A DNA stretch of 63,974 nt, filler included, from an uncultured Myxococcia bacterium (lineage in GTDB: Bacteria > CAZTWC01): NCBI GenBank assembly GCA_964617105.1. It is 3 parts of 3 records of this genome, joined end to end, with 100 filler letters (N's around TTAATTAATTAA, not from the genome) between each part and the next. Parts side by side here need not be neighbours in the genome. Positions count along the whole stretch, not along the records: positions 1 to 22,721 come from CAZTWC010000026.1; 2 more parts are not named here. One strand, written 5' to 3'. Position numbers and translations under genes: made by a program. This document shows, piece after piece, positions 1-63,974 of the stretch. How positions within the stretch are numbered: position 1 is the first letter of the stretch; the number at the start of each line of letters is the position of its first letter. The notes beneath the pieces were generated by a model that was given only the letters and a program-made list of their open reading frames with translations, searched no databases and was not told the DNA's origin.

Positions 1-2
1 TG

Positions 3-1040
3 ACTTTTGTGGGACCCAGGGCATCTTCGATTCTCTCTATGGGAGACAAAGCCACGGCCAGGAAAACCATGAAGTTGGCTGGGTTGGAGCCGATTCCTGG
101 TTCTGAAGGCGTGTTAAATACGGTGCAGGAAGCCCGAGAGTTTGCCGAACATATAAATTATCCGGTGTTGTTGAAAGCCAGTGCTGGCGGCGGCGGTAAA
201 GGGATGCGGTTAGTGGAGGAGGAGGCTTGCTTAGAGGCGGCATTTATTGAAGCCAGTATGGAGGCGGAAAAGGCTTTTGGCAATCCAGCGCTTTATATGG
301 AAAAATTCATTACCGGCGGCCGTCATATCGAGTTCCAGGTATTGGTGGATCATTTTGGCAATGCTGTTCACCTGGGTGAGCGGGAATGTTCGGTTCAGAG
401 GCATCACCAAAAACTGGTGGAGGAATCGCCTTCTCAGGCGATTAGCAGTGAAACTCGGCAAAGTTTGGGAGAAAAAGTAGCCCGGGTTGCGGCTAAAATA
501 GGTTACTATAATGCCGGAACTGTTGAGTTCTTAATGACTCCCCAGGGGGAACTCTATTTTATGGAGATGAATACTCGCCTGCAGGTGGAGCATCCAGTGA
601 CCGAGATGGTTACCGGGGTGGATATTGTACAGGAGCAGATTCGCATCGCCGCTAACCAGCCGCTTGCTTTGCGGCAGGAAGATATTTGCTTTCAGGGGTC
701 GGCTATTGAGGTAAGGATCAATGCCGAGGATCCTTTTGAAGATTTTCGGCCTTCGCCAGGCACGGTGGAGATATTCAAGGTTCCGGAAAAAGAGGGGAGT
801 ATCAGGTTAGATACCCATGTCGAGGAAGGGTACACCATACCTCCATACTATGACTCCATGATTTGTAAACTAATTGCCCATGCCAAAACTCGCCCAGAGG
901 CTATCGAGTTGATGCTAAAGACCCTGGACTCTTTTGAAATTGGCGGAGTGAAGACCACCATACCTATTCATAAGAAGATATTGGATTCAGATTTGTTTAG
1001 GGGTGGGGAGTATAATACCACAATATTAGATCACATATAA
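3..1040 (+). CDS. accC: Biotin carboxylase subunit (5' end outside the window)
   Basis: ATP-grasp motifs KASAGGGGKGMR, RHIEFQV, ERECSVQRHHQK, EMNTRLQVEHPVTE, RINAED and PPYYDSMICK. The frame is open back to the window edge. Confidence 0.93.
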   Translation, partial: TFVGPRASSILSMGDKATARKTMKLAGLEPIPGSEGVLNTVQEAREFAEHINYPVLLKASAGGGGKGMRLVEEEACLEAAFIEASMEAEKAFGNPALYMEKFITGGRHIEFQVLVDHFGNAVHLGERECSVQRHHQKLVEESPSQAISSETRQSLGEKVARVAAKIGYYNAGTVEFLMTPQGELYFMEMNTRLQVEHPVTEMVTGVDIVQEQIRIAANQPLALRQEDICFQGSAIEVRINAEDPFEDFRPSPGTVEIFKVPEKEGSIRLDTHVEEGYTIPPYYDSMICKLIAHAKTRPEAIELMLKTLDSFEIGGVKTTIPIHKKILDSDLFRGGEYNTTILDHI

Positions 1041-1041
1041 A

Positions 1042-1142
1042 CGGGCGACGATAGCGGCGCATCTGAGGCCGAAGGTCATCCCTTTAGGGGCATGAACCTG
1101 GTTAATCGTCGGGCTACTGATCGCTAGTTTAACTAATATTTG
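1042..1142 (+). repeat. Intergenic palindromic repeat family A, copy 1
   Basis: CGGGCGACGATAGCGGCGCATCT resembles the blocks at 2931 and 3165. Positions 1086-1142 (AGGGGCATGAACCTGGTTAAT...ATCGCTA...AACTA.TATTTG) match 3356-3413. Confidence 0.8.
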
Positions 1143-1201
1143 ATATGTAATGGTAATGATAACGGGCATCCTATAAAAAATATGAAAAGGAACTTTAAAT
1201 A

Positions 1202-2923
1202 ATGGCTAGAGTAATCTTGCAGGATATTGGTTCAGGGCGGGAAACTATTTTTTCCGCCAAGGAATATGATCAGAACACCTCTTATATGAAAAAGTTGGAG
1301 GAGGATATCCAGCGGAAAAAGGATGAGGTTAAACAGGGTTGGGGTCAGAAATATATAGATCGGGTTCATGCTAAAGGGAAGTTGACCGCCTGGGAACGCA
1401 TCGAGTTGTTAAAAGATCCGGGGAGCCAGGTGTTCCCCATCGGCACTTTTGTCAACTATGGCATCACCTTTGACGGTGGACGCAAATCCCCGGGGGCTGG
1501 GGTGGTCACTGTTTTTGTCAAGGTCTGTAACCGGTACACCATTGTTATTGCCAATGATAATACCGTTGGTTCCGGTTCCTGGTGGCCGCAGACCCCGGAG
1601 AAAATTGAGCGGGCTCAAGAGATTGCCTTGCGTTTGAAAGTACCGGTAATCTATATGGTGGATTGCAGTGGACTATATTTGCCGGAACAGGCCCGTACCT
1701 TTCCAGGTAAAAGTGGGGCTGGTCATATATTTAAAATGAACAGCCTGCTCTCCGCCAACCATGTACCTCAAATTGCCGGAGTGTTTGGCGACTGCATTGC
1801 TGGTGGCGGTTATATGCCGATCATAAGTGATCGGGTTTATATGACCGAGCAAGCCTATATGGTGATTGCTGGCGCCGCCCTGGTTAAGGGAGCCAAGTCC
1901 CAGAATATCACCTCTCTTACGATCGGAGGGCCCGATGTTCACTGCCATCTTTCCAACTGTGCCGATTTCCGGGTACCTGACGACAAAACCATGATCAAAT
2001 TTATCCGCCGCGATATTGAACAGTTACCCTCCAAGGCTGGAGAGTATTATATGTTTGGCGGTGAACCTTTAGCTCCTCGCTACAATTACCGGGAGTTGAG
2101 CGGGTTTTTTCCTCCCGACCACCGCATCCCCTACGATATGCGTCAGGTTATAGCCCGTCTTCTGGATATGAGCCTTTTTTGGGAGTTGATGCCCAGGCAG
2201 GGGAGAGAGATGATCTGCGGTATCGGCAAGATAAATGGATTATATGTGGGTATTATCGCCAATAATCAGTCTCTTACCGAGCACCCGGTTTCCAGGAGTC
2301 AAAAAAGACCGGGCGGTATTTTATACCAGCAGGGGATTGCTAAGATTTCTCTTTTCTCCAGGTGCTGTAACGATGACGGTATTCCCATTATTTGGCTGCA
2401 GGATATATCTGGATTTGATATAGGCCTGGAGGCGGAGAAGGAGGGTTTGCTGGGTTTTGGCTCCAACCTGCTCTATACCAACTCCACCAATAGTGTACCC
2501 ATGATTACCGTGTTGCTGCGCAAGGCTTCTGGCGCAGGTTATTATGCTATGGCGGGGCACCCATACGATCCAGTGTTGCAACTTTCTACTCCCATAACCA
2601 GATTGGCGGTGATGGAGGGCAAGACTCTATCTATCGGAGCTTTCAGGACCAAATTAGACGATAATTTCAATATTATCGCAGACAACCAGGAGGAGTACGA
2701 CAAGATTGAGGAGGGAATGCTGGAGGTGGAAGAGAGGATCAGCCAGGATATGTACCCGCTAAACGCAGCTCGCCAGATGGATACTGATGAGGTGGTATTG
2801 ATGCCAGAGATCAGACCCTATTTGGAGGCAGTGGTGGAGATGTGCTACCAGAGTATTGGGTATAGGAGGTTGAAGAATCCGCGGATTTGGAGTATGCACG
2901 ATATTGATGTACTCATGAGATAA
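1202..2923 (+). CDS. Acyl-CoA carboxylase carboxyltransferase subunit (MCC-beta / glutaconyl-CoA decarboxylase-like family)
   Basis: [70 protein letters not shown]. Lies between accC and accB. Confidence 0.88.
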
Positions 2924-2929
2924 CTGCTG

Positions 2930-3413
2930 GCGGGCAACGATAATGGCGCATCTACGTTGTTGCCCGAAATGATTTAATCCTCGACGTATAATTTATACNN
3001 NNNNNNNNNNNNNNNNNNNNNNNNNNNNNNNNNNNNNNNNNNNNNNNNNNNNNNNNNNNNNNNNNNNNNNNNNNNNNNNNNNNNNNNNNNNNNNNNNNGC
3101 CTGCGGTTAAATCATTTCGGGCGCCTAGTATCTGCACCATTCTCGTTGCCCGCAGGTTATTTGTGATAGCGGCGCATCTATGGACGCTGACGTAGGAGGT
3201 GATCCCTTTAGGGACGTTGCGTTGAGCGATTTAATCCTCGACGTATAATTTATACGCCTGCGGTTAAATCATTTCGGGCGCCTAGTATCTGCACCATTCT
3301 CGTTGCCCGCGGTTTTGGCAATGATAGCGCGCATCTACGGACGAATTAACCAGAAAGGGGCATGAACCTGGTTAATTTGCGGGCGACTTATCGCTAACTA
3401 AAACTAGTATTTG
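2930..3413 (+). repeat. Cluster of modular palindromic repeats (family A), spanning a 100-N gap at 2999-3098
   Basis: Nested inverted arms GCGGGCAACGA/TCGTTGCCCGC, GCCCGAAATGATTTAA/TTAAATCATTTCGGGC and CGTATA-ATT-TATACG. The core plus right arm is repeated at 3228-3310. Confidence 0.85.
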
Positions 3414-3463
3414 CTTTACTTTGTTGCGCTTACGGTTTGTGAAAGTTTATTTTGGAGCATAAT

Positions 3464-4075
3464 ATGAAAGATAATATCAAAGAAGTGCTTTTTCAGCTGG
3501 ATGAGCAATCTCCGGATGAATATATTGTTAAGTCACCGGCGCCGGGACGCTATAGTCACATTCCTTATCGGGGCAGTTTTATTGAACCGGGCCAATACAC
3601 CGGCCAGTTGCAGCAACTGAATACCACCTATAAACTGAAAATGCCTCCTGGTATCAGCGGGGTGGTGAGCCAGGCTTTGCTTAATGACCAGATTGAGTTC
3701 GTGGAATACGGTCAGCCTCTTTTCCGGCTTAGCACCGAGGCGGGTAAGTTCTCTTCAGAGCATCAAAAACCGGCTCAAGCACCAGGTATTACCGATGAGA
3801 GTGACAGAGTTCCTGAGGGTATGGTGGGAGTCACCTCACCCACTGACGGGGTTTTTTATATGCGTCCAAATCCTCAGTCTCCACCTTATGCCACCGAGGG
3901 TGAGGAGGTGGTTGAGGGAGATGTGCTTGGTTTGGTGGAGGTGATGAAGTGTTTTAACAAGATTAAACTAAATGACCTGGGCGGCTCGCAAAAGGGAAAG
4001 ATAAAAAAAATATTTAAAGATGATGCCGCTGAAGTCAAATTTGGTGAACTGCTATTTATAATTGAACCGGGTTAG
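3464..4075 (+). CDS. accB: Biotin carboxyl carrier protein with two biotinyl-like domains
   Basis: The C-terminal domain has SPTDGVFY..P.P, EVMKCFN (biotin Lys) and VKFGELLF. The N-terminal domain has SPAPG...VEYGQPLF but no MK. GGAG RBS at 3454. Confidence 0.88.
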   Translation: MKDNIKEVLFQLDEQSPDEYIVKSPAPGRYSHIPYRGSFIEPGQYTGQLQQLNTTYKLKMPPGISGVVSQALLNDQIEFVEYGQPLFRLSTEAGKFSSEHQKPAQAPGITDESDRVPEGMVGVTSPTDGVFYMRPNPQSPPYATEGEEVVEGDVLGLVEVMKCFNKIKLNDLGGSQKGKIKKIFKDDAAEVKFGELLFIIEPG

Positions 4076-4077
4076 GG

Positions 4078-4875
4078 TTAGTGCCACTTAGCCCAATTGG
4101 GGCGGCGCTTTTCAAAAAAGGCATTCATCCCTTCCTGTCCCTCTTCAGAAACCCTTAACTTGGCGATCAGTTCAGCGGTAAAGCTGGTTGAATCACTGAG
4201 GGTTATGTCTGATACTCGGTGAATCAATTCTTTAACCGCACTAAGTGCCTGAGGACCGCTGGACATCAGCATCCGCAATATTTGTTCCACCCGTGAATTA
4301 AGGAGTTCCCGGGTTACCACTTCGGTAACCAGGCCGTATTCCCGAGCCCGGTCTGCCGAAATTCGCTCTCCGCTCAAGAACAGGTAACGGGTATTGGCTT
4401 CACCCACCTTTTTGATCACAAAGGGACTGATAACGGCCGGAACCAACCCGATTTTTACTTCGCTGAAGGAAAATTCACTTAGATGAGCTGCCACCACGAT
4501 ATCACAGGCTGCCACCAATCCCACGCCTCCACCAATAGTGGCGCCGTTGACTTTTGCCACGGTGGGGTGTTTGAAACGGTAGAGATTGTGCATAACCTCC
4601 GCCATTTTCAAAGCCCCATCCAGGTTTTGGTCGTAAGTGTTGTCTTTCATCTGACTCATGTAAGAGAGGTCGGCGCCGGCGCAAAATGCCTTTCCCTGGC
4701 CGGTTATTACCAGGACCCTTATCTGATCCTGTTCCGATAATATTTTCAGTGCTTCCAGAAGTTCATCGATCATCTGGTTATTAAAAGCATTGCGTATATC
4801 GGGCCGGGCCAGAGTAATGGTGCCAACCTTTTCTTCAATGTTTAATTTGATGGTGGTGAATGTTTGTTTTTCCAT
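4078..4875 (-). CDS. Enoyl-CoA hydratase family, methylglutaconyl-CoA hydratase (LiuC)-like
   Basis: RPDIRNAFN, FCAGADL, GGGVGLVAACD, FSEVKIGLVPAVISPFV, R.SEEGQEGMNAFFEKRRPNW. Last gene of an HMG-CoA-forming operon. Confidence 0.85.
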   Translation of the reverse strand: MEKQTFTTIKLNIEEKVGTITLARPDIRNAFNNQMIDELLEALKILSEQDQIRVLVITGQGKAFCAGADLSYMSQMKDNTYDQNLDGALKMAEVMHNLYRFKHPTVAKVNGATIGGGVGLVAACDIVVAAHLSEFSFSEVKIGLVPAVISPFVIKKVGEANTRYLFLSGERISADRAREYGLVTEVVTRELLNSRVEQILRMLMSSGPQALSAVKELIHRVSDITLSDSTSFTAELIAKLRVSEEGQEGMNAFFEKRRPNWAKWH

Positions 4876-4887
4876 GGGGACTTCTCT

Positions 4888-5280
4888 TTAAATTGGCACG
4901 CATTTGTACCCATACTTGATAATTGCCGCTTCACAGTCTTCGCTGATGCGCCTAAATTCCAACTTGACCGGCATACCTATCTTGAGATCCTCTTCAGGGC
5001 AGTCGGCTATTTGGGTGGTGATGGTAACGCCATCTTTTAGTTTGACCAGGCCTACCGCATATGGAGTTTGGTCTTCAAAACCTGTGGGTGCAACGTGGAT
5101 AACCGTGTAGGTGACCACTTCCCCTTCGGTGTTAAGGGTTACATTTTCAAACTCCCGTGATTTGCATTCATTGCAGATCAAGCGAGGGGGAAAGAAAATC
5201 TTACCGCATTTTGTGCATTTGCCGGCTTCATATCTATATCTTTGCGGTATTTCCCGCCAGTAGATTGCAGATGTGGACAT
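4888..5280 (-). CDS. DUF35 Zn-ribbon/OB-fold scaffold protein
   Basis: WREIPQRYR, CTKC...FPPR..CNEC, GEVVTYTVIH, PYAVGLV, IGMPVKLEFRR, YGYK. Adjacent to the thiolase. Confidence 0.92.
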   Translation of the reverse strand: MSTSAIYWREIPQRYRYEAGKCTKCGKIFFPPRLICNECKSREFENVTLNTEGEVVTYTVIHVAPTGFEDQTPYAVGLVKLKDGVTITTQIADCPEEDLKIGMPVKLEFRRISEDCEAAIIKYGYKCVPI

Positions 5281-5282
5281 GT

Positions 5283-6440
5283 TTAAACCTCCTCTAGAAT
5301 GTGGATGGTTGAACTACCACAAGTTCCGCCCATATTCTGGGCTAATCCCCTGCGGACGTTCTTTAATTGTCTGTCTCCTGCCTCTCCCCTTAACTGCTCC
5401 ACCACTTCACAGACTTGCGCCACACCGGTGGCTCCCACTGGATGGCCTTTTGATTTCAATCCACCCGAAGTATTGATGGGTTTTTTACCATCAAGGGCAG
5501 TAAAACCGGATTCCACCGCTTTGCCTCCCTGTCCTTTTTCCACGAAGCCCAGGGCCTCGATAGCGCAGATTTCTGCAATGGTAAAACAGTCGTGCACTTC
5601 GGCGAAATCGATATCATCTGGTCCTACTCCTGCCATTTCATAGGCAGACTTGGCAGCGTTGGCCACTGCATTAAAGAAGGTAATATCCTCACGTTGGCTC
5701 AAGGCGATACAATCGGTAGCCATACCAATACCAGTCACTTTGATGGCTTTATTTTTGGTGAATTTACCCACCATATCCAGGGGGCAGAGGATAACCGTTG
5801 CCGCTCCATCAGTAACCGGGGAGCAGTCAAAAATTCTCAATGGGTCAGCCACCATAACCGAGTTTTCCACAGTTTCGGGAGTAATCTGCATGGGGAATTG
5901 GGCATTGGGATTTTTAGAACCATTGAAATGGTTTTTCACCGCCACCATTGACAATTGCCGACGGGTAGTGCCATATTTTTCCATGTGAGCCCTGGCCATC
6001 AGGGCGTAAAGTCCGGGGAAGGTAATGCCATTGTAGGCTTCATATTCCCGGTCTGAGGCAGCCGCCAAGCCGTAGGTGGCTCCGCCGCCGTCAATATCGC
6101 ACATTTTTTCCACTCCACTTACCATGACAATATCGTTCAGGCCAGAAGCCACATCGATATAACCCTGGCGAAAAGCCAACCCACCTGAAGCACAGGCGGA
6201 TTCGACCCGGGTGGCGGGAATGGGCGCACAGCCCAGATAATCGGTTAGCATGGAAGCCAGATGTTCCTGGCCCACAAAAAGACCGCCTGACATACAGCCG
6301 ATATAAAGGGAATCAATTTTGTCAATACCGGCATCATCCATTGCTGTCAGGGCGGATTCGGTAAAGATGTCTCGAAGGGAACTGTTCCATAACTCCCCCC
6401 ACTTGTTGATGCCGACACCTATTACTGCAACATCTCTCAT
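5283..6440 (-). CDS. Acetoacetyl-CoA thiolase, archaeal/SCP2-type
   Basis: RVESACASG (catalytic Cys), [36 protein letters not shown] upstream. Confidence 0.92.
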
Positions 6441-6539
6441 AGCCAATCTCCAAATTAACCCAGTCTTTAAATGCCGGGACTTAGGTGGTTATCTGCTGGC
6501 TTCCGGTTTAAAGCGAAAGCCAACTTTTTTCTAAAGTAA

Positions 6540-7580
6540 CTATTTTCTAATCTTTTTTCTATATTTGGCGTACGCGCCATATTCCAAATAGATCTGGTTT
6601 TTATCTAAATAGTCGGTGGTCTTAGGAGCCAGGTCGCGCACCTGGTCTATCATATCGGTGACTTTCCAAATAAAACCGTCACTACCTGAACCAGAACCGT
6701 ATGAAACCATCAGGATCAAATCTCCTGGTTTAGCAATATCCAGGGTAGAAGAGAGTCCCAGGGGTGAGGCGCCGGAATAGGTATTACCCAATCTGGGAGA
6801 GAGCCATCCTGGTTCCATTTGCTCATCTTTGAATCCCAGTTTGCGGCCAGCCCGTTGAGGAAACTTACCGTTGGGTTGGTGAAAGACAGCGTAGGTAAAG
6901 TCCGCTGGTTTCAGGTCAGCCATCTCCATTATGTTGGTGGCGCAACTCAAGGTATGTTTAAAGTAGGCTGGTTCACCAGTAAACCGGCCGGCGTGTTTGG
7001 GATAGAACTGATATTCCCGCCTCCAGAAATCTGGAGTATCGGTCATGTATGAATTGGTATGCAAACATTCGGCTATTACATTCTGCTCCCCAAAAATATA
7101 ACTGGCAGCACCAGCAGCAGCAGAATACTCCAGAGCATCACCAGGGGCCCCCTGTGAGGTGTCTGCTCCTATTCCCAGCCCGTATTTTACCTCTCCCGCT
7201 TTAACCAGGCTCATACTGACAAACATCCCCTCTGAACCAGCCTTACAGGCAAATTCAAAGTCGGCGCAGTGGATATCCGGAGTGGCGCCGATAGCTTCTG
7301 CCACTACTGTCCCACTGGGTTTAACAGCATAGGGATGTGATTCGGAACCGATGTAAATTGAACCGATATCTGTGGGGTCGATTTTAGCCCGTTTGAGTGC
7401 GTTACGAGTGGCTTCTACTGACATGGTGATTACATCCTGGTCAGGACCGGGCACTGATTTTTGTTTTAACAGCAGCCCCTTTTTGTAACTGGGAGCATCC
7501 GCACCCCACACCTTGGCGATCTCTTCCACTTTAATGCGGTACTTGGGGATATAACTTCCGTATCCGACAATTCCGACCAT
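6540..7580 (-). CDS. mvaS: Hydroxymethylglutaryl-CoA synthase, archaeal-type
   Basis: GIVGYGSYIPKYRI, GSESHPYAVKPS, EFACKAG (catalytic Cys), DTPDFWRR, GRFTGEPAYFKH, FHQPNGKFP, GNTYSG, SYGSGSGSD. Length 346 aa, as in the archaeal enzymes. Confidence 0.93.
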   Translation of the reverse strand: MVGIVGYGSYIPKYRIKVEEIAKVWGADAPSYKKGLLLKQKSVPGPDQDVITMSVEATRNALKRAKIDPTDIGSIYIGSESHPYAVKPSGTVVAEAIGATPDIHCADFEFACKAGSEGMFVSMSLVKAGEVKYGLGIGADTSQGAPGDALEYSAAAGAASYIFGEQNVIAECLHTNSYMTDTPDFWRREYQFYPKHAGRFTGEPAYFKHTLSCATNIMEMADLKPADFTYAVFHQPNGKFPQRAGRKLGFKDEQMEPGWLSPRLGNTYSGASPLGLSSTLDIAKPGDLILMVSYGSGSGSDGFIWKVTDMIDQVRDLAPKTTDYLDKNQIYLEYGAYAKYRKKIRK

Positions 7581-7599
7581 TTTTTCCTCCTGGTTGTAA

Positions 7600-7670
7600 A
7601 TTAACTTAACAAGTTAATGTCTGACGAGTTAGTGTCTGAAAAGTATAGTAAATTTCATCTCCAAATGCAA
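7600..7670 (-). promoter_or_regulatory. Sigma70-type promoter and candidate operator of the HMG-CoA synthase operon
   Basis: Minus strand TTGCAT (7670-7665)-N17-TATACT (7647-7642). Downstream are a 13-bp direct repeat at 7612-7624/7627-7639 and a perfect inverted repeat ATTAACTT-N3-AAGTTAAT at 7600-7618. Confidence 0.65.
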
Positions 7671-7695
7671 ACCAATTTTTTTTTGGTGATTTCGA

Positions 7696-8973
7696 TTATT
7701 TTATCAGAGGTAGCGCTATGTTGAATCTGGCGCCATTCTCAGTATTTGTAGCCACAATTTTACCACCCATATTTTTTTCCACAAAGGTTTTACTGATATA
7801 GAGTCCGATGCCAGAGTCTTTACCAACTGATTTGGTAGAGAAATAGGGCTCGAAAATTCGATTTTTAATTTTGGGAGGGATGCCTCCACCGTTGTCTGTG
7901 ACCGCTATATGCAGGTCTTGCCCAAGTATATCCGCCTCGATTTTTATCCATGGGTCAGTGATTTCCTTCTCCTGGAGTACATCCTTGGCATTGGATAGGA
8001 GATGGAGAATCACCTGGCCAAACTTATTGGGATAGCCGTGATAAGTGATATTTTCATCAATCTCCAAAATGATTTTAATTTGATCTTCCTTTAGTATAGC
8101 GGTTATGATGGAGAGGGCATTTTTGATACTATTTTTAATATTAAAAACCGATTTGTGCTCCTTGACTCTAAAAAAGTTGCGGAAATTGTCAATAGTGGTG
8201 GATAGTTCGGTAAGGATTATCCGGAAACGCTCTACAGACCGCTGTAGGTATTTTTCATCCAGTTCACCATGTTGGTTGGCCTCTAGAATATCTTCCACCA
8301 ATGCTCCAAGTGTACTCAATGGTTGCCTCCATTGGTGGGCGATATTGCGCATCAACTCCCCCATCACCATCAACTTGGAGGTTTCCATCAGTTGGGCTTT
8401 GGTCTTTTTCAACTCGTTATGAGATTCTGCCAGGTCATTATACGCCTGGTTAATTTCTTTGGTCCTCTCCTCCACTTGTAATTCCAAAGATGTGCGTAAA
8501 CTTTGTAACTCCTGATCTCGATGCCAACTGTTACACAGGTTTCTGGCCATCTGGTAGATCTCTTCGTTATTGAAGGGTTTGCGAATCAACATGATATCGT
8601 GCTGGATAGTTTTTTGCAGATCATCGATGGACCGATCAGCATAAGCAGTTACAATAACTATATATATATTATCATCCAACCTGCGCAGTTCTCTGGCAGT
8701 GGCAAGACCATCCTCGCCTGGCGGCATACGCATATCCACAAAAGCCACCTGGAAGGGGGATCCATTTTCTTTGGCGGCTTTGGCCACCTGGACTCCAGAC
8801 TCACCCTGCGAAGCGGTGGCTATTTCAAATTCCATCCTTTTTTGATTACTTTTATTTTTACCGGTGATCAGGGATTCCAGGTCGGTGCACATAGGTTTTT
8901 CCGGAGTTAAGATATCCTGGTAAACCTGGAGGATTCTGGTGTCATCATCTATAATCAATACTTTTTTAGCCAT
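7696..8973 (-). CDS. Hybrid receiver-histidine kinase (REC-HisKA-HATPase)
   Basis: N-terminal VLIIDDD, FVDMRMPPG and IRKPF; H-box NIAHQWRQPL; NAKD, DNGGGI, FEPYFSTK, GIGLY. Confidence 0.9.
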   Translation of the reverse strand: MAKKVLIIDDDTRILQVYQDILTPEKPMCTDLESLITGKNKSNQKRMEFEIATASQGESGVQVAKAAKENGSPFQVAFVDMRMPPGEDGLATARELRRLDDNIYIVIVTAYADRSIDDLQKTIQHDIMLIRKPFNNEEIYQMARNLCNSWHRDQELQSLRTSLELQVEERTKEINQAYNDLAESHNELKKTKAQLMETSKLMVMGELMRNIAHQWRQPLSTLGALVEDILEANQHGELDEKYLQRSVERFRIILTELSTTIDNFRNFFRVKEHKSVFNIKNSIKNALSIITAILKEDQIKIILEIDENITYHGYPNKFGQVILHLLSNAKDVLQEKEITDPWIKIEADILGQDLHIAVTDNGGGIPPKIKNRIFEPYFSTKSVGKDSGIGLYISKTFVEKNMGGKIVATNTENGARFNIALPLIK

Positions 8974-10267
8974 GAGTGCTATCCTTAAAAGTTACTGGCA
9001 AGGTGATGGTAATCAAAGAACCGCAGTTCTCACCTTCGCTTTCCAATTTTATTTTACCCCCCAGGTATTGGATAAAATTGGCGGCAAAGTGGAGACCAAA
9101 ACCAGACCCTCTTTTTTTGGTAGAAAAACCGAATTTAAAAAGTTGCTCCTTATTTTTACTGTTCACTCCGCAACCATTATCTTTAATCATCAAGTCAAAA
9201 TAGTGGTCATCTATCTTTTGGGCGCTAATCTCTATTCTTCCCTCTCGACCTTCTCCTGAGAAACGCTGCAGAATGGCTTCCTGACTGTTTTTTAGGAAAT
9301 TAAGCATCATCTGGATCAACTGATTGCGTGGTAGAATTACCCTGCCGACCCGATTCAAGTTTTTGGTGTTGATTTGTATCCCCAGGGACTGGTTGACATC
9401 AAATTGTATGGATAAAGAGTTGTCTATCGCCTCGGAAAGGTAGATCTCTTCAGCCATGATCTTTTTAAGTCCCATGTTTTGTTGGATTTTGATACTCTCA
9501 CTTATATGCTCCATCCCCTTTTGTATTTCCATGGTATTGGCTGCCAGTTTTTCGATGGTGATGGAGCGGATGGTTTTTTGGGTGGTATCGATTATTTCTA
9601 TAAGTTTTTCCTGAGCCTCATTTGCGGTCACCTGTTTTAGCAGGTCCGCCACTTTGAGTAATTCCAGACTGTTTTGATGTGCCATGAAAGCCTGGTGATT
9701 GACGGCATTGACCGCATTGCCGATATTATGCAGCACGTTGATGCCCATGGATACCAATCCGGACTGGAAAGCGGCCTGGTTGGACATACGATGCAATTCT
9801 GATTCGATTCGATTTTGTTCGGTTATATCATCGAACACCACCAGCACGTCTTGATTTCTTGATTTTTTATCGAAAAAAGGGGTGCGGCTTACCGAAACAG
9901 TCATACTCTCCCCTTTTCGAGAATGGCATTTAGCGTTTACCCACCAGAAATATTGGTTGGATACCAGGGCGGTTTTAATATTATCGGGAAAATGTAAATC
10001 CTGTAGTAGGGAATCCATGGACCGGCCCAGTACCTGTTTTTGGGAGGAGAATTGAAACATCTCCAGAAAAAAACGGTTGACCTGTACTATTATATTATTA
10101 TGCATGGAGATAAGAGCCACCGGAACAGCCGACAGGATTTTTTCGGTAATGGTTATTTTCTCTAAGAGTTCTTTTGCAACTTTGGCTTTGTTGGCGGTTT
10201 CTTCCTCTAACTTGCGGGTCAAAGATGCACAATTGGAACAGGTTTTAGTTTTTTGGGCTCCAGTCAT
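8966..10267 (-). CDS. Cytoplasmic PAS-domain histidine kinase
   Basis: PAS region ending in DITEQ, H-box VLHNIGNAVN, N-box NFLKNSQEA, DNGCG, FGFSTKKRGSGFGLH. No TM segment. Confidence 0.88.
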   Translation of the reverse strand: MTGAQKTKTCSNCASLTRKLEEETANKAKVAKELLEKITITEKILSAVPVALISMHNNIIVQVNRFFLEMFQFSSQKQVLGRSMDSLLQDLHFPDNIKTALVSNQYFWWVNAKCHSRKGESMTVSVSRTPFFDKKSRNQDVLVVFDDITEQNRIESELHRMSNQAAFQSGLVSMGINVLHNIGNAVNAVNHQAFMAHQNSLELLKVADLLKQVTANEAQEKLIEIIDTTQKTIRSITIEKLAANTMEIQKGMEHISESIKIQQNMGLKKIMAEEIYLSEAIDNSLSIQFDVNQSLGIQINTKNLNRVGRVILPRNQLIQMMLNFLKNSQEAILQRFSGEGREGRIEISAQKIDDHYFDLMIKDNGCGVNSKNKEQLFKFGFSTKKRGSGFGLHFAANFIQYLGGKIKLESEGENCGSLITITLPVTFKDSTHG

Positions 10268-11502
10268 TTTACCCTCTGCTTTTGGCTTTTATTGAATATT
10301 TTCCAATTGAGTAAGATATTGAAGGCTGAATGGAGTTGATTGTCTTTTTCCAATAGATTTTTGATTTTGGGTTCTAATTTTATTTTCTGGCCGCCAGTCG
10401 GTTTTTCTCCCTTTTTGAACTCAATATCGGGCACTATTCCCATCCCCTGGATAGAGCGGTGGTTGGGCGTGTAATATTTGGCTATGGTCAACTTCAGGCC
10501 AGAGCCGTCATCCAGTTCTATTAGAGTTTGTACTGATCCTTTGCCAAAACTTTTATGGCCTAAGATCAATCCCCGTTGGTGATCCTGGATAGCGCCGGCT
10601 ACAATTTCCGCTGCTGAGGCACTGCCTGAATTGATCAATATCACCAGCGGATAAGGGGGCTGGGTTCCCTTTTGAATGGCATGTTCTTTTTCTATATAAC
10701 GTTCGTTACGTCCTTTAGTGGTAACAATGATCCCTTTTTCCAGGAATTTGTCAGCCACTTTAACTGCCTGTTCCAACAGGCCGCCAGGGTTGTTGCGCAT
10801 GTCTAAAATAATGCCGCTGAGAGCCTTTTTTTCTTGGAGTTTATCCAGGGCCTTTTGGAGGTATATATCGGTCCGGTCCTGAAAGTTTTTTACTCTAATA
10901 TACCCGTATCCAGAGGTCAATTCCTGCCAGGTTACTGAAACAATTTTAATAAAATCTCTAATCATGACAAATTCTTTTGGAGTTTTAAAATCAGGACGAA
11001 ATATGGTCAGGTTCACAGCAGAGCCTTTTTGCCCCCGCATTTTATAAACCGCCTCTAAAAGGGTCATGGTTTTGGTTTCTTGGCCATCTATTTTTACAAT
11101 AATATCTCCCGGTTTGATTCCGGCTCGAAAAGCAGGTGTGTCTTCAATAGGAGAGATTACCATAAGTTTTTTATCCTTGATGGTGATCTCTATGCCCAGG
11201 CCGCCGAATTCGCCGCTGGTTTCCTCCTGCATCTCTTTGTATTGTGCTGGCGGCATAAAAATAGAATACGGGTCCAAAGAGGCCAGCATCCCCTTGATAG
11301 CGCCGTAAATTAGTTCAGACTGGTTGATATCTTCTACATAGTTTTTTTCAATATAGGTCATGGCTTTGGTGAAAATATCCAATTTGAGATATTGGTTTTT
11401 TTCGGCCAAAGCCTCAAAAACTGAGCCGGTCAGCATCCCAGTAGAGAAGGTGAAAAATAGCAGCAGAATTAGAAGGGCTTTCCTGGTGATGAACTTGTAC
11501 AT
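10264..11502 (-). CDS. ctpA: S41A carboxyl-terminal protease
   Basis: LDPYS, GEFGGLGIEI (PDZ), LDMRNNPGGLL, GSASAAEIVAGAIQD, SFGKGSVQ, KLTIAKYYTP. Start placed at MYKF, before the signal/TM segment. Confidence 0.93.
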   Translation of the reverse strand: MYKFITRKALLILLLFFTFSTGMLTGSVFEALAEKNQYLKLDIFTKAMTYIEKNYVEDINQSELIYGAIKGMLASLDPYSIFMPPAQYKEMQEETSGEFGGLGIEITIKDKKLMVISPIEDTPAFRAGIKPGDIIVKIDGQETKTMTLLEAVYKMRGQKGSAVNLTIFRPDFKTPKEFVMIRDFIKIVSVTWQELTSGYGYIRVKNFQDRTDIYLQKALDKLQEKKALSGIILDMRNNPGGLLEQAVKVADKFLEKGIIVTTKGRNERYIEKEHAIQKGTQPPYPLVILINSGSASAAEIVAGAIQDHQRGLILGHKSFGKGSVQTLIELDDGSGLKLTIAKYYTPNHRSIQGMGIVPDIEFKKGEKPTGGQKIKLEPKIKNLLEKDNQLHSAFNILLNWKIFNKSQKQRVK

Positions 11503-11630
11503 TAGATAATCTTTCGAGATATTCTTTTCGTTCTTAATCAGCAAGCAATAAAGTTGGCATATCCTATCAATTGGATTAAAAAAAAACAACTAAATATCGA
11601 TTGAAGAAGTTGATTCCGGGATGGGAACTG

Positions 11631-12767
11631 TTACCTACTGAACCAGGGGAGTGGATCAACGGGGAGTAAATTTTCACGGAATTCAAAGTAGATACGAGAA
11701 GGTACGCCATTTTTTTCTTTAACGGAGAACCCAATGGATTCTCCGGTTTCTACCCTGTCACCCCGCCTCTTTTGGAAACCGGAGAGCATAGCGTAGATGG
11801 AATAGTATTTTTGACCGTGATCGATAATTATCATTTTGTCGAGCAGGGAAAATTTGTCAGCAAATACTATCTTTCCCTCATAAATAGCCTTTACCGGTTG
11901 GGCTCCGGTGAAATGGATAAAAATACCAACCTGGGGGTTTTCTGCTTCTATTTCGTTATCCGGAGTTACACCCATAGCGTTATATTCATAGGTGATGCTG
12001 GTTTCCCCTTCCACCGGCAGGGTCAAGCGGCCATGCCAGTTTTTGATGGATGATTTAGGCTTCATCTCTATTTTCTGCTGCCTCGATTTAGAGGGGGTCA
12101 GTTTTTTTTGAATTTCATCCAACCGGTTTCTGGTCAGTTTTTCCCGGACTTTTATTTTAACCAATTGCCGGTTTTTAGATGCTTTTTTGTATTCCATCTT
12201 TCCGGTAAGTTGCAGTAATTTATTACGTAACCTGTTCAAATGCAATTGTTGAGAGAATAGGGATTTTTCTTTACTTTGAAATTCGCGTAACTTTCTTTCG
12301 ATTTTTAGGGAAAAGCGCTTATCCAGTTGGATAAATTTCTTCAGGTAAACCCGGCTCAGATAACTATCCGATGGTTGTTTGCCAGCCAGGGCCAGGTAGT
12401 GATCCGCCTGCAAATTGAAAAGAAGAGAAAGTTTAAACATATTGTTCAGACCTATTTTCCTGACTTTCTGTTTCTTACGTTCCTGGCGCCACAGGGCGGT
12501 GTTTTCCTCCAGAGATCGGGATATATCTTCCAGATTGCTGTCCAGTTTCCCCGCCTGGTCCCGCAAGGTATTAAGCACATTTTCCAAATTCTGAAGATTT
12601 TGCTGGATAATCAATTTGTGTTGAAACAGGCTGCGTAGAAGCGATGTTGTACTGGTGGTCTGCTGTTCAACCGTTTTCTCATCCATGGCTAAAGCAAAAC
12701 TGGCTAAAAGCAGGATTAAAGAAAAAAGGGAAAAAAAGTTTAAGGGTGTAGACTTAAAAATAGGCAT
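11631..12767 (-). CDS. envC: Murein hydrolase activator EnvC-like protein (coiled coil + degenerate M23 domain)
   Basis: Signal peptide, long coiled coil, LTLPVEG, VKAIYEGKIVFAD, IIIDHG, YFEFR..PVDPLPW. Position in ftsE-ftsX-envC-ctpA. Confidence 0.82.
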   Translation of the reverse strand: MPIFKSTPLNFFSLFSLILLLASFALAMDEKTVEQQTTSTTSLLRSLFQHKLIIQQNLQNLENVLNTLRDQAGKLDSNLEDISRSLEENTALWRQERKKQKVRKIGLNNMFKLSLLFNLQADHYLALAGKQPSDSYLSRVYLKKFIQLDKRFSLKIERKLREFQSKEKSLFSQQLHLNRLRNKLLQLTGKMEYKKASKNRQLVKIKVREKLTRNRLDEIQKKLTPSKSRQQKIEMKPKSSIKNWHGRLTLPVEGETSITYEYNAMGVTPDNEIEAENPQVGIFIHFTGAQPVKAIYEGKIVFADKFSLLDKMIIIDHGQKYYSIYAMLSGFQKRRGDRVETGESIGFSVKEKNGVPSRIYFEFRENLLPVDPLPWFSR

Positions 12768-12774
12768 ATCAAAT

Positions 12775-13689
12775 TCATTTAAGGTATTGGCGCGTTGCCA
12801 GGTATCCCCCGGTTACTCCGGAGCCCAGCCCCACAACAAGTACGCTAACTATCAGTTCAACCGGTAGAAAGGGGGAGTTCCACAAAAAAGTACCGTATAA
12901 AAACGAATCCCACAGGTGGAGGCCTCCATTTTCCAGCAGCAAATAGTGCACCAGTTTGAGTATCCCCAGGCTAAAGACGGAACTGGCGCTGCCCAGAAAG
13001 AGGCTAAGAAAAATAAAGGGGATTCGGACAAAACTGTGGGTAGCGCCGACCAGGGTCTGGATAGCGATTTTTTCCCCCTGGGTGGATATCATTAGCCCTA
13101 TGGTATTGATAATGATAAAAATTATGGAAAGCACTATCACGCTTCCCAGGGCTAAACCCACCATCTTGATTTGGCCCAGAGTTTGTTGTAATTGTTTTAC
13201 TTCGCTTTCTCCGTAAATAACTTCAGATACGGTTGGTAGTTTCTCTAATGTTCTTATCAGTTTGGATTTGAGATCAGTTCCTTTAGAGTTTTGGTTGAAG
13301 AATATCTCCTTTTTTAAAGTGATTTGAATAGAGGTGGGCAGGTCAAATTGAAGATCTTGCCAAATAGAATCGAGCCCTTTTATTCTTTGGCTCACTATGG
13401 ATTTGGCTTTTGCGCTGGAAATAAATTTGACCTCTTTCACTCCCGCATCGGAATTTAGGAAATTAATCAAGTTTTCTTTTTCCGGTTGAGTAAGATCATC
13501 TTTTAGAAATATAAACAGAGGAGAGTCGGTAAGCAGGGTAGTTATTTTGACTTCCATGGCCTGAAAAACCAGTAGAAAGATCGATAGGATCAACAGGGAT
13601 GTAGCCATAGAAAAAAAAGTCAGGATATTTATCCCCTTTTGACGTTTTATCAGGCGCAAAAAATTTTTAAAGCAGTAGATCAGATACAT
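12775..13689 (-). CDS. ftsX: Cell division ABC permease FtsX
   Basis: Four TM segments, periplasmic domain, INTIGL...IAIQTLVGATHSFVRIPF. Follows ftsE. Confidence 0.88.
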   Translation of the reverse strand: MYLIYCFKNFLRLIKRQKGINILTFFSMATSLLILSIFLLVFQAMEVKITTLLTDSPLFIFLKDDLTQPEKENLINFLNSDAGVKEVKFISSAKAKSIVSQRIKGLDSIWQDLQFDLPTSIQITLKKEIFFNQNSKGTDLKSKLIRTLEKLPTVSEVIYGESEVKQLQQTLGQIKMVGLALGSVIVLSIIFIIINTIGLMISTQGEKIAIQTLVGATHSFVRIPFIFLSLFLGSASSVFSLGILKLVHYLLLENGGLHLWDSFLYGTFLWNSPFLPVELIVSVLVVGLGSGVTGGYLATRQYLK

Positions 13690-13706
13690 GGTTAGGTTTT
13701 TTTGTA

Positions 13707-14402
13707 TTATTCTAATGATTTCCTGTAGTTACCGACCTTTAGCCTGGTGTCTGCCACGATCTTACCCTGTTTAAGGGTGATGGTTCTCTTAGGATACTTT
13801 TCCATTAAATGGCTATCGTGGGTTGCCAGTATAATGGCGCATCCCCGATAGTTGGCCTGGTTGAACAGTTTCATTATTTCATCAGCATTTCCCTGATCCA
13901 GATTTCCGGTGGGTTCGTCAGCCAGGATAATAGCCGGTTCATTGGCCATTGCCCGGGCGATGGCAATCCGTTGCTGCTCCCCTCCCGATAGTTGGGCCGG
14001 AAATTTATTGGCACAATGCCATAGTTTTACTTGCTTAATTACCTCCAGGGCTCTGGCTTTAATCCTGGAAGGAGAATGGCCCAGTACTTCCATTACCAGG
14101 GCTACGTTTTCAAAGACAGTCAGGCTGTCCAGCAATTTGAAATCCTGGAAAACAGAGCCTATATTGCGGCGTAAGTAAGGTAGTGCCGAGGCTTTTAAAT
14201 GGCTGGTATTATTTCCATTGATTAGTATTTGGCCGTTGGAGGGGAATTCCTGGCACAAGATCAATTTAAGCAAGGTGGTTTTTCCCGCTCCGCTTTCACC
14301 GGTGATAAAGATAAATTCCCCTTTTTTTATCTCCAGGTTGATATCGTGTAAGGCGGTGATCTCGCGGCCGTACCTTTTGTGCAAATGGTGACACAGGATC
14401 AT
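13707..14402 (-). CDS. ftsE: Cell division ATP-binding protein FtsE
   Basis: [45 protein letters not shown]. Confidence 0.93.
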
Positions 14403-14899
14403 TTTGAGAGGAATTTTTTGTTGAGGGCCTGCTCCACCGTCCAGGGGACCAGGTTAGACAGAGGACCACGAAACCGGGCTATTTCCTTGATTATGTGCGA
14501 ACTTAGAAAAAAGTAGTCTTCACCGGTCATCATAAAAATCGTTTCCACTTCGGCATTTAAGTTGCGGTTGGTATGGGCCATCTGGAATTCGTATTCAAAG
14601 TCAGATACTGCCCTCAGTCCCCGAAGAACTATCTTGGCATTTTTACTACGGGCATAGTCCATCAAGAGTCCGGAGAAACTGTCCACTTCCACTTGGGGAA
14701 ATTGGGCCAATGCCTCTTTGAGTAAAGCCATCCGCTCCTGGACAGAAAACAGGCATTTTTTTTGGGGATTGTCGGCTACTGCCACGATCATCCGTTTACA
14801 CAACTTTATCCCTCGCTCGACAATATTGATATGACCGTTGGTGATGGGGTCAAAGGAACCTGGATAGATAATAAATTCTTGTTGGTTTTTATCTGTCAT
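14399..14899 (-). CDS. coaD: Phosphopantetheine adenylyltransferase
   Basis: YPGSFDPITNGH, RGLRAVSDFEYEFQMA, LSS..IKE. Confidence 0.96.
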   Translation of the reverse strand: MTDKNQQEFIIYPGSFDPITNGHINIVERGIKLCKRMIVAVADNPQKKCLFSVQERMALLKEALAQFPQVEVDSFSGLLMDYARSKNAKIVLRGLRAVSDFEYEFQMAHTNRNLNAEVETIFMMTGEDYFFLSSHIIKEIARFRGPLSNLVPWTVEQALNKKFLSK

Positions 14900-14930
14900 A
14901 TAATTTTACCTCCGAAAGGGTGGCGCCCAA

Positions 14931-15476
14931 TCACCGTTTAATAATAGTAAGAGCAGTGGAGCCGTAAGTTTTTACCCTCTTTTGCCAACCTGACGGAAGA
15001 GGGATAGCCATCTCTTTTTGAGCATCATGTTCCGCCACCAGGTAACCATCTATTTTTAATAAATCCAGATTGATAATCTGGGTGATCACCAACTTATATA
15101 TATCTGCCCGGTAAGGGGGATCGAGAAAAATCAGATCAAAGTTATCCCATTTTTGTAAAAAAGTAAATGATTCCTCGACGGATATCGGTAAAATATGTGC
15201 CTGCTCAGAGAAGTGGCATTTTTGTAAGTTTGCTTTTATTATCTTAGTAGCCCGCCGATTTTTTTCTACAAATATTGCCCTGCTTATACCACGGCTGATG
15301 GCCTCGATACCTAAAGCACCGCTACCGGCAAAAAGATCTGCCGCCTGTCCACCCTGCCAGAAGGAACCTAATATGTTGAATAAGCTCTCTTTGACCCGAT
15401 CAGAGGTAGGACGTACCACCATCCCTTCCAGATTTTTTAATTTTATGCCTTTGGCGGTTCCGGCTATTACTCTCAT
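14931..15476 (-). CDS. rsmD: 16S rRNA m2G966 methyltransferase
   Basis: MRVIAG.AKG, RPTSDRVKESLFN, DLFAGSGALGIEA.SRG, DPPY. Canonical rsmD-coaD pair. Confidence 0.95.
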   Translation of the reverse strand: MRVIAGTAKGIKLKNLEGMVVRPTSDRVKESLFNILGSFWQGGQAADLFAGSGALGIEAISRGISRAIFVEKNRRATKIIKANLQKCHFSEQAHILPISVEESFTFLQKWDNFDLIFLDPPYRADIYKLVITQIINLDLLKIDGYLVAEHDAQKEMAIPLPSGWQKRVKTYGSTALTIIKR

Positions 15477-15498
15477 TATTTCATTATCTCATTGTTTT

Positions 15499-17136
15499 TT
15501 AGAGGTCACAGTGAGGTACCCTGATGGAACCCACTCGTTTTACCAATTGGACGTAGAGTGCTTTGGCTTGCTCCGGTTTGTCCAGGCTTTGATAGAAAAG
15601 TGAACGCACATAGTCTTTGTTGACTCGGTTTCTGATCATGGCGTAATAGAGTTTTGATCCCATGAGATAGCCCAGAGCGTGAGTCAAGGCCATGATTATA
15701 TCTGGTCTTCTTTTGTTAATATTTTTAATGCCCAGGTCATAACCTTTGGTGCGTTCTTGCTTTTTGTGTGAGATAACCAGTTTGGCCACTACATAATCGT
15801 CCCGTCCATACTCGGTATAGTCGTTTTCTTCAAAATCGCGGATAATTCGCCGGAAGGTGATCTCCACCGGACACTTGCGACGGTGGTTTATCACTTTTGA
15901 GCCACAAAAACCCAGGGTTTCAAAGATGATGTGAAAGTAAAAATAGTCTTCCGGCGGTAGTTGGTAGTTCAGATTTTTACCGCTTAGTTTATGGGCGCAG
16001 TAGTGGATAAAATGGGTAGCCTCTTCACCGGCATGGTTCAAAGATAGGGTGGCTAAATATACGGTGTTGGCGTTGGGTATAAAATAACTTTCACAGTTCA
16101 AAATTTGGGATTTTACCTGGGCTAACTGCTTTTTACTAAAGTTGTGATATTGCTGTAAATGACTAAGCAGAGAGATATCTGCGCCGGCAAATACATCTAT
16201 CCATTCCAGTTCGTCCTGAATATTGATTTGAAAAAAGTCTACCAGGATCTTTACCGAGCGGCAGAACAACTCCTGGGGAGTCAGATCTTCGCTCCACTCT
16301 TGGTCAGCCTCCAAATAATTGAGGAAACTCTGCAGTTTAATCACTGGTGTGGTATTTAAGATGCAGTAGTTGCCCCCAGCCAGTTTTACTACGTCTACCT
16401 CCTGCTCTTTTCCCCGGGCGGCTAATTTCCAATAGATATCTTCGCTGTTTTGGAAAATGATCAGAGGTTTGGTCTTGATCCCTTTTTTCCGCGCATAGTA
16501 ATTTACTGCAGCCGGAAGGTGTTCAGGGCCGATGTGAAGATCACCAATAAAGACCACCACCAGAACTCCGGGGTTGTCGGCCAGAATATCGGTAATAATC
16601 TGAGCCGAGTGGATTTCCCTCTTGCGGATAGACTTGTTTGGGCTGTCAATGGCTCGAATTTTTATATTTCGACTTTTAGCCAGGTCGAAAATGGGTTTAA
16701 AATTGTTCCAGTTGTCAAATCCCCAATTTTGTTTATATTTTATCCTTTGTAGAAAGGTATTATCTTGTATTTTACCTTCCATATAGCGGTTTAAAGCGTC
16801 CTGGTATTGGGAATGGACAAATTCCATGCACAGAAAAATGTTTTTGCGGCGGCCGGAGATCATTTGGAGTAATTTTATCATCATTTTTTGTGACTGGCGC
16901 GAGGTATGGTAATCCCCTAAAAAGACCAGGTTGCTTTGGTTTATAGCGGTTTTAACCTCCTCCATAGAACTCAGGGCCGTATATTTGGAAACCACCTGGT
17001 TATATCTTTTTTCAAATTGGTATAATTCCGGATCATTTGATAGGGTGGCCGCCTCGATCCGTTTTTTTTGCCGCCAGTAAATCTCTTTTTGCAGGCCTAT
17101 GATCTCTTTTCTGGTGGAGTTTGAACTATTAGCCAT
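15499..17136 (-). CDS. ChaN/EreA-like domain protein with C-terminal extension, function unknown
   Basis: VFLGDYH, LCMEFV...Q..L..Y..G.I....FL, WGF....FKPIF, IGDLH resemble the ChaN fold. No signal peptide. Confidence 0.6.
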   Translation of the reverse strand: MANSSNSTRKEIIGLQKEIYWRQKKRIEAATLSNDPELYQFEKRYNQVVSKYTALSSMEEVKTAINQSNLVFLGDYHTSRQSQKMMIKLLQMISGRRKNIFLCMEFVHSQYQDALNRYMEGKIQDNTFLQRIKYKQNWGFDNWNNFKPIFDLAKSRNIKIRAIDSPNKSIRKREIHSAQIITDILADNPGVLVVVFIGDLHIGPEHLPAAVNYYARKKGIKTKPLIIFQNSEDIYWKLAARGKEQEVDVVKLAGGNYCILNTTPVIKLQSFLNYLEADQEWSEDLTPQELFCRSVKILVDFFQINIQDELEWIDVFAGADISLLSHLQQYHNFSKKQLAQVKSQILNCESYFIPNANTVYLATLSLNHAGEEATHFIHYCAHKLSGKNLNYQLPPEDYFYFHIIFETLGFCGSKVINHRRKCPVEITFRRIIRDFEENDYTEYGRDDYVVAKLVISHKKQERTKGYDLGIKNINKRRPDIIMALTHALGYLMGSKLYYAMIRNRVNKDYVRSLFYQSLDKPEQAKALYVQLVKRVGSIRVPHCDL

Positions 17137-17358
17137 TCATTTCTCTCCCATCAACTCAGGCCACATTTTCGTAGTCCTTCAAAGTATAACCTAAAATCAG
17201 CAACAAACTCTAATTCCGAGGTGGTTGCTGGTTTCTGGATTCAATTATTGTATTACATGAGTTGATTATGTCCAGAAAATTCCTTGCGATGGGATATAGA
17301 TTGGGGTATATTTCACTTTTCTCCAGTCCATTCATAAATTTATTCGATGGTGGTTTAC

Positions 17359-19617
17359 ATGAAAAATTTTACTCAGATCATTATTGTATTCACCATGATA
17401 TTATTTCTGGCAGGAGGTATAGATTTGGTTCGGGGACAGGCAGTGTTTGGACCCGCCACAGGTTATGCCGCCGAAAAGAAAGATAAAAAAGAGCAAGAGA
17501 AAGAGAAGAAGAAAAAAAAGAAAAAAAAACGATTATTGATTAAGAAAAAAGATTCCCAGGCCGGCTCAGACAAAAAGATTACCCCCCAAAAAACTAAGAA
17601 GAGTAAAAAATCCCCGGCTAAAAAAAGAAGGATCTTAAAGAAAAAAAGCACTGGCGCTGCGTCTAAAAGTGAGGCGGCAGTAAAAAAAACCGGAAAAAAA
17701 GGGAAGGGCAAAAGAGAAAAGCCCTATGGCGATAATTTGCGCTCAGCCGCTGTCCGGGCCGGCGGCACTGGTCTTTGGCGGGTATCCTCGGCTGACTCAT
17801 CCCCCATCGGTACTCTGCAACTTGGTATTAGTAGCGATTTTTTCACTTCTACCGATTTCTTGATAGAGGGAGATACCACCTCCAGGGCCAGGGGCAAATT
17901 ATCTCTAACCTGGTCTGCCATGGAGCACTTTGAAACCTGGTTCTCTTTGGGCAGTTCATCTACCAGGAACGATATGTCCCATTATTTGGGCTCCAACAAC
18001 ATGATTCAGGCCATGGGAGAGATGGAGTTGGGATTCAAAGGATATTACCGTCCAGTGGAATCGCTGCAGGCGGCAATGATTCTCTCTTTCGGCTTTTTGC
18101 CTGGCGCCGGAGAGATCAGTTTCGATTTAGCCAGCACTCGGATCAAGGTAAATCCCGTGGTGACCTGGAATACCATCGAGATTTACCCCCAGGTTCCTCT
18201 GCGTACCCATCTTAATTTGGGTTTTGTCTTTCAAAACAATGATCAACTGATGGAGCGAAAAATAAATAAGGTGGAAGAGTTTGCTCTGGAGGTACATGCT
18301 TACAATCGTTTTACACCGGGGTTGGGTCTGGAATTCCCTCTCGAATATGTGACTCCTTTCATAGAGTATAATCTTGATATACCTTTAGGGGTAACCGGAG
18401 ATGATCTCTACAAAAGCAAATTGGGAGAACCTGGCGAAGTGGTACCTATCAGCGAACTACTCTCTCAGGCGCTCACTTTTGGAGCCCGGATAACAGCCTT
18501 GAAGGATATAACTTTTCTATTCGCAGTAGAGGTGGGTTTTTCGCCGGTGGAGTTGGCCCTGACCAAGCAGATGATTACTGGCCAGAACGTAACCAATTTG
18601 CCTCCGGCCATGGGTAATCCCAAGGTGGCTAACTACAATATTATCCTGGGTGCCTGTTATGTGTGGGATCCGGTGGTACGAGATAAAGAGGTGATTAAGA
18701 TAAAGACGGTGAAACTGCCTCCCCCGGCCCCTAAATTCGGCACTTTTAAAGGTAAGGTTATAGACAGTAAAACCAAAAAGCCCCTGGGCCATGTGATTGT
18801 CAGTCCCAAGAAAATTTCCGGTTTGTATCCCTTTGCCAGCCATAGCCGTAACGGCAAATTCAGCACTGGTCAGATGGTACCTCCTGGTATTGTGAAGTTT
18901 ACTTTTAAAAAGGACGGTTATTTTGACCGTACTGTGGCCATCAAAGTAGCCGCCGGCCTGGTTACTCCCATGAAAGTGGCGATGAAACCAGCCCCGCCAA
19001 AGGGGCTCATCAAGGGCAAAATCACCGATGGCTTGGGCGCTCCAGTGATAGCCAATATCACCCTCAAAGGTCCCAAAAAATATGAACAGAAAAGTTCAAA
19101 AAAAGATGGGCAGTTTGAAATGGAGGTGCTGGCCGGCACTTATAAGGTGGTCATAAGTGCCAAAAAATATGTTGATTACACCGGAAGGCTGGAGATAAAA
19201 AAAGATGACCGGCTTATCCCTATTTTTCCCTTGATAAAAAGACCCACCTCCAAGCATATTATTATTTTAGAAAACAAAATAGAAGTTAGGCAGGAGATCC
19301 ATTTTAAAAAGGGGAAAGCCTCTTTAATGGCCAAATCAAATAAGATTTTAAGCCAGGTGGTGGATATTCTGAAACAAAATCCCCAGATCAAGAAGTTGAA
19401 GATTGAGGGGCATACCGATAACCGGGGTAAAGCCAAGTTCAACAAATATTTGTCGCAAAAGAGAGCTGAAGCAGTATTGGATTACCTGGTTAATAATGGT
19501 GTAGAGGCCACCCGGCTCACGGCAGTGGGTTACGGCGCCGAAATGCCCATTGCCTCCAACCGCACCCGTTCGGGCCGTAAAAAAAACCGGCGGGTAGAGT
19601 TTATTATCGAAGAATAA
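17359..19617 (+). CDS. OmpA-family outer-membrane protein (Lys-rich linker, putative beta-barrel, carboxypeptidase-regulatory-like domains, OmpA C-terminal domain)
   Basis: Signal peptide; C-terminal IEGHTDNRG, LSQKRAEAV, GYG, NRRVEF; two G.V/I.D-type beta-sandwich repeats. Confidence 0.88.
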   Translation: MKNFTQIIIVFTMILFLAGGIDLVRGQAVFGPATGYAAEKKDKKEQEKEKKKKKKKKRLLIKKKDSQAGSDKKITPQKTKKSKKSPAKKRRILKKKSTGAASKSEAAVKKTGKKGKGKREKPYGDNLRSAAVRAGGTGLWRVSSADSSPIGTLQLGISSDFFTSTDFLIEGDTTSRARGKLSLTWSAMEHFETWFSLGSSSTRNDMSHYLGSNNMIQAMGEMELGFKGYYRPVESLQAAMILSFGFLPGAGEISFDLASTRIKVNPVVTWNTIEIYPQVPLRTHLNLGFVFQNNDQLMERKINKVEEFALEVHAYNRFTPGLGLEFPLEYVTPFIEYNLDIPLGVTGDDLYKSKLGEPGEVVPISELLSQALTFGARITALKDITFLFAVEVGFSPVELALTKQMITGQNVTNLPPAMGNPKVANYNIILGACYVWDPVVRDKEVIKIKTVKLPPPAPKFGTFKGKVIDSKTKKPLGHVIVSPKKISGLYPFASHSRNGKFSTGQMVPPGIVKFTFKKDGYFDRTVAIKVAAGLVTPMKVAMKPAPPKGLIKGKITDGLGAPVIANITLKGPKKYEQKSSKKDGQFEMEVLAGTYKVVISAKKYVDYTGRLEIKKDDRLIPIFPLIKRPTSKHIIILENKIEVRQEIHFKKGKASLMAKSNKILSQVVDILKQNPQIKKLKIEGHTDNRGKAKFNKYLSQKRAEAVLDYLVNNGVEATRLTAVGYGAEMPIASNRTRSGRKKNRRVEFIIEE

Positions 19618-19620
19618 GAA

Positions 19621-20772
19621 GTGGCGCTCCCCATGCGCATATTACAGACATTTGCCTATCATCAACGCACTGGTCCGGCCGATTCCATTATTGCGGTCTC
19701 CAGAGCCCTTAAAGAAACTGGCTGTTTTGTCAAGGTGGCGGTAGATAACCGTCGCCAGGGTAATCTGCCGCAGGTTTTACGCTCCCAGGGACTGGATGCG
19801 GTTGGTAACCTTTCTCTGTCTACTAAATCATCCCCATTGGAGATATTGAGAGATATCATTAGATTTCGAGAATTGATTAAATGCCATCAAATCGAATTGG
19901 TGCACTGTCATTTCAGCCACGATCATGCTGTAGCCGCTCTGGCCAAGGCTTTGGGAGGAATAAAATTTAAACTGATCAGGACCTTGCACAACCAGCGTGG
20001 TCTCAGTCCACGCCCTTTTCAATGGTGGTTACTGCAACGGGCCGATGGCCTGGTGGTCCCTTTAACAGACTATCGAAACAGGTTGCAAAACACCTATAAA
20101 TCTTTGGCTTTGGTGAAAGTTATCAGGCCCGGGGTGGATTTGCAAAGATTTCGTCCGCAGATAAAGTCAGAAGAGATTATTCAGCGTTTTGGTTTAAATA
20201 AAGCCAAGAGGGTTATCGGCATGGTGGCCAGGTTCAACCCCGGCCGGGGGCACGAGAGGTTGCTAAGGGCTTACGCCCAGATGCGCCGGCATATTCCCGG
20301 GACAGTGCTGGCACTGGTGGGCAAGGGACCCAGGTTTGATTATATTAAGAAATTAGCCAGAGATATGGGGATTGCAGATGGGGTTCGGTTTTTAGGGTAT
20401 CATGTGGATACCTTGCCGGCGGTATACAACAGTTTTCACATCAAGGTTCTTCTCCAAGGGGGTAATGATGGCAGTTGCCGGGCTATGCTGGAGGCCATGG
20501 CTTGCGGAGTGCCGGTGTTGGGGGCTGCGCGCGGGGCCATGTCAGCCACCATAGATTCAGGCCAAAACGGTTTTTTAGTGGAAGAGCCCCAAAAAGTGGA
20601 TTGTCTGGCCCACGCCCTGAAAGAAGCACTGTTAAAGGAGAGAGAAGATTTGCATCGAATGGGTGATGATGCCAGATTAAAGGCAGAAGCGAATTATGGA
20701 GAAGATAGATTTTGTCAGCGTATGCTGAATTATTATAATCAGATGATTCATAAAGATTTTGACGGGAACTAA
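19621..20772 (+). CDS. Glycosyltransferase family 4
   Basis: HCHFSHDH, GVDLQRF, GMVARF, RAMLEAMACGVPV, G.NGFLV. Confidence 0.9.
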   Translation: MALPMRILQTFAYHQRTGPADSIIAVSRALKETGCFVKVAVDNRRQGNLPQVLRSQGLDAVGNLSLSTKSSPLEILRDIIRFRELIKCHQIELVHCHFSHDHAVAALAKALGGIKFKLIRTLHNQRGLSPRPFQWWLLQRADGLVVPLTDYRNRLQNTYKSLALVKVIRPGVDLQRFRPQIKSEEIIQRFGLNKAKRVIGMVARFNPGRGHERLLRAYAQMRRHIPGTVLALVGKGPRFDYIKKLARDMGIADGVRFLGYHVDTLPAVYNSFHIKVLLQGGNDGSCRAMLEAMACGVPVLGAARGAMSATIDSGQNGFLVEEPQKVDCLAHALKEALLKEREDLHRMGDDARLKAEANYGEDRFCQRMLNYYNQMIHKDFDGN

Positions 20773-20775
20773 CTG

Positions 20776-21891
20776 GTGCCAGGGAAAGGAAAGTTGTTTT
20801 TGGGTGAACGAAGTAAATATATGGCAGCCAGGATAGTGGGGCGTCTGCTCAATTCAACCACTCCCACTGGTTTGGTTACGGTAAGAGATGATTGGCTGAA
20901 GGCCATGCAAAATATCTTATTGATTCGGATAGATGAGCGGCTGGGGAATAACATTATTACCTTGAAAGTGGCCCAGGAGTTGAAAAAAAATTTTCCCGGG
21001 GTGCAGATAACCTACCTGGCCTGTGAAAGATATGCTGGAGTCATGCAGGGGCAGCCAGGAATAGATCGGGTGCTTTGCTTCAATAAACGTTGGTTCTACT
21101 ATTCTCCCTGGAGGCTTTATTCTCTAATAGAAAAGCTGCAAAAAGAGCGTTTTCATTTGGCTATAGACGCCTCTCACTGGCATACTTTCTCTTTTACTTC
21201 CGCTCTGCTGGCCAAATTTTCAGGCGCCCAGATCATTTTGGGCCATAGTCGCGGTCCCTGGACCTATTATTATCACCTGGCTGCCCAGGTTACTCCCGGC
21301 CTGGAATTGAAGGTAAAGTTGGAGTTGCTGTCACCTTTACAGATCAATATTCAAGAAGAAGATCTCCGGCCTTCCCACTTTTCTCTACGTAATGTTAATA
21401 GAGAGAGGGTATCGCCTGCTTTAGGAGAGTTTTATTTTCGCACCAGTCAGAGAGGAAAAGGGCTGGTTGGTCTTTACCCCGGCGCTCGAAAAGGGGATAG
21501 GCGCTGGCAATTAGACGGTTTGATCCAGTTGGGTCGGAATTTTCAAAAAAAGGGTTACCAAATAGTGGTTCTTTGGGGTCCAGGGGAGGAATCGCTGGCC
21601 CGGCGGCTTTCGCATAAGTTGCATCTTTGGCACCCTCCACTAATGGATGTGAACGAATTAGCAGAGGCCATAGAAAAATTGGATTTGTTTATCTGCCCGG
21701 ATACCGGTCCTTTACATCTGGCCGCCGCTTTGCGAACAAAAGTGGTGGGAATTTTTACCCGGGATGATTATCATCGTTGGGGATATGGGCACAATCCTCT
21801 CTATCGAGGGATTTATACCGGACAAAAAGAGATGCATCAGTTGGTGGAGGAAATTTCGGCAAAAGGGGTGGAGTTGCTGAACTGCAGATGA
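20776..21891 (+). CDS. Glycosyltransferase family 9 (LPS heptosyltransferase-like)
   Basis: ILLIRIDERLGN, PGAR..DRRW, WGPGE, DTGPLHLAAAL. Confidence 0.9.
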   Translation: MPGKGKLFLGERSKYMAARIVGRLLNSTTPTGLVTVRDDWLKAMQNILLIRIDERLGNNIITLKVAQELKKNFPGVQITYLACERYAGVMQGQPGIDRVLCFNKRWFYYSPWRLYSLIEKLQKERFHLAIDASHWHTFSFTSALLAKFSGAQIILGHSRGPWTYYYHLAAQVTPGLELKVKLELLSPLQINIQEEDLRPSHFSLRNVNRERVSPALGEFYFRTSQRGKGLVGLYPGARKGDRRWQLDGLIQLGRNFQKKGYQIVVLWGPGEESLARRLSHKLHLWHPPLMDVNELAEAIEKLDLFICPDTGPLHLAAALRTKVVGIFTRDDYHRWGYGHNPLYRGIYTGQKEMHQLVEEISAKGVELLNCR

Positions 21892-21893
21892 CA

Positions 21894-21975
21894 AAGCGCA
21901 TCGAGAAAGGTCCAGATGCAAGGCAACGTCCCTAAAAGGGATCACCTCTTACGTCGGCGTCAGCAGATTGGTCTT
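21894..21975 (-). repeat. Intergenic repeat family A, inverted copy between convergent genes
   Basis: The reverse complement GACGCCGACGTAAGAGGTGATCCCTTTTAGGGACGTTGC matches 3183-3220 GACGCTGACGTAGGAGGTGATCCCTTTAGGGACGTTGC. Confidence 0.78.
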
Positions 21976-22721
21976 TAGCGATTCGTGACATCCGATTCTA
22001 AATCTTGCTGGCTATCGTTTACTAGAGTCACACCGTGGATTTTACGTTTCTTATAGAATATGACCTCTTCCACCAAACCAACGGCGATATAGGAAGCGCA
22101 CAGATAGATAAAAATAAACATCGGGTTGACCACCTTGGCCACTACCAAACTGAAGGGGAGGAATATAGCCAGGATAATGGTGTTAGAGATTTCATCCCGC
22201 TTTAGACTTAGTTTTTTAAAATTTCTGAATTTAATATTGGAAACCATCATATAAGCCAGAATCAGCGTAAAAACCGTAAGATTCAGCGGTGACCGAATGA
22301 CTGTTTCACCTACATGATGGTTGGCCACCACCAGGGAAGTGATTGTGCCTGCAGCAACTGGGATGGGCAGGCCGATAAAGTGGTATTTGGGAGAGGATTA
22401 ATTGTTGGACATGACGTTGAATCTGGCCAGGCGCAGGGCGCCGCAAGCCAAAAACAGGAAAGAGATGGCAATTCCCAACTTACCATAGGGCTGAAGCGCC
22501 CATTTATATATTAAGATAGATGGAGCTACCCCAAACGAGATCAGGTCGGAAAGGGAATCGAGTTGAACCCCCATATCGCTTTGGGTGTTGGTCAACCTGG
22601 CGATTTTTCCATCGAAGAGGTCGAAAAGTACCGCAAACCAAATAGAAATTGAGGCTTTATACAGGACCGTATGGGATGTATCACCCATGCAAAGTGCTAT
22701 GGCGTAAAAACCGCAAAACAT
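21975..22721 (-). pseudogene. pssA: CDP-diacylglycerol-serine O-phosphatidyltransferase, 5' truncated by the scaffold end, with an in-frame TAA at 22398-22400 (pseudogene or base-call error)
   Basis: DLFDGKIAR, G.QLDSLSDLISFGVAP, LRLARFNV. After the TAA the same frame reads SSPKYHFIGLPIPVAAG and continues into the 118-aa ORF. Confidence 0.85.
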
Positions 22722-22821
22722 NNNNNNNNNNNNNNNNNNNNNNNNNNNNNNNNNNNNNNNNNNNNTTAATTAATTAANNNNNNNNNNNNNNNNNNNNNNN
22801 NNNNNNNNNNNNNNNNNNNNN
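22722..22821. other. Artificial scaffold linker
   Basis: 44 N + TTAATTAATTAA (stops in all six frames) + 44 N. The genes on both sides are truncated. Confidence 0.95.
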
Positions 22822-23298
22822 AACGTGGATGTGAAGCCACCAGGATTGCAAAGCCGGCACCAAAGGGGTTATCTGTTGGCCAGGGATCAAAGAGGCTAAC
22901 CCCAGGGCGGCAATAGCCATGCTCAAACCCAAAAATCCTCCCAATTTGAACTGATATTTTTTCTCAACATAGATATTTACCAACACTATTCCCCAGGAGA
23001 AAAACACCAAAGACTCATACAGGTTGGTAAAGGGAGGATGGCTCATAAAAGTGTTAAACCAGGGCCATCCCTGCAGGATAATTCCTTCGGCTGCCTCAAA
23101 GGCTTCAACTTCTACTATGCCGGCTTCCATCCATCTGATCAGCAATCCCAGGCTGTGAAAACTAAATCCTGCTATGGAGAGATATAGAGATGTCCGATCC
23201 ATTTGCCATCGAGGATTGGCCAAAATAACCAGGTAAAGGGCCAGGGTGATAAAATATATTACCAGGGTTAAAAAAAATAGTTGTTGGCTTATTAGCAT
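22822..23298 (-). CDS. ccsA: Cytochrome c biogenesis protein CcsA/ResC (system II), 3' truncated
   Basis: HPPFTNLYESLVFFSW, PLVPALQSWWLHIHV, multiple TM helices. Confidence 0.9.
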
Positions 23299-23372
23299 AG
23301 GACAATCCAAAAATCCAGTTTGATTCACCCGGATTTACCCGGGGGTTGAGAAGGTAGCGGTTTGACAAAAAT

Positions 23373-23861
23373 CTATTCGGACTTCAGGCTGTGCCGAAAG
23401 TTTAAAAATTTTTTCTCCCAATCAAAGGGTAATAGAGAGGGATCATCTTTGGTATGGCAACGCCAGCAAATCTCCTGACCTTTTTTTCTCAATCCTAAAA
23501 ATTTGGCCAGCACCTTGTCTTTCATAATGTTGGAGCGCTGGTAAAAATGCCCTGCTCCATGACAACTCTCACATTGAACACCCTGTAAATGTTCCTTTTG
23601 TCCCAGGCTATGGCAAAAAAGACAACGGTTATTTTGACGATATTTTGGGGGTAAAACCTGGTGGCTCTTGGCATGAGGCGTGTTTTCCCATACCTGAAAT
23701 TGAGTCTCATGACAAGATCGGCAACTTTCCGCTCCAACTCGGGTATCCAAAGGGTAAAAAGCAGATAAAAGAGGCGATGGCAAAAAGAATATCATCAATA
23801 TGACCATGGCCAAAGATAATGCTACTATAATTGGTATTTTGAATATTCTGGAAACTCTCAT
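23373..23861 (-). CDS. Membrane-anchored tetraheme cytochrome c (c554-like)
   Basis: N-terminal hydrophobic segment; CRSCH, CLFCH, CESCH and CWRCH; VGAESC, W..TPHAKS, GVQCESCHG.G. ATGA overlap with the upstream gene. Confidence 0.87.
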   Translation of the reverse strand: MRVSRIFKIPIIVALSLAMVILMIFFLPSPLLSAFYPLDTRVGAESCRSCHETQFQVWENTPHAKSHQVLPPKYRQNNRCLFCHSLGQKEHLQGVQCESCHGAGHFYQRSNIMKDKVLAKFLGLRKKGQEICWRCHTKDDPSLLPFDWEKKFLNFRHSLKSE

Positions 23862-25489
23862 GAGATCAACTGTATCCCCCATTTGAGATTCTCCAGCATA
23901 ATAACTATGGAATAGAAGGCAAAGGCCAATACCCCTAACAGCACCACAATCATGGCAATAGACTGATAACTGGCCATGCTGCCGCCGGCTATCAGCCGGT
24001 GGGTCTTAATATAACTCTTAATGGCAAAATAAAAGATCAAACTGATTACCACCAGGGCAAAGAGCAATATTATGGTGCTTATTTTTGACTGCAACCGCGT
24101 TTTCCTCTCGTCCAAATGGGATTGCCTTAATGTAAAGGTGTCGAGCACCAGAGATTTTTGTGGATAGTTGGTTTTGATACGCTGCATAACCGCGGTCACG
24201 GTCTGTTCCAGCATCATTTTTTCGGTCTGTTTCTGCTCCACCAAATCTTTGACCAGGTCAAACACTTTTGCCCCACCGGAGAGGAGTTGAATATCCTGAA
24301 CCAGGTCGTCCAATTTGTCCACTTTGGTCATAGCACCGGAAAGAAAGACTAACCGGGTATTCTCATTGCCCGTCGGCACATTAAAATTGAGAAATATACG
24401 GGCTGCTAAAAAACCTTTCATCTGCCGCGGCACTTTAAAGGTGAAAGAGCCGGTGCCCTCCACAATCGGCCCCACCTTGTTCATTATTTTAATCCCTTTG
24501 TAGTAAAGATCCATGAACATTTCACCCTTTAACCTCAAAGTTTCAAAGAATACTTCCACATCCTGTCCCTTGGGGAAGATGGTTTTTTCCACCATGCTGA
24601 TAATCTGGCTGTGGCCTGGAGCCACCTCGATGCTGCCAGAAATTTTAGCTTTTTTTCCATCACTGGCGTTGATGAATAACCTTTCCGCTAATTTGGGAAA
24701 AAACTGAAAAACCCCCAGCCCGGTATGTTCATTGGTATAGATGGTATTTTTTATGCCCCTGACCTGAACTTCGGCGTAGATTGGATTGCCATCCAGGTCT
24801 CTGGCTAATACCAATACCGTGTTGTTCAAATTTGGCAGCAGAATACCGCTCTCAGGATATATGGTTAGGTTAAAGGTGGTTCTTTCCTCTTTCTCCTTTT
24901 TTGCTTTTTTTTCACCCTGATCATCACCTTTTTTCTCAGTCATTTTCAGCATGCCGCCCAAAGTATGATAATCAACATCCTCATCCTTTAGAGAAAGAAA
25001 ATTACCAGTAGGAAAAGATTTCAAAATCTCTACCGGTACTTCGGTGCTGTCCTCTCCCTTGGGAAATTTAACTGCCACCCGCAAAGTATATCTCCCGGGC
25101 GGAAGTTTTGGAGTGGTAAAGTTGGCCTCCAGAGTTCGGCCCCTGGGCTCTTCACCCTGAAAAAGTTCAATAGGCTCCATCCCCTGGCGCAGCAATTCTA
25201 TGGTGCCCTGAATTCCTATAGAGAAACGGTTCAGGGAGTTGTCAAATATCGCCACCCTCAGGCAGGAAGGCTCTCCAGCCACCATTTTGCCGGGTCCGTA
25301 TAAGCGCATGGAAAAGGGAACCGAACGGGTAGAGATGTAAATAGAAAAACAGATCAGCAATGAAAGCACCGCCATGGTCAAACCCACTGCCACTTTTACT
25401 ATGGTGTCTTTGGGACTGTAGGTGTTTTCTTGGGTGTCATCTTCCTGCTCATTAAAATCATCATCATCAATTTCATATTGATTCGCCAT
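23858..25489 (-). CDS. Membrane protein with a large periplasmic Ig/macroglobulin-like region, function unknown
   Basis: Acidic N-terminus, one TM, beta-rich region (GPGKMVAGEPSCLRV, PKLPPGRYTLRV, IYPESG.L, TNEHTGLGVFQF) and two C-terminal TMs. Confidence 0.55.
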   Translation of the reverse strand: MANQYEIDDDDFNEQEDDTQENTYSPKDTIVKVAVGLTMAVLSLLICFSIYISTRSVPFSMRLYGPGKMVAGEPSCLRVAIFDNSLNRFSIGIQGTIELLRQGMEPIELFQGEEPRGRTLEANFTTPKLPPGRYTLRVAVKFPKGEDSTEVPVEILKSFPTGNFLSLKDEDVDYHTLGGMLKMTEKKGDDQGEKKAKKEKEERTTFNLTIYPESGILLPNLNNTVLVLARDLDGNPIYAEVQVRGIKNTIYTNEHTGLGVFQFFPKLAERLFINASDGKKAKISGSIEVAPGHSQIISMVEKTIFPKGQDVEVFFETLRLKGEMFMDLYYKGIKIMNKVGPIVEGTGSFTFKVPRQMKGFLAARIFLNFNVPTGNENTRLVFLSGAMTKVDKLDDLVQDIQLLSGGAKVFDLVKDLVEQKQTEKMMLEQTVTAVMQRIKTNYPQKSLVLDTFTLRQSHLDERKTRLQSKISTIILLFALVVISLIFYFAIKSYIKTHRLIAGGSMASYQSIAMIVVLLGVLAFAFYSIVIMLENLKWGIQLIS

Positions 25490-25547
25490 TTTATCTCCCA
25501 AATAAGGTAAACATTATAAAAACTCCGCCTGAAAAGCGGCTTAAATA

Positions 25548-26900
25548 TCACTTAACACAGCGAAATCCGATATGGTTGAACTTAAAATCGGGCCAATTGC
25601 CTCCGCGGCTAAAAGTGCTCAAATACCTCTCTATACTATCCCAGCCTCCACCGCGCAGCACCTTCAGTTCGCATTCCGCTTCCTGATCACTATAATTATC
25701 ACCGGTCAGGGTGCTGTAATTCTTTTTATAACAATCACTGGTCCATTCCCAGACATTACCGGCCATATCGCAAATTCCCAGAGGAGTACTTCCGCTGGAT
25801 TTGCTGCAAACCGGCCAGGTATGGCCTTTGCCGCAGCCATTGCCCTGAAAATCCATTACCGCATATTGACATGAAGCCCGCTGATTACCCCAGGGATATT
25901 TGTGATTTCGGCCGCCCTTGGCTGCACATTCCCATTCTGCCTCGGTAGGCAACCGTCCTCCAATCCAATTACAAAAAGCATCGGCCTGGCGCCAATTGAC
26001 GCAATTAACCGGATGTTGTTCAAAGCCCTCCCTGACCCAGTTGCAATTTTCCCCGGTGTCGGGCTGAGAACATTTACCCTGTTGAACACATTTTTTATAC
26101 TGTTCTACGGTAATTTCTGTCTGAGTAATTTTAAAAGGCTTTAATCTTACTTTGAAGACGATTCTCTCATCAGCCTCCCCCTGGTCTGAACCCATAAAAA
26201 ATACCCCCCCGGTGATAGAACGCCAAATAATTTGCCTGGATATCCTGGGACGGCCCTCTCTATTGCCAAGTGGTTTATCTTTGACCACCACTCCACTACT
26301 CAGAGGTTGAGAATGTCTGAACTCCAACAGAGCCATGGCTGCCATATCTACTTTGGGCAACAAATCTATCAACTTGCAATTATCGCAGCGTATGGTTTTG
26401 CTGTTGAGTTTTTGTCCTTTTTTCAGGTCAACCAGGGTGAGCGTGATCTGGTACAGAGATTGAGAATGGATAATTTTACCCTGAACCGATTTTTTTATCC
26501 CCATCAGCCGGCCAATTTTGGACAGGCATTTAAAGGCGCTTAGTTCCCGGCAAATCTTTTTTACGCTGACTTTTTTTCCGCTTTTCCACTCCAAATATTT
26601 AATCTGTCGCAACTCATCCTCTCCCTTTACCCTAAATTGGCCCAACTGAACCGCTATGGAGTTAACAGCGTCACTTAACAGATTTTTTTCGTTATCTAAG
26701 CAGCCTACACAACCAAACGGACCAACAAGCAATCTTGGTTTAAGATTTTTACTTTTTGCCAGTGCGCAAGGAACGAAGACAAGTAGATAAACCAGAAAAT
26801 AAACCAACAGGAAAATAAACCATATTTTCCGGCAATCAGGAGTGATTTTGTGGTTAATTATTTTTAAGATCGATTTCTGCATAACCCTTATTTTTATCAT
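25548..26900 (-). CDS. Formylglycine-generating enzyme (SUMF1/FGE-sulfatase) domain protein
   Basis: FFMGS, TEITVEQY, HPVNCVNW..A..FC.W.GGRLPTEAEWE, DMAGNVWEW, RGGGW, GFRC. Confidence 0.9.
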   Translation of the reverse strand: MIKIRVMQKSILKIINHKITPDCRKIWFIFLLVYFLVYLLVFVPCALAKSKNLKPRLLVGPFGCVGCLDNEKNLLSDAVNSIAVQLGQFRVKGEDELRQIKYLEWKSGKKVSVKKICRELSAFKCLSKIGRLMGIKKSVQGKIIHSQSLYQITLTLVDLKKGQKLNSKTIRCDNCKLIDLLPKVDMAAMALLEFRHSQPLSSGVVVKDKPLGNREGRPRISRQIIWRSITGGVFFMGSDQGEADERIVFKVRLKPFKITQTEITVEQYKKCVQQGKCSQPDTGENCNWVREGFEQHPVNCVNWRQADAFCNWIGGRLPTEAEWECAAKGGRNHKYPWGNQRASCQYAVMDFQGNGCGKGHTWPVCSKSSGSTPLGICDMAGNVWEWTSDCYKKNYSTLTGDNYSDQEAECELKVLRGGGWDSIERYLSTFSRGGNWPDFKFNHIGFRCVK

Positions 26901-26904
26901 ATAT

Positions 26905-27678
26905 TTATTTTTCAGACAATAGCATCCGGTTCACTTCTTCTGTATATATATTCTCCTTTTGATAGATATACAACGGCTTTTCCACTTCCATTTGAACACC
27001 GCCCCCCTGACAGCACTCCAACAGGATAAGTTTGGCGCCGCTATTCGGGTTGCTGTGGACCATCCTCAGTCGCCGGGGCTCCAGATTATTGCTGCGCATG
27101 GTATAGATCATATCGGCTAATCGGGAGGCCGGATAGATTAGCACCAGTTTCCCCTTTGGTCTTATCAGAAAAGAGGCGATTTGGGCCAACTCCTCCAGAG
27201 AGCAAAGCACTTCGTGACGGGCGATGGCTTTCTCGGCCCTGGGATTTATGCGGCCACTTTTTATTTTCCGAAAGGGGGGATTGGTAACTACCAGGTCATA
27301 GGAGTTGGCCGGGCATATATCTTTAAGTTGCCGCAAATCCAAATGCCATATTTCGACTTGCGATTGCATTTGGTTAATCTCAACATTTCTCCCGGCCATC
27401 TGGAAAAGCCGCTCTTGCACCTCCACGCCCACGACTTTTCCCACTACTCCCCTTTTAACCAATAACATAGGAATCACGCCACATCCAGTGCCCAAATCGA
27501 TCACTTTTGGAGCAAAATCACCAATGAAAAAACTAACCAGAACAGCATCAATGGAAAAACGGTAACCCTGTCGGGGCTGGATAAACTTCAACTCACCCGC
27601 CAACTGGTCTAAGGTTTCATCATCACTTAGTTTTATGTTGTTGATTGAAGAATTGACGGCCAAGTTCATTATAGACAC
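26905..27678 (-). CDS. tRNA1(Val) adenine(37)-N6-methyltransferase (TrmN6/YfiC family)
   Basis: QPRQGYRFSIDAVL, DLGTGCG, NPPF, AIARHE. Confidence 0.88.
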   Translation of the reverse strand: MSIMNLAVNSSINNIKLSDDETLDQLAGELKFIQPRQGYRFSIDAVLVSFFIGDFAPKVIDLGTGCGVIPMLLVKRGVVGKVVGVEVQERLFQMAGRNVEINQMQSQVEIWHLDLRQLKDICPANSYDLVVTNPPFRKIKSGRINPRAEKAIARHEVLCSLEELAQIASFLIRPKGKLVLIYPASRLADMIYTMRSNNLEPRRLRMVHSNPNSGAKLILLECCQGGGVQMEVEKPLYIYQKENIYTEEVNRMLLSEK

Positions 27679-28286
27679 TATTCAGATAGTGAATCAAGAA
27701 AGTCCAGTATCTCCTCGGTAGGGATCACCCCTTCCCGCAAGACATCTACCAAGTTGGTGCTAACTTTTATCACTGTAGAACCCAAATCTCCGGCTGGTTT
27801 CTCTCCCTGGGTCAGCACCAAGTCCACCTGGTTTCGCAAATCATCATTCAAATCTTCCAGCCTGGTAAGGGGCGGCTGTGAGATCAAATTGGCACTGGTG
27901 GCTATAATCGGTCTGCCCAATTTTTCAACCAGCAACCTGGCCTCCTGGTGTTCGGGCACCCTGAAACCCACCATACCGTCAGAACTCTGTAGATGAGTCG
28001 GAAACGTCGGCTTTACCCGGTGAACTACGGTTAAAGGACCTGGCCAGAAAGTTTCCAGCAAAGGTGGCAAAATAGCAGGATAGAAATCGATATAGGAAAA
28101 AATCTCTTCCCGGTTAGAGAAGATTATTGGAAAGGGTTTTTGTCCACTTCTTCCCTTGATGGCCCGTATTTTGGCAACCGCTTCACGGTTAAAAGCGTCT
28201 GCCCCCAGGCCATACAGGGTGTCGGTGGGATAGAGAATGATCCCACCTTCCTGTAAAATAGCAACCGCTTCCTCAATAATCTTCAA
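27678..28286 (-). CDS. tsaC: L-threonylcarbamoyladenylate synthase (Sua5/YrdC)
   Basis: YPTDTLYGL, IKGR...KP, FWPGPLT, ATSAN, STVI, LREGVI. Confidence 0.93.
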   Translation of the reverse strand: MKIIEEAVAILQEGGIILYPTDTLYGLGADAFNREAVAKIRAIKGRSGQKPFPIIFSNREEIFSYIDFYPAILPPLLETFWPGPLTVVHRVKPTFPTHLQSSDGMVGFRVPEHQEARLLVEKLGRPIIATSANLISQPPLTRLEDLNDDLRNQVDLVLTQGEKPAGDLGSTVIKVSTNLVDVLREGVIPTEEILDFLDSLSE

Positions 28287-28308
28287 TTAGAACCCCTATC
28301 CTACTAAC

Positions 28309-28361
28309 TGGTTCCTGTCCTCCAACCCTTATGCGACCTGGTGAATTCTCGGACAGCAACT
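28309..28361. repeat. Short inverted-repeat element, family B
   Basis: GGTTCCTGTCC...GGACAGCAACT imperfect terminal IR. Positions 28341-28361 match 59621-59641 at 19 of 21 bases. Confidence 0.6.
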
Positions 28362-28362
28362 G

Positions 28363-28950
28363 CTATCCCATCAATTGCTGGTACTTTTCTCCAGAACTCT
28401 TGAGAATTTTTTTATGCAGGCTGTTACCGTGAGAGTCCATGGTTACTATAGCAGGAAAATCTTTTACCTCGATAATCCACATAGCTTCGGGAACCCCGAA
28501 CTCCTTTAATTTTAGCACATCTTTTACTTGCAATACGCTATCGGCCAGAGTTACAGCCATTCCGCCAATAGCATGCAGATAAACGGCCCCGGTTTTTTTC
28601 AGGCCCGCAGAAGTTATCTCTCCCATGCCACCTTTGCCGATCACTGCTCTTACCTGGTATTTGTCTATCACTTTTGCCTGATAAGGTTCCTCCCGGCTGC
28701 TGGTGGTAGGACCGGCTGCCACAAATCGCCATTTAGGCTCGCTTTCGGTGCCGTCATTGGCCACCACTGGGCCGCAGTGATAGATGGCGCTCTGGTCCAG
28801 TACCTGATTCAACTCTTCCGCTGGATTTTCCACCATATATTTGTGAGCCGCATCTCTGGCGGTCATAATGGTTCCGGTAAGCAGGACTTCATCGCCTACT
28901 TTCAACTTTCTTATCTCCTCCTCAGGGATTGGCACTTGTAATTTATTCAT
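28363..28950 (-). CDS. Class I fumarate hydratase/tartrate dehydratase, beta subunit
   Basis: LKVGDEVLLTG.I.TARDAAHK, IYHCGPV, AGPTTSSR, IGKGG, PEAMW, DSHGNSLH. Confidence 0.92.
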   Translation of the reverse strand: MNKLQVPIPEEEIRKLKVGDEVLLTGTIMTARDAAHKYMVENPAEELNQVLDQSAIYHCGPVVANDGTESEPKWRFVAAGPTTSSREEPYQAKVIDKYQVRAVIGKGGMGEITSAGLKKTGAVYLHAIGGMAVTLADSVLQVKDVLKLKEFGVPEAMWIIEVKDFPAIVTMDSHGNSLHKKILKSSGEKYQQLMG

Positions 28951-29818
28951 AAGTCACCTCCTGGTTCTGAAAAGTCATAACTCCCCGCCTGAATGCCCAA
29001 CAGATATAACTGACCGAAACGAAAAAACAGGCTGGGAGGCGGTGTCTTTTGCCAATTTTCACTCCCATAGTGGTGGTTTTTCCTCCAAGGCCCATGGGGC
29101 CAATACCCAAAGAGTTTAATTCTTCGTATAGCCTGCTCTCCAAAGCAGACAAATCTTTATCCGGATTGGTATCATCCAGTTTACGAAACAACTGCTCTTT
29201 TGATTCCAGAAAAGAGGTCCCCCGGTCGCCGCCAATACCCACGCCAATACATCCTGCCGGAGCGCAGCCCTGACCCTGAGCCTGGTAAACTGCATCAATT
29301 ACACATCTCCTGACCCCCTCCAGATCCCGGCCGGCCTTAAGTTCCGAATCGGGCAGCCTATACTGGGCGCCTACATTTTCACTGCCTCCACCTTTTTGCA
29401 TCAGGCGCAGCACCAGTTTGTCCTCTTCGATAGCATGAAAATGGATATAGGGAAGGCCAATGCCGATATTGTTGCCAGTATTTTCTCCACTTACCGGATC
29501 TACGGCATTGGGCCGCAAATAGTTCTTTTGGGTAGCCTGTGCAGTGGCCTTTTCGATAATCTCTTTCAGGTGCGATGGTTTGAAAGCCGGGCCGTGATCC
29601 ACGTAAAACACCAGCGCGCCGGTATCCTGGCACATCGGTTTTGATTCTTTAGTAGCGGTATCTACATTGGCTAAAATCAAACTCAAAATATTTTTTGCTG
29701 CCCCATCTTCATTGTCCCTGGCCTTTTCCAAGGCATTCCTCACATCAGTGGGTAGCGTGCTGGTGGTTCTGCGGATCAACTCCTCCACCGGCTCTACCAG
29801 TTTATCACTACAACTCAT
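28943..29818 (-). CDS. Class I fumarate hydratase/tartrate dehydratase, alpha subunit (Fe-S)
   Basis: PMCQDTG, LRPNAV, KGGGSEN, GC.P..GVGIGG, NSLGIGPMGLGG, CWA.RR. Confidence 0.92.
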   Translation of the reverse strand: MSCSDKLVEPVEELIRRTTSTLPTDVRNALEKARDNEDGAAKNILSLILANVDTATKESKPMCQDTGALVFYVDHGPAFKPSHLKEIIEKATAQATQKNYLRPNAVDPVSGENTGNNIGIGLPYIHFHAIEEDKLVLRLMQKGGGSENVGAQYRLPDSELKAGRDLEGVRRCVIDAVYQAQGQGCAPAGCIGVGIGGDRGTSFLESKEQLFRKLDDTNPDKDLSALESRLYEELNSLGIGPMGLGGKTTTMGVKIGKRHRLPACFFVSVSYICWAFRRGVMTFQNQEVTYE

Positions 29819-29859
29819 AAGTTAACCTCCTAAAAAATTAGATTATTATATATCAAAAA

Positions 29860-30849
29860 TTAAAAATCTTCATCTGCCCAGGTACGGTCCTTTTCCTCCT
29901 TTTCAAACAGAAATATGGCTTCCTGGCCCAACAGCCAGGCGATATAGACGCTACGCGCCAGAGATTGCATACGCTTATCCCTTCTTTTTCTCCACTTGAA
30001 AACATTACGCACGTTTCGATTGCCGTATCCCTTAAATCTCTTGATATTTCTACTCATCTTTAGCCCTTGCTGATCCGGCAATTCCAACCGCAATATTTTT
30101 CCCATGAAATTAATCGCCAGTTCAACAGGGAATGATTTCCCTTTAACCTTCATGTCGTGGTAATAAACCACATAACCGATTTTCATCTGCTTATTGAGTT
30201 TATCCAATTCCTGGTTATCCTGGGGCACCAGCCGTGGCTTTTTCACTTTGCCGCTACCTTTAAAAACCGTAGCCAGAGTAACCTTGACTTTCTTTTGTCC
30301 AAAACTATCTCCAATGTTACTCTCCACCCGCTGAAGACCCGAGCCGGAAATGAAATAATCTTTTATGGTGTATTCAGCCGCCTGGGGAAAATGCTCTTTA
30401 ATGCTGACCGATTTTGAATCTAAATATTCTAAAATATCCATCAAATCCATCTTGTTTAATTGGTTGTTGAGACTAAAGGCGGGCATAATCTTTGATTTTC
30501 CAAATTGCTCTCCTCCCTTTTCCAACAACCTAAGAAGGCTCTCCTGGCTATATTTGTTCATCAATCCACCGTAAGCCAAATTAGGCGGCTCGGGATTAAT
30601 ATCTTTAAAGAGCCGTTCACCGGGATTTGTGGCCCAGCCGTGACAGGCATAACATTCGGCAAAAAACAGTTTTTGTCCGCTTTTCAAGTCGCCCATAGAA
30701 TATTTGTTCAAATAAACTTTGGATTTGCTTTTTTTACGGCGCCGGCGTGCCTCTCCCTGGCTGGAAACCAGATCAAGGAATAAAATTGCCATTAGCGCCA
30801 CCATAAAAATCCTGATAAATAATCCAGTATTAAATCCTCTATTTTTCAT
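29860..30849 (-). CDS. Exported monoheme class I cytochrome c fused to an unknown C-terminal domain
   Basis: Signal peptide, G.KLF...CYACHG, PPNL, distal ligand motif MPAF. Confidence 0.75.
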   Translation of the reverse strand: MKNRGFNTGLFIRIFMVALMAILFLDLVSSQGEARRRRKKSKSKVYLNKYSMGDLKSGQKLFFAECYACHGWATNPGERLFKDINPEPPNLAYGGLMNKYSQESLLRLLEKGGEQFGKSKIMPAFSLNNQLNKMDLMDILEYLDSKSVSIKEHFPQAAEYTIKDYFISGSGLQRVESNIGDSFGQKKVKVTLATVFKGSGKVKKPRLVPQDNQELDKLNKQMKIGYVVYYHDMKVKGKSFPVELAINFMGKILRLELPDQQGLKMSRNIKRFKGYGNRNVRNVFKWRKRRDKRMQSLARSVYIAWLLGQEAIFLFEKEEKDRTWADEDF

Positions 30850-30908
30850 AATTGATTCTCCAAAAAATATCTTCAATAACTCCTACCTGTCTTACTATGG
30901 CTCACGAA

Positions 30909-31925
30909 TCACATTTGCAGATCCCAGCGGAACTTAACATGGCATCCCAGGCACTTATTTTTAAAAATTTGGCGGAATTTATGGCCTGGATTTGAACCGG
31001 ACATTACACTTTTTTCTAAATTGTTCAACTCTCTTTTAAAGGCGGTTGAAATTGCCTGGTAATCTTCTGGATCGCCGGCCCGCTGGCCCTCCGGGTATTT
31101 TTCCAAATCCGCCACCGCCTTTTTTATAACACTGATATCGTGGAGAGCAGTTTTGATATACTTTTTCTTTCCCTCCATTTTTTGATAAATTTCATACCAG
31201 TAATTGCTCGTCTTCAGCATCATCTCTCTAAGCGGAGGTAGCACTCCTGAAGTTACCAACGCAGTATCGCTGGCTCCAGCAGAGGATTCCATTGCCAGTT
31301 CACCATCATCTTCCTCTATCTCCAGCAACTCATCTTTCTTAACCTCTTTTACTTTTTTGGCACCAGTGGCAGCAGGAACAGCGACCGGAGCACCAGGATT
31401 GGCTTTACCGGTCGCCGGTCCACTGTAATCAGGGGCCGGCCAGGTATCCACATAAACCTGATATTCAAACTCAAACTTGTCCCGCCCTTTTTTACCCTTT
31501 ACTTTTAAAGTGTATTTTCCCTGGCTGGCTGGGGTAACATGAATACCATACTTGCCGGGCATATCTGTTTCCAAAGGAATACGTAAGAGCGTTTCCCCGG
31601 GACCTGAAAATCTGGCTAGCAATTTGGCCCCATTAAGCGGTTTGACATTACCGTAAATGGCGTCCGGCTCTTTAAGTTGATGGCCCACCTCCAGAATAAA
31701 TTCAATTCTCATGCCGCTTTTTGGCACTCCAGGACGCATGAGCAGGTTGCCGGCAATACGGTCGTCAACCACCTGGTAAGACCTTAACTGAACCTCTGGG
31801 ACATTGGCTGTTACCACCGGTGCGGTTTTCTTTTTTTTGTTCTTTTTGCCCCTGGCTAATATGGAGGCCGAAAAAAGAAACGAGATCAAGACAATTACCA
31901 GAATAATAGGGAATTTTTTTTTCAT
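30909..31925 (-). CDS. Exported protein with an Ig/YtkA-like domain and a C-terminal cytochrome c'-like helical domain
   Basis: Signal peptide, beta-sandwich (PGKYGIH...GKYTLKV), Pro/Ala/acidic linker, helical domain ending CLGCHVKFR. Confidence 0.65.
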   Translation of the reverse strand: MKKKFPIILVIVLISFLFSASILARGKKNKKKKTAPVVTANVPEVQLRSYQVVDDRIAGNLLMRPGVPKSGMRIEFILEVGHQLKEPDAIYGNVKPLNGAKLLARFSGPGETLLRIPLETDMPGKYGIHVTPASQGKYTLKVKGKKGRDKFEFEYQVYVDTWPAPDYSGPATGKANPGAPVAVPAATGAKKVKEVKKDELLEIEEDDGELAMESSAGASDTALVTSGVLPPLREMMLKTSNYWYEIYQKMEGKKKYIKTALHDISVIKKAVADLEKYPEGQRAGDPEDYQAISTAFKRELNNLEKSVMSGSNPGHKFRQIFKNKCLGCHVKFRWDLQM

Positions 31926-32079
31926 GGAGATTCTCCTCGCCAAATGAGTAATTGGGCTCTATTTTTCCAGGCGAAAACTATATCATTTTGCTGCATTTGT
32001 TGTCAACAACATCAACGGTTTTCGATCGGCACATCTCTACGCCACATTTTAACCCGGATTTCACCTGGTTAAAATGCCG

Positions 32080-32392
32080 GGAATTCTTTTTCGATGAGGC
32101 GGAAAATGGCCTAATCGCCTATGAAAAATATATATCCCAGCGTTATGACCTGGTTCTCATGGACCTGGGGATGCCGGTGATGAACGGTTCTACCGCTACT
32201 TTTCAAATCAGGAAATGGGAAAAGGAAAATAATTATAAATCTACGCCGATTATTGCCCTCATGGCCAAAGATGAATCAAAAAAAGAGACAGAAAAGGCCA
32301 AGGAATCTGGATGCAACACCTTTTTGGCTAAACCCATATCCAGAGAAAATTTAGTGGAAATATTTTACGATTATACCATCAACCAAGATTAG
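32080..32392 (+). pseudogene. Response-regulator receiver domain lacking its N-terminal strand
   Basis: AENG..A, YDLVLMDLGMPVMNG, PIIAL, GCNTFLAKP. No recognisable ILxVDD first strand in frame. Confidence 0.6.
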
Positions 32393-32411
32393 CCAGGCAA
32401 GAAGGGCATTT

Positions 32412-33095
32412 TCACTCCGATTCAGCAGATTCTTGGGTCAGAGATTTAGATACTTCACCCTGCCCCATATTCTCGTGACTGATCATCACAGCGGGTTTAT
32501 CCTCATCACTGGCAGAAATTGACCTTTTTTTCCTGGCCAGGGTTATTTTCAAGGAAGTGATTAGATCCTCTACTCTTTTCTGATCCAACTGGTCCCGATT
32601 TTCCTTTACTTTCTCCAAGACCGCCATTACCCTTTCGGCTAAATCGATATCCTGCCTTATCTCCAACCGTAAAGAACCGATCATCAAATTGATGCTTTCG
32701 TGGAACTCTTTCAATTCATCTTTTTGCCGCAGGGGGCGTAAATTGCCAAGGTGTCCTTTAGCCACTTTTTGACAAAATCTACTCAGCATATAAATCGGGC
32801 CGGCGATACGGTGGGTTATTATCACTCCCAGCCCGGTGATAGAGGCCACCATCAAACCGGAAAAAATGGCGATAAAGAGGAGGAAATGATTAAAGTTGAC
32901 CAGCAATTGCTCCTCTCCCATATCGGGTAAAAAATAGGCGCTGGTTATATGTTGCCGGTATAACTTGAACATACCAACCCCCATAATCATCATCAAAACA
33001 GCGGTCACCACGGCTATTATAAGTGAATATTTGAGTTGCAGGCCACGGATAACCAAAATTCTGCGACGCCTGACCTGTTTGCCGTTTTTTGTCAT
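32412..33095 (-). CDS. Small two-TM HAMP-domain protein
   Basis: RRRRILV..LQLKY, two TMs, THRIAGPIY.L, LRQKDEL, coiled-coil tail. AGGGAGG RBS upstream. Confidence 0.75.
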   Translation of the reverse strand: MTKNGKQVRRRRILVIRGLQLKYSLIIAVVTAVLMMIMGVGMFKLYRQHITSAYFLPDMGEEQLLVNFNHFLLFIAIFSGLMVASITGLGVIITHRIAGPIYMLSRFCQKVAKGHLGNLRPLRQKDELKEFHESINLMIGSLRLEIRQDIDLAERVMAVLEKVKENRDQLDQKRVEDLITSLKITLARKKRSISASDEDKPAVMISHENMGQGEVSKSLTQESAESE

Positions 33096-33249
33096 GGGTA
33101 TGTTCGATTTCCTCCCTAAAACAGAGGATAATAGAGGTAATCTGTTCAAAATGATTTTAGCAAGGTTAGCACATACAGATAATTTAGGCAAGTTGCCGCT
33201 AAACAACCAAACAACCGGTTGGTTTCGTTGATATTAAAAATGTTTAGGA

Positions 33250-33270
33250 TTGACAAATATTATTTGTCAA
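33250..33270. promoter_or_regulatory. Perfect palindrome between divergent genes, containing TTGACA on both strands
   Basis: TTGACAAATA-T-TATTTGTCAA (10-bp arms). Confidence 0.6.
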
Positions 33271-33318
33271 GATAACATTAATTTATATATCTAGTAACTT
33301 TTGCGAGGGGATAATTAG

Positions 33319-33696
33319 ATGAGCGATTCCAAAAAAGATGGTAAAGAGAGGCGTAAATGCAAAAGGCAGAGGGTTAAAGTGTTGATTACCGAGGTTAAGG
33401 GAAAAACGCATTTTACCCACACTACCGAAGATTTGAGCATCGGAGGAGTAGGAGTCGCCCCGATTAAAGGAAGCGTTGCCTGGGAAGACGCTGAGTATAT
33501 ATTTCAATTGCCAAATAAGACCGATTATATAAACCTGCGAGGCAAATTGGTCTACCATAAGGGAGAGGGAAATGGGCCCGACAAATACGGTATCGAATTT
33601 ATCGATCCGCCCCCAGATATTGAAAATAAGATAAATAACTATATCAGGCGGGAAGAGGAAGAAGAGGAAAAAAAGCCGGATAAAGACAAGAAATAA
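33319..33696 (+). CDS. PilZ-domain protein
   Basis: ERRKCKR (RxxxR), DLSIGG (DxSxxG), YGIEF. Confidence 0.85.
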   Translation: MSDSKKDGKERRKCKRQRVKVLITEVKGKTHFTHTTEDLSIGGVGVAPIKGSVAWEDAEYIFQLPNKTDYINLRGKLVYHKGEGNGPDKYGIEFIDPPPDIENKINNYIRREEEEEEKKPDKDKK

Positions 33697-33704
33697 GGTC
33701 AAAT

Positions 33705-34979
33705 TTAATAGTCAATTCCCAACTCTTTTAGTGAAAGATTACTCTGTTCTTTGGTTTCCAAGTCACGCACTGCCACCTGGCCGCCAGCCAACTCATCCGG
33801 GGCAATAAAGATAACTTTTTTTGCCCCTTTTCGATCCGCATAAGAGAATAATTTTCCCGCTTTCATAGATTTCAGGCATAGATCCACCTTTTTACCCTCT
33901 GTCCTGAATTTGGCTGCCAAAGTTGTGGCCAGGGTACTGTAGGAAGGTTGGAAATAACCAAGGCAGTAGTCAATTTGACGCCCTGGGGCGGGCATTTTTC
34001 CCAGGTGGGAAAGCAACTCCTTGATAACCACATCACCGAATCCCATTCCCACGCAACTTAGAGGTTTGCCACCCAGAGAAGATATAAGGTTGTCGTACCG
34101 ACCACCGCCAAAAAGGGCTCTAAATTGTTTTTCGCAATCAAACGCCTCGAACACAATGCCAGAGTAATAAGCCAATCCCCGGACAATGGAGATATCAAAC
34201 TGTAAGAATTCTTCTATTCCATAAAAAGCCGCCCCTTTAAAAAGTGTCTCCATCTCCTCTTTGCCGCTTATCTCTTTTTGACCGAACTCTTCATTTAAGT
34301 GTTCCATGGATTGAATGGCCAGAATTTTAAAAATCAGATCCGAATCGCTTGAAGAGATACCCTCCTTAGTTAACATCTCTTTGATAACCTCATCGCTTAT
34401 TTTCCCCCGCTTATCCAAGATTAAAAAAGCGATTTCCAATTTTTCCGGTTTAAAGCCTGAATCCAGAAGCAATCCTTCCAGCAGACGACGACTGCCCACA
34501 CAGATTTTTACTTCCTTTGGCCCCAATCCCAAACTTTTAAGCGATTCCGCCGCTGCCGCCAGTATCTCCAGTTCTGCTTCAATGCCCTGGTGCCCAATTA
34601 TATCCAGATTCCATTGAAAGTGTTCCCGCTTCCTTCCCCTGGTTGTCCTTTCATACCGGAAGCACTGGGCAATGGTAAACCATTTTGCCGGCAGTATCAT
34701 CTGCGATTGACGGGCAATGATCATCCGGGCCAGAGAGGGAGTAATCTCTGGTCGCAAAGCCAGCCGCCGCCCAGACTTGTCGTTAAAAGAGTATATTTGC
34801 TCTACCACCTCTTCACCCGCTTTACGTTTGAGCAGATCTTCATGCTCTACCAAAGGGGCGTCGTAATGTTCAAAGCCAAAAAGCCTGGCCGTCTTGTCCC
34901 AAACGGCAAAGAGATGATCCCTGAAAACTATCTCTTCCGGGTAAAAATCCCTCATTCCCCGCGGTGTTTGAAACTTCAT
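33705..34979 (-). CDS. hisS: Histidine--tRNA ligase
   Basis: PRGMRDF, LALRPEITPS, FRYER..RGR.REH.QWNLD, VRGLAYYSG.VFE, GGGRYDNL, anticodon-binding domain. Confidence 0.96.
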   Translation of the reverse strand: MKFQTPRGMRDFYPEEIVFRDHLFAVWDKTARLFGFEHYDAPLVEHEDLLKRKAGEEVVEQIYSFNDKSGRRLALRPEITPSLARMIIARQSQMILPAKWFTIAQCFRYERTTRGRKREHFQWNLDIIGHQGIEAELEILAAAAESLKSLGLGPKEVKICVGSRRLLEGLLLDSGFKPEKLEIAFLILDKRGKISDEVIKEMLTKEGISSSDSDLIFKILAIQSMEHLNEEFGQKEISGKEEMETLFKGAAFYGIEEFLQFDISIVRGLAYYSGIVFEAFDCEKQFRALFGGGRYDNLISSLGGKPLSCVGMGFGDVVIKELLSHLGKMPAPGRQIDYCLGYFQPSYSTLATTLAAKFRTEGKKVDLCLKSMKAGKLFSYADRKGAKKVIFIAPDELAGGQVAVRDLETKEQSNLSLKELGIDY

Positions 34980-35000
34980 TAGTAATCCTCCGGAAAATTT

Positions 35001-35028
35001 TTGACAATGTGGTAGCATGTAGTATAGT
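35001..35028 (+). promoter_or_regulatory. Candidate sigma70 promoter for the D-Ala-D-Ala peptidase gene
   Basis: TTGACA-N16-TATAGT. Confidence 0.5.
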
Positions 35029-35096
35029 GTAGCCAACACTACTACACAGCAGTGGTCAATCTAAATAGTGTCTATTACAGCAGATAAGGAACACAA

Positions 35097-35988
35097 ATGA
35101 AAGGTAAATTTTATCCCATATCTATTTTTCTAATCTACCTTGTGCTACAAATTTTTTCGCTTCAGGCCATGGCGGCTCGTCATAGTCGAGGCCACGGATG
35201 GAAACGGATGCCGCGGCTAAAATCACACATGGCCGTAGTGTTAGACAATGACAGTGGTCAGATTCTCTACCGGAAAAACAGCCAACTGGTAAAATCGATT
35301 GCCTCCATCNNNNNNNNNNNNNNNNNNNNNNNNNNNNNNNNNNNNNNNNNNNNNNNNNNNNNGGCGTAAAATAGTCACTATTCAAAGATGTGACCGGGAC
35401 ACCATCCGCTGGTCCCGCTCCCGTTTGAAAATTGGTCAAAAGTTTACCCGGAAACAGTTATTAAAGGCGATGTTAATTGGATCTGACAATCGGGCTGCTT
35501 TTGCCCTGGCCCGCTCCATATACGGCTCTAAGAAAGATTTTGTTTCTATGATGAATCAAAAAGCCCGAAGGTTAAATATTTATAACACCAATTTTGCCGA
35601 TCCCGCCGGACTAAGAGATGCCAACCAGAGCAATGCTCAAGAGGTTGCGATTTTGGCCCACCAGGCTTTTAAATACCCGTTAATCAGAAAAATCAGTCGA
35701 AAATCTCGTGTTTCATTGCTGCCAAAAAATTTCCGGCGTCGAGTTCAGTTGTATAATCCAAATCGACTTACCCGCAACCGTTACTGGGGAATAGAGGGAA
35801 GTAAAACCGGTTATACCAGCAATGCCGGTTACTGCCTGGTGATGGAGGTAAAAATTAAGCGACGCAACTATATTTTTGTATTTTTAAATTCTGCCGGCAA
35901 ATTTTCCCGACTGGGTGATTCACAGCGGGTAAAAGGGTGGCTGCGCAAAAACAAACGGTCGGTACTGTTAGCCCGGGCCAACTATTAA
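35097..35988 (+). CDS. Peptidase S11 D-alanyl-D-alanine endo/carboxypeptidase (PBP7-like), one gene across the gap at 35310-35362
   Basis: Signal peptide, SIASI (SxxK cut by the gap), SDN, F.DP.GL, SKTGYTSNAGYCL. Confidence 0.88.
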
Positions 35989-36050
35989 TCCCGGTGTTCA
36001 CCAATAGGTTGACCTCGGCTTACTGCCAAATCCCTAAAAAGTGGCGATTT

Positions 36051-37460
36051 TCAGGCTAGATTGTTCCACAACCGGCAGATCAACTCCGCATTTCTCAAGG
36101 AAGTTCCGGTTAAGTTCTTAATCTGTTCCCGGGTCTTATCTCCAAATCGCTGGGTTCTTTCTGGTTCCATCAACATAAGGCTAACCTCTTTTTCAAGGGC
36201 TTTCATATCAGCGGCCATAATGGCGCCACCCTGCAAAAGCAAATCTCGCTCCAGAATAAAATTATCCATGTAAGGGCCAAAAAGGATAGGCAGGCCCCAG
36301 GCGGCCGCTTCCAGAGGATTTTGACCGCCCCGTTTACAAAAACTCCCACCGATTATGGCCAATTGGGCGGCGCCGTACAGGGTGGCCAACTCTCCAATGG
36401 TGTCAATGATTATGGCCTCCCGGGGTTGGCTGGATTTTTTCTGACGCAAACCGGTTAGTAGATGGGTAATTATACCCTGGGCTGTCAATTTTTCTTTGAT
36501 TTTCCGGGCTCTTTCCGGGTACCGGGGCGCCACTAAAAAGCGCAGATGATCAAATCGCTGATGCAGCCGCCGGCAAAGGACAATGAGCCTATCCTCCTCA
36601 TCAGTATGGATAGAGCCAAACACCACCACTGTATTCTCACCACGCTGCCACCCGCTCAAGGATAAAAAATCGTTCAACTTTTGTTCATCAGCACCAGAAA
36701 CGCAATCTGCAACACTGCCACGGATAACCAGATTATCGTATTTGCTGTTGCCGGTGACTATCACCTTTTTTCGGGTAACGCCCAACTCTTGAGCCAGACT
36801 GGCGTCCATCTCGGTTCGGGACAGCACCAGGTTGGTCATCTCCAACAGGTTGCCTGTGACTTTAAAAAGAAAAGAGTAGCCCTTTAGTCGTTTAGAAGAG
36901 AGGTGGAGGTTGTTGATCACCACCGGGCATCCGCGGCGCCGTGCTTCCCAGATCATCAAGGGCCAAAGTTCAGTGTATTCCAGGATTAAAATTTGGGGTT
37001 GAAAATAATCAAACAGGTTTTTGACCGCGCCTCTCACTTCAAAAGGGGTAAAAATAGTCTGATGGGCTCCGGATAATTTCCCAGCCATGGCCAGGCCACT
37101 TCTGGTCTGGGTAGAGAAGACAAATTTGGCTGAGGGAATTTTTTTCTTCAACTCCTTCAACATTGGATATACGGCAGCTACATCACCTGCCGATGCCGCC
37201 TGCACCAGAATATTTACCGACTGGATAGCCGGCTCACTTTTTCGGCTATCTTGTGAGAGCCTAACATCTGCTGGCTGACAGAGTCTCTCTGTTTCCATTG
37301 AGGAAGATTTGTTTTTATCACAGTAAAAGCCAAACCTCTCCCGCCAGCGGCCGCGCAATTTTGGGGTAAACAAATAGAAAAGCATTATGGGAATAAGGAG
37401 CAGGTATCCTATTATAATGTATAGTTGCCGCCCCACAATTATAGGGATTCTTCTACCCAT
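36051..37460 (-). CDS. waaA: 3-deoxy-D-manno-octulosonic acid transferase
   Basis: WRERFG, AAS.GD, TELWP, TGNSKYD, GS.H.DEE, APRYPER, DTIGEL, GGQNPLEAA, FGPYMDNF. Confidence 0.93.
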   Translation of the reverse strand: MGRRIPIIVGRQLYIIIGYLLLIPIMLFYLFTPKLRGRWRERFGFYCDKNKSSSMETERLCQPADVRLSQDSRKSEPAIQSVNILVQAASAGDVAAVYPMLKELKKKIPSAKFVFSTQTRSGLAMAGKLSGAHQTIFTPFEVRGAVKNLFDYFQPQILILEYTELWPLMIWEARRRGCPVVINNLHLSSKRLKGYSFLFKVTGNLLEMTNLVLSRTEMDASLAQELGVTRKKVIVTGNSKYDNLVIRGSVADCVSGADEQKLNDFLSLSGWQRGENTVVVFGSIHTDEEDRLIVLCRRLHQRFDHLRFLVAPRYPERARKIKEKLTAQGIITHLLTGLRQKKSSQPREAIIIDTIGELATLYGAAQLAIIGGSFCKRGGQNPLEAAAWGLPILFGPYMDNFILERDLLLQGGAIMAADMKALEKEVSLMLMEPERTQRFGDKTREQIKNLTGTSLRNAELICRLWNNLA

Positions 37461-37822
37461 TGGATCACTTTATTGGCAATTTCCAGTGCTTCAATATAGT
37501 CATCTTCAGTCACCGGATCATATTCGCCAGGATACCTGGTTTCCACAGCAAATTCTGTCATGGTTTTTGATTCGAGGACAAATTCTGGTATTTTGACGCC
37601 TTTTTGTTCAAGTAATTCGATAAGATAAGCAATATCGTGTGTTTTTGGAAAAACGATCTCATTTGCTATGCATAGTGCTTTTAATGCTTTTTCCACTCCC
37701 TGTTGAGCATCAAAACAAATATCTTCAAAAAATATCTCATCAGAAACCTGGCCTGCATTGGCCTTAGCAAGATTACTCTTTGCTCTTTGCATCCATTTAG
37801 TAATTTTATCAAGGTTTTTCAT
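37439..37822 (-). CDS. HEPN domain protein (partner of MNT)
   Basis: W..RA..NL, CFDAQQGVEKALKA, PKTHDI..L, TRYPG. Confidence 0.88.
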   Translation of the reverse strand: MKNLDKITKWMQRAKSNLAKANAGQVSDEIFFEDICFDAQQGVEKALKALCIANEIVFPKTHDIAYLIELLEQKGVKIPEFVLESKTMTEFAVETRYPGEYDPVTEDDYIEALEIANKVIQWVEESL

Positions 37823-38129
37823 AAACTACTCTTCCTTTGTCTGCTGCCTCTTTATAGATGAGATAAGGATCGTTTTTTAATATCTCAAAACGCTCTAGAT
37901 CTGCGACAATAACATCCACTGGGGCACCAATATGATGGAAGTTACGGTAGATCTTTTTGGTCAGTGTTCTTTTATCTTTCAAATTCTGTTTTAGCACCAG
38001 CAAGTCCAAATCACTTTCTTTGTGAAACTGATCAGTTGCTCTTGAACCAAATAAAATAATTCTATCTGGTTGGGCTACCGCCACAATAGTTGAGATGGCT
38101 TTTTGTAAAGGTTTAAATATTTCTGCCAT
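37809..38129 (-). CDS. Minimal nucleotidyltransferase (MNT)
   Basis: IILFGS-X10-DLD motif, VDVIV, G.VVYE. Overlaps the HEPN gene. Confidence 0.9.
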   Translation of the reverse strand: MAEIFKPLQKAISTIVAVAQPDRIILFGSRATDQFHKESDLDLLVLKQNLKDKRTLTKKIYRNFHHIGAPVDVIVADLERFEILKNDPYLIYKEAADKGRVVYEKP

Positions 38130-38249
38130 TTTAATCTGCCTAGTTGAAATTGATAGAAAACCAAAATATAATTTATTATGATATTATTTTGATAATCTGA
38201 CAAGAGAAAATTGGGAATTCAACTGCATCTACACAAGAGAACTATTTTG

Positions 38250-38927
38250 ATGGAAAACCTAACAGAAAAAATTCGAATTATGCGGCGGGGGAGGATGGAA
38301 AAGATGGACAACCAGGCCTTATCCAACCTGATTGGTGCTTATAAAGAAATTTTAATAGACCTGGGCACCGGGGATGCCCTTTTCCCCTATCGCCAGGCCA
38401 AAGAGGACCCAAACTTGCTCTGTTTAGGTATCGATCCGGTGGCCGAGGTCATGAATAAAACTTCTAATCGGATTGGGCGTAAACCTGCACGGGGCGGAGT
38501 GAACAACCTTTTGCTGATGGTGGCCAGCCTGGAATCTTTGCCGCAAGCATTAAAGGGTTCGGCTCAGCGGTTGACTATCAATTTTCCCTGGAGCGCTCTC
38601 CTCCGCTTCCTGGTGGAGCCGAATCTGCCAATGCTGCTCAGATTACGCTCTTTGTTAAAACCAGAAGGCCAAATGGAAACCTTGCTCAATTTACAGGTTT
38701 TCAAAGATGACCAATACCGCCAGCGCCTCAACCTGCCCTGGCTGGATATGGAATATGTTAACACCTCGCTAAAGCCGTCCTGGAGCAAATGCGGTCTGCA
38801 AATAGAACACCTGAAACTGCTGGGGCCAGGTCAACTCCCAATACGCACCAGTTGGGGCCAGCAACTGACCATGGGCAGCAGCCGCGACACCATGTATCTC
38901 CGGGCCAGGGCTATTTTGGCCATCTAG
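38250..38927 (+). CDS. 16S rRNA (adenine-1408-N1)-methyltransferase, NpmA/KamB family
   Basis: IDLGTGD, GIDPV, KPARGGVNN, ESLP, FPW..LL and TSW..L..G..R, colinear with the remembered NpmA motifs IDLGTGDG, GIDPV, KPSKGGLSN, AESLP, FPWGTLL and SLWAKRL. Confidence 0.85.
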   Translation: MENLTEKIRIMRRGRMEKMDNQALSNLIGAYKEILIDLGTGDALFPYRQAKEDPNLLCLGIDPVAEVMNKTSNRIGRKPARGGVNNLLLMVASLESLPQALKGSAQRLTINFPWSALLRFLVEPNLPMLLRLRSLLKPEGQMETLLNLQVFKDDQYRQRLNLPWLDMEYVNTSLKPSWSKCGLQIEHLKLLGPGQLPIRTSWGQQLTMGSSRDTMYLRARAILAI

Positions 38928-39016
38928 TTCATTTTGCCCTGGTAGTTGCTGATTTTAGGTATTAATGCAAATAGTAGTTGAAATTAGCCATAGAGTTTGA
39001 TTATGATGTAACTACT

Positions 39017-40992
39017 ATGGATCTGATTATCGTTGAATCTCCCAATAAAATTAAAAAAATTAAGAAAATCGTTGGCTCTGGATACGATGTAAAAGCATCG
39101 GTGGGACACTTTCGGGACCTACCCAAAAAAAGTTTGGGGATTGATCTTGAAAAGATTTCAAACCTAATTACCAGATTGAATTCCAAAAGCGAAGAGTGGT
39201 TTCGCAAATAAAATCTGCAGGAGAAAAAGCGGATAAAATATTTCTCTCCACCGACCCTGACCGGGAAGGTGAGGCCATTGCCTGGCACTTGAAATATATT
39301 TTGGGAAAAAACGGTAAAAAGACTTTGCGAGCGACTTTTCAAGAAATCACTCCCCAGGCAGTTAAGCAGGCCATTCAAAAGGCCGGCCAATTAAATCTAA
39401 ACCTGGTAAATGCCCAGCAAGCCCGCCGAATTCTTGATCGGATTGTGGGCTATAAAATAAGCCCCATGCTCTGGCAATTTAGAAAAGGTCTTTCAGCAGG
39501 CCGGGTACAATCCGCCACCCTGCACCTGGTGGTGGAAAGGGAGAAAGAGATTCTAGGCTTTAACCCAGAAGAATACTGGGTGTTAAAAGTAAAATACAAC
39601 AACGGCCTGGTATCAGAATATGCCATTAAAGAAAAGGGGAAATTTCAAGCTAAAAAACTGGAGAATAAAGAGCAGACCGAAAAAATTATCTCCCTGGCCA
39701 AACAAAATGAACACCTGGTTAAATCTATTGAAGGGAAAAAAACTTTTACCAGGCCCAAGCCGCCCTTTACCACCTCCACCCTTCAGCAGGCCGCCTCATC
39801 CTCTTTGGGATTCAAACCAGCCAAAACCATGAGGGTTGCCCAAAAACTCTTTGAGGGCGGGCATATCACCTACCACCGGACCGATGCGGTTTTTCTCTCC
39901 AGTAACGCCATCCAAATGGCCCGGCAATATATAAATGAAAACTACTCAGAGAGTCTCCCGGATAAACCGCCATTTTACCGCGCCAAAGCCGGAGCCCAAG
40001 AGGCCCACGAGGCTATTAGGCCCACCACCCCAAAGAATTTTATCTCTGCTCCTCCGGATGAACTCAAACTCTACCAACTGATTTTCAGACGCTTTATTGC
40101 CTCCCAATGCAAGCCGGCTGAATATTTTAAAACCTTTATTTTAACTCAGGCCGGAGAAGTTCATTTTATCGCCTCCGGCTCTATCCTCACTTTTCCCGGT
40201 TACCTGAAATTTTACGCTGGAATTGACTCAAAAGATAAAGATGAACAAAACCAGTTGCCTATGGTGAAAGAGGGAGAAAAACTCCTGCCAGACCAATATT
40301 TGCCCGAGCAAAAATTTACTAAGCCTCCTCCCCGCTTCACTGAGGCCAGTTTGATTAAAGAGATGGAAAAATGCGGTATTGGCCGCCCTTCAACCTATGC
40401 CGCCACCGTGCAGGTGCTTTTCACCAGGGAATATATCCTCAGTGAAAAGAAAAATGTCTATCCCTCGGAATTGGGATCTTTCATTGACGATCTTTTAGAT
40501 AAAGGGTTCAACCAGTTAGTACTGGCAGAATACACCGCCGGCCTGGAAGAGAAACTGGATCTTATTGCTGAAGGCAAACTCCACTGGACCAAGTTTTTAG
40601 AAGAGTGGTTTCGCAAATTTGCCCCTCAACTGGATGTTTCCAAAGTGCTTTTTAAGGATCTGGCCAAACAAAAAGGGGCTGACTTTAAAGTCGGCGGCGG
40701 AGAAGCACAAACCGCCTCTGTACCCAAGGTGGTTCGGGGAGTTAAGTGCCCGGAATGTGAAGGTGATATGGTGGAGCGTAAAGGAAAATACGGTAAATTT
40801 TACGGTTGTGCAAAATATCCCGCCTGCAAGGGGATATTGGACCCTAAGAGATCTAAGAAGAAAGCCCCCAAAATTGCCCAGGGGATCGTTTGCCCGAACT
40901 GCGGCGGGGAGATGGTAGAGAGAAAAGGAAAATATGGCGCTTTCTATGGTTGTAAAAATTATCCCAAGTGTAAAGGGATTGTAAAAAAATGA
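39017..40992 (+). CDS. topA: DNA topoisomerase I with a 1-bp frameshift near 39150 (probable homopolymer error)
   Basis: [17 protein letters not shown], then in another frame [27 protein letters not shown] (catalytic Tyr), [19 protein letters not shown] and two Zn-ribbon repeats. Confidence 0.93.
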
Positions 40993-42285
40993 CTGAACCA
41001 TCCTCACCCTATGGTTGTCTTTGGATTGTTGGCACCCCTATTGGTAATGCTGATGATATCTCCCAGCGGGCTATAAATATTATCAGCTCTGCCAGTTTGG
41101 TGGCGGCTGAGGACACCCGAAAAGGGCTCTGGCTCTTAAAACATCTGCGGATCAACACCAAACTAATCAGTTGCCACCAGCACAACCAAATGGGGCGCGT
41201 TGATCTGGTGCTGTCAATTTTGGCTAAAGGAGAGAATGTTGCCTATATCTGCGATGCCGGCACCCCGGGTGTTTCTGATCCAGGCTCGCTTTTGATCGAT
41301 GCCGTGGTTGCCGCTGGCTATGAGGTGCAAGCAGCTCCAGGCCCCAGCGCGGTGACTACGGCGGTTTCCATCTCCGGCCTGGCCGGGGCGGGATACCATT
41401 TTCTTGGTTTTTTACCTCGAGGTAAATCCAGGCGCCGGGATGAATTACGAATTTTGGCCGCTTCGCACCGTCCTATGGTGCTGTTTGAATCGCCCCGCAG
41501 GATCCTTCCCTTGCTAAACCTGATTCAAGATACCCTGGGAGATCGCCAGGCAGTGCTCTGCCGGGAATTGACCAAAACCCACCAACAAGTGCTGCGTGGC
41601 CGGATATCAGAAATAATCGACAGCCTGGCGGCCAGGCCTCGCGGGGAGATCACCCTGGTAATATCGGGATATCAAAAAAATCAAAGCGATTCTGCCGGGG
41701 CTGATAATCAACTTTTGCCCGATATCGAATCCCGGGCAGCGGAATTGCTGAACCAGGGGATGAGCAAACCTCAGGCTGCCCGCTGCCTGGTGGATGAAAC
41801 CGGAGGCAGCATCAGCAGAAAAGAAGCCTACTCCCTGGTGTTACGGGCCCAAAGACCCCATCAAGAGATCAAATTTCGAGCCTGGGGCGATCCTGAGATC
41901 CGCGCTAGTCACGATAAAACCATAGAGTTCACCCGGGAAAAAGAGATCAACCTGCGCCAAACCTGTGTAGTCGGGGTAGAGGCAGATTGGGAGCCAACTG
42001 ATTTAAAGGGGCTGTCGGGCAAAGGTACAATCACCATTAAATCTGGTACGGNNNNNNNNNNTTGAGGTTATTTTTAATCCCAACTTTTCATCGGGTCAAA
42101 AAATTATTTTTCGCCGCAGCAATTATACCTGCGCTGCCACTTTAGGAAAATCAGCCGCCAAAGGTGCATCTGACCTGGATCCAAGATTAAAAGAGAAACT
42201 ATCCACTGACCAACAAGAGATAGAGATCTTTATATTGACGGAAAAGGTTAGTCCCTGGAGTCCAAAATCAACTGTTGACAAATAA
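40989..42285 (+). CDS. rsmI: 16S rRNA Cm1402 methyltransferase RsmI fused to a C-terminal DUF371-like domain (gap at 42052-42061)
   Basis: VGTPIGN..DIS.RA, AAEDTR, DAGTPGVSDPG, FESPRR, RELTK. Then RAWGDPEIRASHDKTIEFTRE...CVVGVEAD, and after the gap FNPNF...IIFRRSNY...TLG...KGASDLD..L to a TAA at 42283-42285. Confidence 0.85.
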
Positions 42286-42375
42286 TTTTGCAACCACTGG
42301 CTTGTTTGATGGCTCTATATATAAAGCATAACCTTACTTTTCTACAAAGTAATTGTAATTATAGGATTATTATAA

Positions 42376-45300
42376 ATGCAGCACTATTACAAATATTTAT
42401 GGCCCCTCATGGCTATCATAGTTATTTCCGCCATTTTTATTCCCCTTATAGTTTTTTTGCCCTCCCCTGACCAGCCAGTGGACAATCCGGTTAAATACAT
42501 GACAAAGCACCGGGATCACCTCGATCATTCTCACTTTTTTAATACCCCCTTAAAAAATGGACCCCAGGTTACCAGAGCCTGCCTCAAGTGCCATAAAGAA
42601 ACTGCCCGGGAGGTAATGAGCACCAGTCACTGGCAGTGGTTGGGAGATAAAGTGAAAATTCCAGGTCATAAAGAACCGATGCGCATAGGAAAAAAGAATT
42701 TAATTAATAATTATTGTATTGGCATCACCGGCAATTGGGCTTCGTGCACCTCCTGCCATGCTGGCTATGGCTGGAAAGACAATTCCTACGATTTTAACCG
42801 GCAAGAAAATGTTGATTGCCTTGTTTGCCACGACGGTTCTGGCACCTACTACAAGCAAAAAGCGGGTCTGCCCGGAAAAAAAGTGGACCTCCTTGCAGTT
42901 GCTAAGAGTGTTGCCAGGCCAAAGGGCGAAAATTGCGGTTACTGCCACTTTTCAGGAGGGGGCGGCATGGGGGTAAAGCATGGCGATCTGGATTCCAGTA
43001 TCAATTATCCTCCCGAACGGGTTGATGTTCACATGGGCAGATACAAAATGACCTGTAGCGATTGCCACAAAACCGAAAAACATCTCATTAAGGGCCGTTC
43101 CATGGCGGTCAGCGTTGATAAAAAGAACAAAGTATATTGCACAGACTGTCATACTCAAAAGCCCCATGATGATCAGCGCCTCAATACCCATACCAACTCC
43201 ATTGGTTGTAAAACCTGCCACATCCCCCTGGTTGCCCAACGTATCCCCACCAAAACTTATTGGGATTGGTCAAAGGCGGGCCAGGACATTAAGGAGGATC
43301 CTCATAATTACTTAAAGAGAAAGGGCGAGTTTAAGTATGCCTTTAACCTGAAGCCGGAATATTATTGGTCCAATGGTACAAATTTCCGCTATATCCTTGG
43401 CGATAAAATAGACCCCGAAGCAGTTACTAAAATAAATGCGCCCCGGGGTGATATAAAAGACAATAATTCCAAGATAGACCCCTTTAAGGTTCACCGGGGA
43501 AAACAGGTTTATGATAAGAAAAACAAATATTTCTTACTGCCCACAACTGCAGGCAAAGGCGGTTATTGGCACAATTTCGATTGGGACCAGGCCTTGCGTT
43601 TGGGAGCAGAGGCCACCGGAATAAATTATAGCGGTGAATACGGTTTTGCTAAAACCGAGATGTTCAAGGCTCTCTCCCATATGGTAGCCCCCAAGAGAAT
43701 GGCCCTGGGATGTACAGACTGTCATGGAAACGATAGTCGATTCAACTGGGAAAAATTGGGCTATGAAGGCGATCCGGCCTTCAGTGGGGAACGGTATAAA
43801 ATGCACCCTCCCTTCCCGCTACTCGATGGGCAGGGAGAAAAAGTGTTACACAGCGGCGGCCCTCTATCCACCATGAAGACCTGCGGTAAATGCCACGACA
43901 CTGACTATATTGCCAGGCACAACTATCATGCCCAGGCTAGCCTTCTGAATAATGACCAAACCATCCCACCAGAAAGTGCCAGTGAAGATCTCTCTGGCCA
44001 GTGGAGACAGAGTGCCTTCAAAAGAATTAACGGGAATATGGAGGTTAACTGTCTTATCTGCCACCTGAAAAGCCCGGACAATCGGGAACGAGTTAAAGCA
44101 ATGCAAAATGAGCAGTTTGAATGGTCCATTACTGCAACCCTGGCCAATAAGGGCATTGTAAAGAGAGATTCTGCCATGCTCTGGCGCTGGCAGGAAGAAA
44201 ATTTTAACCTTGACGGCACCCTGAAAAAGGGAACGGTAAATCTTAGATCACCACAAAATGAAAATTGTGGTCTTTGCCACGGCCTGGTTCATAACGGCCA
44301 GAAGCCTGTAACCCTTGAGAAAAATCGGGCGGCAAATTGGAACTCAGCCTTTACGGGCCAGATTATTTCTCCCCAGAACATCTTTGATTCCGGCCTGAAT
44401 ATCAAAGGAAAAAAACAATTATCCAGACCCTGGGATATCCATGCCGCCCGCATGCTCAATTGCACCGCCTGCCACCATTCTTTAAACAATCCCTTTTACA
44501 ATTACCCGCAACAGAACTCGAGAACAACAACTCTCAGCCACTTGATCTACGACCGCCGGGGGATGAATATAAACAAATTTTTATACCGACCCAGCCACCA
44601 GTTGGTTACTGGACAGAGTGCTAAAAAAACAGCGGCAGAACAATTTAGAGGGACCATGGGAGACTGCAGTACCTGCCATGATGCCCAAAAAGTGCACCAG
44701 TGGCTGCCATCCAAAGAACGCCACCTGCAAAAACTCAACTGCCAGGCTTGCCATGTTTCCAACCTCTACGCCCCTGCTCTGAGGCAAGTTGACTGGACCG
44801 TTATCAATAGAGAGGGAAAACCGCGGCTGGAATTCAGGGGTATTGAAGAGAATAGTGCAGCATTGAACTCTTTACAGACGGGTTATGCTCCTTTCCTGCT
44901 GCCACGCCAGGAAATATCCTCCAGGATTGCCTTGCATCCCTATAATCTGGTTGGGACCTGGTATTGGGCGGCGGGAAAAGAGGAAGGGCCCATCAATACT
45001 AGTTTATTAAAAGATGCTTTTTTGGAAAATGGCAATTACCGGCGGGTGGTCATGGATACATTTGATAAAGATGGCGATGGGCAATTGAACAGCAAGGAAT
45101 TGAAACTTGACACCAAGAAAAAAATCGAGGTAATCAAACAGAGGTTTGAACTGCTGGGTCTTAAAAATCCACAGATTAAAGCAAAACTCGAACCTTTTGA
45201 CGTTAACCATGGGATTTCCAAAGGCGCCTGGGCCATAAAAGAGTGTCAAACCTGCCACCAGGGCAAATCGCGCCTGGAAGAATCCATTGCGCTGGGTTCC

Positions 45301-45538
45301 TTTGCTCCTGGTAATATTATTCCAGATCTCCCCAAAGATACCAACCTCATGCTGGCTGGAAATTTTTCTTTTTCTGAAGAGGGTTCGCTATCTTTTAAAC
45401 CAGAGTACGATACCAAACATCTCTATATCTTTGGGCATTCCCGATGGATATATCTCGATATCTTAGGATTACTGCTGCTGATAATGCATTTTCTGGGAGC
45501 CTTTGCCCATGGAGGATTACGTTTTTATTGGGCCCGGG
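42376..45538 (+). CDS. Multiheme cytochrome c: octaheme tetrathionate reductase (Otr)-like domain + 7-heme domain + start of a membrane domain; 3' truncated
   Basis: 15 CxxCH motifs; Otr-like GKKNLINNYCI, KHGDLD, DVHM, WDWSKAG, PFKVHRGKQ.YD and SHMVAPK; EF-hand-like DKDGDGQLNSKE; terminal TM helix ending AHGGLR. Confidence 0.88.
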
Positions 45539-45638
45539 NNNNNNNNNNNNNNNNNNNNNNNNNNNNNNNNNNNNNNNNNNNNTTAATTAATTAANNNNNN
45601 NNNNNNNNNNNNNNNNNNNNNNNNNNNNNNNNNNNNNN
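45539..45638. other. Artificial scaffold linker
   Basis: 44 N + TTAATTAATTAA + 44 N. Confidence 0.95.
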
Positions 45639-48600
45639 GACGGCAACTTTGTGTGCACTGAAAATCCTTTGGAGGATGTAACTGACGCCAGTTCCAACCT
45701 GATTGGAAAACGGGGCGGAAGTTACTGCCATTACCAGTGTATTAGCCAGCGAGAGAGTTGTGATGGTATTGACAACGATTGCGATGGCAAAATAGACGAA
45801 GGCTGCGGGCAACTGGATCCAGAAGCCCATATTGGTAAAGAGTGCGCTGATGCTTCTCAGTGCCAGAGTCTGCACGGCCGCTTGAGCCTGTGTGTGAAAA
45901 GTAAACCGGAAGATTCCATGGGGGTATGCAACATCCCCTGCCAACCAGGCGGTTTTGAATGCAGCAACCTGATAAGTGCTGACCATATGTGCACTCAGGT
46001 GGCTGGAGTTAATTTTTGCAGCACCAAGTGTATGAACAATCACGAATGCCGCGACCATATGGTCTGCCAGAAGGACAATAATGGCCGGATGGTTTGCCTG
46101 CCTGGCGTCAAGACTGACCAGGATGGTGATGGTTATTCTCCGCCGTTGGACTGTGATGACAGCAACGCCGATCTCAAGCCAGACAACTATGACAGTTGTG
46201 ATGGCATTGACAACGACTGCGATGGGAAAACCGATGAGGACCAGGGCCACATAGACTGTGGAGAGGGAGAGTGCCGGGTGACAGTACCTGAATGCGTGGA
46301 TGGTAAAACCAATCAATGCACCCCGGGAGAGCCAACAACTGAAACCTGTGACGGACGCGACAACGACTGTGACGGCCAGGTTGACGAAGATGCCGGCTGC
46401 GCTCCAGTTATTGGCAAAAGTTGCACTAGTGACAGTGACTGCGGAATGCATTTAGGAACCAAATCGGTTCAGGCCAGTTGCCTGGAAAGTGATGGCCAAA
46501 AGATCTGTATCCTCAAAAACCCGGGCTGTCCCAAAGAGGGCTGTCCAAGCAATACTATATGCTTGAAAGATCGGATTTTGGATGAAATTTGTCTGCCCAA
46601 TTGTGATCCTACCGGTTGTGCCATCCCAGGAGAATTCATCTGCCAGCCCAATTTTGAAAAAGATTTCTTTTGCTGGCGCAAATGCCAGACCAATAGCGAT
46701 TGCCAAATCTATCTGGCGGATGAAAACAAAACCATAAATCTGGTCTGCAGCAGCAGCGGCCAGTGTTTTCCGCCTTGCGATGTCTCCAGGGGCGACAATT
46801 GCCCTATCGGCGATTCCCAGAATACCGGCAGTTTTATCTGTATTGGTAAAGAAATACAAGATGTATTGGATAGCAACAACCAGGTGCTCGGCCAACGAGG
46901 CGGCGACCATTGTATCAGACGCTGCCTGGAGGATAAAGACTGCGGTCCCAATATGTTCTGCAATCACAAAATAAAGCGGTGCCTGGGCACACCTTGTAAT
47001 AGTGATGAAGAATGCGGTAGTGATTATACTTGCAGTAACTACAAATGCGTATTCTTCTGCGCCAACAATGAGGAGTGCCGGCCCGGAGAGATCTGCAACA
47101 CCACTGATAGCAGGTGCCATCAAAAAGATTGCCTGAACACCCTGGAATGCCCTATGGGCTCCTTCTGTGATCTGACCGATAAAAAATGCCGGCCTGGAGT
47201 AGTTGAAGGATGTAAAGATGATGGCGATTGCGCTTCAGATCACTTCTGCGACCAGTACGAGCACCTTTGTAAACCCAGGTATTGCAAACTAGAGTCCGAC
47301 TGTGCCGAAGGATTTGTCTGTGAAGATGGCAGCTGCCACCACACAATGCCTGCCTGTAAAACCGATGAAGATTGCGGAACAGGCAATAACTGTCAAATTG
47401 CATTTGGTGCTACTGAAGGCGAATGTCACCCCAAACCCTGTGAACAAGACTCTGATTGCGGCGAAAATGCCCGCTGTCAACGCTCTGCCCATATCCCTTT
47501 CACATCTGGGGGTAGTGCAATGGAGGTCTTCNNNNNNNNNNATATCAAACAGTGCCGTTTCTGGTGCAATACTAACGACCAGTGTTCTCCAGGTGAGTTC
47601 TGTGACCATGCTGACAATCACTGTAAAAAAGAGATGATCCCCAGATGCGGTAAAGACACCGACTGTTTCCTTGATCATTATTGTCAGATTGAAGCGGGGA
47701 ACAGCCAGGGCGAGTGCAAAGTAAAAGCCTGCACCACTGATACCGAGTGCCGCCAGGGTTCAAAATGCAACCTTGACACCAAACATTGTTACCCCTATTG
47801 CGACCTCAACAATACCTGTCCGGAAACCTATTTCTGCAACTTTGAGGAGCAGCACTGCTTTAAAGGCTGTAAAGCCGATGGAGATTGTCCGGATGCAGAA
47901 AATGGTACCAGTTTCTGCAATATGATTTTGCACACCTGCCAGCCGGGCAAAGCCCAGTGTTACAGAAATAGCGACTGTGCTGCCAACAACTATTGCGATC
48001 TTAGAGATCTTACCTGCAAGCCCTTGAATTGCCAAGTGAATGCAGATGGCACCAGCGACTGTCCGACCGGAGAGATGTGCGACCGGGTGGATTACCAGTG
48101 CCGCCCCCATCAAAGATGTACAACTGATGCTGACTGCGGCCATATGTTGTATTGCGACCAGGCTAACAGTACCTGTACCTACAAAGCCTGTTCTGACACA
48201 GAAAAATGCAGTGAAGGATTTGTCTGCGATACTACCAAAAATATCTGCCAGCCCACTGCCTGCCAGGAAGACAGCCAATGTCTGGAACACCATTTCTGCG
48301 CTGTAGATATGGGTTACTGTCTGCCCCGCAGCAAAAGACCTTGCACAGAACACCAGGAGTGCCAAAGTTGGGAACGCTGCCGGATATATACAGTGGATAC
48401 CACGCTGATCCGTTTGTGCGTCAATGCCCATTGCCAGGCAGATGAGGACTGCGGGCCAGGCGCGGTTTGCAACCTGGATAAAAATGGTTGTGAACTAACC
48501 AAATGCGCATCCAGCCAGGATTGTGATCCCGGAATGTTCTGCGATCCCCAGGGACGCTGCCTGCACCAGGGGCCAAAACAGTGTTCCGCCACCAGTGAGT

Positions 48601-50777
48601 GCAACAGTTGGGAGGAGTGTAAAAAGGATGAAAATAGCCTCTCTGACACCAACACCTACTGTCTGCCTAAGGGCTGCACCACCGACTCTGACTGTGGTGC
48701 TGACGGCGCGGTTTGTGATCAGGCAACTAAAACCTGCCATTCCGGCACTATCCAACCTGGATGTAAAGTGGATTCCGATTGCACCGACGATCACTTCTGT
48801 GATCAGGCTGATAATCAATGCAAACCAAAGCAGCAACACACCTGCACGGAGGACAGCCAATGTCCATCAACCCATGGGTGTGATCCCAATGACAACAAAT
48901 GCTGGCCCAAATGTAATGTGGACAACGACTGCCCGGCGGGATTGTCCTGCAATCCAGCCAGCAAATTGTGTGTCTGGTATTGTGATCCCCAAAGTGCCAT
49001 CCAGTGTGACACCAGTACCGTCTGTATTCCAGTTGAGCCCAAACACTCGCCAACCGGCGGTTTTTGCTTTAAAAAATGCGATCCTGCTCTTACCGATCCC
49101 GGCTGTAAAGCAGGCGTTGACAATGTAGGCGAAATTTGTTTATCCATTGGCCAGGCTGGCACAAATGTTTGTGTGCGCAAATGTACCACCAATGATCAAT
49201 GTCCCACCGACAATGTTTGCGATCCTGGCACTGGACAGTGTAATCCCACCGGACCGCCCAAATGCGCATCCAGCACCGAGTGCAACAGTTGGGAGGATTG
49301 CCGCACAGATGAAGCCAACCCTGCTGACACCACCACCTACTGCCTGCCGAAGGGCTGCACTGACGACACGATTTGCGGAACCGATGCTCTTTGCATGAAG
49401 GAGAATGGAGCCCAAACCGGGCACTGCAACCCCAAATGCCAACGCAATGAAGATTGCCCGCCGGATCACACCTGCGACCCCAACACCAGCATGTGCAAGC
49501 CACCAGAACCAGTCTCCTGTGCCAGTGATGGTGATTGTGCAACTGACCACTATTGCGATCAGACTGATAATCAATGCAAACCCAAACAGCCCACCTGCAC
49601 TGAGAACAGCCAGTGTCCATCAACTAACTATGGCTGCGATCTCACCGATAATAAATGCTGGCCCAAATGTGATGTGCCCGCCGATTGCCCCGCTGGACTA
49701 AGTTGCAATCCAAACACCAACTTGTGTGTCTGGTATTGCGATCCCAATGGTTCTAATCAGTGTGACACCAATACCGTCTGTATTCCAGTGGATACCACAT
49801 ACTCACCCACTGGCGGGTATTGCCTGAAAAAGTGTGATCCTGCTTTCACCGATCCGGGTTGCAAGATGGGGTCTGACAATTGGGGTGAAGCCTGTATTAC
49901 CCTTGGACAAAATGCGATAAATGTATGTGTAAGGAGATGTAAATCCGACTCAGAGTGCAGACCCGGTGTTTGTGATATAGCAACCGGTAAATGCGGCCCG
50001 GCCGAACTGCCCAAATGCACCGACGGCACCGAGTGCAACAGTTGGGAAGAGTGTAAAAAAGATGAAAACAACCTCTCTGACACCAACACCTACTGTCTGC
50101 CTAAGGGCTGCACCACCGACTCTGACTGTGGTGCTGACGGCGCGGTTTGTGATGAAACAACTAAAACCTGCCATTCCGGCACTGTCCAACCTGCATGTAA
50201 CGTGGATTCCGATTGCACCGCCGATCACTTCTGCGACCAGGCGGACAATCAATGTAAACCCAAACAGACCGCCTGCACGGAGGACAGCCAATGTCCAACT
50301 GACCACTTCTGCGATCAGGCTGATAATCAATGCAAACCCAAACAGACCGCCTGCACTGAGGACAGCCAGTGTTACGAAGGCTTTGTTTGCGAGCAGACCA
50401 CCAAGAAGTGCTGGCCCAAGTGCGATGTTGACACCGATTGCCCGGCTGGACCAACTTGCAATCCCGACACCAATATCTGTGCCTGGTTCTGCACTCCTGG
50501 ACAGATGAACCAGTGCGATGCTAATACCTTGTGTGTTCCGGTTACTACAAATATTTCACCCACCGGTGGAATGTGCTTGAAAAAGTGCGACCCGACCAAT
50601 CCAACTACCTGCAAAACCGGCATAGACCGAGTTACCGAGGTCTGCCAGCCCTGGACTACCGGAGAAGCCTTTTGTAAACCGCCATGTAAAGAGGACAAAG
50701 ATTGCGACGATGGCTCAAATAGTCTTATCTGCAACGATGCCACCGGTCTATGCGAGGCTGGTACGGGTGGGTTCTGA
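45639..50777 (+). CDS. Giant cysteine-rich repeat protein (5' truncated, internal gap at 47532-47541)
   Basis: Open frame of more than 1700 codons, three CDG(I/R)DNDCDG motifs, a DQDGDGY..DCDD motif and dozens of CxxDxDC-type modules. Confidence 0.85.
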   Translation, partial: DGNFVCTENPLEDVTDASSNLIGKRGGSYCHYQCISQRESCDGIDNDCDGKIDEGCGQLDPEAHIGKECADASQCQSLHGRLSLCVKSKPEDSMGVCNIPCQPGGFECSNLISADHMCTQVAGVNFCSTKCMNNHECRDHMVCQKDNNGRMVCLPGVKTDQDGDGYSPPLDCDDSNADLKPDNYDSCDGIDNDCDGKTDEDQGHIDCGEGECRVTVPECVDGKTNQCTPGEPTTETCDGRDNDCDGQVDEDAGCAPVIGKSCTSDSDCGMHLGTKSVQASCLESDGQKICILKNPGCPKEGCPSNTICLKDRILDEICLPNCDPTGCAIPGEFICQPNFEKDFFCWRKCQTNSDCQIYLADENKTINLVCSSSGQCFPPCDVSRGDNCPIGDSQNTGSFICIGKEIQDVLDSNNQVLGQRGGDHCIRRCLEDKDCGPNMFCNHKIKRCLGTPCNSDEECGSDYTCSNYKCVFFCANNEECRPGEICNTTDSRCHQKDCLNTLECPMGSFCDLTDKKCRPGVVEGCKDDGDCASDHFCDQYEHLCKPRYCKLESDCAEGFVCEDGSCHHTMPACKTDEDCGTGNNCQIAFGATEGECHPKPCEQDSDCGENARCQRSAHIPFTSGGSAMEVFXXXXIKQCRFWCNTNDQCSPGEFCDHADNHCKKEMIPRCGKDTDCFLDHYCQIEAGNSQGECKVKACTTDTECRQGSKCNLDTKHCYPYCDLNNTCPETYFCNFEEQHCFKGCKADGDCPDAENGTSFCNMILHTCQPGKAQCYRNSDCAANNYCDLRDLTCKPLNCQVNADGTSDCPTGEMCDRVDYQCRPHQRCTTDADCGHMLYCDQANSTCTYKACSDTEKCSEGFVCDTTKNICQPTACQEDSQCLEHHFCAVDMGYCLPRSKRPCTEHQECQSWERCRIYTVDTTLIRLCVNAHCQADEDCGPGAVCNLDKNGCELTKCASSQDCDPGMFCDPQGRCLHQGPKQCSATSECNSWEECKKDENSLSDTNTYCLPKGCTTDSDCGADGAVCDQATKTCHSGTIQPGCKVDSDCTDDHFCDQADNQCKPKQQHTCTEDSQCPSTHGCDPNDNKCWPKCNVDNDCPAGLSCNPASKLCVWYCDPQSAIQCDTSTVCIPVEPKHSPTGGFCFKKCDPALTDPGCKAGVDNVGEICLSIGQAGTNVCVRKCTTNDQCPTDNVCDPGTGQCNPTGPPKCASSTECNSWEDCRTDEANPADTTTYCLPKGCTDDTICGTDALCMKENGAQTGHCNPKCQRNEDCPPDHTCDPNTSMCKPPEPVSCASDGDCATDHYCDQTDNQCKPKQPTCTENSQCPSTNYGCDLTDNKCWPKCDVPADCPAGLSCNPNTNLCVWYCDPNGSNQCDTNTVCIPVDTTYSPTGGYCLKKCDPAFTDPGCKMGSDNWGEACITLGQNAINVCVRRCKSDSECRPGVCDIATGKCGPAELPKCTDGTECNSWEECKKDENNLSDTNTYCLPKGCTTDSDCGADGAVCDETTKTCHSGTVQPACNVDSDCTADHFCDQADNQCKPKQTACTEDSQCPTDHFCDQADNQCKPKQTACTEDSQCYEGFVCEQTTKKCWPKCDVDTDCPAGPTCNPDTNICAWFCTPGQMNQCDANTLCVPVTTNISPTGGMCLKKCDPTNPTTCKTGIDRVTEVCQPWTTGEAFCKPPCKEDKDCDDGSNSLICNDATGLCEAGTGGF
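48580..50760 (+). repeat. Three long intragenic tandem units (about 0.7 kb each) in the Cys-rich gene
   Basis: GAGTGCAACAGTTGGGA recurs at 48597, 49278 and 50031. Positions 48597-48829 and 50031-50263 are near-identical at the DNA level. Confidence 0.85.
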
Positions 50778-50791
50778 GTAGGGAGATTATT

Positions 50792-50837
50792 TAGTTCTCG
50801 TCCGAAAGCCACGAAGTGATTTAGCGGACGGGAACTA
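50792..50837. repeat. Short inverted-repeat element, family B (possible terminator/REP-like hairpin)
   Basis: TAGTTCTCGTCCG...CGGACGGGAACTA (12 of 13 complementary). The right end matches 59619-59642 at 20 of 24 bases. Confidence 0.65.
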
Positions 50838-50856
50838 TAGTTACCTTTAATAACTC

Positions 50857-51645
50857 ATGGAAAAAATCCTGGTTCATATCCGCTTTTATGAAGAGCTAAA
50901 CGATTTTTTGCCCCACTCCAGGAAAAAACAGGAATTTGTCCGGGAGTTTTGCCACCACACTTCGGTTAAAGATCTGGTAGAATCCTGTGGTGTGCCCCAT
51001 ACCGAAGTGGACTTGATCCTGGTGAATGGAAAATCAGTACCCTTTGAACACCAAATAAATCAAGGGGACCGAATTTCGGTTTATCCGGTATTTGAGTCCT
51101 TTGATATCTCTGATATTACCCGATTACAGGAGCGTCCGCTCAGAAACCTCCGGTTTGTGGCTGACCATAACCTGGGGAAACTAGCCCACAAAATGCGTCT
51201 TTTAGGTTTTGATGTAGCTCATCACATTAATATAGTTGACAAAAAATTGCTGGAGTTGATGGAAGAGGAGCAACGGATAATCCTGTCGCGTAACCTTTTG
51301 TTGCTAAAGAGAAAAATTGTCCTTCGGGGCTGTTTTATCCGCTCCAACTCCCCCAATGAGCAAGCCCGGCAGGTGATAAAACGATTCCATTTGCAAAACC
51401 AGATAAAGCCCTTTAGCCGGTGCACTGATTGCAATGGATTATTAATAGCGGTGGACAAAGAATCGGTGCTGGATATCCTGGAACCGCTAACCAAAAAATA
51501 CTATCATGATTTTAGCCAATGCCAATCGTGCCAAAAAGTCTATTGGCCAGGCTCCCACTTCGAGAAACTACAAGAGTTTATCCGGGAGTTGAAGAAGGAT
51601 TTGGGAAAAAATAGATCCGCAAATGGGAAATTCATGTGTCGATAG
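50857..51645 (+). CDS. Mut7-C RNase domain protein with N-terminal ubiquitin-like domain
   Basis: RFYEELNDFL, VKDLVES.GVPHTEVDLILVNG, FVADHNLGKLA..MRLLGFD, PFSRC..CNG.L, C..C.KVYWPGSH. Confidence 0.92.
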   Translation: MEKILVHIRFYEELNDFLPHSRKKQEFVREFCHHTSVKDLVESCGVPHTEVDLILVNGKSVPFEHQINQGDRISVYPVFESFDISDITRLQERPLRNLRFVADHNLGKLAHKMRLLGFDVAHHINIVDKKLLELMEEEQRIILSRNLLLLKRKIVLRGCFIRSNSPNEQARQVIKRFHLQNQIKPFSRCTDCNGLLIAVDKESVLDILEPLTKKYYHDFSQCQSCQKVYWPGSHFEKLQEFIRELKKDLGKNRSANGKFMCR

Positions 51646-51726
51646 TTTTGTCATTTCTCGCCCGCAGTATTAAGTCTATACAATAACCGTGCCGGACAGT
51701 AGTGATAAAAGTTGTCAAATTTCTTA

Positions 51727-51789
51727 TTGACATACGCTCAATTTAAATCTATACTAAATGACTAGACTGACGTGTCATTCTAGTCATTT
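51727..51789 (+). promoter_or_regulatory. Near-consensus sigma70 promoter with an operator-like palindrome over the start site
   Basis: TTGACA (51727-51732)-N17-TATACT (51750-51755), then AAATGACTAGA-N12-TCTAGTCATTT (51756-51789). AGGAGA RBS at 51828. Confidence 0.8.
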
Positions 51790-51839
51790 TCAAGAACAAT
51801 TATACATAATTAAACCATCTAATAACCAGGAGAGATACC

Positions 51840-54800
51840 ATGAGCGAGAAAAAATCTCAACAACTTAAAACTGTGCTGGGTATTGATATCGGTAGCCTAT
51901 TTCTAAAGATGGTGGCCTATGACCCCAGGGGAAAAAAATCCCTGGAGGAGATCTATGTTAATCACCGGGGAAACCCGATCAAAGCTATTCAGGAAGTAAT
52001 CGCTAACAACGGTAAATACCAGTACCAGAAAATTGGTGTTACTGGTAACGGCGCTAACTTACTCTGCCAACAAATCGAACAAGAGCCCATCGACGCCTGC
52101 CGTGCCCTGGTGCGGGTGATAAAAGAGAAATTTCCAAACGTACGCAACATTATCGATGTGGGTTCCGGCAGCATCACTTTGATTATGCTGGACCAAAACG
52201 GTAGTTTCCAAAACTTTTCTACCAACTCCCTGTGTGCCGCCGGCACCGGCTCTTTTCTGGATGAACAGGCCGGGAGACTGGGTCTTAGTTACAAAGATAT
52301 TAAAGAGGTGGATTGCGATTGTCCTCCCAATATCGCCACCCGCTGTTCTGTTTTCGCCAAAAGTGACTTGATCCACCGCCAGCAACAGGGTTACTCCAAA
52401 CAGGATCTGTGGTCTGGTCTATGCAAAGGGATGACCAGCACTATGTTACAAACCCTGTTGAACGGCAAGCCCTTAAGTGGCCTTACAGTAGTAACCGGGG
52501 GTGTAGCCCAGAACAAAGAGGTAATCAAATGGTTGAAAAAGAGATACGCCCAACAGATAACCACTTTTGAAGGAGCTCATACCGCTTCTGCCCTGGGTGC
52601 GGCCAAACTCTCTTCCATTGGGTCCCTGCCCGATAAAAATATTACAGTCGCCTGGGCCAATCTCAAGGAAACCCTGGTGGGCCGTGGTTCTGGTGAAGAT
52701 AACTACAGTCCTTTAAGACTGAAAAAAACCAAATATCCCAGTTTTGAAGTAAAAGAAAACTATGTAGATGAAGATGACAATGAAATCAGGATAAGTTATT
52801 GGCCCCAGGAGGGTGAAGTGCAGGCTTACATGGGTATTGACATCGGTTCCACCAGCACCAAAATACTGCTTATGGACGATGACAAAAAAGTGCTTTTGGA
52901 TATCTACCGCAAAACCGGCGGTGATCCCATTACCGCTACCAGAAAACTGTTCACCTCCCTCTCTAATCTGCTGAAAAAAAAGAACACCCCATTTAAAATT
53001 CTGGGATGCGGCACCACTGGCTCGGGCCGCAAGATGATAGGCTCTATTATTGGCGCTGATGCAGTAATCAACGAAATTACTGCTCACGTAACCGGTGCTA
53101 TGGACGTGGACCCGCAAATCGATACCATCTTTGAAATTGGAGGACAGGACTCCAAGTATATGCGCACCCGCGATGGCAACATCTACGACTCCAACATGAA
53201 TTATGTCTGCGCTGCAGGCACTGGTTCATTTGTTGAAGAAGTGGGCTCCAAACTTGGTTACAAGGTGTGGGAAGTAGGTCCGGCGGTAATCGATATTGCC
53301 CCGCCTAAAACCTCTGATCGCTGCACCGTTTTTATGGAACAGGATGTACACAAACTGATCCGACGCGGTTACAGCAAGGAGGAATGTCTGGCTGCAGTAA
53401 TGTATTCAGTGGTACAAAACTATCTCAACAAAGTGGTTGGAAATCGCTATTACTCCCGGAATAAAATATTCTTTCAAGGCGCCACTGCCCGAAACAAAGG
53501 ACTGGTAGCAGCCTTTGAAAACCTTTTGGGAGTAGAGATGGTGGTTTCACCATATTGCCACGTCATGGGTTGTTATGGTGTAGCCCTGCTAACCCGCGAG
53601 CAGATGCGCTCTGCTAATATTGCTAGCGTTTTCAAAGGGTTGGATTTGGCCAGTCGCAAAATAGACCTGAAAAAAGAGGTTTGCGAAATGTGCCATAATC
53701 TCTGTGAAATCACCTTTGCCCATATTGAAGATGATGACAATGTTCCCTCCTGGGGTTACCTGTGCGGTCGGGAACCTGACGATAAGAAGATGAAAGTGAG
53801 CAAACATTACAATCCCATACTCAAGCGAAATAAATTATTCCGTAGCCTGGAAAGAAAAAAACTGGGGAAAAACGCTCCCCAGGTTACCATGCCCTCTGGG
53901 TTGACCACCTACTCATTTTTCCCTCTCTGGCGCCACTTTTTCGCCGAATTGGGTATCAATTTAAAAATGGACAAGGTCACCGATGAAGCAGCCAAACAGC
54001 AAGGAGTTAGTCTGGTGGGGGCTGAATTCTGCTTTCCGATCAAAGCTATGCACGGACATTTGGCCAGACTCTGCGATCAGGATGAAAAAAATATTTTCTT
54101 TCCCTACATGATCTCCAACAAAAATTCCCGCCATACCTCCAACAGTTATTTTTGTCCTTATGTGATAAGCGCTCCAGCCACTATCAAAAGCGCTCTGGAA
54201 CTAAACGGTTACAACACCGATAACTTTATCTCCCCGGTTTTTGATCATCGGATGCCGAAAGATAAAATTATCGATGAATTGTTCGACAAAATTGGGCAAC
54301 GGTTTAAGTTTTCCCGGCGCAAAATCGCTAAAGCCCTGGCCCTGGGACTTAAGGCCCAAGATCATTTCGAGGAGAAATGCCGAACCNNNNNNNNNNCGAA
54401 GGTGAGAAAATACTGAAAGAACTAGCCGACCGGAAAGAAAAAGCCATTGTTATAATTGGCCGGCCCTACAATATTTACGATACCGGCATAAACCTGGAGT
54501 TGCCCCAAAAGATAGCAGACAAAGGTTTTACCGTGATTCCCCTGGATTTTATCCCCTTCGAGTCGCAATGGCTGGGAGATGAGTTTAACAACATGTACTG
54601 GAACTATGGCCAACGGATCATTTCGGCCATGAAAATTATCCGGGATAATCCCAATCTATTTGGAGTTTACTTCACCAATTTCAGTTGTGGTCCCGATTCT
54701 TTTATCCTCAGTTACGCTGAAGAAGTGTCGGGTAAAAAACCATTTTTGACCCTGGAGTTGGATGAGCATGGGGCTGATACCGGCTATATAACCAGAGTGG

Positions 54801-56050
54801 AAGCCTTTTTAGATGTGGTGAAAAACTTTGATGAACCCATCAAGGCTCCAGTGATCCATATACCAGATGCAAAATACAACGACTTTAAAAACCGTAAGTT
54901 ATGGATCCCGTCAATGGTCAACACCGGCGGTCGTCTCTTTGCCTCCGCTTTCAGAGGGGCGGGTTACGATTGCGAAGCCCTACCCGATGAGACCACTGAA
55001 AGTTTCGAAATTGGCCGTAGCGTAACCAGGGGTAGCGAATGCCTGCCCACCTCGGTTACCATTGGAGCACTGCTTAGTAAATTTAAACAAATAGATGCCG
55101 ATCCCAAAAAGCATGCTTTTTTTATGGCCACTGCAGATGGTCCCTGCCGTTTCGGCCAGTATTCCCTGCTGCACCGGATGATCTTAAACCGTTACGGATA
55201 CCAGGATGTGCCCATCTTGTCCCCATCCTCCCAAAACTCTTACCAGGGAATGGATGAGTCTCTTCGGCGCCAAATGTGGCTGTGCGTCCTTTTTGCCGAT
55301 ATTTTCAACAAGATCTGCTGCCGCATCCGCCCCTACGAAGTGAACAAAGGAGAAACCGACCGGATAGCAGAGTATTACCTGTGCGAAATGGAAAAATGCC
55401 TCTCCCGAGGTGGAAATCATCAGGATCAAAACCAGGTGATGTTACGCTTTATGAATGCCGCCAGAAATATTCTGCGGGAAGATGTAAAAAAACCTTTGGT
55501 AGGTATTGTTGGTGAAATTTACGTACGCTGCAATCCCTTCTGCAATGAAGAAGTTATCAAATCCATAGAAAGATATGGCGGCGAAGCGTGGCTGGCCCCC
55601 ATGGCGGAATGGTTTCTATATACCGCCCACATGCAATCCTTTGCCTTTAAAAAGGGCTTGGTGAGCAAGTGGACCTCCTGGCCCAGCGTATTAAAAAATA
55701 TCTTTATGACTTACTCTGAACATAGTTGGTACAAACTGTTCAAGGAAATTCTGGCCGATAGGATGGAACCGCCTATTGAGGAAGCCTTGAAAGAGGGGGA
55801 AAAAGATATTCCCATCTATTTTGAAGGTGAAACCATATTAACTGTAGGCCGGGCCCGCATGTTTATTAAGGAAGGGGCAAATATGGTAGTGAACTGTGCT
55901 CCCTTCACCTGTATGCCGGGCACCATCTGTACCGCTCTGTTTCAAAAAATTCAAACCGAAACCGGAGTTCCCATTGTTAACATGTTTTACGATGGTGAAG
56001 GAGACCTCAACTCCAGACTAAGTGTATTTGTTAACAATCTAGCCCATTAA
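51840..56050 (+). CDS. Fused CoA-substrate-specific enzyme activase / DUF2229 / dehydratase-like protein (PlsA/Ger family), one gene across the gap at 54387-54396
   Basis: Two ASKHA activase domains (GIDIGS, CAAGTGSF twice, RCSVFAKSD/RCTVF, EIGGQDSK), FCFPIK..HGH, GRPYN, FSCGPDSF, ELDEH, ECLP, GPCRFGQY, VGEIYVR, PFTCMPG. About 1400 aa in total. Confidence 0.85.
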
Positions 56051-56059
56051 AAGGTTATA

Positions 56060-56088
56060 GGTGTCAGGGGTCTTCGATCCCTGACACC
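56060..56088 (+). terminator. GC-rich hairpin after the activase gene (possible terminator; no U-tract)
   Basis: GGTGTCAGGGGT-CTTCG-ATCCCTGACACC, 12-bp stem with one G-U pair. Confidence 0.55.
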
Positions 56089-56167
56089 AAACATCTATTC
56101 CCTAATCCTCAACACCTAATTTTTATTGACTTTCTAGTCAAAAATAGATATAACTTCATAAAATAAT

Positions 56168-56812
56168 TTGACAATCCTCTTATTTAAAAAGGAGCATATT
56201 TTGTCGGCATTTACAAATTATAAACGTCGTATATATGTGGTGGACAAGGAATCACAAATAAAATTTACCATAATTACTATTGGGTCACTGGTATCTTTCG
56301 CTCTGCTGGTAGTTCTTATCATCTGGCTTCCCAGTTACCTGGCCCCTCTGTCGGAATCTGACGCTGGATCAAAAGTTATAGCCCAGGAATTCTCCCACCT
56401 GGTGGAAGGAGAAATTATCCCGGCTACTCTGGTTTTTCTGTTACTGGTCAGCCTGTTTACCATTTTTCATACTCATAAAATTTTCGGGCCGGTGTATCGT
56501 TTCCAACATTCTACAAAACGACTGGAAAACGGGGACCTGAAATTCTCTATTGTATTGAGAAAATGGGACTACTTGAAGGGGCTGCAAAACTCTATGAACA
56601 GTTTTATCTCCTCTTTGCGTAATAAAGTTATCAGTATGAAAAAATCGGTCAGCCAGTTAAACCAGGATTTAAATAATCTGAAAATTAGCATGGCCAAGGG
56701 TGAATTAAACCAAGAACACATACAGATAAAACTTGACAGTATTGCTAATCATATCAATAAGTTAGATAAGCATCTAGTCGAATTTAATGTTGATGAGGAG
56801 GACAAGTCCTAA
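56168..56812 (+). CDS. Small two-TM HAMP-domain protein (start codon uncertain)
   Basis: KRRIYVVDKESQIKF, two TMs, THKIFGPVYRF, LRKWD, coiled coil. Same architecture as 32412-33095. Confidence 0.72.
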   Translation: MTILLFKKEHILSAFTNYKRRIYVVDKESQIKFTIITIGSLVSFALLVVLIIWLPSYLAPLSESDAGSKVIAQEFSHLVEGEIIPATLVFLLLVSLFTIFHTHKIFGPVYRFQHSTKRLENGDLKFSIVLRKWDYLKGLQNSMNSFISSLRNKVISMKKSVSQLNQDLNNLKISMAKGELNQEHIQIKLDSIANHINKLDKHLVEFNVDEEDKS

Positions 56813-57670
56813 ATGATACGATACTTTGTAAAATCGCTTTTATTGACAATCTTTGGTGGATATATCCTGTTAAGTTCTCCTCTTCTAAGCGCAGAAGATC
56901 TTTCTCCAGAGGCTATTGAAGCAACCAAAAATATTGCTTCTGGTCAGGATAATCCTAACCCTGCTGCCGGCAATATCCAAACCGAGCAAAATCTGGTTGA
57001 GCAAGCGGTTATTGCTTTTAAAAACCGGGAAGATTTAGACCAGGCTCAAAAAGGGATACAACTATACGGACAATTACTGGAACAGAACAGGGATAAAATT
57101 TTATATTGGAACCGGCTGTTACGGCTATACTGGTGGTATGGTTCACATCTGCCCAAAAACGACCCCAATAAAGTAATTGTTTTTAAAAAAGGGCTTAGTA
57201 AGGCGCAAGAGATGGTTAGATTAATTCCCCGGGAACCCTTTGCCCACATGTGGGTTGGCGTCCTGTTAAGTTCCTGGGCAATGGAAAAAGGGTTAATAAA
57301 TGTTTTAACCAAGTTAAGCGCCATTCGAAAAAATTTTGAGAAAGCGGTATCTCTGGACCCAAAATTTTCCTGGGGACACCGTTTGATAGGCAGATGTTAT
57401 AGAGATGCCCCGGGTTGGCCCCTCTCTTACGGCGATATGGATAAAGCTTTTGCCTATTTTTCCAAGGCCCGGGAATTTAATCCCCAAGACTTGCGTATCT
57501 ACCTGGATATGGCTATTGCCTATCATAAAATCAAAAAATGGGCCGAAGCAAAAAAATGGGCTAAAAAAGCGCTTGATATGCCAATAATCACTGATTCAGA
57601 TATAGCAGCCGAGCACCGGGAAGCCAAGGAGCATGCCAAAGAGATTTTTAACATATTGAAATCAAAGTAA
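56813..57670 (+). CDS. Exported TPR-repeat protein
   Basis: Signal peptide, TPR-like helices (FEKAVSLDP, AFAYFSKAREFNP), GR.Y..APGWPLSYGD. Confidence 0.75.
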   Translation: MIRYFVKSLLLTIFGGYILLSSPLLSAEDLSPEAIEATKNIASGQDNPNPAAGNIQTEQNLVEQAVIAFKNREDLDQAQKGIQLYGQLLEQNRDKILYWNRLLRLYWWYGSHLPKNDPNKVIVFKKGLSKAQEMVRLIPREPFAHMWVGVLLSSWAMEKGLINVLTKLSAIRKNFEKAVSLDPKFSWGHRLIGRCYRDAPGWPLSYGDMDKAFAYFSKAREFNPQDLRIYLDMAIAYHKIKKWAEAKKWAKKALDMPIITDSDIAAEHREAKEHAKEIFNILKSK

Positions 57671-57675
57671 TTAAT

Positions 57676-59619
57676 GTGAAAATAAAAAAGGTACAACCAA
57701 TTGTTTTTACCCCGCCGGGAGATTCAATTTTCTATCAACTTGGTCTCAAAGCCGGACTGGAAGTCCATCAACAGTTAAATACCTTTAAAAAACTATTCTG
57801 TCATTGTCCGGCCAAATTAATAAACCATCCCCATAATGTTGAAATTCTACGCCACATGCGTCCTACTCTTTCTGAGTTAGGTGAATATGATGGCACTGCC
57901 CTTATGGAGTTCAAGACTAAGAAAGAAATAATTTATCAATTATATAACGATGTGGTATGCACCTACGAAATGGACGATACTCCACCTTTTTTGCTGAACC
58001 AGCAAGCGCTTCAATTCGCCCTTGAAATAGCTATGCTCTTCGACTGTAATATTGTTGATGAAATCCATATCAGCCGCAAGCAATACCTGGACGGCAGTAT
58101 CCCCACCGGTTTTCAACGCACTGCTATTGTTGGTATCAATGGCAGTTTTCCTTTGGACAACGCAGATAGAAAAAGGGTACATATCTGGCAACTGGGTTTG
58201 GAAGAAGATTCCTGCCGGGAGGTCAGTAACCAGGGACACACCATTGTTTTTAAAACCGACAGGCTCTCCATACCCCTGGTGGAAGTGGTGACCGCCCCAG
58301 AGTTAAAAACCCCAAAAGAAGTTTTTTTGGCGGGTGAACAAATCCGCCGAGTGCTTAGAGCCTCGGGCAAAGTCAGGCGAGGTGCAGGCGCTGCCCGACA
58401 GGATGTTAACGTCAGTATCAAAGGTGGCAGCCGGGTAGAGATCAAGGGAGTGCCCAGTACCAAACTGATCAGTAATCTGGTAGCTAGTGAGGCGCTGCGC
58501 CAAAAAGCCCTGTTAGAGATCCGTGACTCTCTGCGTTCTCGGGGAATAACCAAAAAAACCCTCTCTGCCATGGTTGGCGATCTGAAAGAGTTATTTAAAA
58601 ATACCAAAATCAAAATTATCCGCCAGGCTCTTGAACAAGGTGGAACCGTTAAGGGAATCAAACTGGTAGGTTTTGGCGGTCTATTCTCCTACCCCACTCA
58701 GCCGGGGCTCAATTTTTCCTTCGAATTTTCCGAAAGGGTACGCGTTATCGCTTGCCTTGATCAGAAGCCCAACCTGATCCATACCGATGACCACCTCTTT
58801 TTCAAACGGCGTAAACGGGACCTGAAAAAGATACAGGAGTTGTTTAAGGCCAGGCATGTAGATGTGGTAGTTATAGTTTGGGGAAATGAAGAAGATGTAA
58901 ACACCGCTATTGAAGAGATTCGTCTCAGAGCCCTGGATGCCGCCTCTGGCGTACCCAATGAAACCAGGACCGTCCTGTCAGACTGCCAAACAGGTTTTGA
59001 GAGGATACTGCCGGGACCGAATCGGATGTACCCTGACACTGATTTGCCCCCTTGCGCCATTGATGAAAAACGGATAAAAGATACCCGGGCCAACCTACCC
59101 CTTACCCCCTGGGCTCGCCGAAAAAAATACCAGAACCAATTGAACCACCACCTGCTGGACATTATGGAACTATCTCCCTGGCAGCATCTGGTCGATTATC
59201 TAATAAAACACTGCTCTTTAAACCCAATTTTTGTGGCTTCAACTATTCTGGATAGATTTCGCTGCCTGACCAGGAAAGGTTACCAAATAGAAGAGATTAA
59301 ACCCGATGATCTACTGATGGTTTTCAAAGAGGTGGAAAAGAAAAAAATCTTGGCTACAGCAGTTATACCAATAATTAAAAATATCCTACAAAATGGGACG
59401 GATGTGCAAGAAGCCCTTGGAGATAAAAATTTTAAGCCGGTGAGCATTACCAAAACCAAATCCTTTCTTCGAAAAAATCTTTCCGATTGGCTCTCCGAAT
59501 GCTTCTCAAAACAAAAAGAGGCCCAACATCGCTTTCTGATGGGTAAAATCATGCACCAGTATAGATACCGGGTGGATGGTAAAAAACTCTCTCAGATAGT
59601 AGAAGACTCGCTTGGCTAA
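57676..59619 (+). CDS. gatE: Glu-tRNA(Gln) amidotransferase subunit E
   Basis: GLKAGLEVHQQL, RPTLSELGEYD, EMDDTPP, DGSIPTGFQRT, LEED, DRL.IPLVE, RQDVNVSIKGG.RVEIKGV, central insertion domain, GVPNETR, PG..RMYPDTDLPP. At 647 aa it is too long for GatB. Confidence 0.9.
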   Translation: MKIKKVQPIVFTPPGDSIFYQLGLKAGLEVHQQLNTFKKLFCHCPAKLINHPHNVEILRHMRPTLSELGEYDGTALMEFKTKKEIIYQLYNDVVCTYEMDDTPPFLLNQQALQFALEIAMLFDCNIVDEIHISRKQYLDGSIPTGFQRTAIVGINGSFPLDNADRKRVHIWQLGLEEDSCREVSNQGHTIVFKTDRLSIPLVEVVTAPELKTPKEVFLAGEQIRRVLRASGKVRRGAGAARQDVNVSIKGGSRVEIKGVPSTKLISNLVASEALRQKALLEIRDSLRSRGITKKTLSAMVGDLKELFKNTKIKIIRQALEQGGTVKGIKLVGFGGLFSYPTQPGLNFSFEFSERVRVIACLDQKPNLIHTDDHLFFKRRKRDLKKIQELFKARHVDVVVIVWGNEEDVNTAIEEIRLRALDAASGVPNETRTVLSDCQTGFERILPGPNRMYPDTDLPPCAIDEKRIKDTRANLPLTPWARRKKYQNQLNHHLLDIMELSPWQHLVDYLIKHCSLNPIFVASTILDRFRCLTRKGYQIEEIKPDDLLMVFKEVEKKKILATAVIPIIKNILQNGTDVQEALGDKNFKPVSITKTKSFLRKNLSDWLSECFSKQKEAQHRFLMGKIMHQYRYRVDGKKLSQIVEDSLG

Positions 59620-59642
59620 AGTGAATTCTCGGACGGTAACTA
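59619..59642. repeat. Family B element half-site between convergent genes
   Basis: AAGTGAATTCTCGGACGGTAACTA, matching 28341-28361 and 50814-50837. Confidence 0.6.
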
Positions 59643-59643
59643 A

Positions 59644-62600
59644 CTATTCAGATAAAACCTGATGAAAAAAACTGATGTATCTGTCTGCCACGTTGTCTAT
59701 GTCCAGGTGAGAGAGATTGAAAGTAAAATCATTAGCCATCTGTTCCCGGATTAAAGCCGCACAACGTTTAAAATCCAACCGGGGTGGCTGATAGAGATCA
59801 TGAGGTTGAAAATCCCAGGAAGTATCGGGCAAAACTATTCCCGACTCTTTTACCAACTCCCTGGTCCCGCCTGAATCTGTGCAGATTACCGGTGTTTTGG
59901 CTGCCAACGCTTCAACCACCACATTGGGACAGTGATCCAGCCAGGCCAGATGAAAAAAGAGATCCGCAATCAGATAATAGAGTTGCAGTTGTTCGGGCCT
60001 CACCATGCCTAAAAACTTAATACGCGGGTCTTTATCCGCATAGTCAGGATTACTGCCAGCCACAAAGAGTAAAGAGTTAGGACTGGCTACCAGTTTAAAC
60101 AGGCGGCAAATATCTTTTAAACGTTTATGGGGCCGCCAATGAGAACAACAGAGAAAAATCCAATCAAATTTACTCTTTAAAGATATCTGTAATTTTTCGC
60201 TTTCCTCGAGCAGTGGCTCTGGTTTGCTGAGTTCAATACCATTGTTGATAACAGTACTCTGTGAATGGGAGCCAAAATATCGCTCTACTAACTTTTGATT
60301 GAATTTGGATTGAAAAATAACACCATTAGAGTATTGGTAAGTAGCCTGCAAGCCTCGATTCATCCGCTGGTAGTCTTGCCTGGAATTAAACCAGAGCCCA
60401 TCCAGTCGCTGAACCATTTTCACTCCTGGTTTGGGCTTTTGGGGTGACTCGATAAAAGCCAGCAGGATATCGTGATCCTCACTATAATCTACCGTTTTAA
60501 CCCCTTTTTTATCTAATCCGGCCGCCAAACGGCTGGCAAATAGATTGGGCCCTGATATCTCCTTTAAATTTACATTGGCAAAACAGACCCTCAGAGGCTT
60601 TCCATTTATATATGGACCAGCCTTCTTTATCACCCTGGTTGAACGCAGTTGATGCCCAATAAAACCTCGGGAACGGATTATATTTACTGAACGAATCTGT
60701 TCATCCACCATTTTAAATGAGGTGTCGGTAAGGTTATATTGATAACAAACCTGGGGGATAAAACGCTTTTCTTCAGCCAGGTATAGTATAGGCAACATTA
60801 GTGCCTGATCGTATCCCCGACGAAACCAGTAACCCTGGGGATGTTTGAAATTATCCTGATCCACCTGAGAATAGATCGATTTTAAAAAGGTCCGAAAATG
60901 GGAGGAAACCCAGGGATGCTGGTATGGATCTACGTTCGCTGGAACCAGGGGGGCAGAAATATTTCGACCATCAATATTCCATTGATGAGCCGTCCAAATA
61001 ACCTCTGCACCCTTCTCATACTCTATCTTTACCAATTCCAATGCCTGAGGATGGCAAAAAAAATCGTCACCGTCAACAGTTCCTATAAGGGCTCTATCCG
61101 CTGGATATTCAATGCTGTCAATGGCATCGCAGATATTGTGCAAAGCCCATTTTTTACGCTGGTTTATGGTTACCATAACCCTGCTGTCCTGCTCAGCTAT
61201 GGCCCTGGCCTGCTCCGCTGTTCCATCAGTGGAAAGATCGTCGATAATATGCCACTGCCAATTTTGCCATGACTGCTCCTGTAAACTCGAATAGAGCCGG
61301 ACCAGCCCTTTTTCTGAATTATAACAGGCCGTGATAATAAAAAACTTAAAATCCTCAGTGCTGCGGCCCTGGAGATCAGGGTCTAAATTTCTGTATTCCT
61401 GCTTCACTGCCCGATTTTGCTCTGTTAATGGCCCAGGTGCATCTTCCTGAAAATCATCGCTTTTGAACTTATAGATAACTGGCAACTCTTTTAGTTTTTG
61501 AAAAAGAAAATGCTCTTTTGGCTTCTGGTTTTCTATTTTATCGGCAACAAACCCCACCGGCTCAATATCTTCGAAAGTTTCACTGTTGATCAGTTCTGCC
61601 GCCCCTATTAAAGAGTAATCAGCAAATAAAGCACCATACTTGTCAAAATTTCTATGCTCTTTTGGAACACCATGGGTATAAAAAGGCTCATTCCGGCTTA
61701 TACGAGGTTCTTGAAGATGCTCCCGATTCCACCAAGATCTCTCCGGCTCAGTTTTAGACAGGCAGGATGATATTGGCAGACAAATCAAATCAAATAGATT
61801 AGGAAAATGACGCAACATTCTTTTTATTTTGGAGATATCCTCAATCTCTATTACTTCATCCGGCTCCATCATTAAACAGAAATCACTGTTACACAGTAAC
61901 CTGGCCATCCCCCTGGCTCCGCCTTTATTAACTTCAACATTGGGGTGTTGGGAGTCAATTTTCCGTTGGAAAACCTGCAAATTATTATTTTCTCCCGCCC
62001 AATCCTGCAGCGCTTCCCAGGTACCATCAGTGGAGCCAATATCAACTATCACCACCTGGTCACAGAGATTTAGCATAGATTTAATCGATTTTTCATAGGG
62101 GATCTTTTGCGCAATACTGTTACAGGTTGTAGTATATCCAGACAGGGTTGGTTGGTAATTAACTCCAGCAATAATGATTTTGACAAACTCCTCGAGTTCT
62201 GATTCCAAACCGGTTTTGCCAGCCAAAGAGGACCATTTTTTTAGATAAACCTCTTTCAACTGTTGTGAATGGTAAAAAACCTTCTGTGCCTTCGAGATAA
62301 ATAACTCTTTTAGTCTGCCTGCACCTGTATCTGCACAATTGCACTCCTGGTTTTCAATAGCTCTATGTTGTTCATATCCGCCATATTTACAGATCCGGTC
62401 TGAATAGATAACCAAAAAATAGTTGAGGTTAAGCACTATGGTGCCCATTAATTCCGGTGCTATATCAGGAAGGTCTAAAAATATAAAATTGTTGAAGATA
62501 TTGTGCTTTAGAAAAACTGGAGTAAGAGTTGATAACTCCTTCTCCTCAAAAGAAAAATTGGGCGGAGAGCCATTTTTAAACTGTTGGATGAAATCTCTTT

Positions 62601-62658
62601 TAAGATGAAGGTTATTATCCTGACTGGAAAACAGAAAAATGATCTTTTTATTTTGCAT
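59644..62658 (-). CDS. Multi-module glycosyltransferase (N-terminal unknown region + GT2 + GT2 + GT4)
   Basis: First GT-A: VVIVDIGSTDGT...EPDE. Second GT-A: IITACYN...IIDDLSTDGT...VDGDD. GT-B: INNG, HWRPHKRL, DHCPNVVVEALA...PVIC.DSGGTRELV. Confidence 0.85.
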   Translation of the reverse strand: MQNKKIIFLFSSQDNNLHLKRDFIQQFKNGSPPNFSFEEKELSTLTPVFLKHNIFNNFIFLDLPDIAPELMGTIVLNLNYFLVIYSDRICKYGGYEQHRAIENQECNCADTGAGRLKELFISKAQKVFYHSQQLKEVYLKKWSSLAGKTGLESELEEFVKIIIAGVNYQPTLSGYTTTCNSIAQKIPYEKSIKSMLNLCDQVVIVDIGSTDGTWEALQDWAGENNNLQVFQRKIDSQHPNVEVNKGGARGMARLLCNSDFCLMMEPDEVIEIEDISKIKRMLRHFPNLFDLICLPISSCLSKTEPERSWWNREHLQEPRISRNEPFYTHGVPKEHRNFDKYGALFADYSLIGAAELINSETFEDIEPVGFVADKIENQKPKEHFLFQKLKELPVIYKFKSDDFQEDAPGPLTEQNRAVKQEYRNLDPDLQGRSTEDFKFFIITACYNSEKGLVRLYSSLQEQSWQNWQWHIIDDLSTDGTAEQARAIAEQDSRVMVTINQRKKWALHNICDAIDSIEYPADRALIGTVDGDDFFCHPQALELVKIEYEKGAEVIWTAHQWNIDGRNISAPLVPANVDPYQHPWVSSHFRTFLKSIYSQVDQDNFKHPQGYWFRRGYDQALMLPILYLAEEKRFIPQVCYQYNLTDTSFKMVDEQIRSVNIIRSRGFIGHQLRSTRVIKKAGPYINGKPLRVCFANVNLKEISGPNLFASRLAAGLDKKGVKTVDYSEDHDILLAFIESPQKPKPGVKMVQRLDGLWFNSRQDYQRMNRGLQATYQYSNGVIFQSKFNQKLVERYFGSHSQSTVINNGIELSKPEPLLEESEKLQISLKSKFDWIFLCCSHWRPHKRLKDICRLFKLVASPNSLLFVAGSNPDYADKDPRIKFLGMVRPEQLQLYYLIADLFFHLAWLDHCPNVVVEALAAKTPVICTDSGGTRELVKESGIVLPDTSWDFQPHDLYQPPRLDFKRCAALIREQMANDFTFNLSHLDIDNVADRYISFFHQVLSE

Positions 62659-62661
62659 TGG

Positions 62662-63627
62662 CTAAAAATTTTCTGGAAAAAATTTGTCCACATAGGCCAG
62701 CCATTCTCTTTTGAATCGTTCCAGGTTTAAATACTTTAAGAGTGCCTGGCGCGGATGAAAACGGTGACGCTCATTTATTAACTTACTAATATTAACTTTG
62801 ATTAAATCATGGGACAATTGCTGCTGGTCAAGGATTAGACCGCAATCATGAAACCAGGGGGCATTAAAAGTTAGTCCAACATTAGTTACCAGGCAAGGCA
62901 AATCACAACACAAGGCCTCTAAAATAGCATAAGAATTGCCTTCATAATTAGATAAGTGGATAAAAAAATCACCCTGTCTAAATTTTTCTGCTTCCTGGTT
63001 TTTTTGGGCATTTAAAAAACAAAAATCAACCTCTGGCATGATAGCCTGGATTTGTTTCAACACTGAATAGCCCTTATTTTGATCGGGTTGGGCCACATGA
63101 ATAAATCGAGGTTTTCCAACTATTCCTTTTTGAGGGCCGGGATAAAACTCTTGTTCATCCACAGCATTATTGATTACTGTACTGTCTAAACTAAGCAACT
63201 CTTTTAACTCTAATTGAACAAAATCGGAAACCGCCACTATATTTTTCCGGTCATAGAGTTCGCTGTATTGAATAATACCTAACTCTTTGTGCATAGAGTT
63301 ATTGGTGCTAAGCCCATATCCCAACCAGGTGCCGTGGCAAATATTGATAACCGGCAGGTCTATGGGCAATCCCACGCTCCATAAACCGTCCACCGCAATA
63401 AACCGGGCATCATCCAGCAAATGATTTTGTAATAAATAGTGGTTGAACTCAATTACCTTGTGAAACATATTGAGGTGTTCTAATTTTTGCCATTCTGGAT
63501 GATCTTCCCAACTGTAGATGGTCATTTGCGGAAATACGGTTTTTTGCAAATAATGGGCAAACTTGGACACTCCACCCTGGTCGCCCTTGCTCCGGGAAGC
63601 ATAGGAGATATGGTAACATTTTTTCAT
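62662..63627 (-). CDS. Glycosyltransferase family 4
   Basis: GGV, HGTW, VAVSDFV..EL, INNAVD, KG, EGNSYAILEAL..DLP.LVTNVG. Confidence 0.85.
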   Translation of the reverse strand: MKKCYHISYASRSKGDQGGVSKFAHYLQKTVFPQMTIYSWEDHPEWQKLEHLNMFHKVIEFNHYLLQNHLLDDARFIAVDGLWSVGLPIDLPVINICHGTWLGYGLSTNNSMHKELGIIQYSELYDRKNIVAVSDFVQLELKELLSLDSTVINNAVDEQEFYPGPQKGIVGKPRFIHVAQPDQNKGYSVLKQIQAIMPEVDFCFLNAQKNQEAEKFRQGDFFIHLSNYEGNSYAILEALCCDLPCLVTNVGLTFNAPWFHDCGLILDQQQLSHDLIKVNISKLINERHRFHPRQALLKYLNLERFKREWLAYVDKFFPENF

Positions 63628-63812
63628 TATTAGAACCTCGGGCTGATTTCAAATGAGATATATTTTTTAATAATAACACAAATTTTACCAACAGCAATAT
63701 ATCTATGCAATAGATTTGTTGACTTATTCCGGGTCTGAAAATATAATTTGATAGTTGCTATTTTCTTTACTATCTACTGATGAAGTAGAATTGCATTCAC
63801 AGGTGTTGTCTT

Positions 63813-63974
63813 ATGAATGAAAAAATCAACCTCACCGTCTGTATCATCGCCAGGGATGAAGCGAGATGGATCCAAAAATGCCTGCGCTCCCTGGATTGGG
63901 CATCTGAAATACTGGTGATTGACACCGGTTCAAAAGACGACACCGCCAGTTTGGCCAATAGTATGGGAGCCCGG
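63813..63974 (+). CDS. Glycosyltransferase family 2, N-terminal part (runs off the window)
   Basis: Manual translation: MNEKINLTVCIIARDEARWIQKCLRSLDWASEILVIDTGSKDDTASLA. Confidence 0.8.
   Translation, partial: MNEKINLTVCIIARDEARWIQKCLRSLDWASEILVIDTGSKDDTASLANSMGAR

Follow-up and report, generated by a model that had tools for sequence, protein, structure and literature searches.

An archaeal-type HMG-CoA synthase complex linked to a candidate hydratase and an uncharacterised biotin-dependent carboxylase in an uncultured Myxococcia bacterium

Results

Genes at the locus

The window, the whole stretch of DNA that was analysed (63,974 nt, 64 kb), contains 46 ORFs that were scanned for domains. 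Scans with Pfam and NCBIfam models identified seven ORFs of note; the first-pass annotation had described this set as two converging operons, and all ORFs and domains were found where it had put them. The features are as follows.

3..1040, plus strand: accC, biotin carboxylase (ATP-grasp), 5' end truncated at the window edge
1202..2923, plus strand: CT, carboxyltransferase subunit of 573 aa (PF01039)
2924..3451: repeat-rich spacer between CT and accB, with 110 masked bases at 2999..3108
3464..4075 (ORF from TTG 3452), plus strand: accB, two-domain BCCP (Biotin_lipoyl)
4078..4875, minus strand: crotonase-family hydratase, candidate 3-methylglutaconyl-CoA hydratase (ECH_1)
4888..5280, minus strand: DUF35 scaffold protein (zinc ribbon and OB fold)
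5283..6446, minus strand: archaeal-type acetoacetyl-CoA thiolase
6540..7580, minus strand: archaeal-type HMG-CoA synthase (HMGCS)

The genes accB (ending at 4075) and the crotonase gene (ending at 4078) are convergent, with stop codons 2 bp apart. The likely true start of the BCCP is ATG 3464, behind GGAG. As had been observed earlier within the cluster for reductase, lyase and AibA/AibB genes, no domains of HMG-CoA reductase (HMGR), lyase or CoA-transferase were found in the 46 window ORFs, a set that leaves out six overlapping ORFs of at least 150 aa; nor was a mevalonate kinase found among the scanned ORFs of the 64-kb window.

The spacer between CT and accB is 528 bp long and rich in repeats, and 110 bases (2999..3108) read N. 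It has direct repeats of 60 nt (at 3099 and 3256) and 28 nt (at 2971 and 3228) as well as nested inverted repeats, and the 40-nt core of the repeat is found nowhere else in the window. The spacer gave no Rfam match and its fold energy is ordinary (z 0.39). In the relatives, by contrast, CT and accB abut.

The HMGCS, thiolase and DUF35 proteins and the crotonase

The HMGCS scored 547.4 bits with the NCBIfam model TIGR00748 (cut-off 353) against 99.6 bits with TIGR01835, and 458.9 bits with the HMGCS of 6esq/6et9 over residues 2-345. Its motifs EFACKAG, GSESHPYAV and FHQPNG hold a catalytic Cys, Glu and His identical to those of the solved chains. The thiolase reached 535 bits with NF004720 (cut-off 420) and 531.2 bits with NF053570 (cut-off 600), 373.5 bits with the thiolase of 6esq/6et9 and 380.7 bits with 7yvy; its motifs [15 protein letters not shown] and GHPVGATG keep the Cys, HDCF and GHP of the solved chains. 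The alignments to the solved archaeal complex thus bear out the earlier statement that the catalytic motifs of both enzymes are intact. The DUF35 protein matched OB_ChsH2_C (82.4 bits) and zf-ChsH2 (37.5 bits) in Pfam and the DUF35 chain of 6esq/6et9 (109.3 bits). Judged by gene content and catalytic residues, the three adjacent genes are predicted to encode an archaeal-type thiolase/HMGCS/DUF35 complex.

The crotonase matched ECH_1 with 199.8 bits (Pfam) and fell below every NCBIfam cut-off, the best model being gamma-carboxygeranoyl-CoA hydratase (AtuE) with 271.2 bits (cut-off 426). Its best solved matches are unannotated crotonases, and no chain named LiuC or AUH was among the solved matches at E<=1e-35. 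Orthologues inside the cluster in relatives are 38-55% identical. The protein appears nearest to AtuE/LiuC-type hydratases and is a candidate 3-methylglutaconyl-CoA hydratase.

The carboxylase subunits

The accC product matched CPSase_L_D2 (253.7 bits) and Biotin_carb_C (123.1 bits) in Pfam, and the NCBIfam accC models over profile positions 101-443 of 451. Homologues that are 51-68% identical lie upstream of CT in 71 of 80 related loci.

The CT matched PF01039 with 338 bits (Pfam), and its best 120 database relatives share 68-73% identity with it. Its scores with solved relatives are all about 250 bits: 251.6 for GcdA (1pix), 250.9 for M. tuberculosis AccD1 and 247.4 for P. aeruginosa MCC-beta. 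The best solved match, GcdA, aligns over the full length (query 24-551), still with only 251.6 bits. By sequence the CT groups with the gamma-carboxylating MCC-beta/GcdA enzymes, within an uncharacterised family that is about 70% identical across phyla and equidistant from MCC-beta and GcdA. The motifs are LNCSG/AGGGY in GcdA, VDSGG/AGGAY in three MCC-beta-type chains and VDCSG/AGGGY in the window CT, and the last pair, already noted in the first-pass annotation, is invariant in 23 of 23 aligned family members. Besides the CSG/AGGGY motifs, CT and GcdA have in common an insertion that follows the ANNQ motif, and both are extended at the C-terminus. The GcdA-like motifs that the first-pass annotation had pointed out are present in this CT.

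Orthology to a characterised MCC-beta was rejected: the scores with the P. aeruginosa, human and M. tuberculosis chains (245-251 bits) are the same as with GcdA, DSGG/AGGAY is replaced by DCSG/AGGGY, and the insertion is in common with GcdA. A single alpha subunit of MCC type (BC, BT and BCCP) was also rejected, accC and BCCP being separate genes that flank CT. A Gcd sodium pump does not fit either, as accC adjoins CT in 71 of 80 loci and no GcdB-type membrane beta subunit was found. A decarboxylase beta-subunit domain was absent from the 46 window ORFs and from ten neighbour ORFs at the four accC-less CT loci whose neighbours were scanned (L005, L014, L025 and L060).

The BCCP matched Biotin_lipoyl over residues 127-204 (41.6 bits, Pfam) and TIGR00531 (68.8 bits). 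In its biotinylation motif, EVMKCF, M161 and K162 are invariant in 34 of 34 aligned sequences. In the AlphaFold model (pLDDT 90.4) the C-terminal domain resembles E. coli BCCP (Z 15.3, rmsd 1.1, 80 aligned) and the N-terminal domain (residues 5-96) the glycine-cleavage H protein (Z 8.5, rmsd 3.4, 87 aligned). No BT-domain match was seen in the structure search, in which the domain was part of the whole model rather than folded alone.

Other PF01039 matches in the five genomes scanned did not come near the cluster CT in score, and one of them, compared with solved structures, is PCC-beta-like. The genome G001 has no PF01039 match besides the cluster CT.

Conservation of the cluster

Informative CT loci, those for which 6 kb or more upstream and 4 kb or more downstream were available, number 39, and in 20 of them the HMGCS trio lies at most 10 kb from CT. 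Twelve of these linked loci have the order HMGCS-thiolase-DUF35-ECH-accC-CT-accB (type A, with ECH for the hydratase) and four the order trio-accC-CT-accB-ACAD-ECH (type B); two are of the opposite-strand kind and two are without ECH. ECH is within the cluster in 29 of the 80 CT loci. In the type-B operon the gene for an acyl-CoA dehydrogenase (ACAD) separates accB from ECH; an ACAD is also found beside several type-A clusters. The type-B ACAD scored 353-366 bits with Bcd-type enzymes against 254-266 bits with isovaleryl-CoA dehydrogenases.

Because the same seven genes form a single co-directional operon in many relatives, the two converging operons of the window are functionally linked. This upholds the earlier view of them as one pathway unit, and the check in other genomes that it had called for gave the linkage of trio and CT described above (20/39).

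Presence patterns in CT-bearing genomes

Fifty CT-bearing genomes were surveyed, and since most are MAGs the absences are uncertain. An archaeal-type HMGCS is present in 35, of which eight have HMGR (scored as PF00368) and 27 do not; 21 of these 27 are also without a lyase match. A lyase match is absent from 39 of the 50, and at least one HMG-CoA-using enzyme (archaeal-type HMGCS, HMGR or lyase) is present in 47. HMGR was found in 4 of the 24 genomes with a linked cluster and in 15 of the 26 without linkage (Fisher p 0.004). In the 20 of these 24 that are without HMGR, the trio is thus not the head of a mevalonate pathway. Absence of both reductase and lyase is the commonest state among the cluster-bearing relatives. 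The complete 3.9-Mb chromosome of G001, for example, has the cluster and IspG but neither HMGR nor any HMGL-like domain. Five of the seven type-B genomes have a lyase-like gene.

HMGR and mevalonate kinase pass their cut-offs in five CT-bearing genomes that lack IspG and any HMGCS, be it of archaeal (E<=1e-60) or bacterial type (E<=1e-10); three of the five are whole-chromosome records, namely two complete chromosomes and one labelled a partial sequence. Judging from gene content, the carboxylase route would be the only visible source of HMG-CoA there; having no HMG-CoA synthase, these mevalonate-only genomes imply that the CT family must carboxylate in them.

A canonical LeuA was over cut-off in none of the 50 genomes, and the same holds for LeuC. 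LeuB was over cut-off in none of five type-A genomes. PF00682 is missing from all five type-A genomes tested, while it is present in 146 of 151 class-level relatives and in 14 of 14 controls; of the 151 genomes sampled at class level around G001, just two carry CT, and both belong to the five without an HMGL-like protein (Fisher p 8.8e-4). Seven of 13 type-A genomes retain IlvC; four type-A genomes of this LeuA- and HMGL-less kind still have it, and it is missing from 39 of all 50. Five or six POR_N oxidoreductase matches were found in each of five type-A genomes.

Discussion

Function of the cluster

The cluster joins the trio, a candidate hydratase and a biotin-dependent carboxylase of a new type, and since this pairing is kept in many phyla, mostly without a mevalonate pathway, it is probably an undescribed link between leucine-type C5 acyl-CoAs and acetyl-CoA. 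From gene identities, conserved linkage and phyletic patterns we infer what the carboxylase acts on, which way the flux runs and that the complex is reversed. Our best reading, tentative at a probability of roughly 0.45, takes the seven genes as one metabolic module around HMG-CoA, in which 3-methylcrotonyl-CoA is turned into HMG-CoA by carboxylase and hydratase and the trio, where reductase and lyase are missing, runs backwards to three acetyl-CoA.

In detail, accC, the GcdA-like CT and the two-domain BCCP would form an ATP-dependent gamma-carboxylase of three subunits, converting 3-methylcrotonyl-CoA (from leucine or isovalerate) to 3-methylglutaconyl-CoA, which the crotonase would hydrate to HMG-CoA. 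The thiolase/HMGCS/DUF35 complex would be the other enzyme at the HMG-CoA node. With an HMG-CoA reductase present both routes would supply mevalonate; with reductase and lyase absent the complex would be reversed (HMG-CoA + 2 CoA -> 3 acetyl-CoA). If this is true, leucine breakdown is completed without the lyase and one extra thioester is kept. The carboxylating direction is favoured because accC is beside CT in 71 of 80 loci and because CT is found in the five HMGCS-less mevalonate genomes.

Some observations do not sit well with this reading. In motifs, insertion and C-terminal extension the CT appears closer to the decarboxylase subunit GcdA than to MCC-beta, and the type-B ACAD is more similar to Bcd-type enzymes than to isovaleryl-CoA dehydrogenases. 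A substitute for the lyase is unneeded in type-B genomes, as five of seven have a lyase-like gene. The overall reaction is estimated to be near equilibrium, and a reversed HMG-CoA synthase needs an acyl-enzyme formed from a free carboxylate. To our knowledge reversal of this enzyme has never been demonstrated.

Alternative explanations

The opposite direction was part of the first-pass proposal of a pathway from acetyl-CoA to branched C5-CoA. In an extended form of it, the trio would make HMG-CoA from three acetyl-CoA, the crotonase dehydrate it and the biotin enzyme decarboxylate 3-methylglutaconyl-CoA while ATP is regenerated from carboxybiotin by accC. The resulting 3-methylcrotonyl-CoA would be reduced to isovaleryl-CoA for iso-branched lipids; reductive carboxylation by a 2-oxoacid:ferredoxin oxidoreductase would then yield 2-oxoisocaproate and leucine, replacing the isopropylmalate pathway. 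Part of the first-pass proposal stood, namely the linkage, a trio outside mevalonate synthesis (20/24 without HMGR) and the GcdA-like CT, and the HMGCS retains the archaeal catalytic set of the synthetic direction. The absence of LeuA fits such a role, and the pattern without LeuA and LeuC (0/50 each, LeuB 0/5, PF00682 missing from 5/5 type-A genomes against 146/151 relatives and 14/14 controls) is what biosynthetic replacement predicts, while a catabolic reading must invoke lifestyle; the IlvC of 7/13 type-A genomes and the POR_N matches (5-6 in each of five) agree with it. However, as 39 of the 50 genomes are also without IlvC, a general branched-chain amino-acid auxotrophy accounts for at least part of the LeuA loss. 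The idea that the carboxylase acts as a decarboxylase in place of AibAB agrees with the absence of AibA/B but suffers as to direction, since the conserved accC (71/80 loci) implies ATP-coupled carboxylation and the CT family occurs in five HMGCS-less, mevalonate-only genomes, where action in this direction is impossible. We also know of no physiological precedent for a reversed biotin carboxylase making ATP. The logic of the route is known from M. xanthus, where, in the part of the source used (PMC9636800), LiuC is bidirectional; the same text has a separate decarboxylase as necessary at the 3-methylglutaconyl-CoA step. We consider synthesis in this direction less likely than our best reading, but a serious rival to it.

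A node that feeds mevalonate, with HMGR elsewhere in the genome and nothing reversed, would send both acetyl-CoA- and leucine-derived HMG-CoA to isoprenoids. This had been offered as an alternative, and it is literally supported in at least one relative, at locus L030, where the seven genes come after a GHMP kinase and an HMGR::MVK fusion, all on one strand; HMGR is also present in 8 of the 35 genomes with archaeal-type HMGCS. For the organism of the window we regard it as improbable in view of the depletion of HMGR with linkage (4/24 vs 15/26, p 0.004) and of the lack of HMGR and mevalonate kinase among the scanned ORFs of the 64-kb window. Least probable, with a small chance only, is a different chemistry, in which the carboxylase would use another enoyl- or acyl-CoA (crotonyl-, geranyl-, acetyl- or propionyl-CoA), and what the trio condenses or cleaves would be something other than acetoacetyl-CoA, as in PhlABC or SmaATase. 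The distance of CT from every characterised enzyme (about 250 bits) and a crotonase under every NCBIfam cut-off would allow this, and bacterial trios with new functions exist according to the portion of PMC12960953 considered; but the HDxF and Claisen residues that are missing in those repurposed complexes are present here, the HMGCS reaches 547 bits on the archaeal equivalog model (cut-off 353), and in 47 of 50 genomes the CT family occurs together with an HMG-CoA-using enzyme.

Comparison with known systems

The thiolase/HMG-CoA synthase/DUF35 channelling complex of Methanothermococcus thermolithotrophicus (PDB 6ESQ/6ET9) was reportedly described by Voegeli et al. in 2018. The window trio likewise consists of three adjacent genes with conserved catalytic residues; it differs in being bacterial and in its link with the hydratase and the biotin carboxylase, and 27 of 35 relatives with this HMGCS have no HMG-CoA reductase for the product. 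GcdA (PDB 1PIX, 3GF3) is alike in motifs, insertion and C-terminal extension of the CT, and vinylogous carboxyl transfer, the chemistry of GcdA, is presumably also that of the predicted cluster carboxylase; the window CT differs in its pairing with an ATP-grasp biotin carboxylase. In the PhlABC and SmaATase complexes, known bacterial trios with new functions, the HDxF motif and Claisen residues are missing (PMC12960953, as far as the text drawn upon goes), whereas the window trio has them.

The Aib pathway of M. xanthus (MvaS, LiuC, AibA/B, AibC) is alike in linking HMG-CoA synthase to methylglutaconyl-CoA hydratase, here a candidate one, outside mevalonate synthesis. There, as described in the sections of PMC9636800 referred to, the hydratase works in both directions (section 11) and the reverse route has a dedicated decarboxylase, not MCC. 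Here an archaeal-type HMGCS with thiolase and DUF35 stands where M. xanthus has MvaS, and the window has a biotin carboxylase and no AibA/B-like CoA-transferase or AibC; the Aib pathway was thus rejected for this locus, on the absence of a CoA_trans domain in the scanned window ORFs and on the HMGCS scores (TIGR00748 547 vs TIGR01835 99.6 bits).

A mechanistic analogy for a reversed HMGCS may be seen in the citrate synthase of the roTCA cycle, which runs backwards in Desulfurella acetivorans (PMC9768450, in the part relied on). It is likewise a thioester-hydrolysing Claisen/aldol synthase that cleaves in vivo, but of another enzyme family and with another substrate, so the likeness is one of analogy only.

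The Liu pathway of P. aeruginosa (LiuA, LiuB/LiuD = MCC, LiuC, LiuE; PMC9636800, to the extent used here) has a CT only about 247 bits from that of the window, which is without the DSGG/AGGAY motifs, and its alpha subunit is here split into accC and the two-domain BCCP, with no LiuE in the cluster. The inferred order of ACAD, gamma-carboxylase and hydratase leading to HMG-CoA would nevertheless be the same, and in relatives an ACAD lies in or beside the cluster, so that the carboxylase has the genomic association with hydratase and ACAD that is looked for in an MCC.

Gene content of the cluster

Seven genes were confirmed at the start of the window with the ORF list and with Pfam and NCBIfam domain scans:

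3..1040, plus strand, accC, truncated at the 5' end by the edge of the window
1202..2923, plus strand, carboxyltransferase (CT), 573 aa
3452..4075, plus strand, biotin carboxyl carrier protein (BCCP, accB), probable start ATG at 3464
4078..4875, minus strand, crotonase (ECH), converging on the plus-strand genes
4888..5280, minus strand, DUF35 protein
5283..6446, minus strand, thiolase
6540..7580, minus strand, HMG-CoA synthase (HMGCS)

The stop codons of the two convergent sets are 2 bp apart. CT and accB are separated by a spacer of 528 bp (2924..3451), which contains a nested palindromic element in at least two copies and 110 masked bases read as N; relatives have CT and accB directly adjoining, with no such spacer. 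The spacer repeats were rejected as a known RNA, with no Rfam match and an ordinary fold energy. No reductase, lyase or CoA-transferase domain was found in the 46 window ORFs scanned.

Protein identities

The HMGCS, thiolase and DUF35 proteins (the trio) matched the solved chains of the Methanothermococcus thermolithotrophicus complex with 458.9, 373.5 and 109.3 bits, respectively. This complex is the one of Voegeli 2018. The catalytic motifs that the first-pass annotation had quoted for the synthase and the thiolase are identical residues in the alignment to the solved chains. For the crotonase the nearest model is AtuE, a LiuC paralogue, at 271 bits, which is under the NCBIfam cut-off of 426, and its solved relatives are unannotated.

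The CT sequence is similar at about 250 bits alike to GcdA, M. tuberculosis AccD1 and the MCC-beta chains of P. aeruginosa and human, with lower scores against PCC-beta and GCC-beta. The motifs that had been thought reminiscent of GcdA held up in the residue-level alignment: CSG and AGGGY are common to CT and GcdA and missing from the MCC-beta chains compared, as are an insertion that follows the ANNQ motif and an extended C-terminus that can be aligned as far as residue 551. CT belongs to a large family with strong conservation: identity is 68-73% for the best 120 relatives in the database. Their automatic names are inconsistent, variously propionyl-, acetyl- or methylcrotonyl-CoA carboxylase, and the family needs a name of its own. 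In the CT tree the window sequence forms a long branch by itself, and no sister is supported.

The predicted BCCP model (pLDDT 90.4) has a biotinyl domain of the E. coli type (Z 15.3). The N-terminal 95 residues (window 3464..3745) are confidently predicted to form an extra barrel-sandwich domain, conserved across the family, which in the predicted model resembles the glycine-cleavage H protein (Z 8.5, rmsd 3.4, 87 aligned) and in the family alignment is without a conserved lysine. No BT domain was seen in this N-terminus in a fold search with the whole model as the sole query.

Conservation of the linkage

Searching species-representative genomes with the CT-family alignment yielded 80 loci, the neighbourhoods of which were typed by tblastn with the seven window proteins. 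Loci with at least 6 kb upstream and at least 4 kb downstream of CT were considered informative. The trio was located within 10 kb of CT in 20 of the 39 informative loci, so the neighbourhood, whose conservation the first-pass annotation had proposed to check, recurs in other genomes. Overall, trio genes were found in 30 of the 80 loci.

Gene orders at the linked loci
Type A, 12 loci: HMGCS-thiolase-DUF35-ECH-accC-CT-accB
Type B, 4 loci: trio-accC-CT-accB-acyl-CoA dehydrogenase-ECH
Remaining linked loci: 2 on the opposite strand, 2 without ECH

The convergent layout of the window was seen in no other locus. The extra gene of type B encodes an acyl-CoA dehydrogenase that resembles Bcd-type enzymes more closely than it does isovaleryl-CoA dehydrogenases. 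Related acyl-CoA dehydrogenases (47-51% identity) adjoin several type-A clusters. The record labels of the loci include Planctomycetota, Myxococcota, Eisenbacteria, Aminicenantes, KSB1, Acidobacteriota and others. Near-identical CTs occur under four different labels in L007, L008, L012 and L019, and the phylum labels of some MAG records are unreliable. Loci lacking accC were also considered as sodium-pumping decarboxylases; this was rejected, no beta-subunit domain being present in the 10 neighbour ORFs scanned.

HMG-CoA enzymes in genomes carrying CT

Fifty genomes were chosen from the 80 loci, mostly those with longer contigs, and all phyletic evidence concerns relatives of the window. Most of the 50 are MAGs, which makes gene absences provisional. 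The only whole-chromosome records are G001, G007 and G023, which are chromosome records, and G008, which is titled a partial sequence.

Archaeal-type HMGCS and IspG were each found in 35 of the 50 genomes, HMG-CoA reductase (HMGR) in 19, mevalonate kinase (MVK) over cut-off in 12, and a match to the HMG-CoA lyase model at E<=1e-30 in 11. The reductase is missing from 27 genomes that have archaeal-type HMGCS, and 21 of these are also without a lyase match. Both enzymes are missing from 10 of 13 type-A genomes, among them G001, a complete chromosome that encodes IspG. In a genome with neither reductase nor lyase, reversal of one of the two branches that form HMG-CoA is required.

Linkage of the trio to CT is associated with a missing reductase, which was found in 4/24 linked versus 15/26 unlinked genomes (Fisher p 0.004). 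Locus L030 is a counter-example: its seven genes share one strand with a GHMP kinase and an HMGR::MVK fusion. That the cluster feeds the mevalonate pathway in the window's own organism is judged decidedly unlikely. The apparent fusion in L030 (1896..4145) is a single open frame of 749 aa directly upstream of the seven-gene cluster, and G027, G041 and G034 have similar frames, 754-790 aa in length.

Replacement of the lyase by the trio was rejected as a general rule, a lyase-like ORF being present in five of the seven type-B genomes. This ORF lies in an operon of its own, together with a family III CoA-transferase and dehydratase subunits resembling LeuC/LeuD, and this operon may represent a route through free-acid HMG or methylglutaconate. 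The operon is located at 7205..11334 of L143 (G003), and the same neighbourhood is found in G013, G014, G016, G040 and G002.

A lack of acyl-CoA dehydrogenase in G001 was ruled out, as two ORFs of the long type are present. At 9258..13813 of L136, from the same genome, the gamma subunit of a 2-oxoacid:ferredoxin oxidoreductase carries a fused GltD-like NAD(P)H flavoprotein; a long-type acyl-CoA dehydrogenase and two crotonases are encoded 2 kb away.

Mevalonate genomes without HMG-CoA synthase

Bacterial-type HMGCS (E<=1e-10) is also missing from 13 of the 15 genomes without the archaeal type. Five genomes, two Candidatus Uabimicrobium chromosomes (G007, G023), Acidobacteria bacterium Mor1 (G008), G010 and G012, have HMGR and MVK over cut-off, no IspG and neither type of HMGCS. 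Judged from gene content, carboxylation of 3-methylcrotonyl-CoA followed by hydration is the only visible source of HMG-CoA in these five. They have crotonase homologues with identities of 45% (G012), 39% (G007 and G023) and no more than 33-34% (G010 and G008). In five cluster genomes scanned for the carboxyltransferase domain PF01039, no other match came near the cluster CT in score; one of the others (L100) was PCC-beta-like in comparison with solved structures, and the rest were judged by score alone. In G001 there is no PF01039 match besides the cluster CT.

It is mainly because mevalonate genomes without HMGCS carry the CT family that the family is read as carboxylating. Isoprenoids in these mevalonate-only bacteria, including the phagocytic Candidatus Uabimicrobium, apparently must come from leucine, which would be new. 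In L005 (2255..7926), from a mevalonate-only genome without HMGCS, CT-accB has an undecaprenyl-diphosphate synthase directly upstream and a single-chain methylmalonyl-CoA-mutase-like protein directly downstream.

Absence of LeuA

The HMGL-like domain PF00682 was found in none of five type-A genomes and in all 14 control genomes. LeuA (TIGR00973) and LeuC (TIGR00170) were over cut-off in 0/50 CT-bearing genomes each, compared with 9/14 controls each, and at E<=1e-20 a LeuA match is wholly missing in 30 of the 50. Of 151 class-level (Phycisphaerae) genomes related to G001, 146 have PF00682 and two have the CT family; these two both fall in the group of five that lack PF00682 (p 8.8e-4). LeuB was over cut-off in none of the five type-A genomes, each of which has several 2-oxoacid:ferredoxin oxidoreductases. 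IlvC was over cut-off in only 11 of the 50 genomes, which points to a general branched-chain amino acid auxotrophy in most carriers; it is kept in 7 of 13 type-A genomes.

Direction of flux

The preferred reading, given a probability of about 0.45, is catabolic, with the HMGCS/thiolase complex reversed. The complex would then form the end of leucine or isovalerate breakdown. The conservation of accC together with CT argues for this direction, as does the carboxylating role needed in the mevalonate genomes that lack HMGCS. Thiolysis would roughly pay for the reversal of the synthase by our own estimate. In M. xanthus a dedicated decarboxylase and not MCC serves the reverse route (PMC9636800), which also favours the reversed complex, and the reversal of citrate synthase (PMC9768450) is a precedent for a synthase run backwards.

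The opposite, anabolic direction was that of the first-pass annotation, in which acetyl-CoA would be converted through HMG-CoA to 3-methylcrotonyl-CoA and the carboxylase would act as a decarboxylase. The GcdA-like features of CT, the unchanged archaeal catalytic set of HMGCS and the distribution of CT, complementary to that of LeuA, are in its favour, and it is considered the less likely of the two. An unlikely proposal is that the operon takes the place of the isopropylmalate pathway as a non-orthologous replacement. Leucine and lipid isovaleryl-CoA would then be made through HMG-CoA from three acetyl-CoA; a biotin enzyme derived from GcdA would decarboxylate 3-methylglutaconyl-CoA, and its biotin carboxylase subunit would at the same time form ATP. 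Such a replacement would explain why canonical LeuA is found in none of the 50 CT-bearing genomes and why both CT carriers fall among the five of 151 without a LeuA-type protein. Some other chemistry altogether is very improbable.

Other features of the window

A large multihaem cytochrome (1072 aa) contains MtrC/MtrF-like and Cytochrome_cB domains, and after it comes a protein of 1708 aa that bears a MopE-type metal-binding motif (42376..50777). Smaller multihaem cytochromes are also present (cytochrome regions 42376..50777 and 22774..23882), as is a two-subunit class I fumarase (28363..29818). Together, the cytochromes, the MopE-type protein and the fumarase suggest that the organism lives anaerobically by respiring metals or electrodes. 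Side by side at 51840..56050 are the genes of two 'CoA enzyme activase' proteins of the BcrAD/BadFG type (858 and 557 aa, with DUF2229), and no dehydratase partner for them was found among the window ORFs scanned. The ORF at 38211..38927 matches the NpmA family of 16S rRNA (adenine-1408) methyltransferases, which includes aminoglycoside-resistance enzymes, with 194.6 bits. A GatB/GatE-like protein of 647 aa (57676..59619) matches GatB_N over residues 25-467 against a 277-position profile, which indicates a large insertion.

Implications and comparison with known systems

Neither the operon, nor an HMG-CoA synthase running in reverse, nor a route to leucine through HMG-CoA is described in the literature searched, supplements aside. 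If the complex runs backwards, it would be a new energy-saving end to leucine or isovalerate breakdown in many uncultured sediment phyla. If instead the carboxylase does, the result would be a new leucine route with an ATP-yielding decarboxylase, and replacement of the isopropylmalate pathway would entail substrate-level phosphorylation driven by decarboxylation. Under either direction archaeal-type HMGCS is not usable as a mevalonate-pathway marker in bacterial genomes.

A complex run backwards would be the second 'irreversible' synthase reversed in vivo, after citrate synthase. The repurposed bacterial complexes PhlABC and SmaATase are without the HDxF motif and the Claisen residues, according to PMC12960953. 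The window trio is distinct from both, because it keeps the catalytic motifs that are missing in those complexes.

Follow-up and report, generated by a model that had tools for sequence, protein, structure and literature searches.

Is a gene of the NpmA/KamB type in an uncultured Myxococcia bacterium a new aminoglycoside resistance gene, a housekeeping modification enzyme or part of something larger? The gene (below, kam) lies on C27, one of three joined contigs that form the stretch of 63,974 nucleotides analysed here (the window). The host assembly comprises 4.07 Mb in 489 contigs, with 43.7% GC and 96.5% completeness. Taken alone, kam is an ordinary, new member of a known family. Its value is that it gives entry to a Kam-DUF371-RsmI module.

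Kam is an intact member of the A1408 methyltransferase family

The reading frame of kam is free of stops (Table 1), and every motif that an earlier note on this DNA had picked out was recovered in its translation: DLGTGD, GIDP, KPARGG, ESLP, FPW and TSW (D37-G39-G41-D42 followed by Ala, D62, K78-G83, E95, W114 and W202). The proposed NpmA/KamB-like nature of the product also held, as it matches the Pfam profile PF24675 (NpmA) with 194.9 bits (cut-off 60; E 1.4e-57) over profile positions 7-212 of 214. The protein database gives a 207-aa form starting at a later ATG; we prefer the long 225-aa form because homologs and the structural model support its N-terminal beta-hairpin. In Logan contigs of four public runs that match 35400-42050, kam shows neither substitution nor indel, with no single piece spanning the gene. 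The runs with this stretch are marine or seawater metagenomes from two studies and may include the source sample.

Among solved structures the best match is Kmr (4RWZ, E 8e-50; 40% identity in the fold comparison), and the ten best solved relatives, with Kmr first, are A1408 methyltransferases throughout. The AlphaFold model (pLDDT 95.5) has a class I fold in which a hairpin is present at the N-terminus and the beta5/6 and beta6/7 linkers are extended; it reaches TM 0.89 to 3MTE (NpmA) and 0.86 to 3MQ2. In Foldseek, only A1408 enzymes matched it below 1e-16, and TrmB structures stood at about 1e-9.

That kam is a candidate new resistance gene, as the earlier note had put it, is true only in part. 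It does belong to a resistance family, but it is merely a new member of a large one, with 29% identity to NpmA and scores under every NCBIfam allele cut-off (NpmA 95.7 bits against 470, NpmB 119.9 against 460, KamB 87.8 against 350, WarA 92.8 against 305). We counted 826 family representatives at E <= 1e-3, 455 at E <= 1e-10 and 60 at E <= 1e-30. Kam was found in 2 of 200 random bacteria, and the nearest relatives of the window gene are dispersed over unrelated phyla. Chromosomal members from non-producers, such as Kmr and CacKam, are already described in PMC4705659. A query with the window protein alone returned no related loci in genomes, and an alignment query none in viral contigs. Two widely separated Kam copies lie on a single Solidesulfovibrio chromosome (L020, L021).

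Alignment with CacKam places D37 of kam on D36, G39-A43 on the GTGDA of residues 38-42, D62 on D61, E95 on E94, W114 on W113, T200/S201 on S201/S202 and W202 on W203. According to the CacKam work in PMC4705659, D36, D61, E94, S201, S202 and both Trp are required for activity. Among 156 relatives, W114 is kept in 156/156, W202 in 152/153 and R212 in 126 of the 152 aligned. R212 stands ten residues past the second Trp, like R207 of NpmA (a spacing inferred from W197/R207 in PMC4705659). The basic beta2/3 docking loop RKPARGG is present along with R212, whereas Q205 of kam occupies the place of the essential R206 of CacKam. Kmr has a His there; among 152 relatives the position holds Arg or Lys in 119 and Gln in 7.

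These residues and the family tree bear on a further possibility, that kam encodes an inactive enzyme or a TrmB-like one with another target. The departure of Q205 from the basic residue of most relatives speaks for it, as do weak TrmB matches (TIGR00091, 31.5 bits against a cut-off of 112.65), but these span residues 22-113 only, and all essential CacKam residues except R206 are present. The host also has a separate TrmB-like gene elsewhere (112.4 bits on a partial frame; TIGR00091 cut-off 112.65). Clustering with TrmB, which the earlier note had named as an outcome against its claim, was not seen in a quick tree, where kam falls among Kam proteins and apart from four TrmB rows (SH-aLRT 97), beside L099 and near L019. 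This tree has 150 rows, keeps Kam matches of at least 170 profile positions, omits 16 Sorangium loci and uses an outgroup of six rows, two of which are not TrmB. Given the tree and the fold as well, an inactive or TrmB-like enzyme seems highly improbable to us.

Genomic neighbourhood and origin

ORF and profile scans bore out topA and rsmI downstream of kam on the same strand. Two features absent from the earlier note are the fusion of RsmI to DUF371 and the low-GC HEPN-MNT pair upstream of kam (Table 1). They likewise agreed with the earlier note in that no transposase or aminoglycoside gene nearby scored above cut-off among the 20 C27 ORFs scanned.

Table 1. Features around kam, in positions of the window
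Feature	Position	Strand	Remarks
MNT (37809-38129) and HEPN (37439-37822) pair	37439..38129	-	Type VII toxin-antitoxin-like; GC 36.5%; divergent neighbour directly upstream of kam
Sigma-70-like promoter match TTGAAA-17-TATAAT	38144..38172	+	11/12 consensus; 78 nt before the kam ATG; consensus match only
Kam/NpmA-family 16S rRNA (A1408-N1) methyltransferase (kam)	38250..38927	+	Intact, 225 aa; Pfam profile, structure matches, AlphaFold model
topA	39017..40992	+	Between kam and rsmI; GC typical of the genome
RsmI-DUF371 fusion	40989..42285	+	About 432 aa; TIGR00096 197.3 bits (cut-off 167.9)
DUF371 (PF04027) domain	41877..42234	+	C-terminal on RsmI; about 3 kb from kam; full length

In the genome, which is 96.5% complete, PF01761 matches a single protein, AroB (370.8 bits, cut-off 305), and the scanned C27 ORFs hold no 2-deoxy-scyllo-inosose synthase; therefore we see no sign of a 2-deoxystreptamine pathway. 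A self-resistance gene of an aminoglycoside producer, which would sit in a biosynthetic cluster with that synthase, was accordingly rejected. What stands is the reading as an environmental homolog without a producer cluster, environmental members being common (455 clusters). Searches of plasmids and phages (tblastn) and of viral contigs, run without a positive control, gave no match to kam. The FmrO/ArmA family had no match in the host, and the control genomes likewise gave none. Assembly of the host 16S rRNA stops at model position 873, and the helix-44 motif was not found in the assembly.

A scan for promoter-like sites found six, against 3.4 +/- 1.5 in shuffles. The topA frame appears shifted near 39149; a low-depth contig from run X3 carries an additional A after this position, and the shift is probably an assembly slip, a reading that rests on this contig. 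A second topA, with 39% identity, lies on contig C80. The MNT-HEPN pair is inserted between waaA and kam, and a second HEPN homolog is found on C47.

Among 2132 genome ORFs, kam ranks at the 98th percentile for GC (51.3%) and the 100th for GC3 (60.4%), rsmI-DUF371 at the 100th for GC (53.5%) and HEPN-MNT at the 2nd-3rd. High GC is common to kam and rsmI-DUF371, without the topA between them. The composition of kam suggests an older acquisition, and the gene likely arrived together with rsmI-DUF371 as one helix-44 modification module.

A lineage-wide, vertically inherited housekeeping modification of the decoding centre, the second option raised by the earlier note, would suit the position of kam among housekeeping genes and the fusion of DUF371 to the only rsmI found. 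This reading is disfavoured because of the sporadic spread (2/200) and a GC far above that of the genome. The GC3 of kam at the top of the genome range, its nearest relatives in scattered unrelated phyla and a frequency of only 6-7% of genomes in two groups surveyed all point the same way, and we consider a housekeeping role very unlikely.

DUF371 recurs as a companion of Kam

We compared 162 Kam loci: the best 80 of 246 from GTDB genomes, the best 80 of 156 from metagenomes and two more. At least 3 kb on both sides was available for 82 of them. DUF371 lies near Kam in 29/162 loci, in 28 of these no more than 1.1 kb from the Kam domain, and Pfam confirmed it in 28/28 submitted loci (L130 is a duplicate of L129). 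RsmI was found within 6 kb of Kam in 13/162. The earlier note had named RsmI as a neighbour. Its presence is indeed no coincidence, but the conserved partner is DUF371 carried on RsmI. As conserved Kam partners, topA, waaA, hisS, HEPN and MNT were rejected, each occurring in 0/162 loci.

The domain takes several arrangements at these loci: Kam-DUF371, RsmI-DUF371, DUF371-RsmI and DUF371 on a decayed RsmI-like domain. Kam-DUF371 fusions are represented by six proteins and L023. Aligned to RsmI by hhalign, the three groups of RsmI parts gave 99.3%, 97.0% and 38.7%. In the Kam tree, DUF371-bearing loci fall on several distinct branches. At L019, the nearest GTDB relative of the window gene (56% identity), kam overlaps rsmI-DUF371. 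At L129, whose Kam is 91% identical to CacKam (23 differences in 249), a DUF371 gene lies directly upstream.

Two neighbouring situations were also noted. At L099:2528-4055, the tree sister of the window gene, rsmI ends at 129 aa and is followed by a transposase-like frame (putatively IS630-like). In a small-genome clade of Proteobacteria (L070, L076, L114, L116) a plain rsmI directly follows kam, and DUF371 was not found in the two genomes tested.

DUF371 was found in 0/400 random bacteria, in 0/150 further genomes of the class of G061 and in 0/156 of that of G063. Within the family of G061, 7/121 genomes carry DUF371 and 8/121 carry Kam; the seven are the same, and the eighth Kam contains a stop (G282, among the seven, carries an unpublished flag, and without it the count is 6/6). 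The order of G062 gave 7/127 and 8/127, again with the same seven and an eighth Kam with stops. Among 400 Actinomycetota searched through DUF371 alone, two were found, both with Kam on other contigs.

Whole-genome searches detected DUF371 in 25 bacterial genomes, and every one of them has Kam as well; 20 were already known to be Kam-positive and five were new (G338, G342, G354, G789, G801), the samples being centred on Kam-positive lineages and kin not being independent. Of 50 Kam-bearing genomes tested, 41 have no DUF371, Sorangium included. In these genomes DUF371 comes with Kam and Kam often without DUF371, an asymmetry that would be expected of a step downstream of Kam. As a genomic unit, the Kam-DUF371-RsmI module is well supported.

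In both groups surveyed, the sole Kam copies without DUF371 are those that hold stop codons (G331:C170:14898-15439 and G403:C81:5882-6502). It looks as if the methyltransferase decays after partner loss, or the reverse.

Conserved residues of DUF371 and the copy in the window

In an alignment of 118 long DUF371 proteins (numbering of P0175), H17, K19, E22 and C35 are present in 115/115 aligned sequences, R85 in 118/118 and H10 in 110/112. The two archaeal DUF371 structures share the His, His, Glu, Cys and Arg. Metal-dependent hydrolytic deaminases typically combine His and Cys ligands with a Glu. HxE...CxxC, the motif of known Zn-dependent nucleoside deaminases, is not present in the alignment.

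The rsmI-DUF371 gene of the window begins with a 4-nt overlap of the topA stop and is the sole RsmI found in the genome (one tblastn match). Contigs of runs X4 and X5 bridge an N gap with two extra bases, and its frame is therefore continuous. DUF371 keeps H308, K310, E313 and C326 as well as the conserved Arg and Ala. Asp301 takes the place of the family His (H10 of P0175), and contigs of X1, X4 and X5 agree on it. One other DUF371 protein, P0232, has the same change, and Asp is able to bind a metal. The window copy may be altered or inactive.

It is here that another view has to be weighed, in which kam is a stand-alone, Kmr-like intrinsic resistance gene and DUF371 on RsmI a decaying leftover of a donor module. 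The His-to-Asp change would fit it, and so would the topA between the genes, a promoter-like site of its own on each side, the rsmI shortened by a transposase-like frame at the sister locus L099, and two close Solidesulfovibrio copies in a genome without DUF371. Yet the window DUF371 is in frame, of full length and has kept the other five near-invariant residues; P0232 shows the same change, and Asp can serve as metal ligand. We judge the stand-alone view unlikely.

Fold and archaeal distribution of DUF371

The fold of DUF371 matched only 3CBN (MTH639) and 7Y7N, followed by the PTS IIA structure 2F9H (Z 7.4, rmsd 3.4 over 107 residues). No cytidine-deaminase or amidohydrolase fold was among the listed matches; an unlisted family may still match. 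The fold is a barrel unlike that of known deaminases (see also PMC4256011). All clusters returned by the ESM Atlas were DUF371, most of them archaeal. A complex prediction for Kam and DUF371, with SAM and Zn included and chains from different organisms, scored 0.01 against a mark of 0.32, which speaks neither for nor against an interaction.

Archaeal tRNA acquires m1I57 in two steps, methylation by TrmI and a subsequent deamination, the enzyme of which was 'still to be identified' according to a 2021 review (PMC7912444). In the literature from 2021 onward, we found no paper naming an archaeal m1A57 deaminase. The modification is reported in H. volcanii (PMC2584109) and in S. acidocaldarius (PMC12124282, Table 1), and misincorporation indicates it across nine archaea, M. 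jannaschii among them (PMC13520502). In an LC-MS study with an m1I standard, which covered tRNA from yeast, P. syringae and M. acetivorans, m1I is termed a eukaryotic modification (bioRxiv 2020.09.03.281246, PMC8494288).

A search of 14 control genomes included four archaea, all of which have the TrmI family. DUF371 was found in M. jannaschii, H. volcanii and S. acidocaldarius and not in M. acetivorans, each time the search was repeated. The DUF371 pattern matches the m1I pattern in 4/4 archaeal controls, with n = 4 and the M. acetivorans negative read from one sentence. M. acetivorans could be without m1I for other reasons, such as TrmI specificity. DUF371 was found only together with an m1A writer, namely Kam in bacteria and the TrmI family in three archaeal controls. 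COG1491, the deaminase candidate of 2008, which we take to be PF04919, is present in all four archaea; since these include M. acetivorans, it fits worse than DUF371.

Discussion

Family membership, an intact frame and the fold form the first step of the mechanism that we propose, and they are shown by the comparisons above. In the second, the kam product would likely methylate N1 of A1408 in the assembled 30S subunit. By residue match to CacKam and Kmr, SAM would be bound by D37, GTGDA, D62, E95 and T200, the basic RKPARGG loop would dock on the rRNA, and the flipped A1408 would be stacked between W114 and W202. Resistance to kanamycin, neomycin and apramycin, as in the family, would follow as the third step. 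In the fourth, DUF371 is carried either by Kam or by an RsmI scaffold with the same target helix; the link is seen in the genomes, and the scaffold would deliver it. Jointly, these four steps, an intact enzyme likely methylating A1408 with DUF371 as a recurring partner, appear to us to be probable.

The fifth step is proposed more tentatively. In it, by what we consider its single likeliest chemistry, DUF371 would carry out the metal-dependent hydrolytic deamination of m1A1408 to neutral m1I1408, by the same two-step route as for archaeal tRNA m1I57. DUF371 might then be the missing RNA m1A deaminase, yielding m1I57 in tRNA after TrmI in archaea and m1I1408 in bacteria with Kam, DUF371 and RsmI, with the often catalytically decayed RsmI as a helix-44 delivery scaffold. 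The evidence being indirect, we hold this to be possible but doubtful.

A higher probability, though somewhat short of an even chance, goes to DUF371 as a true partner with another role: a reader of m1A1408 or helix 44, a helper of RsmI or RsmF on the A1408-methylated subunit, or an enzyme that catalyses a different reaction (rearrangement to m6A, methyl removal). Its fold, with 3CBN, 7Y7N and then 2F9H as matches, resembles no known deaminase. Resistance methylations are reported to disturb neighbouring housekeeping methylations (PMC3923132), which would favour the RsmI-linked helper. Against these roles, the invariance of His, Glu, Cys, Lys and Arg is more in keeping with an active site than with a binding surface, the RsmI part is decayed in many loci and DUF371 is not, and the archaeal m1I pattern is left unexplained.

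Among known systems, Kmr of Sorangium cellulosum (PDB 4RWZ, 4RX1) comes closest to kam: it is also chromosomal, ranks first in Foldseek and has a TSWGQxL beta6/7 linker without the Arg of CacKam, and kam is 44% identical to the So ce56 locus L045. It differs in its separate tree branch, and a search of two Sorangium genomes gave no DUF371. CacKam of Catenulispora acidiphila (PDB 4X1O, 5BW5) shares GTGDA, the SAM-pocket and the Trp residues, whereas its identity to kam is about 31% and R206 stands where kam has Gln. Its relative L129 has as partner a DUF371 attached to a heavily decayed RsmI-like domain (only 39% by hhalign). NpmA, NpmB1, KamB, WarA and UncKam have the same fold and both Trp, as in kam, and the Arg ten residues after the second Trp corresponds to R207 of NpmA; their identity to kam is 26-33%, and the NCBIfam scores of 88-120 bits compare with cut-offs of 305-470. 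Unlike this group, kam lies in a setting where neither a producer cluster nor a mobile element was seen (20 C27 ORFs scanned).

The RsmI part of the window protein passes the model of the 16S rRNA C1402 2'-O-methyltransferase and differs from it by the added C-terminal DUF371. Many related loci have a degenerate RsmI part, with DUF371 at the N-terminus. The archaeal m1I57 pathway resembles the proposed deamination of m1A1408 in that, once an m1A-forming methyltransferase has acted, a further reaction takes place on the same base. Its substrate is tRNA, whereas here 16S rRNA in the 30S subunit is predicted.

The conserved His/His/Glu/Cys set in DUF371 and the match to archaeal m1I are new here. 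They make DUF371 a candidate for an orphan reaction, the enzyme of which the 2021 review calls unidentified (PMC7912444). Should the deaminase proposal be true, it would provide the first function for DUF371, a family with two solved structures, and m1I1408 would add to the decoding site an undescribed rRNA modification, made in two steps; in the literature searched, without most subscription journals, we found no paper on a function of DUF371 or on m1I at 1408. In that case, CacKam and other characterised enzymes would cover no more than the first half of their native pathway. The counts suggest that about a fifth of the sampled Kam loci (29/162) may make something beyond plain m1A1408 in their own hosts. 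A product other than m1A would escape assays of the methyltransferase alone. In PMC12391297, m1A1408 is treated as positively charged, and drug-specific effects are shown.

Other features of the window

A REP-like dispersed repeat, built of a short inverted core plus a GC-rich tail, occurs at positions 1073, 3197 and 21931 of the window, and has 43 matches on 35 contigs. Positions 45651-50777, from contig C48, encode a cysteine-rich repeat protein of 1708 aa, presumably of a kind found in Myxococcota. At 42376-45538 lies a large multiheme cytochrome, ended by the contig edge, with an N-terminal half like octaheme tetrathionate reductase and a second multiheme half.

Follow-up and report, generated by a model that had tools for sequence, protein, structure and literature searches.

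At positions 57676..59619 of the window, by which the whole analysed stretch of 63,974 nucleotides is meant, a plus-strand gene encodes a protein of 647 aa that was identified as subunit E of a Glu-tRNA(Gln) amidotransferase (gatE) of the bacterial-type clade. The gene has a GTG start codon, and the interval includes the stop codon. The product is a three-part chain of cradle, AspRS-like insertion and YqeY tail. Its GatB/GatE catalytic (cradle) domain (57748..59076, plus strand, residues 25-467) was detected with Pfam PF02934 at 175.8 bits and is split by the AspRS-like insertion (GAD-like) domain (58618..58908, plus strand, residues about 315-411), for which the Pfam GAD match of 18.7 bits is under the cut-off of 23.4. 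The YqeY-like C-terminal tail domain (59203..59613, plus strand, residues 510-646; Pfam PF02637, 42.6 bits) is helical in the structural model. The insertion domain is the feature that sets GatE apart from GatB, and it aligned throughout to both archaeal GatE chains used for comparison. Foldseek additionally returned weak, partial matches to AspRS chains, which fit an insertion domain of this type.

Two further plus-strand genes lie upstream of gatE, one for a 214-aa protein (56168..56812) without a Pfam match and with a hydrophobic segment judged by eye, and one for a TPR protein of 285 aa (56813..57670). Both are regarded as context only, and the TPR protein is not a conserved partner of gatE. 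The preliminary description had placed gatE 5 bp downstream of an exported TPR gene; the 5-bp gap on the plus strand is exact, while the export comes down to an N-terminus that resembles a signal peptide by eye. Downstream, after a gap of 24 bp, a convergent glycosyltransferase gene (GT2+GT1, 1004 aa; 59644..62658, minus strand) occupies the position in which relatives usually carry gatD. A conserved partnership of gatE with the TPR, 214-aa, DUF2229 or glycosyltransferase neighbour was considered and rejected, as no homolog was found in 111 loci (E <= 1e-5). Promoter and terminator scans around gatE gave sites that were no more common than in shuffled sequence, and no tRNA genes were found within the window. 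A tRNA-Gln gene was near gatE in none of the 60 loci examined; among these, locus L002 is the sole case with a tRNA-Glu gene, about 200 bp upstream of gatE.

The gene content of the window is bacterial and includes a Kdo transferase, a heptosyltransferase, an OmpA-domain protein, FtsE/FtsX, M23 and S41 peptidases and a bacterial topoisomerase; further genes encode HisRS, class I fumarase and multihaem cytochromes. This agrees with the initial observation that gatE is set among the genes of a Gram-negative-type host. For HisRS, no relative with more than 53 % identity was found, and its named matches are scattered across Phycisphaerales, Latescibacteria, Kiritimatiellia, Lentisphaerae and KSB1, which points to a deep, poorly sampled lineage as the source organism.

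Besides gatE, several other genes in the window were recorded. A 238-aa protein encoded at 38211-38927 (plus strand) matched Pfam NpmA (16S rRNA adenine-1408 N1-methyltransferase) with 194.6 bits against a cut-off of 60; judging from its sequence, it appears to be an rRNA methyltransferase of the aminoglycoside-resistance type, encoded by a bacterium from the marine environment. Adjoining HEPN-domain (127 aa) and nucleotidyltransferase (106 aa) genes at 37439-38129 (minus strand) have the usual HEPN/MNT toxin-antitoxin layout. The genes for a ChsH2/DUF35-type OB-fold zinc-ribbon protein, a thiolase and an HMG-CoA-synthase-like protein (4888-7580, minus strand) adjoin enoyl-CoA hydratase, biotin carboxylase, carboxyltransferase and biotin-carrier genes at 3-4875, and this trio and its neighbours may form a branched-chain acyl-CoA or mevalonate-linked module. 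A Cys-rich ORF of 1708 aa with MopE-type metal-binding motifs (45651-50777, plus strand) lies beside the gene for a 1072-aa multihaem cytochrome (42376-45594); numerous overlapping antisense ORFs at 45651-50777 suggest repetitive, GC-richer sequence.

The region was found in eight marine or seawater metagenome runs (X1-X8) from two studies, and the list of matching runs contained no RNA run. The TPR/gatE junction is covered by contigs of X1 and X2 (both 57564-58168) and of X3 (57484-57870), the gatE/glycosyltransferase junction by a contig of X4 (59332-59747), in each case with 0 differences. The GC content across the region is unremarkable. With both junctions bridged in public assemblies from two studies, the chimeric join with an archaeal contig that had been considered at the outset was not observed. 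This bridging is not fully independent, since the best-matching runs may be the window's own source samples. A further contig of X3 agrees with the window on the glycosyltransferase side, beginning at 59641, and carries, upstream of this position at the gatE end, sequence unlike the window; it may stem from a related strain with a different neighbour at 59641.

Identity, intactness and placement of the protein

The reading of the gene as a full-length, 647-aa GatE was correct, and the segments cited for it are present in the translation (RPTLSELGEYD at residues 62-72, DGSIPTGFQRT at 139-149 and GVPNETR at 425-431). The proposed comparison of GatE and GatB profile scores was equally clear. Both NCBIfam GatE equivalogs were passed, with 555.4 bits for NF003107 (cut-off 456) and 505 bits for TIGR00134 (cut-off 319.55), whereas all six GatB equivalog models (TIGR00133 and NF0040xx) failed with 87-178 bits against cut-offs of 315-680, the best of them reaching 177.6 bits at a cut-off of 338. 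Residues 19-645 align continuously to the GatE chains 1zq1_C from Pyrococcus abyssi (345 bits) and 2d6f_C from Methanothermobacter thermautotrophicus (333 bits), and GatB chains scored at most 108 bits in the same structure-sequence comparison. An AlphaFold2 model based on a 70-sequence alignment has a mean pLDDT of 94.6 and a pTM of 0.91. For this model, Foldseek ranked the two archaeal GatE entries first (TM 0.81-0.84 on the target), followed by GatB chains and then by the partial AspRS matches.

The conservation of the protein was assessed on 160 columns that are at least 95 % conserved in 84 relatives, 155 of which are kept. The five changed positions are D185N, V219A, L337F, Q432T and G437C; at position 185, all 84 relatives have D and the window protein has N. 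In a leave-one-out control, the relatives lost a median of 1 and a maximum of 14 conserved columns, compared with 5 for the window protein. Furthermore, 49 columns are invariant in 70 sequences, the window protein included, that were drawn from both score tiers described below. The best non-self identity is about 52 % for GatE and 53 % for HisRS of the same organism. Since the two proteins diverge to a similar extent, the long branch of the window GatE is attributed to an isolated lineage rather than to decay, and the ceiling of about 52 % is in line with a deep, poorly sampled host lineage. The window gene is a real, intact, bacterial GatE.

A scan of species-representative genomes returned 446 GatE relatives. 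The best 80 of these are all bacterial-labelled, with labels including KSB1, Calditrichia, Ignavibacteria, Latescibacterota, Zixibacteria, Aminicenantes, Myxococcota, Planctomycetota and Elusimicrobia, and five of them come from closed chromosomes. When 1.84 billion cluster representatives were searched exhaustively, 603 matches at E <= 1e-30 were obtained, which fall into two tiers, one with 40-55 % identity at about 440-620 bits and one with 31-38 % identity at 390 bits or less. Bacterial source names fall in the upper tier, and the clusters labelled Heimdallarchaeota and Thermoprotei have 40 % and 37 % identity, respectively. No relative more than about 52 % identical to the window GatE was found in the genome, cluster-representative or named-protein searches. 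The genome of the nearest GatE relative (P0025) is itself not among 401 sampled genomes of the phylum of genome G002 (best match 52 %), and the metagenome contigs obtained with P0025 as query are generic clade members that reach at best 50 % among the matches listed.

Two trees were used for the placement of the protein. The first, an IQ-TREE tree of 85 rows, contains the window protein, 78 of the 80 genome loci and six named proteins; L024 and L062 were dropped because they are shorter than 600 aa or cut by a contig end. Here, the window protein and two MAG proteins, labelled Deltaproteobacteria and Myxococcota, form a group (SH-aLRT 99) within a subclade of 14 rows (SH-aLRT 99); the branch of the window protein has a length of 0.74 compared with a median of 0.25. 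The second, a FastTree tree of 147 rows, is composed of 27 hand-chosen rows, 118 of 150 representatives (590-700 aa) and two named cluster members. In this tree, the window protein and every bacterial locus fall together in a clade of 59 rows (support 100), which is separate from the 31-38 % tier with the Thermoprotei-labelled cluster. The Heimdallarchaeota-labelled cluster is sister to the bacterial clade (99), an arrangement that depends on the root we chose at the Thermoprotei-labelled pair. The initial view that an archaeal gene had newly been transferred to a single lineage was thus not upheld, as the window GatE belongs to a large bacterial-type clade whose members already carry the name GatE in databases. 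This clade is known in the sense that it is already annotated, and it is overlooked by reviews.

Three proteins labelled Thermoplasmata or Thermoplasmatota (P0003, P0049 and P0054) nest in the bacterial-type clade in both trees, and one of them originates from a 5.16-Mb contig. A length of 5.16 Mb is large for Thermoplasmata/Thermoplasmatota. Either the label is wrong in these cases, or gatE was transferred back to archaea.

Linkage and co-occurrence of gatE and gatD

No gatD was found in the whole 64-kb window, which extends from gatE by 57.7 kb on the upstream side and by 4.4 kb on the downstream side: the lowest E-value in a tblastn search with five bacterial GatDs was 0.045, and 0 of 40 window ORFs scanned with Pfam were asparaginase-like. 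The absence of gatD beside gatE, noted already in the preliminary description, therefore stands. For comparison, the position of gatD was determined in the best 80 of the 446 genome relatives' loci, with flanks of up to 10 kb, and in 80 metagenome loci, with flanks of up to 6 kb, which were gathered with P0025 as query among the matches listed. In 64/80 genome and 63/80 metagenome loci, gatD lies immediately downstream on the same strand. Rarer arrangements are a downstream gatD that has the same orientation but lies at least 400 bp away (4/80 and 2/80, respectively), a downstream gatD on the opposite strand (2/80 and 1/80) and a divergent upstream gatD (0/80 and 3/80). In 5/80 genome and 6/80 metagenome loci, gatD was missing although the downstream sequence was 1.5 kb or longer, and the contig was too short to place gatD in five of the 80 loci in either sample.

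Of the 75 determinable loci in each sample, 70 genome loci and 69 metagenome loci thus include gatD, and gatE is unlinked in 5/75 and 6/75, that is about 7-8 % or roughly one in thirteen. Separation from gatD is the sole special feature of the window gatE. Of the five unlinked genome loci, L042, L006 and L010 belong to the 14-row subclade of the window GatE, as do the two loci with a convergent gatD (L003 and L013).

The co-occurrence of both genes was examined at the genome level, with GatD called by TIGR02153 at a cut-off of 324 bits. Each of the five genomes with an unlinked gatE has an above-cut-off GatD on another contig. Among the five genomes with a short gatE contig, GatD is above the cut-off in four and present as a contig-end fragment in one. 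All five closed GatE genomes have GatD. In the phylum of G002, GatE occurs in 53 of 401 sampled genomes, and GatD was found in 52/53 GatE-positive and 0/348 GatE-negative genomes; in the lone GatE genome without GatD (G019), gatE is cut by a contig edge. In the bacteria sampled, gatE and gatD behave as a near-obligate pair.

Since every genome with an unlinked or unplaced gatD has GatD and the two proteins are paired so consistently, the window organism most likely has a gatD outside the 64-kb window, by analogy with its relatives. Of the three options offered initially, namely gatD elsewhere, a different ammonia donor or a new role, the first is the state of every comparable genome (10/10 without gatD in the locus).

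Across phyla, GatD is far more conserved than GatE (loci L001-L080 and L081-L085): the bacterial GatDs are mostly about 70-89 % identical to five reference GatDs, and the GatE sequences of these loci share a median of 53 % identity in pairwise comparison.

Gln-tRNA routes and the role of bacterial GatDE

The window gene is best explained, with a probability of roughly 0.8, as a functional GatE of a bacterial-type GatDE whose partner gatD is located elsewhere in the genome, outside the 64-kb window. GatE would serve as the tRNA-binding kinase/amidotransferase subunit of this enzyme. On the model of the archaeal enzyme, GatD would be expected to supply ammonia taken from an amide donor, with which GatE would amidate a mischarged aminoacyl-tRNA after activating its side-chain carboxyl. 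Glu-tRNA(Gln) is the most probable substrate, and GatDE would probably work beside GlnRS and not in its place.

The charging genes of GatE-bearing bacteria were compared on closed genomes and on genome samples of two phyla. In the five closed GatDE genomes, GlnRS, AsnRS and AsnB are above their cut-offs in 5/5 and AsnA in 0/5, whereas GatB passes in 2/5 and GatA in 1/5. A need for GatDE in making asparagine found no support, as AsnRS and AsnB passed in all five. The co-occurrence tests in the two phyla describe the class from relatives' genomes and ignore phylogeny and MAG incompleteness. In the G002 phylum, GlnRS was found in 48/53 GatE-positive and 292/348 GatE-negative genomes (p = 0.30), and GatB in 18/53 and 245/348, respectively (OR 0.22, p = 6e-7). 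One GatE-positive genome of this phylum (G412) has neither GlnRS nor GatB. In the phylum of G001, GatE occurs in 90 of 113 genomes sampled; GatB was found in 58/90 GatE-positive and 19/23 GatE-negative genomes (OR 0.38, p = 0.13), and GlnRS in 79/90 and 8/23 (OR 13.5, p = 8e-7). Here, none of the 90 GatE-positive genomes lacks both, and all 11 without GlnRS have GatB.

GatE-positive genomes with neither GlnRS nor GatB thus amount to 1/143 in the two phyla. As GatDE is the sole visible route to Gln-tRNA(Gln) in at most this one genome, the distribution argues against a replacement of GlnRS or GatCAB. The suggestion that GatDE is a stand-in Gln-tRNA route is not supported at the class level, with GlnRS in 5/5 closed genomes and in 48/53 and 79/90 of the GatE-bearing genomes of the two phyla. 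In the G001 phylum, GatE is close to a core gene; GatE-negative genomes are mostly without GlnRS (15/23), and 13 of these 15 have GatB, which suggests that this phylum holds two alternative charging-gene sets.

Only 25 tRNAs were obtained from the closed genome G004; among them, the two tRNA-Gln genes and tRNA-Asn all carry U1:A72 and G73. As tRNA-Gln carries U1:A72 and not A1:U72, the specificity of the bacterial enzyme may differ from that of archaeal GatDE. Tentatively, and with less than even confidence, bacterial-type GatDE, the window copy included, could be regarded as a separate activity that is kept alongside GlnRS and does not stand in for it. Such an activity may consist in clearing Glu-tRNA(Gln) produced by a relaxed GluRS or in amidating another tRNA with a U1:A72 end.

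Three other explanations of the locus have to be weighed. An assembly artefact, in which an archaeal gatE fragment was joined to a bacterial contig, would suit the description of GatE as archaeal in the review literature, but it is extremely improbable because the X1/X2/X3 and X4 contigs cross the two junctions without differences, the GC content is unremarkable, the genes are tightly spaced (5 bp and 24 bp) and the protein lies among bacterial GatEs, outside the 31-38 % tier. A very unlikely explanation is an orphan GatE in a lineage that lost gatD, with GatE acting either without a partner or on ammonia from elsewhere, for example free ammonia or that released by a different amidase. The lack of gatD in the 64-kb window, the convergent glycosyltransferase in its usual position, the long branch and the five departures at highly conserved positions are compatible with such a loss. 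However, GatD accompanies GatE in 5/5, 10/10 and 52/53 genomes, with the one miss at a contig edge, and the window GatE keeps 155 of 160 conserved columns, so that an orphan is the less plausible reading compared with a gatD elsewhere.

Alternatively, GatDE may be present with a main substrate other than Glu-tRNA(Gln), for example Asp-tRNA(Asn) or another target, and thus have a role other than Gln-tRNA supply. This is unlikely overall, yet several results lean in its direction: GlnRS stands beside GatE in most genomes with only 1/143 lacking both GlnRS and GatB, tRNA-Gln and tRNA-Asn of G004 share U1:A72 and G73, and GatB is rarer in GatE-positive genomes of the G002 phylum. Against it, the GatB trend is weaker and not significant in the second phylum (p 0.13), and the presence of AsnRS and AsnB in all five closed GatDE genomes leaves no visible need for tRNA-dependent Asn synthesis. 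A functional GatE with gatD elsewhere in the genome and Glu-tRNA(Gln) as its most likely substrate is therefore preferred.

Comparison with known systems

[quoted passage not shown] Despite this archaea-only statement, GatDE occurs in 90/113 and 53/401 genomes of two bacterial phyla, usually together with GlnRS. Among the papers listed since 2014, none was on bacterial GatDE by title, with subscription journals outside the search. This distribution raises the question of what purpose a tRNA-dependent amidotransferase has in cells that charge tRNA-Gln directly and how it reads U1:A72, and the answer bears on the evolution of the Gln and Asn charging routes. The window gene alone is one more bacterial GatE, notable for its separation from gatD and for its poorly sampled marine lineage.

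The closest characterised counterparts in structure are the archaeal GatE proteins (1ZQ1 and 2D6F), which share the cradle, the AspRS-like insertion and the YqeY tail with the window GatE, align over the full length and reach TM values of 0.81-0.84. In contrast, their Foldseek sequence identity to the window protein is 33-37 %, and the window host is bacterial. Similarly, identity to the window protein is 31-38 % for the lower-tier representatives, 37 % for the Thermoprotei-labelled cluster and 40 % for the Heimdallarchaeota-labelled one. Archaeal GatDE, according to the same passage of PMC9499178, reads A1:U72, whereas the one GatDE-bearing bacterial relative examined (G004) has tRNA-Gln with U1:A72. 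The bacteria with GatDE usually also have GlnRS, while archaea, as stated there, are all without it.

GatB of the bacterial GatCAB has a homologous cradle and YqeY tail and is the next-best structural match to the window GatE. It is without the insertion domain of roughly 100 residues, and its partners are GatA and GatC instead of GatD. A further comparison is provided by the bacterial gatE-gatD operons on closed chromosomes (L009, L012, L039, L043 and L070), which belong to the same clade as the window GatE, with 43-50 % identity and clade-specific motifs in common. In these loci gatD follows immediately downstream, whereas the window gatE is followed by the convergent glycosyltransferase gene and its protein sits on a longer branch.
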